From: Mobula hypostoma
Taxonomy: Eukaryota
Reading direction: 5' to 3'
Assembly: GCF_963921235.1 (NCBI RefSeq)
Contig: NC_086108.1
Coordinates: 28,646,001 to 28,710,000, forward strand
DNA length: 64,000 nt
A program made the translations under genes and the position numbers. Shown here one piece after another: positions 1 through 64,000 of this stretch. The notes beneath the pieces are model-generated. The model saw nothing but the letters and a program-made list of their open reading frames with translations, searched no databases and had not been told where the DNA came from. Numbering within the stretch: the stretch's first letter is position 1; each line of letters starts with the position of its first letter.

Positions 1-387
1 CCCATGTTCAAATAAATGCACGGGAGACCTTGAATTTGAAAATAATAGCAGAGAACGGAGAAGATTGTACTCAACCCAATTGTATGACCGTAAGTAGATG
101 AATTTAAGAAATGAGCAGATCCTTCAGACATGAAATTGCTAGACTTAGAGAAATTGCAACTGAACAGTCCATGTAATAAATAATTGCAAGGTGCAATTTA
201 ACATATGGAAGTAAAACATGAGAATAAACTTACAACTTTTTCTGCACTTAAATCCAGGACTACCTTTATATGTTAAAACTACAATACAAAGCTACTGCCA
301 TTGGCAAATCTATGAATTTATGTGCGCAACTGGAAATGCAGCCATTTAGTTAAATAAATACATGTGAAAGCCATTCAGTTAACATAC

Positions 388-467
388 CTAATCGTTTCCT
401 CCTGGTAAAGACTGCTGACCACTGGACCACCAAATCGTACTTTCAGATCAGAGTCCTTCAGTAAATC
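388..467 (-). CDS. ACBD6: ACBD6 coding exon 4 (linker before ankyrin repeats; gene continues outside window)
   Basis: tttcag|GAT TTA CTG... = DLLKDSDLKVRFGGPVVSSLYQEETI(R); FGGPVxSSLY linker motif typical of ACBD6; 80 nt; donor AG|gtatgt. Confidence 0.92.
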
Positions 468-654
468 CTGAAACACAATCAAAAAAGTTAATATAATTGT
501 AATTCTTGCAATGTTAAAGGCACTGTTAGAATATCTTCACACTTATTACATTGAGCAAACATTCTTGAAAAGGTCACTGGTGTAGCCCAGCAACATATAT
601 TTATTTATAAACCTGCCAATCATTTGCTTTGGTCAATTGCAGACACTTTAACAC

Positions 655-784
655 GACGAAGGGTCTCGGCCGAAACGTCAACTGTACCTCTTCCTAGAGA
701 TGCTGCCTGGCCTGCTGCGTTCACCAGCAACTTTGATGTGTGTTGCTTAAAATTCCAGCATCCGCAGATTTTCTCGTGTTTGCG
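655..784 (+). mobile_element. Short Penelope-like terminal insertion, starting inside the hammerhead core
   Basis: gacgaagggtctcggccgaaacgtc...ctcgtgtttgcg flanked by 10-bp TSD actttaacac (645-654, 785-794). Confidence 0.85.
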
Positions 785-3659
785 ACTTTAACACTATAAT
801 GGTTTAAGTAAACCCCCATCATAAGTAAACAATAGTCCACTAGGAGATTCCAACTTGCTGATCAGAGGTAAAAAGGACATTAAAAAATCCTATGTACTAG
901 CTTCTACAATCCTGACATGCAATTCGAACAATTCTTAGTTGTCCTCCAACTGATGGCCACAGCCTTGTGCTGCGCTGTTAATTTATATTAATCCATATCT
1001 GATTTTATGAAAGACAGGATTCTTCAATATAAATCATCATAAGAAATCACTATTTATTATTCACTGCTGCTTCATTCTCTAAATATCCAGTGATCTGTAC
1101 AAGAACATCCTGGTCTCATTGATAACCTAGAACTTTCAGTCACTCATCATTTAAAAATGTCTGCTCTTCTATTTTTACGTTTTTGTAAACATAATTTCCA
1201 CATTATTTTCTCGTTCCTATGCCTTTGCCTCTTTATAAGATCTTCCATTTCCATATGAAACCCATGTACATTGTAATTCACAACTCCACCCAGCTTTTTA
1301 AATCAAGAGCATACTACCACTTAATCCCCAAATCCGATTCACTGATACAGATTATGATTAGCTGGAACCCTGGCACCAATAATGATCAACCTACTATTAC
1401 AGGATTTCACTCATTCGAGGGACCACTTTGTTCAGTCAGCAATGAATTATAAAATCATCACAAACCACATAGAAAAAATAAGTATACACTACCAGTATGA
1501 AATGCAAATGTCTAAGCACACCATCCAAATATCCATCAACAGAATATTGTCTTAGTTATGCCCCAAGGTTGATCCCGTTGTTCCTAGCACTGTCCTTCCA
1601 CAAGACTCCACAGTTTAAGTCACAAAAACTGTATAGACCTAGTAGCAGTCCAATGAATCTATAGCTGACTGCTTTTGGAGGGAGATGTTAAGTACACATT
1701 TTTATATCTTTACAAACTTATGCACATGACTTTACCAGTGTTAGGACTATTAGTTCAGCACATATCCCTACTGGCATCATACTACACACACCCCTGTCTG
1801 AAACAATAATGCTCCTCACTGTTTGTGTTTCAACCTGCCCTTTCTCAGCAATTCTTTACAGAGCACATTAATAACTGTTCAAAAATTAAGGATACTTGCT
1901 AAAAGGGAAGTCTTTAGCTGCTCTAGCAGTGAAATGAGAAGAGAGAAAAAACACAGCAAAAGGAACAAAATCAGGGAGAACCAACCAAATTGTAACAGCT
2001 TTACCAACAACATATAAGAATCAAGAAAAGCCTGCTCAGAAGAAAGGAAGTTTAAAAGAATCATCAGAATTAAATTTTCAAAAAATGTAATTGTTAATAT
2101 TTAGCTGTCTTTTTCACTGAAATTTAGAATATCATACTGGCCTGCTTGCCACCAAGAGACTGTTTAAGAGTTTTCTTTCATATGTTATGGAAAAGTATTT
2201 ATTAATTTTGATAAAAGTAGAGCAATTTGCAGATTTATAGTGCTTATCTTTGAAAATTACAAGGAAACAATCAAAAATAGAGTAGATGTTAAGCAGAAAA
2301 CAGTCAATATTTTTACTCACATGCAAATGTGGGTGTCAGTCACAAGAGCTGTATTTATTGCTTATTGTAAATTTTTCCAGAGGTTGGTGGTGAGCCATCA
2401 GTCTGCACAGTTAAGGTATTTTTTATAGTGATTTTAGGGTAAAGAGCTCAAGGATTTTGAGCCAGAAAATATTAAGTAATAAAGTCATATTCAAATTAGA
2501 AGGGTATACAATTTGTAGTGGTAATTGCAGCTGTTTTTGTTCTGAAATGCTTGCTGCCCTTGTCCTTCTAGGCAGTAGAGGTTGGAAGATTTGGAAGTGC
2601 TGTTGAAAATGCAGCAGTGCTCCATGTAACTAGAGTCCACTCATAATCTAGGTTGTTAGAACATGTTTCTGGGGAGATTTCAAAGAGGGAAATGGAAAGT
2701 TTTAGGGAGGGAATTCTAAATCAAGTGGCTTATTCATTTCCACCAAAGAATACACTATTAAAATATGATAGACCCAGAACAGTAGAATTAAAGTACACAA
2801 TTGCTCTAAGGGCATTTTTGCAATTAAATCTTTTTTCCATAGATTTACTCTAATAACAAATACCAAAAATTAACAGCATCAGCAGCAAGCTTCCAATTTT
2901 TTCCAATTGATATAGATAGAAAAAAGGTATTTTCAAGAAAACCTCCAGAAAAACGCACAAAATGCAGTGAACTAAGCTAACGCACCTCTAAGTGAAACTC
3001 ATGAGACTGCGGAGTTCCTGTAACTGTCCAAACTAACAGCAATAAAACAAAACTACATAACTTTTGTCATGGAAATAACTAAACCCCTGTCAGAATAATT
3101 TAGTCTAATCACTTTTCCAACAAGAACAAACAGAATCAATTATCTTCCATGGTTAACTTTTGTATGCCAGTTGTGTTTTGATCTCTTACCCCTAGACAAC
3201 ATCATCTGCCTAGTGGGTTGGAATGACATTCCTAGAAGGTTTAGAAAGCTTCACAAGAGGTCGCAGTTAATGCAAGTCAACAAATCAGCAACATCAAATA
3301 ATGTTTGCAGCCACTTTTCCTATAACACTAGTTTCCAAAAACAAGTTAGATTAGAGCTGTCAAATAAACATTTGTACTCTGCATTTCTCTCAGGATTAAG
3401 GTAAGGCAATTAAATGTTTTTGGGATACCTCAACGAAACCTTCAAATTGAAGCTTTCAATGGAAATACATACTGACAAGATCAGTTTTGCTCTATCAGCT
3501 ACCTACTGTCCAAAATTCAGCAGAGCAATGTAGGAAGAGTTGTCAAAAGGCATATTAGTCCAATGCAGTAGAAATTACATTTTCCCACAAAATACAGCAA
3601 ACCAAAATGCATGCAATTTTGGTTTCTTAATATCTGCCCTACAATTTTTCCACTCCTCA

Positions 3660-4143
3660 TTGATGTGGATACCATAGAGAGAGTGCAGAGGAGATTTACA
3701 AGGATGTTGCCTGGATTGGAGAGAATGCCTTATGAAAATAGGTTGCGTGAACTTGGCCTTTTCTCCTTGGAGCGACGAAGAATGAGAGGTGACCTGATAC
3801 AGGTGTATAAGATGATGATAGGCATTGATCATGTGGAGAGCCAGAGGCTTCTTCCCAGAGCTGAAATGGCTAACACGAGGGGGCGTAGTTTTAAGGTGCT
3901 TGTAAGTAAGTACACAGAGGATGTCAGAGGTAAGTTTCTCACACAGCGATTGGTGGAATGCACTGCCAGCGAAGGTGGTAGACGCGATACAATAGGGACT
4001 ATTAAGAGACTGTTAGGTAGGTATATGGAGCTTAGGAAAATAGAGGGAAATTCTAGGCAGGTTCTAGTGTAGGTTACATGGTTGGCACAACATTGTGGGC
4101 CGAAGGGCCTGTAACGTGCTGTAGATCTCTATGTTTCTATATA
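3660..4143 (+). mobile_element. CR1 LINE 3' fragment
   Basis: IERVQRRFTRMLPGL...LFSLERRRMRGDLI (CR1 ORF2 C-terminus); ends gggccgaagggcctg...tctatgtttctat. Confidence 0.9.
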
Positions 4144-4244
4144 GGGGTCCCAACTTGAGAGAGAGTGATGCTGGATCTCCAATTAGGAAATCAGACAGGG
4201 CAGGTGACAGAAGTGTGTGTAGGGGAACACAAACTGTTCAGCTG

Positions 4245-4487
4245 CTACCACCTGAAAAATGGTACCGCAGCATTAAGGCCAGGACCAACAGGCTTTGGAA
4301 CAGCTTCTTTAACCAGGCTATCAGATTTATCAATATACGTTGATCTGATTGCATATCTGACTGTACATTGATCTGATTGTGTATCTGACGACACATACAT
4401 GTATACAAAACAATTACGTGTACAATAATGGAGATACAATGTAAAGATTTTTACTCCCTTGAATGAAAGAAATAAAATAAATACAAA
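4245..4487 (+). mobile_element. Rex1/Babar-type LINE 3' fragment
   Basis: YRSIKARTNRLWNSFF motif; 3' UTR related to the 22737 copy. Confidence 0.7.
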
Positions 4488-4489
4488 TA

Positions 4490-4765
4490 CCTTGCATCTA
4501 GTGATCATAACTAGATATAGGGAGGGCAATTACCGGAAGCTCGAGAAATTGATGTCTACGCCATCAGGTTGGCGGCTACCCAGACAGAGTATAAGATGTT
4601 AATCCTCCAACCTGAGTGTAGCCTCATTGCAGCAGCAGTGGAGGTCAAGGACTCATGTGTCGGAAAGAGAATGGGAAGTAGAATTGAAAGGGGTGACCAC
4701 AGGGAGATCCTGTTTTTTTCTGGCGGATGGAGCATAGGTGCTCAACAAAGGACTCCAATCTATGT
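4490..4765 (-). mobile_element. Penelope-like element fragment (GIY-YIG 3' region)
   Basis: Alignable by eye with 37390-37610 of the larger PLE copy. Confidence 0.65.
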
Positions 4766-4769
4766 CGGA

Positions 4770-5040
4770 TACAACCTTGGAGCAGTACTACTACAGCAGC
4801 ATGATGACACTTGGCAACCTGTGGTCTATAATCAAAGGCTTTAACAAGTACAGAAGCAAACTATGCACAGATAGAGAAAGAACTTCTTGCCAGCACATAG
4901 GCATGTCAAAGGTTCCACTAGTATAGCTTTGGACAAGCTACTGAAATCATAAACCGCTGGTCTAAATTATGTCCAGATCTCTGAATGACTGTCCCATGAG
5001 TATACAGCGCATGTTGATAAGGCTGTAGAAATATGATGTG
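4770..5040 (+). mobile_element. Ty3/Gypsy pol remnant (RNase H)
   Basis: LGAVLLQ...WQPVVY, then after a frameshift TEANYAQIEKELLA, HKPLV and IQRMLIRL; stops present. Confidence 0.8.
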
Positions 5041-6500
5041 AAGATAAGACCATAAGACCGAAAGACATAAGAGCAGAATTAGGCCATTTGGTCCTTCGAG
5101 TCTGCTCCACCATTTCATCATGGCTGATCCATTTTCCCTCTCAGCCCCTCTCCAGTGTCAGCAGATCCTTTCTAAGATAAGGGGTCTAAAACTGCTCACA
5201 TTACTCCAAGTGAGGCCGCACCAGTGCTTTATAAAGAATGCTAACATTGCACTTGCCTTCCTCATCACCAATTCAATGTGCAAATTAACCTTAATGAAAT
5301 CCTGCACAAGAACTCCCAAGTCATCAATTCCGTCATCTAAGTCATTAACACGTAACATTAACAGAAGCTCTCGCAACACAGACCCCTATGGAACACCACT
5401 AGTCACCAGCAGCCAACCAGAAAAGGCTCTCTTTGCCTCCTGTCCATCAGCCACCGCTCTATCCATGCTAGTATCTTTCCTGTAATACCATAGGCTCTTA
5501 ACTTGTTAAGCAGCCTCACGTCAAAAGCGTTCTGGAAATCCAAGTACCCAACATCCACCAATTCTCCTTTGTCCTGCTTATTTCTTCAAAGAATTCCAAC
5601 AGATTTGTCAGGCAAGATTTTCCCTTGAGGAAACCATGCTGACTATGGCCTATTTTATAATATGCCTCGAAGTACTTATTCAATTCATCCACCATTTCCT
5701 TGTCCCCCATTACTACCTCTCCAGCATCATTTTCCAGTGCTCCAATATCCACTCTTGCCTCACCTTCACTTATCTGAAGAAACTTTTGGTATCCTCTTTA
5801 ATATTATTGGCTAGCTTACTATCGTATTCCATCTTTTCCTTCTTAATGACTTCTTAGTTGCCTTCTGTTGATTTTTAAAAGCTTCCCAATCCTCTAACTT
5901 CCCACTAATTTTTGCTCTATTTTATGCCCTCTCTTTGGCTTTTATGTTGGCTTTGACTTCTCCTGTTCTCCTCAGTTGTGTCATCTTGCCTTTAGAATAC
6001 TTCTTCCTTCTGGGGATATATATATATCCTGTGCCTTCTGAATTGCTTCCAGAAATTCCAGCCTTTGCTGCTCTGCCATCAACCCTGCCAGTGATCTTTT
6101 CTAATCAATTCTGACCAACTCTTCTCTCATGCCTCTGTAATTCCCCTTACTCTATGTAATACCACTACATCTGACTTTAGCCTCCCTTCTCAAATTTCAG
6201 GATGAATTCAATTACATTATGATCATGTTTCCCTAAGGGTTCTTTTAACTTAAGCTCTCTAATCAATTCCTGATCACTGCACAGCACCCAATACGGAATA
6301 GCTGGTCCCCTCATGGGTTTAACCATGCTGCTCTAAAAAGCCTTCTCATAGGCATTCTAGAAATTCCCCCTCTTGGGATCCAGCACCAATTTTCTGATTT
6401 TCTCAATCTACCTGCATACTGAAATCCCGCATGACTATTGTATCATTGCCCTTTTGGCATGAATTTTCCATCTCCCATTGTAATTTGTAGACCACACCCT
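5041..6500 (-). mobile_element. CR1 LINE, internally deleted
   Basis: QHGFLKGKSCLTNLLEFFEE motif; CR1-type tail at 5041-5110. Confidence 0.85.
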
Positions 6501-6837
6501 GACAATCTTTTGCATCATCAATCAAATCAATAATCTGAATTTACAACTCATGCTAAAATAAACCACCAATCCCATCTCCTAACTTTTGAACACAATTCTC
6601 TCATATGGGACTTTATCAAAGATCTTCTGAAAATCCATATTCATCACATTCACAGGCTTCCTCTTTTTATTCTATGAGTTACAGGCTCAAAATATTCCAG
6701 TGGGCATGTCAAACACAGTTTCACTTTCATGAATCCATGATGACTTCGTTATAACATATTTTATAATAGATGCTGGCATTTTCCCTACCACTCATCGTAA
6801 GCTAACTGTTCTGCATTTGTCACCCTCCAATAAGAAG

Positions 6838-7120
6838 TCTTCTTCTTCGGCTATCCATCGATTTTCGATGTTGACTGAGGCCTGGGCAAGGTTGTATGGA
6901 AGGCCGGCAGTTGCCCATGCTGCATCCCCTCTCCACGCTACCAATGTTGTCCAGGGGAAGGGCACTAGGACCCATACAGCTTGGCATCGGTGTCGTCGCA
7001 GAGCAATGTGTGGTTAAATGCCTTGCTCAAGGACACAACCCGCTGCCTCAGCTGAGGCTAGAACTAGCGACCTTCAGATCACTAGACCGACGTCCTTAAC
7101 CACTTGGCCACGCGCCACAC
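6838..7120 (-). mobile_element. tRNA-derived SINE with CORE-like body and (GAA)n tail
   Basis: Minus strand: A box TGGCCAAGTGG, B-box-like GTTCTAGCC, then gtgtccttgagcaaggcatttaacc; ends gatagccgaagaagaaga. Confidence 0.85.
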
Positions 7121-7646
7121 ACAGTAATTGAAGTAATTGCCCTCTAATCTATTGAATTTTGATAGCTGTCAGCCAATACATCTATTAGTTACATAGCTGT
7201 TTATTTTACTATTTGGGGATAGCAGATTATCAGACCCTGGAGTTTCATTCATTCTAGTCCTATTAATTTATCCAACATAATGCTTTTATTGAATATTAAC
7301 ATCAGGTAATCCTGTGGATGCTAGAAATCTAAAATTTTAAATAAACAAAAATACTTGAAATACTCAGCAGGTCAGGCCATATTTATGGGAAACGTACTGA
7401 GTACTTCCAGCATATTTGTTTCTTGTTTTAGATTTCCAACATCTGTAGGCTTTTTTTAAATTCTGCTGCACAATTTCAGGAATAAACACATCAGCAATTA
7501 AAATTCAACTCCAGAAGCTGCTATCAGTGACTGTCTGCTGCTCCACAAGTTTGGAGTTTTAATTTTTTTATATGTCATATTTCTGACCCTAAGAATCTAT
7601 GAATCAATGCAGATGTTTATGAATTAGTGTAGCTTCAAAATGTCCT

Positions 7647-8197
7647 TAATGGCGAAAAGGTGTATTTTACAACATTGGAAGGAGATTAATGCCCCAACTA
7701 CATCTTTTGGTTTTCTCAGATGATACTATGTTTAAATTTGGAGAAAATCAGAAGTAATCTTTATGATACTTCAGTTAAATTTGAACAGACCTGGAGAACT
7801 TTTATTCAACATTTTCATTTAATGTAATTTTTTTTTCTCTTTGCCCATATTTACATTCTCTTCTTGCTTTTTAACTGTTTTCAATGGAGGTCGGGTTTGA
7901 GGACGTGATTGTTTTAAGTTGTTTAAGTCTCCTTGATACCTAGTTAGCCCATTGCTTTGCTTTGCTTTTTAGATTAGTTGCATGATGGGGTTTTTTTGGG
8001 GTTTTTCTTCTCTTTATTGATATGTATGGAAAATTAGTATACTATTATATTACCTTATTATTGTATATCTAAACTGCATTGTTTGTACTAACTTTTTTTG
8101 TATATTAATATCTCTTGTAAATTTATATTGCAACAGTATATTAGTGTCTACATGGTTTACCTTTTGTGTACTAATTCAATAAAAAGATTTAATAAGA
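7647..8197 (+). mobile_element. L1-clade LINE 3' end
   Basis: AKRCILQHWK...LEKIR...KFEQTWR, homologous to 46260-46420; AATAAA and A-rich tail; 10-bp TSD aaaatgtcct. Confidence 0.85.
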
Positions 8198-8879
8198 AAA
8201 ATGTCCTGAAAATAGTGCATACAAAGCAAAAATTGATTAAGATGGAAATATGAACCTAAAGCAGAAAATAACAAGAGGTACACAGCTGGTCAGTCAGCAC
8301 CTGTGGAGAAAAAAATGTTTCAAGTCCAAAACTTTACATCAGGCCTATTTTGATAAAAGCTCATTGATCTGAAAGGTTAACTCTGTTTCCCCTACCACAG
8401 ATACTACCTAAATCGGCAGATTTTATTGCATGAAATATTGTTAAACAATACTTCATTGACCTAGTTACTTCCAGTCGATTAACTAAACTCATCACGCTGA
8501 CCAACCACCATGCTGCAGATCAAATTCAACCACATAAACTGAGATACAATCATCTGTGCAATCATCATGTGAATAACAAGTGATCAAATAGAATCAAAGA
8601 GTGATACATTTGAATCCATACATGACTTTGCCTTGATATAACACTAAATTGCACACTCCCTTTCAAATCCACATAGAAAAGCTAGAAGGAAAGACAGTAT
8701 GTAAGCTAGCATCAGCTGGAAGGTTGTAGTCCCCTAAGAGGAAGAAATTAGAGCCAGAATCACAATATCTACATTCACCCTTCCTTATTCCAATGCCAAG
8801 TTCACTTGCCTGAGATAAGCATACTATATCCACACAGAAATGAGGGAAATACATGACAAAGAGATTGCTAGATCCACGC

Positions 8880-10588
8880 CTATGGCTTCCAGTTAATTGG
8901 GATACATCAAGACCAGCACATTTTGACCCAATTAAGTGGCTGCTCCAATTAGCCAAAGTTTCGTGGACATAGTTAAAAAGATATATAAAGACAAACTGAG
9001 TAACAAATTATGTACAGTCGGCCCTCCTTATCCGCGAGTTCCGCATGCGCGAATTCAACCAACCGTGAATCACGAAAACCCAGAAGTGCTCTTCCAGCAC
9101 TTGCTGTTCGAGCATATACAGACTTCTTTTTCTTGGCATTATTCCCTGAACAATGCAGTATAACAACTATTTTACATAGCATTTACATTGTATTAGGTAT
9201 TATAAGTAATCTAGAGATGATTTAAAGTATACGGGAGGATGTACGTAGGTTATCATGGATCAGGATCGAAAAAAAACGGAAATTCTCTTAATAAGTAAGT
9301 CGGAACAGGTACATCCGGTATTATTTAGCATCAGTTAGTCAAACGTTTGCCTTAGTATATAGTATCTATTTTACCTTTCTATGCATATAAAATATTTAAG
9401 AAACATATGTTTCAGTGCCAGGCTCGGGAATGGAAGTTCCCGAGTTTGATCCAGTGACAGAGTGCTACCAAGCACACTCTCCATCTGTGCCGAGTTGATT
9501 TGGAGGATCAAAAACCCAAAACCCCAGAACCCAATAATTAAACCACTGCATTGCTTAGTAATAATTGTAGCTCTAATCGGGGCAGGGCCTTTCTCACTCT
9601 ACCCTTTAAAATTGTTCCGATCATTGACCGACTGTAGCCTAACACTTTTCCAATGGCGTTTCACTTCTTTCCCATCGCTTTATTATTTCCACTTTATTTT
9701 CAATCATAATCGTGATTATTTTCGTGGACAGAAACACTGCGGATTCAGAGCTCCGCCGTTGGGTCCTAACATCCACCGCACTAAGACAGGTTAAATAAGG
9801 TCCGAGGTTCCGCTGGGTCCTAAGGTCCACTGCATTTAGCCAGGTTGAATAAGGGACTTGAGCATTCGCGTTGTTTGGTATCCGCGAGGGGTCCCGGAAC
9901 CAATCCCTCGCGGGTAAGGAGGGCTGACTGTATTTAAATGAAATACAGTATAAATTAGCACATTACCAATGGTATTACAATACGATAAAACTGGGCATTA
10001 GATGGAGGAGTTCCTGTGTATTAGATGGACAAGTTCATCCAGTATCCACTGCCATGTTCTTTTGACTGACTGTCAGTGAACAAAATCAGCACAGACACCT
10101 GGGCAGAGAATGGACTGCCTTAATACAATCCATTTAACAATTGCATCCTCCAAATCTTCACTGTAACATTCAAGTTGATTGTTGATACATTTATTCATAG
10201 TTCCTAACTTGTTGAACTAGTGAAATTGTTACAGTTTCACTCCCAGCCATTTCTGACATCTCCAAGCCAACATACTTGAAACTCCAATGAGCAAAACAGT
10301 TCCAAATTGTCTTACTGCTTACTTCTTGCCAACTATCAGTGCCAAAAGTTGCTGCTTTTGAACACAAACAGAAGCACGATGTGGTGTCTAACGGCCGTGC
10401 AAGAACACACCACAAGCGCTAGTCAGAACCTGTTCGGCAACAGTCTCCTATCAAATTAAGCAGCATAATGTCCCAAATAAGCAAAGGGAATCCCAGCTAT
10501 TTTTTCGATTAGATTTTGTTCTTTAAAAGTTGTCCCAAATAAGCAGCTACCCCAATTGACCAATGTCCCAATTAACTGGAATCCATTG
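8880..10588 (-). mobile_element. Non-autonomous Tigger/pogo-like DNA element, interrupted by a MER2-like element
   Basis: Terminal inverted repeats ttccagttaattggga / tcccaattaactggaatccattg followed by TA; TIWNCFAH transposase-like remnant; homologous to 57999-58941. Confidence 0.7.
9015..9930. mobile_element. MER2-like Tigger-derived MITE with internal insert
   Basis: TA|cagtcggccctccttatccgcga ... tcgcgggtaaggagggctgactg|TA TIRs; both arms resemble the recalled mammalian MER2 consensus. Confidence 0.85.
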
Positions 10589-13500
10589 TACTTGTTTCTG
10601 TGCTGCTTCTTGGACAGAAAGAAATGTGAAAGGAACTGCGCAGTACTAAAACACATAACAGTGCACCAAGTCTTTAAATCCAGTCATCTTTAAAGTGACA
10701 AATACCCAAATGATTTAATTATTTTCCAGTAAGAAGTGTTTTTGGATGATCAGTGCAGCAAATTGGAGTAACAGCTTACTATAAATATAGTTTCAAAGGA
10801 CTCAACCTCTTCAAGACTATCAACAGTCTGTGTTCTGGTCCTGAGTAAAGCTCTACACATATCAGTTAAAAATTAAACGGCACTGTAATCATCCTGTGTC
10901 TTGGTCAGCAATTCCATACTATAGTTATGATTGAAAACGTTATTATATAGATTTCAATTTATGCTTCAAAGTTTATATGGAGTCAACATCAATTTGTGCT
11001 TTTCCAAACTACCTCTTCAGTTCAATCTGGATCTGTGTGCTGCACTCTTACCCGAAACACTCTAAATATTCCATTATACTCAATATTTCTGATGACTTAA
11101 ACAAGAAGTTTGAAATATCAAGTGGCAGGTCTAGACATTCTATCATAGATTTCCAAAGGGTCAATTCGATTTCAGTCAAATCAAAGGTGATTACATCATG
11201 CCTTCAGAACCCAATTTGTCAATAAAATCAAGACTAAAATTCCCTCTTTGCTGCAATTCTACGTGACAGTCTGTCACAACACTGCCCATACGCACTTGTC
11301 ACTGACAGACAAGTTACAATTGTTATGTAAATGTACAGCTTACTTCAAAAGATGTGGCCCAGTCCTTTATAAGCAACTATAGAATCATTGGTATTCAATG
11401 TAAGCTACGGTACAGGCCAACAGGCATCAAATCCACTGATGTATGACTGGATTTTTTTTATTGTTATTAAACCTGCAAGCATCTGTGGTAGCATAATAAA
11501 TTATTTCACATCCAAATAAGCAGAGAAGAATTATTAACCACTTGCAGAAGGAAGTCATATTATTCTAAAACTTCAGTCCTGCTTTTACTTGTGATCACCT
11601 AACCATGCCCTAGACTTCAAAGAATATTCTAAGTGATAAATTGCTTTAGGACCAGATAATGAAAAGTGCTTTACATCAGCATGTTTGCATTCCTTAAAAC
11701 AAACACTACAGCCGAAATCAATTCATATCCAAATGTGCATGTTTTAAACTTTGGAAGTTGAATTCCCCCCAAACCAAATAAAAAGATCCCTGGTGTGCAG
11801 CTGTGCCATGTAGAACATAATGTTCTTAAATTCATTTACAAAATTTGTGCACACCTGAGTAAAATATTTGATTTTAATTGGTCCATAATTTTAAACGGTA
11901 ACCAAATTATGTGGAGAACTTTGCTTTACCCCATGTTATATTGCTCCTCCTGAATGCTGTTATGTCGCTAGGTTAATTATAATTACCTAATTACCTAAAC
12001 TTGCCAGTCCAATTGCAAATTTCCTGCAACCAGCACGACAAATTTTTTCTATATGCACAACTTTTGTTATTATCGTGTGCATTTACTGCTCTCACAGCAG
12101 CATTCTATTGTTCAGTTTAAAAGCACGAACTGTATTTTATATTTTATACAGTTCCTATCCATGAAACTCTGTCTTACAATGAACAAATGTATCGGAGGCA
12201 GAACTCCTTTAAACTCATCAAGGCTCATATTAACAAGGAATGGCACACCAGAAAACATATTACTTTATTTGGAAAAAAGTCAATAAATCAGAGATGCTAT
12301 GGTTAAAGCTGATTAAAATTTGTCATCCAAGTGTTTAAAATTCCCTTTCCAATTTGCTTTCAAGATTAGAATGCATGCTGAATGAATAAACTGAACCACT
12401 ACATCTTGTGACTTAAGAATGATACTTGAAGAATATGAAAATATCGCTAAGTGGGTAATCAATAAAACTCCATAATCAATATGAACTTCCATGTGATATG
12501 CCACCATATTTGCATATGTGAAATGTAGTGTCCATAATTGTGGAAGTGCATTACAGAGTGAGGGTTAAACAATCAAAGTTTATTCCCATCATTCTTTTTC
12601 TGCATCATTGCTTATTAAAAAAACTTATTCTGACAGCATATTTGGAATGACAAATAATGAAAAACATTGCAATGCATCTAAACATAAGCTTTCAGGCTCA
12701 CTTAAAGAAAAGAGTTACTTCTGCTGTCTCATCCTGTAAAGCATTCTGCTCAATGCAACCAAATCAGTTTCTTCAATAACAGGAACTAATTAAAACATGA
12801 TAGTGTAACGTTTGCAGACAGGGGATTTTGTGCTTTGTCTAAAGGAGACATTACAAGCCTGAGCATGCTTGTTACAGGCATGCCTAACTACACTCATGGT
12901 GCAGCAAAGCTGAAAGCTTTCTAAATGGAGCACAAGTAGGTAGAGTTCATCCTCTCCAGAACTGAACAACCCAAGCTGACCACAGTATAGTCTCATCAAG
13001 TTCAACAACAGGTATGTCCAGCTGAACTCTGTAAACAAATAGCATTAGCTATTCAATTGACTTCACTCTCCTTGTCTTCCCACATTTATTTTTCCCTTTA
13101 CAGCACACATGCAATTTCCTTTCACAAGTTAGCTCATTATTTGCTTGCACGGACCCTCTCAATTGCAGCCTGCATTTATATGGTTTCTTTACAAGCAATG
13201 CACTCCAGATATTATAATTTGTAACAATGAAAGGACCTTATCTTTTCTCTAGTTTTCCACTGTTTATTTTCAATCCATGCTATCTGCCAGAGAAGCTGAC
13301 TTCTCCCTGATTGATTAAGCTCTGCACATGCCCATTAGATCAGCCCTCAGCCATCAGCACAGCAAACCATTCCAGCAGTCTAGTGTTTCCCCATAACCAA
13401 GATTATTGCTTCCAGGATTGTTCTGATTAGTTTCTACTGAAATGCTCCATCTTTAATTTAGGGAATGACCTTAATTAATTGAAAAGAAACTTGCAGAAGT

Positions 13501-15699
13501 TTTTTTTAGCCAAAAACAGATTCAAAACAAGTGAGAAGGGTTGTAGTAGGGCTGCAGAGAAAGACCAAGAGATTGAGTGATTGAATAGATTGATCTATAA
13601 CCATCCAACAATGCTTCTAAGCAAGGGCAATCCAGCTGGACCCACATTTCTGCCTTCTTGCCATAATTGTTTTTTTTCATTTCAAGTACTTCATCAATTC
13701 CCTTCTGAAAATCCAATATCCATCCCAGCAGTGAAATCCAGTCCTAACCACTTGCTACAAAATAAAAATTATTAATTTGTGTCAATCTTGGTTTTTTCCA
13801 ATCATCTTTGTTATTCACTCTCTGATCTTGATCTTCACACTATTGAGATTAATTTCTCTCCATCTCTTCATGTCTTGAAATGCCTCCACTTCTACTTCCG
13901 CAGTTCCAAGTAGTATAGCCACAGACAGTACAGCCTCAATCCATGGAATCAAAGTCCCTCATTCATGGAAACAGCACAGTAAATCTCTCTGCAACCTTTT
14001 CCAAGACTATTACATCGGTTCTAAATCCGGGTGCTCAAAATCAAAATTGTTTCTCAAAATGCCTAGGAAAGGTTTGAAAGCAATATATAAAACAGTGAAT
14101 GTGTGGACAGAGTGGATAGTGAAAGGTTGTTGCCTTATGATGGAAAGACTAGTCCATCTACATCTTCTTACAATTTATCTTCTCAGTTACATTCACAAGG
14201 CATTCACTAATTTTTCCAATTATTGTTTCTAAAAGTGCAATATTATATCAGCATACCGAACATGGATTTGGAATGCATCATATCCAGATGGGACTTCTGA
14301 ACAACACACAGATCTAACAGCAAACCATGGAACACTATTTATCCTTCAATTACTTGTTGCTATGGTGCAGACTAACCAGATAAAGATGGGCAGCAATCTT
14401 TCCTGAAAGACACTGATGACCTCAATTTTTACAATAACCCAGTAGATTTCCTAAATGAATTTTAACTCAGAAGTTGTCAAATGTACAAAATACTAAACTG
14501 ACTTGAGAAATTTAACCAAAGCCTCGATTAGGTTATTGTACATGTCATTTTTAATGGAGGGACAGACTTCTTACTTAATGATAATGTCCTAAGTAAAGTT
14601 TATCTCAGCCTTTAAGCAAGCGAGAATAGTTAAAGAAAGCCAAAGTTGTTTGCACCATAGTAATTCCATTTAACAGTACATATCAACAGTACACAACATT
14701 ACTTTCATTTCTGAAACTTAGAAAATCTCTCCCCAATGTGCTACCAATACCCTAAGCATACAGCTACAACATACAAATCTCCCGTGGGCACAACATCTCT
14801 GTTAGATTACAAGGGCACACACCTTGTCCAACACTATGCCTTTGTAAACAGGAATTCCATATGGAACAGACATGAACTAATGTGAATTATTTCCTCGTGA
14901 ATTAACAAAATCCCCAATGTCAGCAAGTTCTATTTAGATGGGAATCCCTCTTGTTTTTTTTAAATCCACAATGTGGATAAGTACTACAAGCCTTCAAGGC
15001 ATTATTTGATAAAAATTAAAATAGAGGTAATGAGTTACTGATGAAATTCTACACAAACGGAAACTTAATTTGTTTACTGGGACATTGTACAGTTGATTAT
15101 GAAAGGCTCACACTCCTTTTGGTTTTGATGTCGAGGACTTGGTTCAGCCCTCTTCCGTGAGCTTTGCCAAGGTACCCTCTCCGTTTGTTTATTTTAACAG
15201 CAAGGTAGCACTATACAAATGGAAAGGGCTTTTTGATAAAGGGAAGTTGTCCAAGTCAAAAGGAGATATGCCCCCAAAATTTTAACCTCATTATCAAGTG
15301 TTCTACATAAGCCACAACAACAATCAATAAAGATTTGTAATTGTACATAATCTGCACAAGGATGAGACAGGTACAGTAGGGTAATTCAAAAGCCTGGGTT
15401 GTTAATAATCAAGCTGAATTCTGCCATTAAAGTTTGACAATTCAATTTATAATAACTGAAAATGCAAGCTTTTTTAAAAATCAGTAAAAGTGTCCATGAC
15501 AGACTATTGTACAAGGACCAGCCAGATCACCCTGGGAAATAAACCTAATGTTTATATAGAGCCTGCTCAACATGTTACTGCAGTACCAGGCCAATGTGTA
15601 ATCCTTGAAAATGCTTTTCCTTTGATTCCTTGAAATGGTTCAGCACTCTTCTCCATTGTTCTCCACCTGAAACACTTGGACACAAGCATAGTCAGCATA

Positions 15700-17305
15700 C
15701 AGTGGCAGGCAAAAATTTGGGCACTCCAGTAAAAATTTCTGTTACTGTGAATAGTTGTGAGTAGAAGATGAACTGTTCTCTAAAAGTCATAAAGTTAAAG
15801 ATGAAACATTCTTTTCAACATTTTAAGCAAGATTCGTGTATTATTTTTGTTTTGTACAATTTTAGAGTGTAAAAAAGGAAAGGAGCACCATGCAAAAGTT
15901 TGGGCACCCCAAGAGATTTGAGCTCTCAGATAACTTTTACCAAGGTCTCAGACCGTAATTAGCTTGTTAGGGCTATGGCTTGTTCACAGTCATCATTAGG
16001 AAAGGCCAGGTGATACAAATTTCAAAGCTTTATAAATACCCTGACTCCTCAAACCTTGTCCCAACAATCAGTAGCCATGGGCTCCTCTAAGCAGCTGCCT
16101 AGCACTCTGAAAATTAAAATAAATGATGCCCACAAGCAGGAGAAGGCTATAAGAAGATAGCAAAGCGGTTCAGGTAGCCGTTTCCTCAGTTCGCAATGAA
16201 TTAAGAAATGGCAGTTAACAGGAATGGTGGAGGTCTGGAAGACCAAGAAAACTTACCGAGAGAACTGCTCATAGGATTGCTAGAAATTTTGATTGCTCAA
16301 AATCCCCGTTTGACTGCAAAAGACCTTTGGGAAGATTTTGCAGACTCTGGCGTGATGGTGCACTGTTCTACTGTGCAGCAACACCTGCACAAATATGACC
16401 TTCATGTAAGAGTCATGAGAAGAAAACCTTTCCTGTGTCCTCGCCACAAAATTCAGCGTCAGAAGTTTGCAAAGGAACATCTAAACAAGCCTGATGCATT
16501 TTGGAAACAAGTCCTGTAGACTAATGAAGTTAAAATAGAACTTTTTGGCCACAATAAGCAAAGATATGTTTGGAGAAAAAAGGGTGCAGAATTTCATGAA
16601 AAGAACACCTCTCCAACTGTTAAGCACGGGGTGGATTGATCACGCTTTGGGCTTGTGTTGCAGCCAGTGGCATGGGGAACATTTTTCTGGTAGAGGGAAG
16701 AATGAATTCAATTATATACCAGCGAATTCTGGAAGCAAACATCACAATGTCTGTAAAAAAGCTGAAGATGAAAAAAGGATGGCTTCTACAACAGGGTAAT
16801 GATCCTAAACACACCTCAAAATCCACAATGGACTACCTCAAGAGGTGCAAGCTGAAGGTTTTGCCGTGGCCCTCACAGCCACCCAACCTAAACATCATCG
16901 GAAATCTGTAGATAGACCTCAAAAGAGCAGTGCATGCAAGACGACCCAAGAATCTCACAGAACCAGAAGCCTTTTGCAAGGAAGAATGGGCAAAAATCCC
17001 CAAACAAGAATTTAAAGACTCTTAGCTGGCTACAGAAAGCGTTTACAAGCTGTGATACTTGCCAAAGGGGGTGTTACTAAGTACTGACCATGCAGGGTGC
17101 CCAAACGTTTGCTTCGGGCCTTTTTCATTTTTTGTTATTTTGAAACTGTAAAAGATGGAAAGAAAAAAATTCTTGCTTAAAATATTAAAGAAATGTGTCA
17201 TCATTAACTTTATGCCTTTTGGAAATCAGGTCATCTTTTACTCGCTTAGCTATTTACAGTAACAGAAATTTTGACCAGGGGTGCCCAAACTTTTGCACGC
17301 CACTG
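15700..17305 (+). mobile_element. Full-length Tc1/mariner transposon with decayed transposase (about 16077-17088)
   Basis: TA TSD at both ends; TIR cagtggc..gcaaaa.tttgggcac; inner repeats near 15890 and 17095; motifs GYKKIAK, NPRLTAKDL, RRKPFL, WKQVL, NDPKHTS, WPSQPPNLN. Confidence 0.95.
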
Positions 17306-17529
17306 TATATTCATTGCAAGTACTTAGGTACAGAATTATTACGGCAATTCAGGCAGCAACCCTTCAGCTGGTTGTTAGGTGGAAAACAGGAGAAAAACTT
17401 CTGGAGTAACCATAAGATTTGTCTCCTTTATTGAAGGAAATTACAATTACTATGACTCTGACATAATATTCCCAAGCATGGGGTTTGATGTGAATTTATA
17501 TCTGAAGCTTCTCTCCATCAAGTTTTAGA

Positions 17530-18610
17530 ATATCAACAGAATTAGAAACAGGTTTAATATCAGTGGCATATTTCATGGAATTTGGTGTTTTGCGGCAGCA
17601 GTACATTGCAATACCTAATAATAAAAAAACTATAAATTACAGTAAGTATATAAAAAAAGAATTAAGTTAAATAAGTAATGCAAAAAGAGAAGAAAAAATT
17701 AATGAAGTAGTGCTCATGGACTCATTGTTCATTCAGAAATCTGATTTCGGTAGGAAGGAAGCTATTCCTGAAATGTTGAGCGTGTGTCTTCAATCTCCTA
17801 TACCTCCTTCTAATGCTAGCAATGAGAAGATGATGTTCTGGGTGATGGGGGTCTTTAATGATAGATGCTACCTTTTTGAAACATTGCCTTTTGAAGGAGT
17901 CCTCAATGCTGGGGAGGCTAGTGCCCAGGATGGAGCTGGCTGAGTTTACAACTTTCTGCATTTTTTTCTGATCCTGTGCAGTGTCCCCTCCATACCAGAT
18001 GGTGATGCAATCAATTAGAATACACCCCACAGTACATCTGTAGAATTTGTAAGTACCGAGTCTCATCAAACTCTGAATAAAATATAGCTATTGGCATTCC
18101 TTCTTTGTAATTACATCAGTATGTTGGGCCCAGGATAAACCCTCAGAGATGTTGACCCGGGAACTTGAAACTACTCACCCTTGAAATTGCTGATCCCTCA
18201 ATGAGGACTGACGTGCATTTCTTTGACTGACCTTTCCTAAAATCCACTATCAATTCCTTAGTCTCACTGACATTGGGTGCAAGGTTGTTGTTGTGACACC
18301 ACTCAACCAGTTGATCTAGCTTGCTCCTGTACACCCCTTCGTCACCATCAGACATTCTAAGAACGAGTGTTATGTCATCAGCAAATTTATAGATGGCTTT
18401 TGAGCTGCACCTAGGCACACAGTCGTGGGTGTAGAGTGTAGAGCAGTGAGATGCAGCAGTGCTGATTGTCAGCAGGGTGACGTTATTTCCGATCCGCACA
18501 GACTGTGGTGTCCCAGTGAAGAAGTAAAGAATCCAATTGCGGGGGGGGGGGGGGGGTGGTTACAGAGGCCCAGGTTTTGAAGCTAGTTGATTAGAACTGT
18601 GGGTATGACA
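17530..18610 (-). mobile_element. Rex1/Babar-type LINE fragment
   Basis: LYTHDC, YKFADD, KTKELIVDFRK-like, SIIKDPHHP and RFRNSF-like motifs. Confidence 0.85.
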
Positions 18611-18944
18611 ACATAACATCTGCTCCTGAGCCCTTAATGGCCTTATGAATTGACTGCTAGTCTGGGATGTTGGTAAGGTCAATCAGGCAAATTGCAGTAA
18701 AAGAAGTCAAGGACACTCACGTTAAGAAGACTTCCAATTGTAGAACTACTGCCCATTTTAATTAAACCAGTCCTGTCCTGGCGGTTTCTGGTAAAGGAGC
18801 TAAGAATGTAAAATCCAGCTACCCAGAGGCACAGCAGACATGATTCTTCATAATGTAACAACTTCAAGAAAAACATATGGAGCAGCACCAACATGTCTAT
18901 TTTGAATTCACAACAGCTTTTGACTCCATTAATCAGAGAACCTA

Positions 18945-19178
18945 GGTAAAGGTAAAGGCATCCGTTAGTCTTGCGAGACCATGGATCTGTGCCTGGAAAG
19001 TCTTCACTCTCCAGGGTGCAGGCCTGGGCAAGGTTGTATGGAAGACCAGCATGCTGCAAGTCTCCCCTCTCCACAACACCAATGTTGCCCAAGGGAAGGG
19101 CATTAGGACCCATACAGCTTGGCACCAGTGTCATCACAGAGCAATGTGTGATTAAGTGCCTTGCTCAAGGACACAATA
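18945..19178 (-). mobile_element. 5'-truncated SINE; same body as 6838-7120 with an (ACCTTT)n tail
   Basis: aggcctgggcaaggttgtatgg...ccttgctcaaggacacaa is shared with the 6838 copy; the distal tail differs. Confidence 0.85.
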
Positions 19179-19499
19179 CATGTTCTCAACATGTGTCTGA
19201 TGTACGAAAGCATGCAGACTGTGATTTCAAACAACGGGTTCCACAGTAGACCAATGTCAATGCAGAATGGCAATCAAGCAAGGCAGCATCATTGCCACAA
19301 TCTTTTTCTCAACATTTTCTCAACATTTTCCACTCCAAGCTGCTCCTCACCTCCAAAGTGTTTCTTGCTGAAGTGGAGCTAACCAACAGGACAAAAAGAA
19401 ATTCACTGTTCCATGTCTGAACTAAGATCAATCAAACTGTGGCACACAGCCCATTCACTGATGTATAGTGGAAATCACAGGGCCCAGTTTGGTAATTCC

Positions 19500-19990
19500 A
19501 ATGCACAGGAAGACAAGAAGCTATAAAAAGCAGTGAACTCAGCCAGATCCATCATAGGTTCAGCTCTCAGTACCATCAAAAACAATCTACAAGAGGCAAC
19601 GTATTAGGAAGGTGACATTGATCACCAGGGATCACCACCGTCCAGACCAGGCCCTCTTCTCAATGCTGCCACCAGGTAGGAAGTACAGAAGCCTGTTGAC
19701 ACATACCTCAAGGTTCAAAAACATCTTCCCCACTGCCATCAGATTCCTGAATTAATCTGAAAACCACTAACACTACCTCAAACTGTCCGTCCATCCGACC
19801 GTCCAGCCATCCTGCACTAGTGGCATTATGGTTATTTTGTAACGCAAGTTATGTATAATTTAAGCTAATTTAAGTTCATGTTATTTTATGATTGCAATGC
19901 TATATGTACTGTGCTGCTGCTGCAAAAAGCTAATTTTCATGGCATTTACATCCTGTGTAAGTACACCTATAACAATAAATTTGAACTTGT
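19500..19990 (+). mobile_element. Old Rex1/Babar-type 3' fragment
   Basis: DHHRPDQALFSMLPPGRKYRSL motif and ttgaac-type tail. Confidence 0.65.
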
Positions 19991-20239
19991 TCTTGGGCAT
20001 ATCTGGAAGATATGCTCAAAGTAATTTCAGTGAAATAGCCAAGAGAATGCACCTTACAATGAAGAACATTTGCCTGGCAATTTGTTCCTATTACATGATA
20101 CCCCTTCCCCGCAACAATAAAGAGACACCCTGGAGAGCCTAGATCATTTTCTGTATCTCAGGATCCAGCTCTCAATGAGGACAAACACTGAAGATAAAAT
20201 TCAGCATTATCCTCAGTGCTCTACCCTTTCCTCCATTTT

Positions 20240-20795
20240 TTTATACTGGCTATTTTACTATATACTTCAGTCCAGATGAAGAGTCTTAACCCAAAATATC
20301 AACTTCAACTTCCATTTCCCTCATAGATACTGCCTGACACAAACACAAGAGACTATGCAGATGCTGGAAATCCAGAACAACACACAGAAAATTGTGGAGG
20401 AACTCAGGTCAGGCAGCATCCATAAACAGTTGACATTTTGGGCCAAGATCCAACAAGACTGGAAGGAAGGGGGAAGAAGCCAGAATGAGAAAGGGGGAAG
20501 GGAATGAGTAAGTTCACCTGAAACCAGGTGAGGGAGAGGGTGACGGATGGGGAGGGAGATAAAGTGAATAGCTGGGTGGTGGAAGAGGAAAAGGATGAAA
20601 AAAGAATGAATCTAATAAGATAGTGGACCATGGAATAAAAGGAAGGAGGAGGGGTACCAGAGGGAGGTAATGGGCAGATGAGAAATAAAGGGGTAAGAGA
20701 AGCCACAATGGGGAATGCAAAAAGAGAAAAAGATGAGAGGGGTTGCCAGAAGCTGCCTGACCTGCTGAGTTCCTCCAGCATCTTGTAGGTTGCTC
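20240..20795. mobile_element. Penelope-like terminal fragments in inverted arrangement
   Basis: Minus-strand PLE end (gatgctggaaatcc...ggaactc..gtcaggcagcatc plus purine-rich tract) flanked by plus-strand pieces, including a decayed cagtccagatgaa...atatcaact hammerhead. Confidence 0.7.
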
Positions 20796-22736
20796 TAACC
20801 CTTATTGCCTACTACCCAGCAGTGATCCTTCTGTATGCTTCTGAAACATATGCTATCTACAGCAGACAACTCAAAGTATTGGGAAAATATTTTCAACAAT
20901 GACTCCTCCAAGGAAAGCAGAAACTTATGGACAAACTCAGTGGGTTGAGCAGCATTGGTGGAGAAATTCAGATTCACAAGAGAATTTATCCTATTATCTA
21001 ACATAAAGAAAGTAGTGAAATAGAAGTTTGTTCGGGTATGAATGGGAGTAACATCCAGTAGTCCTGATAATCTGTATCTAGTGCTACTAAGTCCTAACAA
21101 TGCTGGATTATTTACTGTTCATACCATACCTGCATGTGCTTGGTCGTAGTTTTCTGTCATTTAAAGTGGTAAGATTTTTGCTAATAGCTGCAGCTTCTAA
21201 AAGATACTCCACCTATGAGATGAGCAGCAATTGAATTGTAGAGACAGATATAAGCAGCATTGGACAACCTACTGACAAATGGTTTCCCTGCCTCCAGTAC
21301 AATGAAGAGCAATGTCATCAACTCTTTCAAGAAAGCTTTCTTCGCCCATTTTTACAAAACTTGTCCCCTCACCTTTGCTACAAACATTTAGCACATTCAG
21401 ACGATAATTAGCTACAACCAACTATAGAAAGAACAAATAGAAATGGCTGGTTACAGAAAAGCATATATTTTTTAAAGAAATCAAACTTGTCACAGAATGT
21501 GACAGCTGTGTTCATCGTTGCCTGAAACATCTTGTGGCAGCATATGGAGAAAATCAATCCTTTGCTCCTTAGTTTCATCAAATACTGTTTAGGCAAAGAA
21601 ACTGGTAAGACTGGCCCATTGCATGTGACATTTTATCCATTGCAATAGGCTCCCTGTGGGCTTTAAACAGGGCAGCACAAGTTACTATAATTTAAAGATA
21701 AACCATCAGGATTAGATTAACCACATAAGTGCCAATACATCTGCACTTCAATGATTATGGATTTCATTTCCAAAGGAAAGAGCAAATAGAGTGAATCACT
21801 GAAAATCCCAATTGCCGCAGTATACATTATCCATCAACAGGTTTAGAATTTACTTGTGGCATTGTAGCATACATTCTGGAGAACTCTTACTCAATGAGGC
21901 TTTGGGAAAACTTTAAAAATATGGAGTTGTACTATATTAAGAATGGTTTAAATAAAAACAACAATTCAATGTTTAGACTGAACCTCTGAGCCATAATTAA
22001 TTGCCTCCACTCTATTTCAAAAGGATCTGAGGTGAAATAGAAAGCCATCATGGGATATTTATACTCTGTGACAGGTGGTACAGGAAGTGAATGACAGAAT
22101 CAGCACATGGGTAACATTTGAAGCTGTGTGTACATTCGGTCATTGTCCCAGTGTTTCTGTATGCTGCAAAGCAAGTGCTTGATGTTATAATTACCATCAT
22201 TCTCTGCTTTGAGTTGATCATGAATAAGGGATTCCTGGGAGTCAGTGGAGAAGTTTGACTTCTTCAAGGTAGGTTCTTGAATCTTATCTTCTGTCCATTA
22301 AAGGGCTCGCAATACAGTGCCTCTTTTGAGAGTCTGGAGTTGGACACGCAAATGCTGTGCTTTGCCTTATTACGTCAACAACGTAATCACTAACTCAGTA
22401 CAAGATTTGTCAGCCTGGGAAGGAGCTGATGTTGGTTTGCTTTACTGCAAGAGGATTTGAAGAATTTTTGAAAAAACCATATTGATGCTACCTCTGCAGT
22501 GCTTTCAGGTACATATGTAGAGCATATACCTTAGATGAATAAGACAAAATTATATTTGCTGTCTAAGATGTGAGATCTTGATCTCTATACTTTTTACCTC
22601 AAGTGGCAAAGGCGTTGTTAAATGTCTTCCTTCGTCAAGACTTGGCTCAAGATATAGCAAGTGATCTCAGTTTTCCACAATCTCCTTATGATTGGAAGTT
22701 AGTATTGTATTGTGGGATCAGGCTGGTAGAAGACAT

Positions 22737-23510
22737 TGAATTGACTTTATTATTTACATCATATACATGAGGAGTAAAAATCTTTACGTTACATCTCCAT
22801 CTAAATGTGCAATTTATAGTAATTTATAATAAATATTATGTACAACAGGACAGTCAATATAATAGAGAAATATAGTTGCATCAGCATAAATTAAGCAATC
22901 TGATGGCCTGGTGGAAGAAGCTGTCCCAGAGCCTGTTGGTCCTGGCTTTTATGCTGCGGTACCATTTCTCGGATGGTAGTAGTTGGAAGTTCGTGGTTTG
23001 GGTGACTCAGGTCCCCAATGATCCTTCGGGCCCTTTTTACACATCTGCCTTTGTAAGTGTCATGAATAGTGGGAAGTTCACATCTACACATGCACTGGGC
23101 TGACCACTCCACTCACTGCAGAGTCTTGCAATTGAGGGAAATACAGTTCCCATACCAGGCAGTGATGCAGCCAGTCAGGATGCTCTCAATTCTGTGTCTC
23201 TATAGAAAGTTCTTAGGATCTGGGGGGCCAATACCAAACTTCTTCAATCGTCTGAGGTGAAAGAGGCATTGTTGTGCCTCTTTCACCACACAGATGGTAC
23301 ATACAGCCACGTGAGATCCTCGGTAATGTTTATGCCGAGGAACTTAAAGCTGTTCACCCTCTCAACCCCAGATCCTTTGATGTCAATAGGGACTAGCCTG
23401 TTCCATTCCTCCTGTAGTCCACAACCAGCTCCTCTGTTTTTGAGACATTGAGGGAGAGGTTGTTTTCTTGACACCTCTGTGTCAGGCTGATGACGACTTC
23501 TCTGTACGCA
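22737..23510 (-). mobile_element. Rex1/Babar-type LINE 3' fragment
   Basis: GVERVNSFKFLGINITEDLTW and RRIIGDLSHPNH motifs. Confidence 0.85.
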
Positions 23511-23524
23511 GGTTTGTAGACATA

Positions 23525-24300
23525 TTATGATGATTATGATTATGAGGACATGCAGTCCCCTTTTATTGTCATTTAGTAATGCATGCATTAAGAAATGATA
23601 CAATGTTTTTCCAGAATGATATCATGAAAACACATGACAAACTGACTTAAAAACTAACAAAAACCACATAATTATAACATGTAACATACATCAAAGTTGC
23701 TGGTGAACGCAGCAGGCCAGGCAGCATCTATAGGAACCAACAACTTTGATGTATGTTGCTTGAATTTCCAGCATCTGCAGAATTCCTGTTGTTTGCGTTT
23801 AATTATAACATGTAGTTACAACAGTGAAAAGCAATACCGTAATTTGATAAGAACAGACCATGGCACAGTAAAAATCTCAAAGTCTCTTGAAAGTCCCATC
23901 ATCTCACGCAGACAGTAAACCTCTAGCGCTGCCAACTTGCCAATGCAACATCCCGGAAGCATCCAAACACAGTCTGACTCCAAGTCCGTCCAAAAACTCT
24001 GAGCCTCCGACCACCTCTTCGACACCAAGCACCATCTCTGCCGAGCGCTTCGACCCTGGTCCCGGCAACAGGCGATAGGCAAAGCCGAGGATTTGGGGCC
24101 TTCGACTCCAAGAGATTCTCGATCGCACAGTAGCAGCGGCAGCGAAGCAGGCATTTCAGAAGTTTCTCCAGATGTTCCTCTGCGCTCCTCACGGCTGTCT
24201 CCATCAAATCCGGATTGTGCACGGCCCCCTAGTTACACATAATCGATATTCATTCGGAACGGCCACGCGCACTGCGTTGCGCTGCCATCTTCTCCTCCCT
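23525..24300 (-). mobile_element. Non-coding retroposed element with GC-rich head and (ATAATC)n tail
   Basis: Minus-strand start ggaggagaagatggcagcgc; many CpGs kept; ends aataaaagggga...cataatcataatcatcata; no RT motifs. Confidence 0.6.
23684..23799 (+). mobile_element. Short fold-back PLE insertion
   Basis: Inverted 5' arm plus 3' end ...gttgtttgcg; 15-bp TSD taattataacatgta. Confidence 0.85.
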
Positions 24301-26005
24301 CCTTCCTATAATGCATATTCCTCTCATTTGTAAGTCAGCCTCTGTGCAAGTACATACACAAGCCCCATTGTCAATGTGCAGATCATCTACTGTAGCTGAT
24401 ATGATCTTGGGTCTGGAATGGTATGGAATAGGTTGAATAATTTGTCATTACACTTATAGATTGTCTCCACTCCAGTGAGAAAGTTGTTAGAGATAAAGTG
24501 CCACATTGCAATAAGGAAGAGTGAAAAGAGTATTAAAGTGATGACACAGTGTTGCTTGACATCAGTCTACACTGAGATTGGAACCATTGTAGATTAATTG
24601 GTTAGGATAACACTTCGCATGCCATTGTGAAGCAAATGGAAAATTGAGACCTGTGGGCAAGTAGATTTGAAGAAGATGCTCCACTGAGCCTCTCAAATGA
24701 TGGAGTCAAAGGCTCTAGTTGAGATCAAAACATTCTATGCATAATGATTGATCCTGCTTCCTGCACTTTTTCCTGGAGTTGTTGTAAAGGGATTTCATGT
24801 TCACTGTGACTTTACATGGAAGGATTTTTCACTTCAATTTGAGGAGCAGTTCTTCAGCCAAAAAGGAGGGTGCTATTGAAGAAGTTCCACATGGCAACTT
24901 CCCCAGTGGCAGACAATGTGGAAAATTATCTATGGACACCACAGTTATATCTGTCTTCTTTCTTGGATGATTATGACCACCTCTAAGATTTGCTAGCATG
25001 TCCTTTTCCTCCTACAAACAAGAATTAAAGCTGTGAATTTGCAGCAGAATTTCTCCACCAATAGTCTTTTGAACTTCCGCAAGGACACTGTCTGCTTCAG
25101 AGACCTAGTTGTTTTTCACTGGCAACAGGGTCTTTTCAATACGGTCTGTCAAGTGGCAATGATGCTGAACTGGATAGTTTTCTGTGAAACGGAATCAAAG
25201 TTATTTACATCAAAGACTGTGACAGTTGTGAATATCTGTGAAATGTTCCTTCCAATCAACACAGACTGCCACACCGGGTTGGCCAAACGGCCTTTGCAGT
25301 GCTAAAGATTCCATGCATTTCATGGTCAGCAGCAAGTTGCTGTATCTTTAATACTCTTTCTGCTCATCATCTGCTCTTTAAAACATTCATGCTTTTATGG
25401 ACCTCAACCTTCAGATGTTTGTTGGTGCTCTTTCTTTTGTAGCATGATGGAGCTTCTAGTCATATCAAAAGCTTACACTTGAAGTTGATTACCTCCTGAT
25501 TTGTATTCATTATTCACATCAGACCAAACATTGTTCTTTCTCAAGTGGGGAAGCCATTGTAAATACTAATCAGAGGCTTATGGCCACTTACAGCTTCAGT
25601 TAATTGGCAGTAATGCAGTCGGTGAGGCACTCTCTAAGAACAGCTGCCTTTCTAGATTCCTTGAGACCTTCAACAATTTCTTGCATTAAAACATTTTTGA
25701 AGCTGTTGTGTACATAATCAATGCCCATCTTAGAATGACATCAGATGCAACTCTTAAAGCTGCAAAATACTTCCTTCCACTTCCAGCCCGCGCCCCCCCC
25801 CCGCCCAGTCTGGTCTCAACAGTTCAGTCCACTAAATGCAATCTCATAACATGTCAAACAAGAAGGATGTTAGAACCGGTGTTTCTTCTTCCTCTCACAG
25901 AGTACTAGTTTGTTAAACCAAATTATCAACCCATTCTTTCTCACACAATCTTCCTAACAGCAGATAAGTGAAAGAATATAGAAAATCCTATGCTTCATTG
26001 TACAA

Positions 26006-26089
26006 GCAACACACATCAACTTTGCTGCGTTCACCAGCAACTTTGATGTGTGTTGCTTGAATTTCCAGCATCTGCAGAATTCCTGTTGT
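26006..26089 (+). mobile_element. Short fold-back PLE insertion
   Basis: 13-bp TSD cttcattgtacaa; gcaacacacatcaa inverted against ttgatgtgtgttgc. Confidence 0.85.
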
Positions 26090-27796
26090 CTTCATTGTAC
26101 AATAGCACTTTCACTAATCAGAAACACTGGAATAGAGTTCTTCAGGGATTTTGGCTAGAAGAGTCAACATGCACTTTTAAGTCTATTAATGCTTACAGAT
26201 TCAGGTGAACAAGAAAGCAAACTAGGGAGTGAAATACAGTGAGTTTAAGCAAACTAATTAAACTCATTAGATTATCTTGACCTAATATTTTAACACTTGG
26301 GGACTAATATTCAGTGGTAGATGTGGAGCTAGGCAGGCCCTGCAGCTTTTCTATCTTTCAGTACATCGGATGGGAAACTTTAGGAAGCAGCTAATTGTAT
26401 TTGACAACTATAATTACCTAGAACACAGAGGATCACATGAATGTCAATAATTACAGATTTATTTTCCCCTAGAGGGTAGAAAAGAAGATTGGATTAGGAA
26501 ATGTAAGATTCACCTTGATTGCAGGTGGTCTTGAATTCAAGCCTTAAAGTGCATCTAGAGACAGTTCACAAACACAGGTTAGCATTTTTGCAGGAACTCT
26601 GCCAGAGCATGAAATTGGAAAAAATACTTTACCTAATGGAATATAGAGAGGTGAATCCCTAAGAAATCCATCACTGTCCCAAGTATTGGCTATTATGAAA
26701 TTATATCTATTTTCCCATTTGACCAATTCCCTCAACCCCCATAATAGTTTGAGCAGTAATGTAATTACTCCAGAACTACAAAAATGTAGTAAGAATTCTA
26801 AAAGAATGAGTAGACATAATGGCCAAGTGACTGAACTGCACCAGACAACTACTGGCAACTATAAATTACTTAAAATATGATGAGTATGTTTCTCTTTTTT
26901 TACTTCTACCAAGTCACTGCTGGGGAACCCTTTAAAGTAATTCGCCACACTTAATATCAATGACTGGGTCCTTCTCCTCACCATGGCCTATTCCTCTTGT
27001 GCAGGCTCTTAATGATTTTGTGTACTGGGGAGAAATAATTTAATGATTTTCTTGGTTGTGAATTTTTCTTTATTCATACTGCTACTACAACTGAAATACT
27101 TTAATCAAACTGCTGCTTGATTAGGAGGTTCTCCAGAAAACTGGACATATTCCACAGTGACATAAACTGTTTTCTTGCCTTATCAACATTAAAAGTGATG
27201 AAGAGATTATTTCTGAAGTGCTTTTTGCAACCTCAGAATTGGAAAGTTTCAGATAACAAATTGCTTTTGAACTGCATTCAGTTATGATACCTTGCATTTA
27301 GTTCTCAGCTTGACACAAAAAAAACATTTAAAGGCACACTCTCAGGAGACTAACAGAGATCTGGTTGCGAAGGAGGGCAGAGCAACAGGAAATTAATATA
27401 ATCAGCAACAATGGGAACAAAGGGATCATCAACCAGTTGAACAAGGTAATAAATATTATTTCTGAAGGTAGTACTGATATGTGTATTTTGGCAGTGCAGC
27501 CAGGAGATCTCAAAGGGAAACAAGCAAGAGACTTAAACAGAGCCCAGGCATGATACAGAAGAGTAGCATAAATAGCATGACTAGAGGAATATCCATTACG
27601 GTAAATTCATTCGTATGCCTTTTAATAAACATGTAGAAAGCCCCTGCCATATTTCACCCATTAAGCATTGGAATTTGATTAGACATTTCCATTGGTGAAA
27701 CAGTGACAGCGATGTCAACTCTAAATAATGATAAAAAACATGGAAATAGCACAACCTATTAAAATTTCAAAAGCTTGACAAATCAGGACTTGTTAA

Positions 27797-28160
27797 CATA
27801 GTCATAGTCATAGCCATAATCATACTTTATTAGTCCCAGGGGAAATTGGTTTTCATTACAGTTGCTCCATAAATAATAAATAGTAATAGAACCATAAATA
27901 GTTAAATAGTAATATGTACATTATGCCAGTAAATTATGAAATAAGTCCAGGACCAGCCTATCAGCTCAGGGTGTCTGACCCTCCAAGGGAGGAGTTGTAA
28001 AGTTTGATGGCCACAGGCAGGAATGACTTCCTGTGACGCTCTGTGTTGCATCTCGGTGGAATGAGTCTCTGGCTGAATGTACTCCTGTGCCCACCCAGTA
28101 CATTATGTAGTGGATGGGAGACATTGACCAAGATGGCATGCAACTTAGACAGCATCCTCT
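27797..28160 (-). mobile_element. Rex1/Babar-type LINE 3' fragment
   Basis: SHPLH...RCNTERHRKSFLPVAIKLYN; (catagt)n tail. Confidence 0.8.
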
Positions 28161-29837
28161 TAACCATTAGCAGTCAAATATAGTGGTCATATCAAACAGA
28201 AAAACTGAATTAATTTAGCTCCAAAAATATTAAGCAATGCTTTAAATGCATTTGTATGTATTTATAATTTATATATTCCATTTGCAATTTATACTTATAA
28301 AGTGGTAAAGTAAGGCTTGCAATATAACAAAAACAAACAAAATTATTATTTCATGAGTCTAATTAACTAACCATCAAAATAGCCTGAATATTTTAAGATT
28401 TGTTTTACTTAAATTTCTCTCAAAAGCTCGGGGTTAAAGAACCTACAAGTTGGCTAGCCTTAGTAGATATAACTTTATTTATAACCTCCCAGCATGTTTT
28501 ATTCCGAGAATAATTAGAAGTAGTCTCTCCATGCACTGACTTTTTAAAATTTTGCCAAAGCATTAAAAGACCATGGAGGAATTCTGGAATTGTTTTCAAC
28601 CGAGGTATCAAAAGAGTGAAATATTTAACAAGACCAATAACTGCTCGCATTGCCAGAAATGCAAGAAAAATGAGCGGATTATGTTATTTACATTAATTTA
28701 CCTCATCTGAGAGGTCAGTAAGACAAAACAGGCAGGCAAGGTATCTACATTAGTAAATGGAAAATCTTCAGCTCTGCTGGTGGTCTGTTAAGAGTTTAAA
28801 CAAGTGATTGCCTAGAGTTGAGCTTTGGACTATACACCAAGATGCCAATTTATGTTTTTATATGGGATATATTAAATAAATCAATACCAGAAAGAGAAGT
28901 AATTTAAATTCTGCTGATTTATCTCATGTTATAACTGATTTACCTACAGTACTTAAAGTAGTACTACTTTTTATTTCATTAGTACATGAACCTATAAATT
29001 ATCATCAAGCCTTAGAAGATAATTTAGGCAAAATACACTAGTTTTAATATTTTTATGTAAAAACACTAAACATAAATGACTTTTCACAAAACATTTGAGT
29101 AGAAATTATTTCTCAGTTGCATGCAGTGAAAATATGATCTTGAAACATATGTACAATGTACTTCTGCTTCCAAAGAAATCAGTCCCGCTGAAACCAAAGG
29201 AACTGCAAACAAGGAGCTTAACACAAATATGGAACTCTAATTCATGTGAAAGAGTTCAAACTTCTAACCCAATGTCTCCTTTTACAGATTCACAAACAAC
29301 AGTTACTTTGCAAAATGTGAATCCACCCACAGTCGATCCAGGCATAATTGATTTCCTACTTTTTGCATCAGTCTCCACTTGATTGTATACACATAAACAC
29401 ATATACATCATATAAATCAGTGATAATAAACCTGATTTTGATTTAGACATGAACATGACCATACAAATCCACAGCAGGAGCAGACCACTTGGCTTGTCAA
29501 GGAGTTTTCACCATTTAATAAAAACATGGATGATCTAAACTCCACTCCTGTTTAACCTGGCAACCTTACAGCCCCTTACTTAATAGGTATTTATTCTTGT
29601 CTACCTTAAAAATATTCAGACTCTGCTTCCACCGTCCTTTAAGAAGTTTTCCAAAAATCTAACATCCTCTGAGAAAAAGCATCAACTCACCTCTGTCATA
29701 AAGAAGAGGACAAAAGGTCGGGGTCTGTGTTACATGATAAATTGTTTGTACCCAGGACATCTTCAGGGAGCAGTGTCTCAGTAAGGCAGCTTCTATTTTT
29801 TAATCTATTCAATATAATTGATTTACTTTTTTTTATT

Positions 29838-31152
29838 TCAGAATCAGAATCAGGCTTATTATCACCGGCATGTGACATGAAATTTGTTAACTTAGCAGCA
29901 GCAGTTCAATGTAATAAATAATCTAGCAGAGAAAAAATAATAAAATTATAATAATAAGTAAACAAGTAAATCAATTACACATATTGAATAGATTTTTTAA
30001 AACATGCAAAAACAGAAATACTGTACATTAAAAAAAAGCGAGGTAGTGTCCAAAGATTCAATGTCCATTTAGGAATTGGATGGCACAGGGGAAGAAGCTG
30101 TTCCTGAATCGCTGAGTGTGTGCCTTCAAGCTTCTGATGGTAACAGTGAGAGAAGAGCATGCCCTGGGTGCTGGAGGTCCTTAATAATGGACGCTGCCTT
30201 TCTGAGACACCGCTCCCTGAAGATGCCCTGGGTACTTTGTAGGCTAGTACCCAAGATGGAGCTGACTAGATCTACAACCTTCTGCAGCTTCTTTCGGTCC
30301 TGTGCAGTAGCCCCCTCCATACCAGACAGTGATGCAGCCTGTCAGAATGCTCTCCACGGTACAACTACAGAAGTTTTAGAATGTATTTGTTTGACATGCC
30401 AAATCTCTTTGAACTCGTAATAAGTATAGCCACTGTCTTGCCTTCTTTATCACTACGTCGATACGTTGGGACCAAGTTAGATGCTCAGAGATCTTGACAG
30501 TCAAGAACTTGAAGCTGTTCACTCTTTACAATTCTGATCCCTCTGAGGATTGGTATGTATTCCTTTGTCTTGCCCTTCCTGAAGTCCACAGTCAGCTCTT
30601 TTGACTTACTGACGTTGTATGCCAGGTTGTTGCTGCAGCACCACTCCACTAGTTGGCATATCTCAATGTTGTACACCCTCTCATCACCACCTGAGATTCT
30701 ACCAACAATGGTTGTATCGTCAGCAAATTTATAGATGGTATTTGAGCTATGCCTAGCCACACAGTCATGGGTATATAGAAAGTAGAGCAGTGAGCTAAGG
30801 TGCGCAAGTGTTGATCTTCTGCGAGGAGGATACGTTAACACCAATCCGCACAGATTGTGGTCTTGCAGTTAGGAAGTCAAGGATCCAATTGCAGATGAAG
30901 GTTCAGAGGCCCAGGTTCTGCAACTTCTCAATCAGGATTGTGGGAATGATGGTATTAAATGCTGAGCTATAGTCAATGAACAGCATCCTGACGTAGGTGT
31001 TTGTGTTGTCCAGGTGGTTTAAAGCCGTGTGGAGAGCCATTGAAATTGCGTCTGCCCTTGACCTATTGTGGCAATAGGCAAATTGCAATGGCTCCAGGTC
31101 CTTGCTGAGGCAAGAGTTCAGTTTAGTCATGACCAACCTCTCAAAGCATTTC
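29838..31152 (-). mobile_element. Rex1/Babar-type LINE (RT half)
   Basis: [40 protein letters not shown]; (tcagaa)n tail. Confidence 0.9.
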
Positions 31153-31269
31153 ATAATTATTATTATTTTTTTCTCTGCTAAATTAAGTATTGCATTGAAC
31201 TGCTGCTGCTAAGTTACAAATTTCACATCACATGCTGGTGATAATAAACCTGATTCTGATTCTGATTCT

Positions 31270-34200
31270 GGTGCTGGGACATAGCAGTCTTGTCGCACTC
31301 TTGTTACTCTGACCTGGAACATCTAATGATTATGCACCAACCGTACCACTTACCAAGAGAGTTCTCATCCGCAATCCTGACTGCAGTTACCAAAGACCAA
31401 TGTTAAGCAAGTACTCGAGGTACTGAATGCAACAATTAGCAAACAAGAAACAGGCTACCCCGACACCTTTCAAATCATTGTTGGGGACTTCAGTCAGGCT
31501 TGTTTGAAGAAATCTATGCCCAATTGTCATCAACATATCACCTGCAGCACCAAGGGTCCCAACAGACTTGACCACTGTTACACTACTTTTAGGAATGCCT
31601 GCCATTCCATCCTAGACCGCATTTTGGGAATTCTGACCATCTGGCTGACCTACTACCTGCCTACAGGCAGAGGCTAATGAGCAAGACTCTAGAGATAGGG
31701 ACAACAAAGAACTGGTCATGAAAGGCAGAGGAACAGCTATTGGATTGCATCGAGTTGGTGGACTGGGATCTGTTCAAGGACTCAGAGGATCTGAACAAAT
31801 AGGACATAGTTGTCACGGACTTTATAATAACAGTCGTGGATGAGTGTGACCCCACAAAATCATTCAGTCTTCCACAATCAGAAGCACTGGATGTACCAAG
31901 AGATCCGTAATCTGCTCAGGGCCACATCGGTGGCTTTCAGGTCTGGCAACCAAGTAAAATACAAGCAATCCAGGTACGACTTTCGGTACATAATGTCACT
32001 TGCGAAATGGTAATTCTGGACCAAACTTGAATCACTGAAGGATGCTCAGCATCTGTGGCAGGGCTTGATGTTATCACCTCCAACAAAGTGAAGCCAAGTG
32101 ACATACGTGATGACAAGATTTCACTCCCAGATGAGCTCAATTCTGTTTATGTGTTCACGCGGAGGGGTGTGGGAGTTCATCTTTGTAAACTTTCATGGCT
32201 AGCAATGATCCTCTGATTTCAGTCTCTGGGGCCAACATGAGACCCACGGAGAGCATCCGGCACAGACAGGGTACCCGGCTGAATACCGAGGACCTGGGCT
32301 GTTCAACTGGCTGGAGTGTTCCCTGATACCTTTACCCTCTCTCTTTGCCAGTCTGAGGTATCCACCTGCTTCAAGCAAGTTTCAATTGTACTGGTACCTA
32401 AGGAGAACATGGTGACCTGCCTCAATGACTAGTGTCCATTAGCACTTACATCCACTGTGATGAAGTGCTTTGAGAATCAACTCCTATCTGAGAAGCAACT
32501 GCAATTGACTCCAATTTTCCTACTGTCGCAACAAGGTCAACAGCTGATGCCATTTCATTGGCTCTTCACTCAACCCTGGAACATATGAACAGCAAAGATG
32601 CATACATCAGGATGCTCTTCGCTGACTGCAGCTCAGCATTCAATACTATCATCCTGTCAAAGCTAATCAAATCAATAAGCTCCAAGACCTAGGCCTCAAT
32701 ACTTCCTTGTACAACTGGATCCTTGCAGACCCTGGTCAGTTTGGATTGGCAACAATATCTCCTCCACAATCTCCATCAGCACAGATGCACAAGGCTGTCT
32801 GCTTAGTCTCTTGCTGTACTTGCTTTATACTGTGAGGCTAAGCACAGCTCCAATGTTATATTTAAGCTTACAGATGATACCACTGTCACTGGACAAATCA
32901 AAGGTGGTGACGAATCAGCATATACTGTAAGAGAGAGATTAAAAATCTGGTGCAATGTCCACAAACTCTCAATGTCAGCAAGACCAATGAGCAGAATATT
33001 GACTTCAGGAGAAAACTGGAGGTCCATGAGCCAGTCCTCATCAGGGAATCAGAGGTGGAAAGGAACTGTCTGTCTGTCTAGGTACCATATCTGATGCGGA
33101 ATTTGGTGACCATGGTTTTCCATATAGATCTATCCTTCATTTTTTGGATAACTTCCATTTCCTCGATGTGTAGCCACCTGGCTATGCTTTTGATGTACAT
33201 AAGCCAAGGTCTTTCTCTAGGTTTACTCACAATCTTTCCAGAGAGTATAAGTTTTTCTGTTCATCTTTCCGCATGATGTGCCCTAGGAATCCGAGATGGC
33301 TTTCTCTTATTGTTGGCATGAGTGATCGAACTGCTTGGGCTCTTCTGAGAACTTCTTCATTTGATGTGTGTGTGATCCATGATATTTTTAACATCCTCCT
33401 GCAGAACCATAATTCAGCTGCTTCTAGTCTCTTTTCCATTGCTGGAGAAATGGTCCAGCATTCACTTCCATAAGTCAGGATAGAATAAATGTAGCACTGC
33501 AGTATTCTGCTTTCAGTGTACGTGCTCATCTTTCTGTCTGTTAATATAGTCTTCATTTTTTGGAAAGCTTCTTTCGCCGTTGCTATTCTCTATTTGATGT
33601 CTGTGCCGCACCTGCCATTACTTATTAGGCTGCCAAGATATCTGAATTTGTTGACTTGTTTAATGTTTGTATTTCTGATCTTGATCACACATTGTGGGAT
33701 GTTTGTCTTTCTGGAGATGACCATGCTTTCTGTCTTCTTGGTGTTGATTGAGAGGCCTCTACGATTACTTTCTGCTGCCACGATAGAGAGTAGTTCTTGA
33801 AGTTTTGTTTCTGAGTCATCTATTAGTACAATGTCATCAGCATATCTGATGTTATTTATATTATGGCCTCCAATTGTGAACCCTTTGATGTCTTTGATAC
33901 CTCTCAAGATATTTTCACTATACAAGTTGAATAAGTCTGGCGAAAAGACACAACCTTGCCTGACTCCTCTCATGATATTCACATACTCACTCACTTCTCC
34001 TTCTATTCTGATGGATTCTGTCTGGTCCCAGTATAAGTTTCTTAAGAAACGTATATCTTTCCCATCTATGTCAAGATCTTGAAGCATTTCCAGAAGATGG
34101 ACAGTGTCAAAAGCTTTTGTATAGTCAATGAAACATAGGTAGATGTCTTTTTGTACCTGGAACAGCAACTTTAGATTCCTGTGTTATCATTTCAGAGAAC

Positions 34201-34820
34201 CTGTCCTGGAATCAGCACATATGTGCCATAACAAGAAACCATGGCAGCACCTCTACTTTCTTAGAAGTTGGCAAAGATTTGGCATGTCATCCAAAACTTT
34301 GACAAACTCCTATAGTATATTGACTGGTTGAATCACTGCCCAGTATGAAAACACCAATGCCCTTCAAAGGAAAAGCCTACAAAAAGTGGTGGATACAGTC
34401 CAGTCCTCCTATGAGCTTGTCTACATGGAGCACTGTTACAGGAAAGAAGCATCCATCATCAAGGATTCCCCCCCACCTCCCAGGTCATGCTCCCTTCTCA
34501 TTCTGCCATCAGGAAGAAGGTATAGGAGCCTCAGGTCCCACAGGTTCAGGAACAGTTATTACCTCTCAACTATCACGCCCTTGAACCAGAAGGGATAACT
34601 TCACTTACCTGAACACTGAACTGTTCCCACTACCTGTGGACTCACTTTCAAGGACTCTTCATCTCATGTTCACGATATTTATTGTTTATTTATTATTATT
34701 ATTTTCCTTTTTTTGTATTTACTGTCAATGCACATAAGAAATGCACTTAAAGTTGTATATGGTGACATACATGTACTTTGACACTACATTTACAAAATAA
34801 ATTTACATTGTACTTTGAAG
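31270..34820 (+). mobile_element. Decayed Rex1/Babar-type LINE split by an RTE insertion
   Basis: Endonuclease-region (VGDF, LDHCY) and RT-region remnants at 31400-33060; resumes at 34164 through ASIIKD...RFRNSY and the 3' UTR. Confidence 0.8.
33067..34158 (-). mobile_element. RTE-clade LINE 3' half
   Basis: CFIDYTKAFD, GVRQGCVFSPDLFNLYSE, NIRYADD, TYGSECWT; (GACA)n tail; possible ggaac TSD. Confidence 0.9.
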
Positions 34821-36951
34821 CAGATAATCCTTTAAGTTGAGACGCGCTCACTCGTTCTATCTTGTCCCAGAAGAAACATCCTCTCCCCATCCAGCCTGTG
34901 TGGATTTTCTATGTTTCAACTGTCAATTCAATTCGCTTTTCTAAGTATCAGCCACTACAACCCAAGCCTGTCCAGCCTTCCTCACAAGACAACCTGGCCA
35001 TTTCAAGTACTATGATATATTTACACCATTAATGAGAACACCAAATCTCTCAATTATCTTACAATGTTCCTCACTCTTTTCAAGGGTTTATGATGCACAG
35101 TCTTGTTTTCTTTTAAGACACAGAATTATAACTTCTCACTGCAAGCCAGTATGAAAACTTGTGTTCACTCAATGATTTCTTTTTCAGTTAGACAATCAGA
35201 TGCCCTCAAATGCAATCCAAAATTAGAAATTACCTGTAAGCATTATCAGCAAATGCAGCAAGTTTTAATACCTAAAAAAAAGCATTATCTACAATATTTT
35301 GTGGTAACTTGTAACCAAAGAAGCTACCTCGTATAAACCATGTTCTTCACGACTACATCACAATACAGTTTACAGTTCCTGTAGAATACATTCAAATTCT
35401 GGAAGCGAACAGTATTTGTGTTTAATAGAGTGAAAATCATTGGACCAGGAGTTAAAGTTGTGTACATCATCCACCAATCATTTTTGTAGAATATTCTCTG
35501 CTCCAAAGTCCAAAGCTCGTATTTCACTTGACTATATTAGTTAGGATAGCCATGCCACTCATAAACCAGTTTTCCTTTTACAAGCTGGAGTGTAACATCA
35601 ATGGAAAACTGAGAATGAACCATCTTACAACAAGTTTGCAATTGCTCATTGAATTAGATATTTTCATTAGTCATACACCTGTGAGCAAGAGGCAACATTA
35701 TAGCAACAATGTTGAGAATTACACTCCTCAAAAAGAGACCCAAACCAGCAGAACTGAAGAAACTTGCTGAAATCAGAAACAGCAATTAATTCTGAACCAT
35801 CAATGGGGGAAAGAATTTGTGCTTTGCTCCAAAGCTTTCTCCTTGTGATATCAAGCACATCACAGAATTTGTATAATTCCTATAAATCCTGTTATCACTA
35901 CAACATACTATTCCTGTGAAAGACACAGATCTGTGAGTAATGAAGGGAAGTGATATGACATGCCATAAGCAATATGTGCACTGTGTAAAAATTGAAATGG
36001 GCTAAGTTTTGAGGAAAAGTACAGCAACTGCAATATGTTGTTAATTTATTAGGAGTTTCACTAAATTGATTATGTCACAACCAGAAAGAGAATTCAAAGG
36101 GCTGAATGATTCACAGGAAAACCGAGAGAAAAAGATCTATTTTTTGCCTGAGCTCTTGCTCAGAGCCAAGAAAAATCCATCCAAAGAAAATGCAGAATTA
36201 CCTGGACCTGTGAAAGTCAAGATGCTCTTCATTTCAACCATCCATTTTCCCAATCTCTAAATTACATCCCCACATAGCAAATGCACAATTTAAAAGAAAT
36301 ATTACAGACACACATACCATTGCTAATATATATCCACTGCCAAAACAAGTTAACGATGTCTGTCTACCCTTCTCTAAAATGAAAAGCCTGAAGAAGATTA
36401 TGCTGCCTAATTAGAGTCCATCAAAGCAGTCGGGAGCAGGCACAGTCTGCACAGGCAGCAAGTGTTACTATGGCCTTAGGCCAATGCCAACACTGAAAGA
36501 CAAGACCTGCAAGGATACCTGTGAAAGTCTCAGCTTTAGTGATGGTATTAGGGCAGAAGATCTGACCCAACTGTTTTCTAAAAACAGTTTTGATTTCTGC
36601 AATAACAACATCTGCTCTTCAAAATCAATACATTTGATTTTCTTCCATCCACCTGAAGGACTAGCCAAAATCATAACTTAATGCCTCATTAGAAATATAA
36701 CATTTGAAGGAGAGAGTGCTGCATAATGTAGGAGTAGCAGTTTACAAAGCAGGGTTGTTATATGCTCTTGTGAACAAGAAGTATATTGAGCAATTTTTGT
36801 AACTTTCAACTTCCTGCTAAATAACTTTCAATCCCTTTTCATTTCTACACCTTCCTTCATTATTTGTCTGTTCAACTGAACCTGCTCAATCCCGGATGCT
36901 ATGACGCACTTGAAACAGAATCAGATTTATTTTCACTTATATAATGACATG

Positions 36952-39449
36952 ACACACACAAAATGCTGGAGGAACTCAGCAGGTCAGGCAGCATCTACAG
37001 AAATGAATAAACAGTTGACATTTCAGGCTGAGACCCTTCATCAGGACTGGAAAGAAGGGAGGAAGGGGGGGGAACATTGAGGGGGAGGGAGCGTTGACTC
37101 AGACCATGAGAGTCCCGTGTCGGGCATTTTCTTGCCTTACAAGGGGCAGGGGGAGGAAGACTTCAAAATAAAAAGGTTGAGGGAGGGGAAGGAGGACAGC
37201 TAGAAGGTGATAGGTGAAGCCAGGTGGGTGGAAAAGGGTAAAGAACTAGAGAAGGAATCTGATAAGAGAGGAGAGTGGACCCTGGGACAAAGGGAAGGAG
37301 GGGCACCAGGGTGACATATTAGACAGGTATGGAGAAGAAGTAACAGGCCAGAGTGCGGAATAGAAAAAGAGGGAAGAGGGAGGAAGGAAAAATCAATGCT
37401 AGAAGGGAGTGGAGGCTACCTTGACATAATATGAGGTGTTGCTCCTCCACCCTGGAGTTGGTCTCATCATGGCACAAGAGGAGGCCATGGACCAACATGT
37501 TGGAATAGGAATGGGGATAGGAATTAAAAGGTTTGGCCACCAGGAAATCCACTTTTGGCAGATGGAGTTGAGGTGCTCGACAAAGCAGTCCCCCGAATTT
37601 ATGTGGGGTCTTACCAATGTACAGGAGGCTGCACCAGGAGCACTGGATACAATAGACAATGTCAACAGATTCACAGCTGAAGCCTATCTCATCTGGAAGA
37701 ACTACTTAGGGCCCTGAATGGAGGTAAAGGAGAAAAATGGGCAGATGTAGCATTTCTGTCACTTGCAGGGATATGTGCCACAAATGGACAAAGAAATCAT
37801 AGAGCGAGCAATCCCTGCGGAAAGAGAAGGATGGGGTGGGGGGAGGTAAAGATGTGTTTGGTCATATATATCCCCATTGAAGATGGCAGAAGTTGCAGAG
37901 AATGATGAGCTGGTTGTGGAGGCTCATGGGGTAGTAGGCAAGCACAAGAGGAACCCTATCCCTCTTAAGGCAGCAGGAAGTTGGGATGAAAGCAGACATC
38001 TGGGAAATGGAGGAGATAAAGGTGAAGGCAGCATTACTGGTAGAAGTAGTGAAATCCCATTCTTTGAAGAAGTAGAACATCTGTGACATCCTAGCAAAGA
38101 AAATCTCTTCCTGTGACCAGATGCAGCAGTGAAGGAGGAATTGAGAAAAGGGAATTACATTTTTACAGGAGATAGGGTAGGAAGAGGTATAGTCAAGATC
38201 ATTGGTTGGTTTATAAAGGATATCAGAAAATAGTTTGTCTCCAAAGATGGAGACAGAGAGATCAAGAAAGGGGAGAGAGGTGCCAGAAACAGATGAAGTG
38301 AATTTAAGGGCAGGGTGAAAGTTGGAGGCAAAGTTTATGAAATTACAAGCTCAGCATGGGTGTATGAAGCAGCACCAATGTAGTCGTCAATGAAGCCCAG
38401 TAGGAGCATTACCAGGGAAGGCTTGGAACATAGACTGTTCTATGTAGCCAGTGAAACCTACACAGGTGTCCATGGCCACCCTTTGAGTTTGAAGGAAGTT
38501 AGAGAAGCCAAAAGAGAAATTGTTGAGGCTGAGGACCAGTTCTGCTAGACAGAAGAGGGTGGTGATGGAATGGATCTGGTTGGGTGTTTTGTCAGGAAAG
38601 ATGTGGAGAGCTTTAAGGCCTCTTTGATGGGGGATGGAAATATATAGGGACAGAGTATCCATGATGAAAATGAGGCGGTCAGGGCCTGGGAATTGAAAGT
38701 TATTGAGGAGTCAACCGCAAGTGAAGTATTGTGATGTAGGTGGGAAGGGAGTGAACCAAGGGGAGTAGAATCAAGTCGAGCTATGCGGACATGAGTTCAG
38801 TGGGGCAAGAGCAGGCAGAGATAATGGGCATACCAGAAATTCATGTTTGTGGATCTTGGGTGGTAGGTAGAAACAAGCAGTGCGGGGTTAGGGAACCATG
38901 AGTTTGGTGGCGATGGATGGGATATCTCTACAGTTGATGAGATTAGTGATGGTGTCAGAGACCATTTTCTGATGATCCAGACTGAGTGGGGTCCTTTTCA
39001 AGGGGAAAGTAAGAGGTATCTGAGAGTTGTCGCCTGGCCTCAGCAAGGTAATGATCAGTTTGGCACACTACAACACAGCGGGTTTGATGGTAAGATTGCA
39101 GTTGGTGCAGAGAGGGTGGAGGGCAGTGCATTCAGAGGCGGTAAGCTTCGAGGAGAAGGGAGGAGTACTGAAGTTGAGCCGGTTGATGTCTCGTCAGCAA
39201 TTAGAAATGAAAAGACCGAGAGCAGGCAGAGTACCAGGGTGGGTGTCCAAGAGGAGGAGGAGAGTTGGAGACAGAGGAAGGGGTCATTAGTTCAGGGTGG
39301 GGAATTCTTACCAAAGAAGTGGATTTGGAGACAGAGGCAACAGAAGAAAAGCTCGGAACTCACCAAGGTGTGGGAGAATGGAGACAAAGGCAAGACTGTA
39401 GCTTTGGACAAAACATTCCACCTCAGAGAGGGGAAGGTCGGAAGGACGT
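36952..39449 (-). mobile_element. Penelope-like element (RT plus GIY-YIG remnants, pseudo-LTR with hammerhead motif)
   Basis: MDTLSLYISIPH..LAELVLSLNNFSF..VAM (PLE RT), DRVPLVLAY, and IVYCIQCSWCSLLYIGKT (GIY-YIG, about 37610-37665). Confidence 0.9.
37012..37049 (-). ncRNA. Minimal type I hammerhead ribozyme motif (PLE)
   Basis: cagtc-CUGAUGA-agggucucagccu-GAAA-ug-UC-aacug; core intact, stem I and stem III carry CpG-type changes. Confidence 0.7.
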
Positions 39450-40141
39450 GAAATTTATAATTTTCCAGCAGCAGCACGAAGACATAAATCTATAAATTAC
39501 AAAAATAAATGAATAGTGAGAGAAAAAAACAGATAGTGTTCATTGGTTCATGGACAGTCCAGAAATCTGATGGTGGAGGGGAAAAAATTGTTCCAAAATC
39601 GTTGAATATGTCCCTTTAGGCTCCCTGATGGTAAAGGAGAATACTTGCAACTCCAGATTTTGTGGGTCCTTTGTGATGGATGCCCCCTTCTAGAGGTACC
39701 ACCTCTTAATGGTGTCATCAGTTGTGGGGAAAATTGTGCCCATGATGGAACTGGCGAAGTTTATAACCATTTGCACCTCTTGTGATCCTGTGCACTGGAT
39801 ACCGGCCTATGATGCAATCAGATTATTCTCCACCATTCATCTACAGGAGTTTGTAGGAGCCTTTGTTGACATATTGAATCTTCTCAAACTCCTCATGAAA
39901 AGGAGCCACTGACATGCCTTCTTTGTGACTGCATGAAGTATTAGGCCCAGGATCGATCTACTGAGGTACTGACACTTAGGAACTTGAAGATGCTCACCCT
40001 TTCCACCACTAACCTCTCAAAGAGGACTAGTGTGTGTTCTCCTGACTTCCCCTTCTTGAAGTCCATAATCATTTCCTTGGTCTTGCTGATATTGAGTATG
40101 AGGTGGTTGTTGAAACATCACTCAAACAGCCAGTCTATCTC
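39450..40141 (-). mobile_element. Old Rex1/Babar-type fragment
   Basis: Collinear with 17530-18320. Confidence 0.75.
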
Positions 40142-43100
40142 AGTTAAGGACTGCCCTTATTGTTCTGGCTGAGTACTTATTTAGTGGACTGGGTTAGCAT
40201 GAAGGTGCTAAGTATATTTGGAATAATTGTTCCATGCTGGACTCGTCTGCCAAAAATAAAAGCAAACTAAACATGCTTGCCTACTATTTGAGGCAGAGAT
40301 TTCATCCCAACATTTCAGATTAGAATCAAACCTACAATTCACATACAATGCCCACCTACTAGTCTTCCACGTTTAAGCTTTATATTTTTGTTTCAAAATC
40401 AGCCAAAGTGCTGAACTACTAGCTTCACTATACTGTTGTTATTTTCTCTCTTCTTGCAACATATCATCTCCTAGCATTTCAGGTGCAAAATATAAACTGC
40501 TTGTTGGAAGAACTCAGTGGGTCATGCAACATTGGTAGAGGTAAAGAGATGGTCGATGTTTCAGTTGAAGACCACCCCTTTGCCTCCACAGATGCTACTA
40601 GATCTGCTGAGTTCTTCCAGCAATTTGCTTTTGTGATCAGAATCCAACATCTGCAGTCTCTTGCGTCTTCTAGGAAAATCCTAAATCATTTTAGAATGAT
40701 CTAGGGCAACCAGGTTCAATATCCCACTTCCACTAAAAAAGTAACAAAAGAACAGCCATGAAAATCTACTATTCAGCAACAACAAAGTCCTAAGATTATC
40801 ATAATTTTACTACATTTGAGATGCTTACAGTAAAAATGATTCCAAAGCTTTCCTGCACTGTCATATGCATTAGGATCAACTGAGAAGGAAATGGAGAGAA
40901 GTGGTGCAAGAAGAACCCACACTACATTAATTTCACTAATGTGATACAACAGTGACACCTCATGGAGGAGACGATTAGCCACATGTACAATCTAGTGAAG
41001 TACTAACCTGACTATAATGAAAGATGAAGTCTCTGAGGTAAGATTACTCATGTCAGTTAGAATGATGGAATATAAAATACTGAATTCCACTTCCAGCAAA
41101 AATCAATTTGGGTTATCTGCTACCACTGTATATTTAACTATAATACATGTTTTGCCACTGACTATTTAGCTAAAACATTTGTAGATTTGGCATGGGGATA
41201 CAGCAAAACTTAACTACACTGGCAAGTAGTGGTTTACTGAGATGTACAAGCTCATCTGTTAAAAGAACATTTCAACACTAGAACATTACTTTGCTCTATT
41301 GGAAAAGTAAACCAAACTTATTTATCATTACTTATTCTTAATGGATAAATCTTAAATTAAAAAAAACAAGCACATGGTGAGGTTAGTTGTTTAAAGTAAA
41401 CTCAGAATACTCCTGAAAGCAATAAAAAAAAAACTTTGTTTCCATCATTCAACAATTCATCATTCCAATGACAATAATAATCACAATATATGTAATAAAT
41501 AAATGGATCCACTGCAAAAAAAAAAGCAAGAAACAGTAGCATCTTAATGTCGATGATACTGAGCACTTGTTTCATTGTTGGTTGTAACTTGCCTCATTTA
41601 ATTAAATGAATATACCAAAACTAACACAACAGCATGCATTCATTAACAAAATGTGCATGGGACTATACAGAGGGTAGGATTATCTAAAGTATTATTAAAG
41701 GATTATCATGCAGTAGTCAATAAACTATGTAGTCTATCAAAATGCTATAACTTTCACTATATTTAGCCCTTGAAAATTGTAATTGGTTTATTAATGTCAC
41801 AAGTACTTAGGATTGCAGAAAAGCTTGTCTTGCATACTGAACATAAAAATCAGATCATTACACGATGTATTGAGGTAGAACAATGCAGAATAATTAAGTA
41901 AGTGCAATTACGAAGAAAGCATGGAAGTGCCTCTAGTTCCTTAGGAGTTTGCAGACTTGACATGACATCTAAAACTTTGTCGAACTTCCATTGATTATGT
42001 TGTGGTTATCATTCTGTGGATTTATTGAGTAGGTCCACAAGGAAATGAATCTCAGAACTGTATATGGTGACATATATTTACTTTGATAATAAATTTACTA
42101 TGAACTGAATAATGTGTAACAGTACAAAGAAACTACAGTGCAGGTAAACAATAAGCTTTAACAGCATAATGAAGTGGATTGTGACATCAAAAGTCCATCT
42201 TGTCAAACTTATAAAAGGAGGGTAAAAGCTATTCCTGAGCCCAGTACGTACATGCTCTCAAGCTTTTAGATCTTCTGGCCAATAGAAGAATGGAGAGAAT
42301 GTCCAGGTTACATGGTGTCTTTGATTGTGCTGGCTGCTTTACTGAGGCAGCAAGAACTATTGATGTATCCATAGAGGGGTTAGTTTCCATGATGTGCTGA
42401 GCTGTGTCCACAACTCCGCAGCTTCTTGTAGTAATGTGCAGAATAGTTGCCATACCTAACTGTTATTCATCCAGATAGGATGTTTCTTAGAATTCAGAGA
42501 TTCAAAATGATTCCAAAGGAACTAAAGGAGAGATGAGAATAAATCCTTCACATGGTAGGCTGTTATGAAATACACTACCTGACAGTGTAGAGAAACTGAT
42601 GTGACTGAAACTTGGAAGATAATTGGAACGTACATGAAAAGCTGGTCATCATTCCACATCATAGGATATGCCAGCACTCTTAAAAAATTAGCTAAAACAT
42701 TGTACAACTGTTATATTCTCCAAAGAAGCAAACAAACTATTTGCATCTTTCAGGATATCAAATGGTATTTGATAATGTTTACCAAAATGCCATGGGCTTT
42801 TTTCTTGTCATAATGGGTGCTACATAAGATATTAAGCGTAGATGCTTATTCTTTTCACAGGTTCATCTTCAATATCTTTGAAGACAAATAACTGGAAAAC
42901 AAAATAATTCATTTCACAAGGGAAGTCCAAATTACTTTCAGATAGTGATAATAAAATTAGGAATGCACTACACTTGCCCAATTGAATTGATTATTTGTAA
43001 ACTATGGAAAACATCAGCTGAGATTATCAAACATCATTCTGAAGACTTATTGCATCAGTACCTTTTAAACCTCAACAAACGAGGTTGAGAGGCATCAAAG

Positions 43101-43239
43101 GGAAGGGTGGGATCAAATTATGCACATTAAAAAGTAGAATAATTACAAAGAAAAGGGAATTCCATATGAAGAAATGCAATGAATAATAATATGGAGTTTC
43201 CTCCGAACCATCAACTTGGAGATGCAAGGGATTCTGCTT

Positions 43240-43730
43240 AACTGGATCACTGGTTAATCTGGACAGCCTTTTTTTTTGGGACAACTGTTAAACAACAAAA
43301 ACTAATCCAGAAAATTGCTGGTATTCCCTTTGTTTATTTGGGACACTATGCCACTTAATTGGGACAGAAGACTGTTGCGGAGCAGTTTCTAACTAATGTC
43401 AGTCATGTACACGTGCATGGTTGTTAGATATTACGCAAACAACAGGAATTCTGCAGATGCTGGAAATTCAAGCAACACACATCAAAGTTGCTGGTGAACG
43501 CAGCAGGCCAAGCAGCATCTGTAGGAAGAGGTGCAGTCGACGTTTCAGGCCGAGACCCTTTGTCAGGACTAACTTCAGTTTATACTACTGTAGACATATT
43601 GATAGCTCTAATTTGTTGTGTATTTCATTTAAATTCATAATTTATTACTCAGTTAAATAGTAGTTCATCTTTTTAATTGCGCCAAAATGCACTGGTGCTG
43701 ATGTGTCCTAATTAACCAGAATCCACTGTA
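43240..43730. mobile_element. Partial copy of the Tigger-like element (as 8880 and 57999) with nested PLE piece
   Basis: tatttgggacactatgccacttaattgggac internal motif; ends tgtcctaattaaccagaatccactg|ta. Confidence 0.7.
43434..43574 (-). mobile_element. Short PLE terminal insertion containing a full hammerhead motif (43535-43570)
   Basis: Minus strand: aguc-CUGACAA-agggucucggccu-GAAA-cg-UC-gacu; perfect 4-bp stem I; G-to-A change in CUGANGA. Confidence 0.8.
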
Positions 43731-43761
43731 TTTAATCTTGCTTTTCTCCATGTAATATTAC

Positions 43762-43858
43762 CTTAGTCTTCCATTCTGGGTCTAATTCCTTTACAGCTGT
43801 AACATATTCCTCCATAGCCTGTTGTGCAGTCATATCACCCATCTCCTTCCATGCTTCC
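43762..43858 (-). CDS. ACBD6: ACBD6 coding exon 3
   Basis: ctgacag|G GAA GCA TGG... = (W)EAWKEMGDMTAQQAMEEYVTAVKELDPEWKTK; 97 nt; donor AAG|gtaata; completes the ACB domain (KWEAW...AMEEY). Confidence 0.95.
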
Positions 43859-44321
43859 CTGTCAGTAAATAAAAAGCTAATTAAATTGGAGAAACTTAAA
43901 AGAAAACTAAGTGTTTCGATTCAGTTTGTCTCATCAGATAAGCTTCTGGTCAGAAACTTCAGTTCCCATTCTGCATTTGCCTCCTCATATCTGATGGGAC
44001 AGTTCTGATACCATCTCCCCTCCCATAATTCAACAGCAACACCCTGGACAAACAAGCCTCGTCAGTGAGTCTATTCTGTAGAGGTATTACCGATTACCAA
44101 ATTCAGTCCGCAGAAGCAAAGTGGGCAGGTTTCTAATATTGCCTCTATTCAAGTTACTATAGGAAGCCCATGCTGATTCCACTTAAACAGTAATGCTCAA
44201 ATCTGAGCAGTAAAAAAAAAGGTACCTTTTAACATATAAAAGAAAAACAATTTTAAAAACTCGAATTAATATATGGACAAAATGAAAGACAATTGCCAAG
44301 CATTGAGATGATTTTCCTCCA

Positions 44322-44620
44322 AGACAGCCACAACCTCGTTGTAGGGTTTGGAGGCTTATGTGCCTTAATGACCTGGTGAGCTATGTTGGCTGGAGTCAGG
44401 ACTTCGTGCTTTGGCTCTTGTTAGCGTCACCCATGCTGAACAGGTCAAAGGGTAGAGGCCAGAATAAGAGGCATCCACTGATCCTCCAGATTTGGGGGGT
44501 CAGCTTGGTCAAAAAAAATTGTTACAGAAACAGCAACAAAGAATCCTTCTATACAGTCAGAGATGGAGGACCTTCATTGCTGCCCTAAACATCAGCGACA
44601 TAATGAGCAGTAAGTAATAA
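44322..44620 (+). mobile_element. Short non-autonomous RTE-derived element (5' UTR fused to 3' tail)
   Basis: Head cctcgttgtagggtttggaggctt..aatgacc..gagctatg..cacccatgctgaacaggtc resembles recalled RTE (BovB/Rex3) 5' ends; tail ends agtaagtaa. Confidence 0.55.
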
Positions 44621-44772
44621 ATGGTTTTGTTTTCATTTCAGGGCTTCATCAAACCTCAGAATGAATTCTTTCCCACTATATTCAGTTTACTTTATCCCTC
44701 TATTCTCTGAAAAATATTTTCACTGTTTTTAAAACAGATCTATTCAAAAATGCTTCCGTTTTATGTACCTAC

Positions 44773-44837
44773 CATTTCTGTCTGCCTTCAAAGTCAAAGA
44801 ATCCAGGCTTTGGAATATTGCATTTTCCAAATTTGGC
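44773..44837 (-). CDS. ACBD6: ACBD6 coding exon 2
   Basis: ttctgttttctag|GCC AAA TTT GGA AAA TGC... = AKFGKCNIPKPGFFDFEGRQK(W); 65 nt; donor TG|gtaggt; phases fit exons 1 and 3. Confidence 0.95.
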
Positions 44838-45392
44838 CTAGAAAACAGAACATAAGGATAACTGATCAAACCATTGTTAATTACAATAGCAATAGGTCCA
44901 ATATAATAAACATTATGTTACAGAAAATATTCAGAATTGTTGATCCTCTGCTTTTAACAGTCTTTAATGTTTAGATCCTCCAAGTGAGAGACAAGAAATA
45001 GTTCATAACTAAAAGAGAATGCAGCAAGAGGAGCAGTCAATGTTCTATGTCAATAACCCTTTATCACATGGTGAAACATGATGAGGGAAAAAAGTCATTA
45101 ACCTGGGATAGCAATTCTGTTTCTGTCTCCACACTGGCTGACTATTCCTAGCATTTACTGCTTTCGTTTCAGATTTCAGCATCTCAAGTACTCACTTCAT
45201 CTGCAATGAAATTATTCAATCTCATTTCACTGGTCTGGTGTAAAGAAAAACTTACATTATATTCCTCCTTGGTATTTGCTAAAATGTGTAACCAAAATGG
45301 AAGTTTGTAAGACAAAATGGTATTGGTCTGGAATGTAGGGATGAGGAACTACAAGGGAACCAGTCCACAGGAATGTTTTATGAACTTAGTGT

Positions 45393-46806
45393 CTTAGCTC
45401 CTCTTCCCTTTTTGTTTTCTAAGATTAGTAGACAAGATTTTAATCCCATTATTAAACATACATTAAGAACTTGGTTTCAGTTTCGTAGATTTTTTTGAGT
45501 TAAATAATTTTATTCTTTCTTGTAATATCCATCTGAATTTTTTTTAAACCATCAATTTTGGATAAGGCCTTTTAAATTTGGAAAACCAAGGGAATAATAA
45601 CCTTTTCAGATTTGTTTTTAGGGGACTGTTTAATGTCTTTTTCTCAGTTAGTGGATAAATATGATTTATCTAATGTACACTTTTTTAGATATTTACAAAT
45701 TAGGAATTTTTTACGTGGATTGTTGCCAAATTACCCTTCTGCCTATCCACCTAATATGACAGACACTCTCTTTCAGTTTAAACCATTTCAAAAAGGGTTG
45801 ATAGCTATAATCTATAAACGGTTATTGAACTCACGAATGATATCTAATGATAAAATTAAACGCGCTTGGGGACCGGAATTTCAAGAGTCATTTTCAGATT
45901 ATCAATGGAGTAAAATTTTTCATTTGGTTAACAGCTCATCTATTTGTGCCCGTCATTCCTTGATACAGTTCAAGGTAGTCATCGGGCCCATATATCAAAG
46001 AATAAACTAGCGCGTTATTTTCTCCAATATCAATCCTATTTGTGACAGATGTAATACTGAGCTGGCCACTTTAACTCATATGTATTGGTCTTGTATAAAG
46101 CTAGATAACTTGTAGAGAGATGTTTTTAAAATACTATCAAAAGTCTTGGATCTGGATCTACAACCTAATTTGCTTTGGGCAATTTTTGCGATTATCCCAT
46201 CGGAAGCAGGAAATATTCCTGTTTCCACTCAACTTATGATCGCCTTTTCAACCTTACTGGCCAGGAGAGCCATTTTATTGAAGTGGAAGGATTCTAATCC
46301 ACCTACGGTCTTTTATTGGCTCTCCTCCATTATGTCCTGTTGAGAAAATAAGAAGTCGGACATTTGATACATCCTTTAAATTTGAGCAAATCTGGCGACC
46401 TTTTATCCAATATTTTCATTTAATTTGATTTATTATTCTTATCAATCTTTTTTTCTGAAGTTTTAGATTTGATCAGAAAGTCTTTCTTTCTTTTTTTTTG
46501 GTCATATCCTCAAAATGGACTGCCCAGGCCCTTGTTTTTTGTTTCTTTTTTTATATAGTGTAGTGGGTTTTTTTTCCTCTCCATTTAAAACTCAATGTTT
46601 TTTCTTTCCTCTTCATGAACTGATAAGAGGAGAATTGCTGTTTTCATTTTTTTATTATATATTTTATACTAGCTTAACAATATGTATGATTTTGACAATG
46701 TCTATCTTAATCTGTTTGTATTGTCACTGATATATATATCTGAGATAATTCTCCTCTTGATTGTATTTATGCTCCTTTTAAATTAATAAGAAGAAAGAAA
46801 AAAAAA
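45393..46806 (+). mobile_element. 5'-truncated L1-clade LINE
   Basis: FFRYLQIRNF, SSICARHSLIQFKV, CDRC...THMYWSC zinc motif, ARRAILLKWK; poly(A) tail; 11-bp TSD gaacttagtgt. Confidence 0.92.
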
Positions 46807-47164
46807 GAACTTAGTGTGAGTTCCAGTCTGCAGCCTTGAGAATAGATGATAATGAAAAACATGTTGGTTTGAATAAAGGGGCCTTGAATGGTATAAAAAG
46901 GTGCAATTTCTTTGTTCCAGTGGGAGTCTTCACTTAGGATAGGTCACAACTAGTACTAAGAGCTAAAGACAAGGACATCAAGACTCCAAGAAAGCGCAAG
47001 AGAAAGCTGGTGTAACTTACATACCATAAATGTTGTCTTACAATTGATGAGTTAATTCAGCTATAGGGGCCTTCTTCAATTGCACAGTTGATTTTTCTCA
47101 GTAGTGATTTTCAACCAGATTAAGATGCTATGATTTACACGCAGATTTCTGTGCTGAATTACAC

Positions 47165-48190
47165 AGCACATAGAACAGTAAACAGTACAGCACAGCACAG
47201 TGCAGGCCCATCAGCCCTCAACGTTGTGCAACCCTTTAATCTACACTACAATCAATCTAAACCTTTGCTCCCATATAGGCCTCAATTTTTCTTTCAGCCA
47301 TGTGCCTATCTGAGAGTCTCTTAAATGTCCCTGCTATATCTGCTTCTACCACCAGCCCTGGCAGTGCATTCCTTGGACTTACTATCTGTGTAAAAAGCCT
47401 ACCTCTGACATGCCTACTGTACTTTCCTCCAAACACCTTAAACTATTGCCACCCCGGGAAAGGTGCTGGGTGTCCAACTATCTATGCCTCTGTACACCTC
47501 TATCAAGTCACCTCCCATCCTCCTTCGCTCCAAGGAATAAAGCCCTAACTTGCTCAACCTTTCCTCATAAAACATGCTCTCTAATCTAGGCAGCATTCAG
47601 ATAAATCTCCTCTGCGCTCTCTCAAAAGCTTCCACCACATCTTTGACCAGAGCTGAACACAAAATTCCAAGTGTGATCTAACCTGAGTTTCATAGAGCTG
47701 CAGCATTACCTCCTGACTCCTGAACTCCATCCCCTGATTAATGAAGACAAACGCACCATATGCTTTTTTAACCACACTATCAATCTGTGCAACCACTTTG
47801 AGCTAAGACTCACTGGTATATTATTCCCAGGGTTATCACTATTATCTTTCCTGAACAAAGGAATAACATTTGGCATCCTCCAATCTTCTGCTACTACTTC
47901 TGTGGCGAGCGAGGACACAAAAATTATCACTAATAGCTCCAGAGACTTATCTATCCTAATGTTTTTCAAAAGTTCCAACACATCTTCTTTCTTAACCTCA
48001 ACAGGTTCCAGCACATTAGCCTGTTCTACCTTGACCTGACCTTCATCAAACTCCCTCTCACTGATGAATACTAAAGCAAAATATTCATTAAGGACCTCCC
48101 TTACCTACTTTGACTGCAGGCACAAGTTTTCTTGCTCTTCCCATATCACTCTAATCATCCTCCAGTTCTTTATGTATATGTAGAATGCCC
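47165..48190 (-). mobile_element. CR1 LINE, internally deleted
   Basis: EDWRMPNVIPLFRK and VMLQLYETQVRSHLEFCVQ motifs. Confidence 0.85.
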
Positions 48191-48349
48191 TGGATGACTA
48201 GAAATTAAACAAGTAAACATTATTTAATTTCATCAATGTGGGATTATAGATTCCTTCCTCTGCTTTTCTTTGACACAGTGAGTGTTCAGATTAATTACAG
48301 GACTCATCAGTTAATGTTAAAGCCTTAAAAAGAAACAAAACTACAACCA

Positions 48350-49325
48350 GGTTCTCAGAATATATATATATATATAAAATTTATATCCCATTTTTATATA
48401 TAAAAAATAAGCAGCACAAAAATAGACCAAGAAAAGAAAAAAAATATACTGAAGTACTGTTCCTAAGATGTGTGTGTATCTTCAGGCCCCTGTACCTCCT
48501 CCTTCAGATCAGCAATGAAAAGAGGGCATATCCTGCCTGACGGGGATCCTTAATGATGGATGCAGCCTTTTAGAGGCATCGCCTTTTGAAGGTGTCCTCA
48601 ATGCTAGGGAGGCTAGTGCCCAGATGGAGCTGGCTGAGTTTGCAACTTTCTGCAGCTTTTACCAATCCTGCACAGTATTCCCCCCGCCCCAAAACACCAG
48701 TTGCTGAACCACCAGTTAGAATGCTCTCCACGGTACATCTGTAGAAATTTGTATGTTTTTGGTAACATACCAAGATTTCTCAAACTCCTAATAAAATGTA
48801 GCCACTGTTGTACCTTCTGTGTAATTGCATCAATATGTTGGGCCCAGGTTAGTTCTTCAGAGATGTTGACACCCAGGAATTTGAAACTGCTCACCCTTTC
48901 CAATGCTGATCCCTGAATGAGGACTGGTATGTGTTCCCTCGGCATCCTCTTCCTGAAGTCCATAGTCAATTCCTTGGTCTTACTGATGTGGACTGCAAGG
49001 TTGTAGTTGTGATACCACTCAACCAGCTGATCTACCTCCCTCCTGAACGCCTCCTCGTCACCATCCAAAATTCTGTCGACAATAATGGTGTCTTCGGCAA
49101 ATTTATAGATGGTGTTTGAGCTGTGCCTACCCACACAATCGTGAGTGTAGAGGGAGTACAGCAGTGGGCTGAGCACACATCCTTGAGGTGCACAAGTTTT
49201 GGTTGTCAGTGAGGAGGAGATGTTATTTCTGATCCATACTGTGGTCTCCCACTGAGGCAGACAAGGATCCAGTAGCAGAGGGAGCTACACAGGCCTAGGT
49301 TTTGAAGCTTGTTGATAAGTACTGA
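48350..49325 (-). mobile_element. Rex1/Babar-type LINE fragment
   Basis: LSPLLYSLYTHDC, KTKELTMDFRK and FKFLGVNISEELTW motifs. Confidence 0.9.
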
Positions 49326-49329
49326 GGGT

Positions 49330-50376
49330 ATTTAACAAAACAACCCTACTACTGCCAATCAACCTCTCTTTAAAAACAATGGTTATTACCAGAGTACTAA
49401 AGTTGACCTCAGATCTAAGAGTTTGACAAGAAACAATGCATGATGGAATAACAAAAATGTCCAGTTGTATCTGAGTAGTGAAGACAGATTTATGCTGGGT
49501 TAGCGCTTTCCATTCTGCCTCTGTTCTGAAGAAATATTTCAATCACATCCCCCACCAACCCCCAATTCCCACTGCTGGCTAACATTACCTGACAAACTAT
49601 CTCTATATTCTCATCCTCCAACTTTGCAGCCCTACCCTGAGCCATCAATAGTGACTCTCTCAGAATAATACAGCACTGATTGAGATTTTCCAATTCATTC
49701 TTAAGACTTGCTATGGTTTTATACTGACGTCTTACAATTGCTGCAAACAGCCAGAAAGCATCCCACTGGCTATCCTTTCTCCTGGGAAAACCCAACAATT
49801 TGTATGGAAACAATGTGATGTCCCATTTGAACTTTGGCAAAATGTAACTGGTCTGTCCAATCAGCCAGCATTCCATAACCCACCAGTAGGTTAGCAAGAC
49901 TTCCAAAGCCTTCACTATTATCTGTCCGCCCTGGGACCCTGTATCTCTCATATGAGGGTCACTGTTTTCACATAACCTTTCAAAGAACTCCATTTCTGCT
50001 CAAAAAGCCAGACCCTGCTCGCTCAGAGCACCAAAATGTAATGTTGAATCAGGTTTGTGGGTCGGGCAAGTGCTAAGAAGTATATGAATCCTTTATTTAC
50101 AAGCAGTAAAAATTCAACCAAACATTCATGTTCCCCAAATTACAGACACTACAAAGCTGAACATTCAACAAACATACTTATTTAAAAGCATGCGCACAGC
50201 ATACTTTCCCAATGGTTATGTGCACTGCTTGCCTTAAACAAAGGAAGACAGAAAGAACCTTCCACACACGCTCCCTATACACCAAGATATTGGAAACTGG
50301 ACCCAGGCAGTTAACCAATGGGAAAAGCCACTGCAGTTTCTAAACTAACCAATCACAACAGAAGTGACTTTTGACA
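49330..50376 (-). mobile_element. 5' part of an LTR retroelement: LTR (about 50037-50376), PBS (50012-50033), gag-like ORF (49490-49993)
   Basis: Minus strand: AATAAA near 50095, LTR end ...ttaCA, then tttTGGTGCtctgAGCGAGCAGGGT, then ATG about 20 nt later. Confidence 0.6.
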
Positions 50377-50409
50377 TAGAATAAGCCATGGACACATCTC
50401 TACTGTAGT

Positions 50410-51390
50410 GTCTGGATCTGCCCTGAGAGCTTCTCCAGGAATGTCATCTGGACCAGATTCTTTACCATTTTTTGCAGCTTTATTGCTTTCCTGTTTGCCT
50501 CTCTGATAGGCTTGTCACAGTTAATAGGCAGGTGGAGGGATGTCAGGTGGGTTTAGAGATTTGGGTCTGTTCAGCAGATCTTCAAAGTTTTCAGCCTACC
50601 TATTCAGCTGCTGCTCTGTTCCTGCCCTTCCCTTTCCATCCTTGTCCTTGATTGGCCCTCAAGATTACTGTACTTGCCGATTCTAGGTGTTGTCGTACAG
50701 CTTCCTCATGTTGTTACACCTCGTTGCTTGACCTGCTTTGTCTGCCAGGCCATCTATATAACTATGCTTGTCTGCTTTATTGCTTTTCTTCACTGTCCTC
50801 TGAGCCATTACATTCTCTTCCTGTGCTTGCGCCTTTCCCACTCTAGTCCTGCTGATATTCATGACTGCTTTCTGCTGCCTCCTCACCTCAATCTTGTGTA
50901 TCATTTCAGCTGAGATCCATTCTTCCTGTTGTTCTTTTTGCCAGCTAGTACCTCTTGCCATGTTAAGACCAGCCTCCCCCTAACCTTCTGCCATTTGTTG
51001 TGTAGATCCTCTTCCTCAGGCAGTTGCTGTAGCATTTGGAACTTCTTGTCGAGGACCAATTTAAATATTTCTTGAGATTGCATGTTACGCACAAGGTCAA
51101 TGTTGAATCTCTACCTTGTTGATGCTGATTCCATCCAATTCTTCTTTGTCTGAGCTTCACAAAGGTGTAGTCAGATGCGACAACTGCTCCTCTTCTCACT
51201 CTGACATCTTGAAGTGATCGCTTGAATTTCTTGAATATATAGATGTGGCCTGTTTGGTTCTCTGTTATGTGGTCAGGTGACACCCACGTGATCTTGTATA
51301 TTCTTTTGTGGAGGAAGATGCTGCCTCTGATGACCAGGTTATTCAGTGTGCACATGTCAGCAAAGTGTCCTCCATTCTCAGTCCACATGT
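50410..51390 (-). mobile_element. RTE-clade LINE fragment (endonuclease C-terminus and linker)
   Basis: ENGGHFADMC..NNLVI..KITWVSPDHITENQ..SLQDVRVRRGA..ASD. Confidence 0.85.
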
Positions 51391-51888
51391 TCCTTAGTTT
51401 TTCTTGCTGTAATTAATTTCCTATTTATATCTAATATGCTATCATTATAATATTTTACTAGAGAATAACATATTCTGCTTTTAAAAAAGCTGCTTTCTTT
51501 GTAATTTTCATTTGGGATGCATGTTTATAAAGAAATTAATGTCATTTCAATACATTAGCCAACTGCCAGATTCAGCAAAAACCAGTACACAACTCATGAA
51601 GGAAGCTCCTCGAAGATGGTATTTTTAAAAAAAGCAACACCAAGTTTACCACCTTGTAACACAGTACAATACCAAAAGTCAGTAGAATGTGACAAAGAAA
51701 AGCAAAGAACTCAATAATTCTTTTTAAAAAAGCAGGTCTTCACAGAAATTGGACCAACATCACATTCCCTTTCCCACACTGCCAAATATCTCCCCTCTCT
51801 CCTAATGCTGCTGGATCCTTGCTATAGTATGATTCCTTCAGTGCTATGTATGTTCAAATGAGGACTGTCTATATTTAGTACAGGCAAT

Positions 51889-53235
51889 CAATGTTCCCTC
51901 TAATTTTTAGTAGTCAGTGTGCACAAAAATCTTATGTTGTGCAATTTTTTTTCCTGTGACAAAAGTATGTGCACACTGAATGCACACGTCACAGTTTATA
52001 TAGGTTTACAAAATATTTGACATAAAACTGCACAGAATAACAACAAAATAACATACATATTTAAGTCACTTAGTTACTTTTCCTCTCTCCTATCTTTGGT
52101 ATTTCCCCATTCTTTGTAAACTCTATCTAGAGTAATAGAACTTCCATCTAATTGATAGCTTTCGATTCTTATTAACATATCCAAATGACATTCACCTCAA
52201 CAGTTTCTCAGCTTGTTTTTGAGTTGATTCATTAGGCTAAAACCTCGCTCACAGTCTGCAATAGATGCAAGAAAGATTCCCCCAATGTCCATCAACTGTG
52301 CAAGGTCACAAAACTGTTCATTTTGAAGTACAAATGCCACCATTTGAGCAAAGTTTGAAATCAGTTTGGATTTAATTTTTTCTTGCACGGAAAACTTGAA
52401 ATCATGAAACTGTCTAACTATTACAGTATTTTCAGTTAGAAAATTATGATATTTTAGACATAAGGCATTAACTTGTTCATCGCCAAATGTGAAGTCACAA
52501 TCTGCAATTGCGCAGAAATCAAAAGCTGACCATTCTTGTACCTCATTTTCAGGAAACCTTTCTTCTAAATGAACACAAAGACTATTTATAAAAGTCAACA
52601 GCGAACTTGTTATCTACTGTGACGTTTTCTTCACGTTGTTGGCTTAGGACAATTTTAACTTTGTCACTCCTGAAACATTGTCTCCCAGATACTGCTTTCT
52701 TATCTTGTTAATTTTGCCTCGCGCAAAATGAAGTGGATCAATCGGTGTCAGGCCACTCTTTCGCAGAATCTTGCACAGTGCAGCCAGTTCATCAAAGGCA
52801 GCACTTAAAACCTGCAAAGCCACTTCATATGTGATGTTTATCAATTTCTTGTGACAGTATTTAGCCACAGGGTCATTTGACTGATCTTTTTCAATAAAAA
52901 CTTAGTAAGTTATCTACAGGATTTGAAACAGATCTTTGTAAACTTTACGATATGAACACTATCTGCCAAAGAGGGCTGCCGCCGTGATGCAGCTGTACAA
53001 ACTGGAACAGGAAAGGTGAGGTGACATAAATTAGTGACATGCATTGTGGTATTTGAAAAACTGACTAACTAGTTAACAGAAACATTTAGCTAAAAAATTA
53101 TTTTCAATACATATAATTACTAATTACTACATTATTTTAGGTAACTAACCTTTTGTGCACACATTAATTTCCTCTGTGCGCTGGGTGAAAAACTTGTATG
53201 TGCATACATATACGCACAGCTTAGAGGGAACATAG
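51889..53235 (-). mobile_element. hAT transposon deletion derivative (ZNF862-like transposase C-terminus)
   Basis: TIRs caatgttccctctaa / ttagagggaacatag; 8-bp TSD caggcaat/ctggcaat; ADCERGFSLMNQLKNKLRN dimerisation motif. Confidence 0.88.
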
Positions 53236-54444
53236 CTGGCAATCCATCTTCCCATTAGGAGCCTCTCACCAGAGCCTAAACTTTGTACATTCTTTTTCAG
53301 CTGGGCAGTACTCAGGATTGGCATAAAGTTCTGTTTTCTGCAGCATTTGCTCAATAAACTTACAGGTTTAAACATGCATGGGAATGCCCCTGAAATAATG
53401 GCTCAGTTAAGAGTTTAAAATTCTATTTCTTACCACATGCATAACTGAAGCTTTAAAATACTATGTCAGGATTTGAATACATTAGTCCACAACGAACTTG
53501 AAAGGACTTGAATCAGAAACAGAGCAACAGCATGGTTAATAGGTAATTAATGGATTAAGCTGTTATTTCAAAACCTGGTTCATTTCAGCACTGTATTTCC
53601 ATTATATGGAAAGACTACAAAAACTGAAATTGTTAACCCTAATGTTAGTCAGACATCACAGATTTCAGACATAAAAAAGTTTTTTTAAGAATGAGCAACA
53701 ACTACTTCCAAAATTAGGTGGATGGCAGCAGAAAACACAGATTTAAAATACAGGGAGAAATGTTGTTCTGTTCTGGAAAGCATTAGCTGAAAGGGTTGTG
53801 TTTGGAATCTGATACAAAGGCAAAGTGCAAGATTTGAAAATAGAAAATTTACAAAGATATAGGAAAGGTAGGGAATCAGACCAATGAATAAATATTTCAA
53901 AGAACTAGCACAGGCATAATGGGCCACTTTTCCTTCGCATTATATTATTCAATGATCAGCACAGGCTATTCATGCCACAACCATTATCTGTAATAACCAA
54001 ATGTCTTCAAGATGCAATTCAAATCTAGAAAGGCAAAACTTTAACGCTAGTTGTTTTCTGTCCTTCAGCTGGATTTAATGCAGAAAAACTGTACAGCTCT
54101 GCTTAAAAAATTTGTTTTGTTCGTTTTGAATATTTAACATTAATTTTGTACTGAATTAAACAGACTCCATTTAGTAATTAGTCAATCACGCATAGGTCTC
54201 AGCCTCAGATCTATAAAGTATGAGATGCTAAGATCAGCAAAATAAAAATCAAATAATCAATTGTTCAAGTTACTCAAGGCCAGTATATAATGGTAAATCC
54301 TCTAAGCCAGGGTTTCTCAATGGGGGTTCCGAGAGGTTGTGATTAAAAAATATAAAGACCTTTTTTTGAACTTTGCGCACGATGCTAATGCTCGCAGCGA
54401 TGGGCAGTGACCGAGCAGTCCCATTAGCAATCTCATTAGAGGTC

Positions 54445-54547
54445 TCAGCCCAGTATGGCAGTGCACAGTAAGACCATGTTTAGTTGATCGAGTCTGTCAG
54501 CCCAGTATGGCAGTGCACAGTAAGACTGTGTTTAGTTGATTGAGTCT
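54445..54547. repeat. 52-bp tandem duplication in the hAT subterminal region
   Basis: tcagcccagtatggcagtgcacagtaagac..gtttagttgat.gagtct occurs twice. Confidence 0.9.
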
Positions 54548-56363
54548 ATTCTCAGTCTTTGACTGGGAGACGGGGAGGCCATGGATAATTGGTGAGCGCT
54601 GTATTGCACAGAGGGGAGGACGGTAGGCTGATGAGGAGCGTGAATTGCATTTTCCAAGTATTGAATAGACTCACCCACCTTGGGCTGTGATGTCAGCCTC
54701 TCCCTCCTGAGTTACTTCCCCCAGCTTCCCCTCACACTACAGTGACTGACTTATGGGAGCGATCAAACTCTACCGGTGTAGTAGAAAATCGGAGGGAAAT
54801 TTCATTCTAAAGAAAGAATTTTTACATGTTGCGACTCAACTGCTGGCCTACCACTTTACTATTGTCGTTAATGTTGCAAAACGTGGATTGTGTAAGTTAG
54901 AAGTGAATTGTATTATGAAATTTTTGTATCATTTGCAGCTATCTCATTTACTTATTTATTATGCCAACTCCAGCAAAATTGAAAAGACACACAACTATAA
55001 ATCAGAGCTATATGACACATAAAAGTGCTGATTATTTTAAACAGCTATTGGAATCTCAAAACAAACAGGATAAAGCTTTTGTTAATAACATCACGGTCAG
55101 TAAAAAGATTCAGGAAGCAAGTTATTTAGTAGCAGAACTTATTACCCAGAAAAGAAAAACTCACACAGTTGGTACCTAATAATGCCAGCATGTAAAATTA
55201 TAGTGGGTAAAATGCTAGGACAAGATGCAGTACAAGAAATTGTAAAGGTTTCACTCTCAAACAAATTGGTAAAACGACATATTGATGTCATGTCACATGA
55301 TGCTGAAGAGGATTTGTGCGAAACAACAGCTTCTCTATCCAGGTTGCTAAGTCAATAGATTTCACCAATAAATGTTATGTTGTAGCATTTGCAAGATTTG
55401 TAAATGATGGTGAAATTCAGGAATATGTTTTCTGTTGCAAAGAGCTGCCAAAGCAAGCAAAGGCCAAGATATATGTAATGTTTTGACTTCATATCTGGGA
55501 AAAAAAAGGGTCGATCTTGGAGGAATTGTGTTGGCATCGGTACTGATGGTGCCCCATCAATGGTTGGCTCCATGAGAGGTTTTGTTTCTCCTGTTAAAAA
55601 AAGGAAAATCACAACACACTGCTTTCTTCAGAGAGGTGCTAATTATCAAAAACTCTTGGAGATTAAATGAAAAAAAGTTCTGAATGATGCTACAAAAATG
55701 GTTAACTTTATTAAAGGCCAGTTCACTCGAGAATGTTTAAAAAACTGTGAAAACCTGGACAAAGAGCACACCAATCTCCTGCTAATACAGAAATCCAGTG
55801 GCTTAGCTGAGGAAGAGTTCTCAACAGTGCGTTTGAGCTGAAAGATGAATTGCAGGAGTACTTTCAAGAAAGTAGTAGACCAGGTTTTGCTGAGTGCTTT
55901 GAGGATGAAAAATGGCTGCAGAAACTAGCCTACTTACAGGACATTTTTCACCATATGAACCAGTTGAGCAAGTCTCTGCAAGGCCCTGGAGAAAATGTGT
56001 TGACTTCAGGTGACAAGGTTCTTGGATTTAAAAAGAAATTGCATCTTTAAAAAAATCATGTTGAGAAAGGAAATCTTGAAATGCTTCCACTGCTGCTTGG
56101 GCTTGACAGTGAGGAAGGATATCAAAAAGTCTTGAGTTTTATTGAAAACCACCTGGAAGAACTGCAGAACAAAATTGGACAGTATTTTTCCTCCCTTTCA
56201 ACATGTGTATGACTGGGTGAGGGACACTTTCTCTGAATCTTTTGCTCAGCCTGAGAACTTGACTGTGAGAGAAGAAGAACAACTTTGTGAACTGCAGTCT
56301 GATTGTGCACTCAAGATGAGATTTATTGACCTGTCCCTGGAAAGGTTCTGGATTTCTGTAAAA

Positions 56364-57142
56364 TCACAGAAACATAGAAAATGTACAGCACAATACAGGC
56401 CCTTCAGCCCACAAAGTTGTGTCGAACATGTCCCTACCTTAGAAATTACTAGGCTTACCCATAGCCCTCTATTTTTCTAAGCTCCGTGTAACTATCCAGA
56501 AGTCTCTTAAAAGGCCCTATCGTATCTGCCTTCACCACCGTTGCCGGCAGCCCATTCCACGCACTCAACACTCGCTGCGTAAAAAACTTACCCCTGACAT
56601 CTCCTCTGTACCTACTCCACAGCACCTTAAACCTGTGTCCTCTTGTGGCAACCATTTCAGCCCTGGGAAAATGCCTCTGACTATCCACATGATCAATGCC
56701 TCTCATCATCTTATATACCTCCATCAGGTCACCTCTCATCTTCCGTCGCTCCAAGGAGAAAAGGCTGAGTTCACTCAACCTATTCTCATAAGGCATGCTC
56801 CCCAATCCAGGCAACATCCTTGTAAATCTCCTCTGCACCCTTTCTATGGCTTTCACATCCTTCCTGTAGTGAGGCGACCAGAACTGAGCACAGTACTCCA
56901 AGTGGAGTCTGACCAGGGTCCTATATAGCTGCAACATTACCTCTCGGCTCCTAATTTCAATTCCACGATTGATGAAAGCCAATACACCATATGCCTTCTT
57001 AACCACAGTCAACCTGCACAGCAGCTTTGAGTGTCCTATGGACTCGGACCCCAAGATCCCTCTGATCCTCCACACTGCCAAGAGTCTTACCATTAGTACT
57101 ATATTCTGCCATCATATTTGACCTACCAAAATGAACCACTTC
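56364..57142 (-). mobile_element. CR1 LINE 3' fragment nested in the Buster transposase
   Basis: 212-aa ORF2 C-terminus (HLEYCAQFWSPHYRKD); splits the FWISVK|EEFP junction of the transposase. Confidence 0.93.
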
Positions 57143-57998
57143 AAAAGAAGAGTTTCCTGCCATTCATAGAAAAGCAATGAATATTTTGCTGCAGTTTTCA
57201 ATTTCTTATATTTGTGAGCAAGCTTTTTCTTGTTTAACAAGCATGAAGAACAAGGATAGAAATCATCTCATTTCAGCTGGTGAAATCCATGTGCTTATCT
57301 CAAGTTTGACCCAGAACTGAATATTTGTGCATGCTAGTCCTATATTTGAACCTGATCTTGTCACTTAGTAAGACAATGATTTTTCAAAGTCTTGTATAAA
57401 ATTGTCTTAGGCTATATTTTTATTCATATTGCTTTGGTTTATGGTATTTAGTAACTTTACTTTTCAACATTGTCAATAAATTTTCATGTTGTAAATAGTA
57501 TTAATCAAAATCAATTTACAACCTTTATTTAAATTAAATCTACCAAGCTGATCTTTAGAAAAATTAAATCCCATTTTGGCTTAAGCCAGATATTTAACAG
57601 AAATTTATTACACTTGCCTCATGAGTTTTTAAAATTTATGAAAGGGAAAGAAAGAGATTAAATTCAAGAAAGGTAAGCTAAGCTTAACGACCTGTTTTTC
57701 AAGAAAGGTTGTCTAAAAATCCATACTGTACTCAAAACAGCATTGACAATTAGTTTTGGATTATTATATCTACAACTTTCTGATCACTAATGTACTGTAA
57801 GCTGTAGATATAATAATTTTACGCAGGGGCTCCCTGAGACCTCAAAATTATTTCCAGGATTCCTGCAGGGCAAAAATATTGAGAAAGGCTGCTCTAAGCA
57901 ATTAACAAAAATGGAATTTTAATAAATGACAGTTTCACTTTTTTATAGTAGGACTGGCAGTCACCATAATCTTCATTTTAGGATGGCTGCGAGGTATA

Positions 57999-58941
57999 CA
58001 GTAGATTCCGGTTAATTGATCCATCGCTTATTTGGGATAATTCTTAAAGTACAAAAACAAATCGGGGAAATATCCAAGATTCCCATCATTTATTTGGGAC
58101 AAATTGCTGCTTAATTGAGGCAGGAGATAAGTGCTGAACATTCTCTATACTAGCAATCAGTCGCTTGCACATCATATGACTCCTAGATACCATGTACAGA
58201 GCAAACAGTTTTTAAATAGTGTCACATGTGTTTGTGTTCAAAAAAAGTGATTTTTGACACTCATAGTAGGCAAATAATAAGCAGTAAGAGAATTCAAAAC
58301 TATATTGCTCACTGTAGTTTCAAGTATTCAGGCTTGGAGATGCCAGAAATAGCCGGAAATAAAAATGAAACAATTTCACTACTTCAACAAGCTAAAAACT
58401 ACAAAGAATTTGAAGGTATCGACAATCATCTTGAATATTTCAATTAAAATGAAGATTGGAGCTTGCATCATCAAAAGCACTGTTTGAGAGCAGCCCACTA
58501 ACCGTACTGGGTATCTGCGCTGATTTTATTCATTTACAAACAGAAGAACACCTCAGCGTTCACTGAATGAATTCCTCTGTCAATAACTATTAGGAACTAC
58601 GATATGTCGACTGTACTTCTTCCTATAAATGCTGCCTGGCCTGCTGCGTTCACCAGCATTTTTTGTGTGTGTTGCTTTAATTTCCAGCATCTGCAGATTT
58701 CCTCGTGTTTGCGATTAGGAACTAAAACACAGTTTTATAGTACCCTAGTAGTTTTGGTAGTGTTCTAATTTATTGTGTATTTCACTTAAATACATAATTT
58801 GTTACTCAGTTAAATGATAGTTCACTTTTTTTTTTAATACCTTTTTAACTACTTTCATGAAGACTCAGCTAACTGGAGCAGCCACTTAATTGAGCCAAAA
58901 TGTTCTGGCCCCAATGTGTCCCAATTAACTGCAATCTATTG
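57999..58941 (+). mobile_element. Non-autonomous Tigger/pogo-like element
   Basis: TA|cagtagattccggttaattg ... caattaactgcaatctattg TIRs; homologous to 8880-10588. Confidence 0.75.
58600..58713 (+). mobile_element. Short PLE terminal insertion
   Basis: 11-bp TSD attaggaacta; starts at a decayed cgaaacgtcgact and ends ctcgtgtttgcg. Confidence 0.85.
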
Positions 58942-59751
58942 TGTTCCCAAATTAAATAGCAAGCATGCTCTGCCTAAGACCTTTAAGGGGAAAAAGGGCT
59001 CATTAAATTAGTGGAGTTCTCTTTAACACTCTCATTAGTTAGAAGATGATATCTGTATTTGGTACTTGGAGCCAATTTCCATCTACTCTTATTTTTAACA
59101 AGCAATAAAGCTGTTAATTGTGTTTAAATGCATTAACGCCACTACAAAAAAATTGCACTTAAAAATCCACTTTTTAAGTTATTGCGCATGCAGAAACTTT
59201 AGTGTAAGAAGGAACATGCAGAGCAACTTGAACCTAACTGATCAAAACCTTGCATTGGTGACAAATGCATCTGCACTCCTCAGCACTACCCTGTAAAACT
59301 GTCAACTTCTGAATTCTGCACACGTTCAAAAATGTGAACTCACTTTCCATGACATATTGCCCTTCCAGTGTGCTATCCCAATCTTTACAGATGCACTCAG
59401 TGCCAAACAGATGAACTAATTTAAACTGCAACATTTGTTACTCAATTCTCACTATAAATTCCAAGTAAGAAGTCGCTTGTGTTCATTTAACGTTTAAATT
59501 ATATGTTAAGCCTGAACAACCGCAGACTGTTTTCAACTACGTACATACTTGTTTTCACAGATCACTTTATAATGAATCAACTTTAAATCTAAAAGGTGTC
59601 AAACATTTATTTAGTACTTCAGTTTCCACCTGAAGTTTATGTTCCAATCAGTAGGGATTCTCAAGGGGTAATCCCTATTCACATTTGTCATGGCCGAGGA
59701 TTGATCCCCACTCACACCCATTCTGGTCACAGGTAATCCAAATTCACACTT

Positions 59752-59943
59752 AAAAGTTGCTGGTGAACGCAGCAGGCCAGGCAGCATCTCTAGGAAGAGG
59801 TATAGTCGACGTCAGGAGGAAGGGTCTCGGCCCGAAACGTCAACTGTGCCTCTTCCTAGAGATGCTGCCTAGCCTGCTGTGTTCACCAGCAACTTTTATG
59901 TGTTGCTTGAAATTCCAGCATCTGGAGATTTCCTTGTGTTTGT
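59752..59943 (+). mobile_element. Fold-back PLE insertion
   Basis: 13-bp TSD caaattcacactt; about 60-bp inverted arms around a partial hammerhead. Confidence 0.88.
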
Positions 59944-60399
59944 CAAATTCACACTTGTCTGGCGGTGGGAGTGGCAAAAGGGACAAGGAAGAAATCAGCC
60001 ACCAGTCACACATCTCCAGGGCATTGGTCCTGAGAAGTTAGTGGTAACTGCTCTGGGGTGGGGAGCATGCGTGCCTCTTCTGGGGTGATTGGGGGTGGGG
60101 GAGTATTCACTATTTGCATCTGTGCAGGCTACATATTCACATCTATTTCTGATAAGAGTCCTCTGTACACATCTGCTTTGGGGAGTGACATTCCCCTGTG
60201 CATACTTGTCCTGGTAGGTGAGAGTATGACTGTCCATATACAGCTGCCGTAGATGGAGGGGTTCTCTGCTCAAGGTGTTGGTCCCTGATAACCCCTGTCC
60301 CAGTGTTGGTGCGGATTTTTGTGGGGGTTTGAGGGTTTGGCAGGAACTGGTGTTTTTTTTTGGGGGGGGGACAGGGGTATATTTGAGGGTGGGCTTTAC

Positions 60400-60588
60400 C
60401 TGTTTGAACCTGCTGTATAGGTAGAGCAGCTTTTCTCGGTTCACCACGTGTGCGAGCTTGATCACGTGCTCGGCCGCTTCCTCGAACTCAGCGCGCAGCG
60501 CGCTCCCGTCCTCCTCCTCCTCTTCTTCCTCTGGCTCTCCCACGGCCACGCGCGGCCGCTCCTCACTAACACTGCCCGCCGCCGCCAT
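60400..60588 (-). CDS. ACBD6: ACBD6 coding exon 1 (acidic N-terminus and start of acyl-CoA-binding domain)
   Basis: MAAAGSVSEERP...EFEEAAEHV...REKLLYLYSRFKQ, with the ACB-domain LYxxxKQ motif; 189 nt, ends at CAG|GTAAAG donor; GC/CpG-rich context. Confidence 0.95.
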
Positions 60589-60790
60589 CCTCTCGTGTCC
60601 TGTCGTTGCCGCCCAGTATCCAACCAGAAACCAGCCGCTTCACTAGTCGGCTAGTGGCTGGTTACCTCACTAACTACCAACACCGGGAGGCCGCTAACGA
60701 TCCAGCTCCATCAACCATCCGGATGGAGCCCGTGTTCCTGTATGAAGGTTCCGCTTGTGCAGCCCTAACCCCTACCCCGGGGCCGATCTA
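60589..60790 (-). promoter_or_regulatory. ACBD6 5'UTR/promoter, CpG-island-like
   Basis: CpG-dense non-repeat DNA directly upstream of the ATG; no clear TATA box; TSS cannot be fixed from sequence. Confidence 0.65.
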
Positions 60791-60959
60791 TCAAATTTTC
60801 AAACAGTCCATCTTGTGTGGAAGTAGTTAACTCTACTTTCATTCTTATTCTCACTATAATTTCACTTTTTCTGTTACCCAGAGACTGGATAGGCTGTGAC
60901 TAGTCAGATCCTGCTATAGTTTAACACTACCATTCTTATTTATCTCATCCACAACAGCG

Positions 60960-61260
60960 AAGAACCATCAAATCATGAGAGGCATAAATAGGGTGAATGC
61001 AAACAGTCTTTTTCTCCAGGGTAGAAAATCTAAAATTAGATGGTGTAAGTTTAAGGTGAGAGGGGAAAGATTTAAAAAGGACGTGAGAGACAAGTTTGTC
61101 AGAGTGTGGTGATTATGTGGAAGGAGCTGCCAGAGGAAGTGGCCGAGTCAGGAACAGTTACATTTAAAGTACATTTGTACAGGTGCATGAACAGAAGGTT
61201 CATCTTATGGGCAAAATGCAGGCAAATTGGACTACCTCAAGTAGGCAATTTAGTTGGCCT
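60960..61260 (+). mobile_element. Old CR1 3' fragment
   Basis: aaaatcatgagaggcata-like start, tttaaggtgagagggg and gagctgccagaggaagtg as in the other CR1 copies. Confidence 0.65.
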
Positions 61261-61977
61261 ACTGAATAACTAAAACTTTAGGAATCCTGTTGGTTAGATG
61301 GCTTAACCAGGAAAGTGCATTAGTTTATTAGTTGCATCATTTTCACTCTTAATTACCACACCTTGTTTTGAATAATATTATGACCTTTAATGCACTTGAC
61401 TTCACTGCAGGATCAAAGCACATTTTTTCATTTAACTTACAGGCAGACCCCCCCCCCCAACTCTGTTAGATCACAGACATGTCAAAGAAGGAACAGAGTG
61501 TTTTGCTATCAATGCTTACCAACTTAGTATTTTTATTGCCCACTGAATTCTTCCTATAACTATCTGATGGCCATTTTCTTGCATCATAGATCAAGTTGTT
61601 TCAATTCTGATTGAGACACTGAGTTATACAGCATGGAAGCAGGTAATTCTGCCCATCAGTTTACAGTGGCCAGTGACCTGCCATCCGTATTAATCCGCAG
61701 CACTTGGCCCATTATCTTCTATGTCTAAGTGGTTTAATGCCCAACTAGACGCTTTTTAAACGTTTTGAAAATGTTCTTCATATACTCAGAAAGTTGTCAA
61801 CTTTTTCACTTCAAGCATCTGGAGCACAGTACACTACAAGAAAAGACAAACATAACCTAAACTTAAATTAACATCAACTTTACATAATTTACACATGTAG
61901 GTCTTTTAAAATAACAGGTACTTGATCGGAAAAGGGTGACTCCTTCCTGAGGAATTCAAGAACATCCCAAAAACATG

Positions 61978-62036
61978 AGCAACACACATAAAAGTTGCTG
62001 GTGAACGCAGCAGGCCAGGCAGTATCTCTAGGAAGA
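61978..62036 (-). mobile_element. PLE terminal fragment joined to CR1
   Basis: agcaacacacataaaagttgctggtgaacgcagcaggccaggcag, same family as 655-784. Confidence 0.75.
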
Positions 62037-63316
62037 CCCTATCGTTTCCGTCTCCACCACCGCCGCTGGCAGCCCATTCCACGCACTCACCACTCTGTAT
62101 AAAAAAAATTTACCCCTGACATCTCCTCTGTACCTACTTCCAAGCACCTTAAAAATATGCCTTTTCGTGCTAGCCACTTCAACCCTGGGAAAAAGCCACT
62201 GACTATCCACAGGATCAATGCCTCTCATTACCTTGTAGACCTCTATCAGGTCACCTCTCATCCTCCGTCGCTCCAAGGGGAAAAGGCCAAGTTCACTCAA
62301 CCTATTCTCATAAGGCATGCTCCCCAATCCAGGCAACATCCTTGTAAATCTCATCTGCATCCTTTCTATGGTTTCCACGCCCTTCCTGTAGTGAGGCGAC
62401 CAGAATTGAGCACAGTACTCCAAGTGGGGTCTGACCAGGGTCCTATATAGCTGTAACATTAACTCTCGAATCTTAAACTCAATCCCACGGTTGATGAAGG
62501 CCACACACGCCTTCTTAACCACAGAGTCAACCTGTGTAGCAGCTTTGAGTGTCTTATGGACTCGGACCCCAAGATCCCTCTGATCCTCCACACTGCCAAG
62601 AGTCTTGCCATTAATGCTATATTCTGCCATTATATTTGCCTTACCAAAATGAACCACCTCACACTGAATGGGTTGAATTCCATCTGTAACTTCTCAGCCC
62701 AGTATTGCATCCTATTAATGTCTCACTGTAACCTCTGACAGCTCTCCACACTACCCACAACACCCCCAACCTTTGTGTCATTAGCAAATTTACTAACACA
62801 TCCCTCCACTTCCTCATCCAGGTCATTTATAAAAATCACAAAGAGAAGGGGTCTCAGAACAGACCCCTGAGGCACACCACTGGTGACCGACCTCCATGCA
62901 AAATATGACCCATCTACAACCACTCTTTGCCTTCTGTGGGCAAGCCAGTTCTGGATCCACAAAGCAATGTCCCCTTGGATCCCATGCCTCCTTACTTTCT
63001 CAATAAGCCTCGCATGGGATACCTTATCAAATGCCTTGCTAAAATCCATATACACTACATCTAAGGCTCTACCTTCATCAATGTGTTTAGTCACATCCTC
63101 AAAAAATTCAATCAGGCTCGTAAGGCACAACCTGCCTTTGACAAAGCCATGCTGACTATTCCTAATCATATTATGCCTGTCATAATCTTCATAAATGTTC
63201 ATAAATCCTGCCTCTCAGGATCTTCTCCATCAACATACCAACCACTGAAGTAAGAATCACTGGTCTATAATTTCCTGGGCTATCCCTACTCCCTTTCTTG
63301 AATAAGGAAACAACAT
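62037..63316 (-). mobile_element. CR1 LINE RT fragment
   Basis: SQHGFVKGR, YMDFSKAFDKV, SGVPQGSVL, FINDLD, SKFANDTK. Confidence 0.95.
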
Positions 63317-63647
63317 ACTTTGATAATAAATGGACTTTGATATAATATTATAAACAGCATTCAACAAGAAAAGCACAAATATACAAGAAAGAACAATTAG
63401 AAAAAATACAAATTTAGTGCAAAGGAACAGATTATTTGGCCAAATAGATCTTCATTAGAATTTATCTCTACTTGAGACACCCCCATAAGCATATTCTATT
63501 TTCTTTCCTCCTCGTACACTTATCTAGCTACCCATTAAAATCATCTATGCTTTTTGCCCTCCTACTTCTAGCAATAGTGATTTTTCTCTGCCAGTTTATT
63601 ACAGGAACCCCTTTATCTGTTCAACACCAAAACTTCATGGCCAGATA

Positions 63648-63935
63648 AGGTGGCGTGGTAGCGAGGTGGTTAGCACAATGCTTTACAGCCCAGGCGATCG
63701 GGGTTCAGTTGCTGCCACCGCCTGTAATCAGTTTATATGTTCTTCCCATGAACGATGAACGCATGGATTACCTCTGGGTGCTCTGGTTTCTCCCGCATTC
63801 CAAAAGATGTACCAGTTGGTAGATTAATCAGCCATAGTAAATTGTCCCACGATTCAGCTTGGATTAAATCGGGGGGGGGCGGATTGATGGGTAGCACGGC
63901 TTGAAGGGCCTATTCCACACCGTATCTCAATAAAT
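63648..63935 (+). mobile_element. tRNA-derived V-SINE (HE1-like) with CR1-type tail
   Basis: A box tagcgaggtggtt, B-box-like ggttcagtt, V-domain-like tgttcttccc..ctctgggtgctctggtttctcccgcattccaaa, tail gaagggcctattcc..gtatctcaataaa. Confidence 0.8.
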
Positions 63936-64000
63936 TCTGAGAACAAGGAGGTTTTGCAGAGTTTAACTAACAACTAAATGTAGAAGAACAATAATATTAA

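Follow-up and report, generated by a model that had tools for sequence, protein, structure and literature searches.

A predicted inert minimal hammerhead in a Penelope-like tail stub within intron 3 of an acyl-CoA-binding-domain gene of Mobula hypostoma

Minimal hammerhead ribozymes have been described in the pLTRs of metazoan Penelope-like elements (PLEs; Cervera and de la Pena 2014, PMC4209133). They have no real helix III, a palindromic 15.2-16.2, an unpaired base between positions 9 and 10.1, and a helix I of 4-5 bp, and they are dispersed as thousands of single truncated copies. In that work, cleavage was not seen with single units and was slight with dimers. Among vertebrate PLEs, the Poseidon element PAc of the lizard Anolis carolinensis, whose pLTR contains a minimal hammerhead, is known from biochemistry (Frangieh et al. 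2024, PMC11167929). Cleavage by this hammerhead requires the element's protein, and insertion in vitro proceeds without the hammerhead. Activity is abolished by G8C, the mutation tested there, which is not G8A. No RNA-seq reads were reported to end at its cut site. Neptune-type EN+ PLEs (Craig et al. 2021, PMC8557442) are described with a reverse transcriptase (RT) followed by a CX2-5CxxC linker and GIY-YIG, and with heavy 5' truncation and inverted 5' copies. Animal non-LTR retrozymes (PMC7229834; bioRxiv 10.64898/2026.07.22.740005) carry a type I hammerhead in each of their tandem units, within dispersed pLTR-related repeats. The preprint samples one chondrichthyan and reports that tandem retrozymes are under-represented in Xenopus introns. 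Conserved intronic hammerheads are present in amniotes (cited in PMC7229834). A literature search on Penelope hammerheads in elasmobranch genomes found none, which is not proof that the family described below is unpublished.

The window analyzed here is a stretch of 64,000 nucleotides from Mobula hypostoma. Its minus strand at 43570-43535 reads AGUC-CUGACAA-AGGGUCUCGGCCU-GAAA-CG-UC-GACU (Table 1). A relaxed core pattern is matched once across the window, whereas 100 shuffles averaged 0.01 matches. The minus-strand letters and the shuffle test bear out an earlier sequence-only reading of this DNA, which had placed a hammerhead here in sense orientation. The type I minimal anatomy proposed in that reading also stands. 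Its 4-bp stem I has to be extended by a fifth pair, U-G, and an unpaired A just precedes stem II, which is arranged as GGGU-CUCG-GCCU. In active hammerheads G8 is the partner of C3; in the window copy it is replaced by A at 43561. An Rfam scan of the window returned no hammerhead model at E up to 10. Such a miss is expected with helix III missing, and it was not weighed against the motif. A second palindrome, GUCGAC (43541-43536), straddles the cut site; pairing between molecules is predicted to be stronger through it than through ACGU.

The surrounding gene is, judged by its translation, a minus-strand gene with an acyl-CoA-binding (ACBP) domain, the Pfam matches of exons 1 and 3 being weak. 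By likeness it is probably ACBD6. Exon borders were set by sequence and translation. The placement of exons 1, 2, and 4 makes 43762..43858 exon 3 and the motif sense. Exon 3 ends at 43762 and is followed by GT at 43761-43760. The motif is 191 nt inside intron 3, which is about 43.3 kb long.

Table 1. Positions of the motif, the stub, related repeats, and the host-gene exons in the 64,000-nt window.
Feature	Position	Strand	Basis or remark
Minimal type I hammerhead motif with G8A	43535..43570	-	mutated base 43561
Motif stem I	43570-43567 with 43538-43535	-	
Motif core	43566-43560	-	
Motif unpaired A ahead of stem II	43559	-	
Motif stem II	43558-43555 with 43550-43547	-	
Motif GAAA	43546-43543	-	
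Motif CG	43542-43541	-	
Motif UC	43540-43539	-	
Predicted cut of motif	between 43539 and 43538	-	
Whole insertion: 142-bp, 5'-truncated pLTR tail of young Penelope-like element	43433..43574	-	alignments to sisters
Older dispersed repeat interrupted by the stub	43225..43735 (approximate ends)	.	related copies near 10420-10588 and 58028-58945
Older, decayed Penelope-like element in which the RT-like and GIY-YIG-like frames are broken	36952..38710	-	68% identity over 1,047 nt to L052 element
Antisense stub of same family, cut inside core	655..784	+	10-nt target-site duplication
Inverted stub pair of same family, intron 1, joined at hammerhead	59745..59942	.	13-nt target-site duplication
Host gene exon 1, coding part	60400..60588	-	Pfam PF00887 E 1e-3 and translation
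Host gene exon 2, 65 nt	44773..44837	-	translation and splice signals
Host gene exon 3, 97 nt	43762..43858	-	PF00887 E 5e-5, under the curated cut-off
Host gene exon 4, 80 nt	388..467	-	translation and splice signals

The motif lies at one end of a short insertion. At 43574, 121 alignments begin, and most of them stop at 43433-43438. The identity of 98-100% to dispersed sisters indicates that the stub is young. Over 75 nt, its single difference from the closest intact sister is the catalytic base. No target-site duplication was seen adjoining 43433..43574. The repeat interrupted by the stub (43225-43735) has terminal inverted repeats by eye and is possibly a non-autonomous DNA transposon; its middle part is absent at this site in comparison with loci L055 and L089.

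Genome searches supplied 60 sister loci (48 distinct seed segments). The length of shared sequence upstream of the motif varies between 0 and about 1.4 kb, which points to 5' truncation. The longest copies (L052, L047) translate into RT-like frames, then a C-x4-C-x2-C linker, and then a GIY-YIG-like frame. Each protein test alone is weak: Pfam gave no RT match on the RT-like frames and a match at E 0.023 on the GIY-YIG-like frame, and the atlas neighbors of the element's protein were HTH_animal and RVT_1 proteins (0.93-0.94). A PDB search gave one match, rejected as chance. The order of RT, linker, GIY-YIG, and terminal repeat with hammerhead fits the described PLE layout and supports the assignment of the stub family to the PLEs. 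These frames, the 5' ends of the sisters, and the inverted partners support the Penelope origin suggested earlier. The linker motif alone would place the element in a clade of Neptune/Nematis type. The CX2-5CxxC linker between RT and EN is present in the L052 translation, and the family shares with Neptune-type EN+ PLEs this domain order, the heavy 5' truncation, and the inverted 5' copies. PAc, in contrast, belongs to the Penelope/Poseidon clade. Both it and the family described here are vertebrate PLEs with a minimal hammerhead in the pLTR, and both leave genomic copies that end at the tail with the motif uncut.

An inverted partner lies within 1.5 kb of 116 of the 241 whole-motif copies in the intronic sample described below. 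Inverted pairs occur at 59745-59942, 23683-23798, and 26003-26089 in the window and among loci L061-L232, and several are joined inside the hammerhead. Inverted pairs would make long hairpins in pre-mRNA. Clustering of 5' ends around the outer edge of stem I is possible: 13 of 82 young copies begin within -4 to +2 and 7 in the 26 nt upstream, in a sample biased by the choice of loci for carrying the motif and by ungapped extension that halts at indels. The start of the window copy, at -4, falls on an AG that in longer copies follows a pyrimidine run, an arrangement resembling a splice acceptor.

The core C3-U4-G5-A6-N7-G8-A9, G12-A13-A14-A15.1, U16.1-H17 is kept at the family level. The intact 35-mer with U11.1 has 35,718 exact copies genome-wide (3.48 Gb) and the intact 31-mer with C11.1 has 7,424, while control patterns gave 0. 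Among 188 older copies, the majority share at non-CpG core positions is 0.89 compared with 0.68 for the next 14 nt. The unpaired nucleotide between 9 and 10.1 is A in 233 of 246 whole-motif copies. The window copy, like 43 of 53 young copies, has CG as the palindromic 15.2-16.2 that replaces helix III; the rest of the young copies mostly show CpG decay. Folding in a 211-nt context gives helices I and II pair probabilities of 0.50-0.62. Compatible changes are one-sided, U-G/U-A in helix II (172/43) and U-G/C-G at the fifth pair of helix I (75/74).

In every feature compared except the G10.1-C11.1 pair, the motif family is, on its sequence, the minimal hammerhead of metazoan PLEs. It shares with the published examples the pLTR location, the lack of a real helix III, the palindromic 15.2-16.2, the unpaired base between 9 and 10.1, the length of helix I, and the dispersal as thousands of single truncated copies. 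Relative to PMC4209133, helix II is 4 bp here and 7-8 bp in the Schistosoma examples. There are more than 43,000 exact intact copies (two forms) here versus 4,000-9,000 in coelacanth and Xenopus, and the window copy carries G8A. The 10.1-11.1 pair, given as a highly conserved G-C in that paper, is a G-U wobble in the window copy (base 43547) and in 38 of 53 young copies, and remains G-C in the sub-lineage counted by the 31-mer. A private CpG decay of the window copy to U11.1 was considered and rejected: U11.1 is the majority state, about five to one over C11.1 genome-wide. This frequency is far above the 4-7% decay rate, and G10.1-U11.1 was thus inherited from the source element of the dominant young lineage. 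The inherited pair offers a cheap natural test of the role of ribozyme strength in Penelope copying. One could suppose that the most-amplified lineage traded G10.1-C11.1 for the wobble and so tuned its ribozyme down, and that intact sense stubs are tolerated while silent until the element's protein activates them. We regard this as very improbable. If true, Penelope expression would trigger transcriptome-wide cutting of pre-mRNA.

The exact G8A 35-mer of the window copy occurs 1,555 times genome-wide, which is 4.4% of the intact count. For the G-to-A change at the loop II CpG, a control chosen as catalytically neutral, the count is 2,337 (6.5%), so that G8A is the rarer change. The genome-wide G8A count covers the CA form and shows no G8A excess. 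In 228 intronic copies (those left of the 241 whole motifs once 13 junction artefacts were taken out), G8A accompanies C at position 7 in 18 of 94 cases and T in 3 of 101 (p 0.0003). By strand, it is carried by 7 of the 48 sense copies and 11 of the 48 antisense ones. It is found on several sequence backgrounds. A source element already carrying G8A was rejected, the change being present in 4 of the first 100 copies listed from the window copy's own sub-lineage (14,703). The dependence on CpG and the lack of a sense bias favor decay over selection, the two origins left side by side in the sequence-only reading, and G8A is likely CpG decay. The same reading held this copy to be probably silenced by the change, which we retain.

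Selection would mean that sense hammerheads cut host pre-mRNA and that G8A was favored here because of the closeness to exon 3. It would account for a sense copy near an exon that differs from its closest intact sister over 75 nt in the catalytic base alone. The CpG at the G8 site in 53 young copies also leans this way, with CA in 10 and TG in 2 (two other fully CpG sites give about 5 and 4). However, G8A is rarer genome-wide than the neutral loop change and no commoner among sense copies. The idea that the family seeds harmful sites, purged from the sense strand, leads to the same question, and the depletion test proposed with the sequence-only reading was carried out in 1.78 Mb from six genes: five glypican-family genes found by Pfam search (1.72 Mb between exons) and the 60 kb host gene. 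There were 398 profile matches. Exclusion of 14 from an 80-kb flank with unclear gene content left 384, of which 241 cover the motif from end to end.

Whole motifs number 124 sense and 117 antisense, and intact cores 48 sense and 40 antisense (p 0.46; 95% interval of the sense share 0.44-0.65). The balance is similar with all stems paired (25 sense, 19 antisense) and for copies that have no inverted partner (26 sense, 21 antisense). Exact intact 35-mers are found 13 times in sense and 7 times in antisense, that is, 20 seen against 18.3 expected from the genome density (11.2 per Mb in the sample, 10.3 genome-wide). No purge of intact sense cores was found across the six genes and 1.78 Mb, in a test that excludes only depletion stronger than about 1.3-fold, with 45% of the DNA from one gene and mostly from deep intron that may include nested antisense genes. 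The purging claim is thus not supported. Same-strand pairs with core bases kept, 3 in sense and 2 in antisense, give selection no support either. For deep introns selection is largely refuted, and for G8A in the window copy we consider it extremely unlikely. A vertebrate genome can hold about 10 exact intact minimal hammerheads per Mb of intron and show no visible bias between the strands, in keeping with the view that minimal hammerheads do not cut alone.

The window copy is a lone stub without a stable stem III or a close partner. The nearest same-strand hammerhead, 6.5 kb away in the same intron, is that of the decayed element at 36952..38710 (RT and GIY-YIG part at 37410-38710). This sense hammerhead, 37048-37013, keeps its core bases; its stem I and palindrome are damaged, with changes at 15.2, in loop II, and at 1.1. 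Three features make the window copy most likely inert: G8A, the absence of helix III, and the absence of a near partner. The monomer is predicted to fold as a non-hammerhead hairpin (-8.3 kcal/mol for the window copy, -11.0 kcal/mol for an intact sister), with stems I and II alone at -7.0 kcal/mol. The predicted dimer pairs through GUCGAC (-7.5 kcal/mol) and not ACGU (-1.7 kcal/mol), in a folding program that cannot model the active dimer. These folds, together with the lack of strand bias, argue against intronic stubs as latent sites, in which intact members would be silent alone and would cut pre-mRNA in trans upon expression of the element's protein or RNA, the window copy being a member that escaped. 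The protein dependence of the lizard hammerhead (PMC11167929) speaks for such sites, as do the kept ACGU palindrome and more than 35,000 identical potential partners. We give them very little credence.

We are highly confident that 43433..43574 is a 142-bp sense stub of a PLE tail in intron 3, that its G8A change is likely CpG decay, and that the stub is, by prediction, catalytically dead and of no consequence for the host gene. In the proposed course of events, the element's RT would start at the pLTR tail of an RNA with an uncut 3' hammerhead, copy about 140 nt, and stop 4 nt beyond stem I. The stub would then integrate into the older repeat, and a methylated CpG would later mutate on the opposite strand to give G8A. 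The stub spans the cut site and a further 105 nt into the tail, from which we infer that the template RNA was uncut at the hammerhead. In the active element, the likely task of the hammerhead is to process the RNA of the element itself, either as a dimer or assisted by the element's protein. The window copy, a single mutated member of a population of tens of thousands of stubs, is itself of little importance.

The amniote intronic hammerheads invite the thought of a co-opted intronic ribozyme, and the non-LTR retrozymes, with their type I hammerheads in dispersed pLTR-related repeats, that of an independent retrozyme. The former would be unique and old with an intact fold; the window copy is young and nearly identical to its dispersed sisters, with 1,555 identical 35-mers and a broken core. 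A retrozyme would have complete hammerheads in tandem, whereas the locus is a single truncated unit, the 142-bp end of a protein-coding element, with no tandem array. It has no canonical stem I or III. The probability of either origin is close to nil.

Three other copies in the window had been cited for the family consensus, those at 655, 37012, and 59820. The consensus pieced together from them was right, although none of the three is intact on its own: the 655 copy begins after the CU of the core, the 59820 copy begins at the inversion junction, and the copy at 37012 is the damaged hammerhead of the decayed element. At 40507-40617, two old copies of the same tail family form an inverted pair that yields a weak Rfam match, 'Plastid-psbJ-4', which was rejected as chance. 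Decayed LINE reverse-transcriptase fragments are present at 3572-4072, 17722-18559, 33227-34183, 48613-49284, 56443-57111, and 62028-63214; by their motifs they look CR1-, RTE-, and L2-like.
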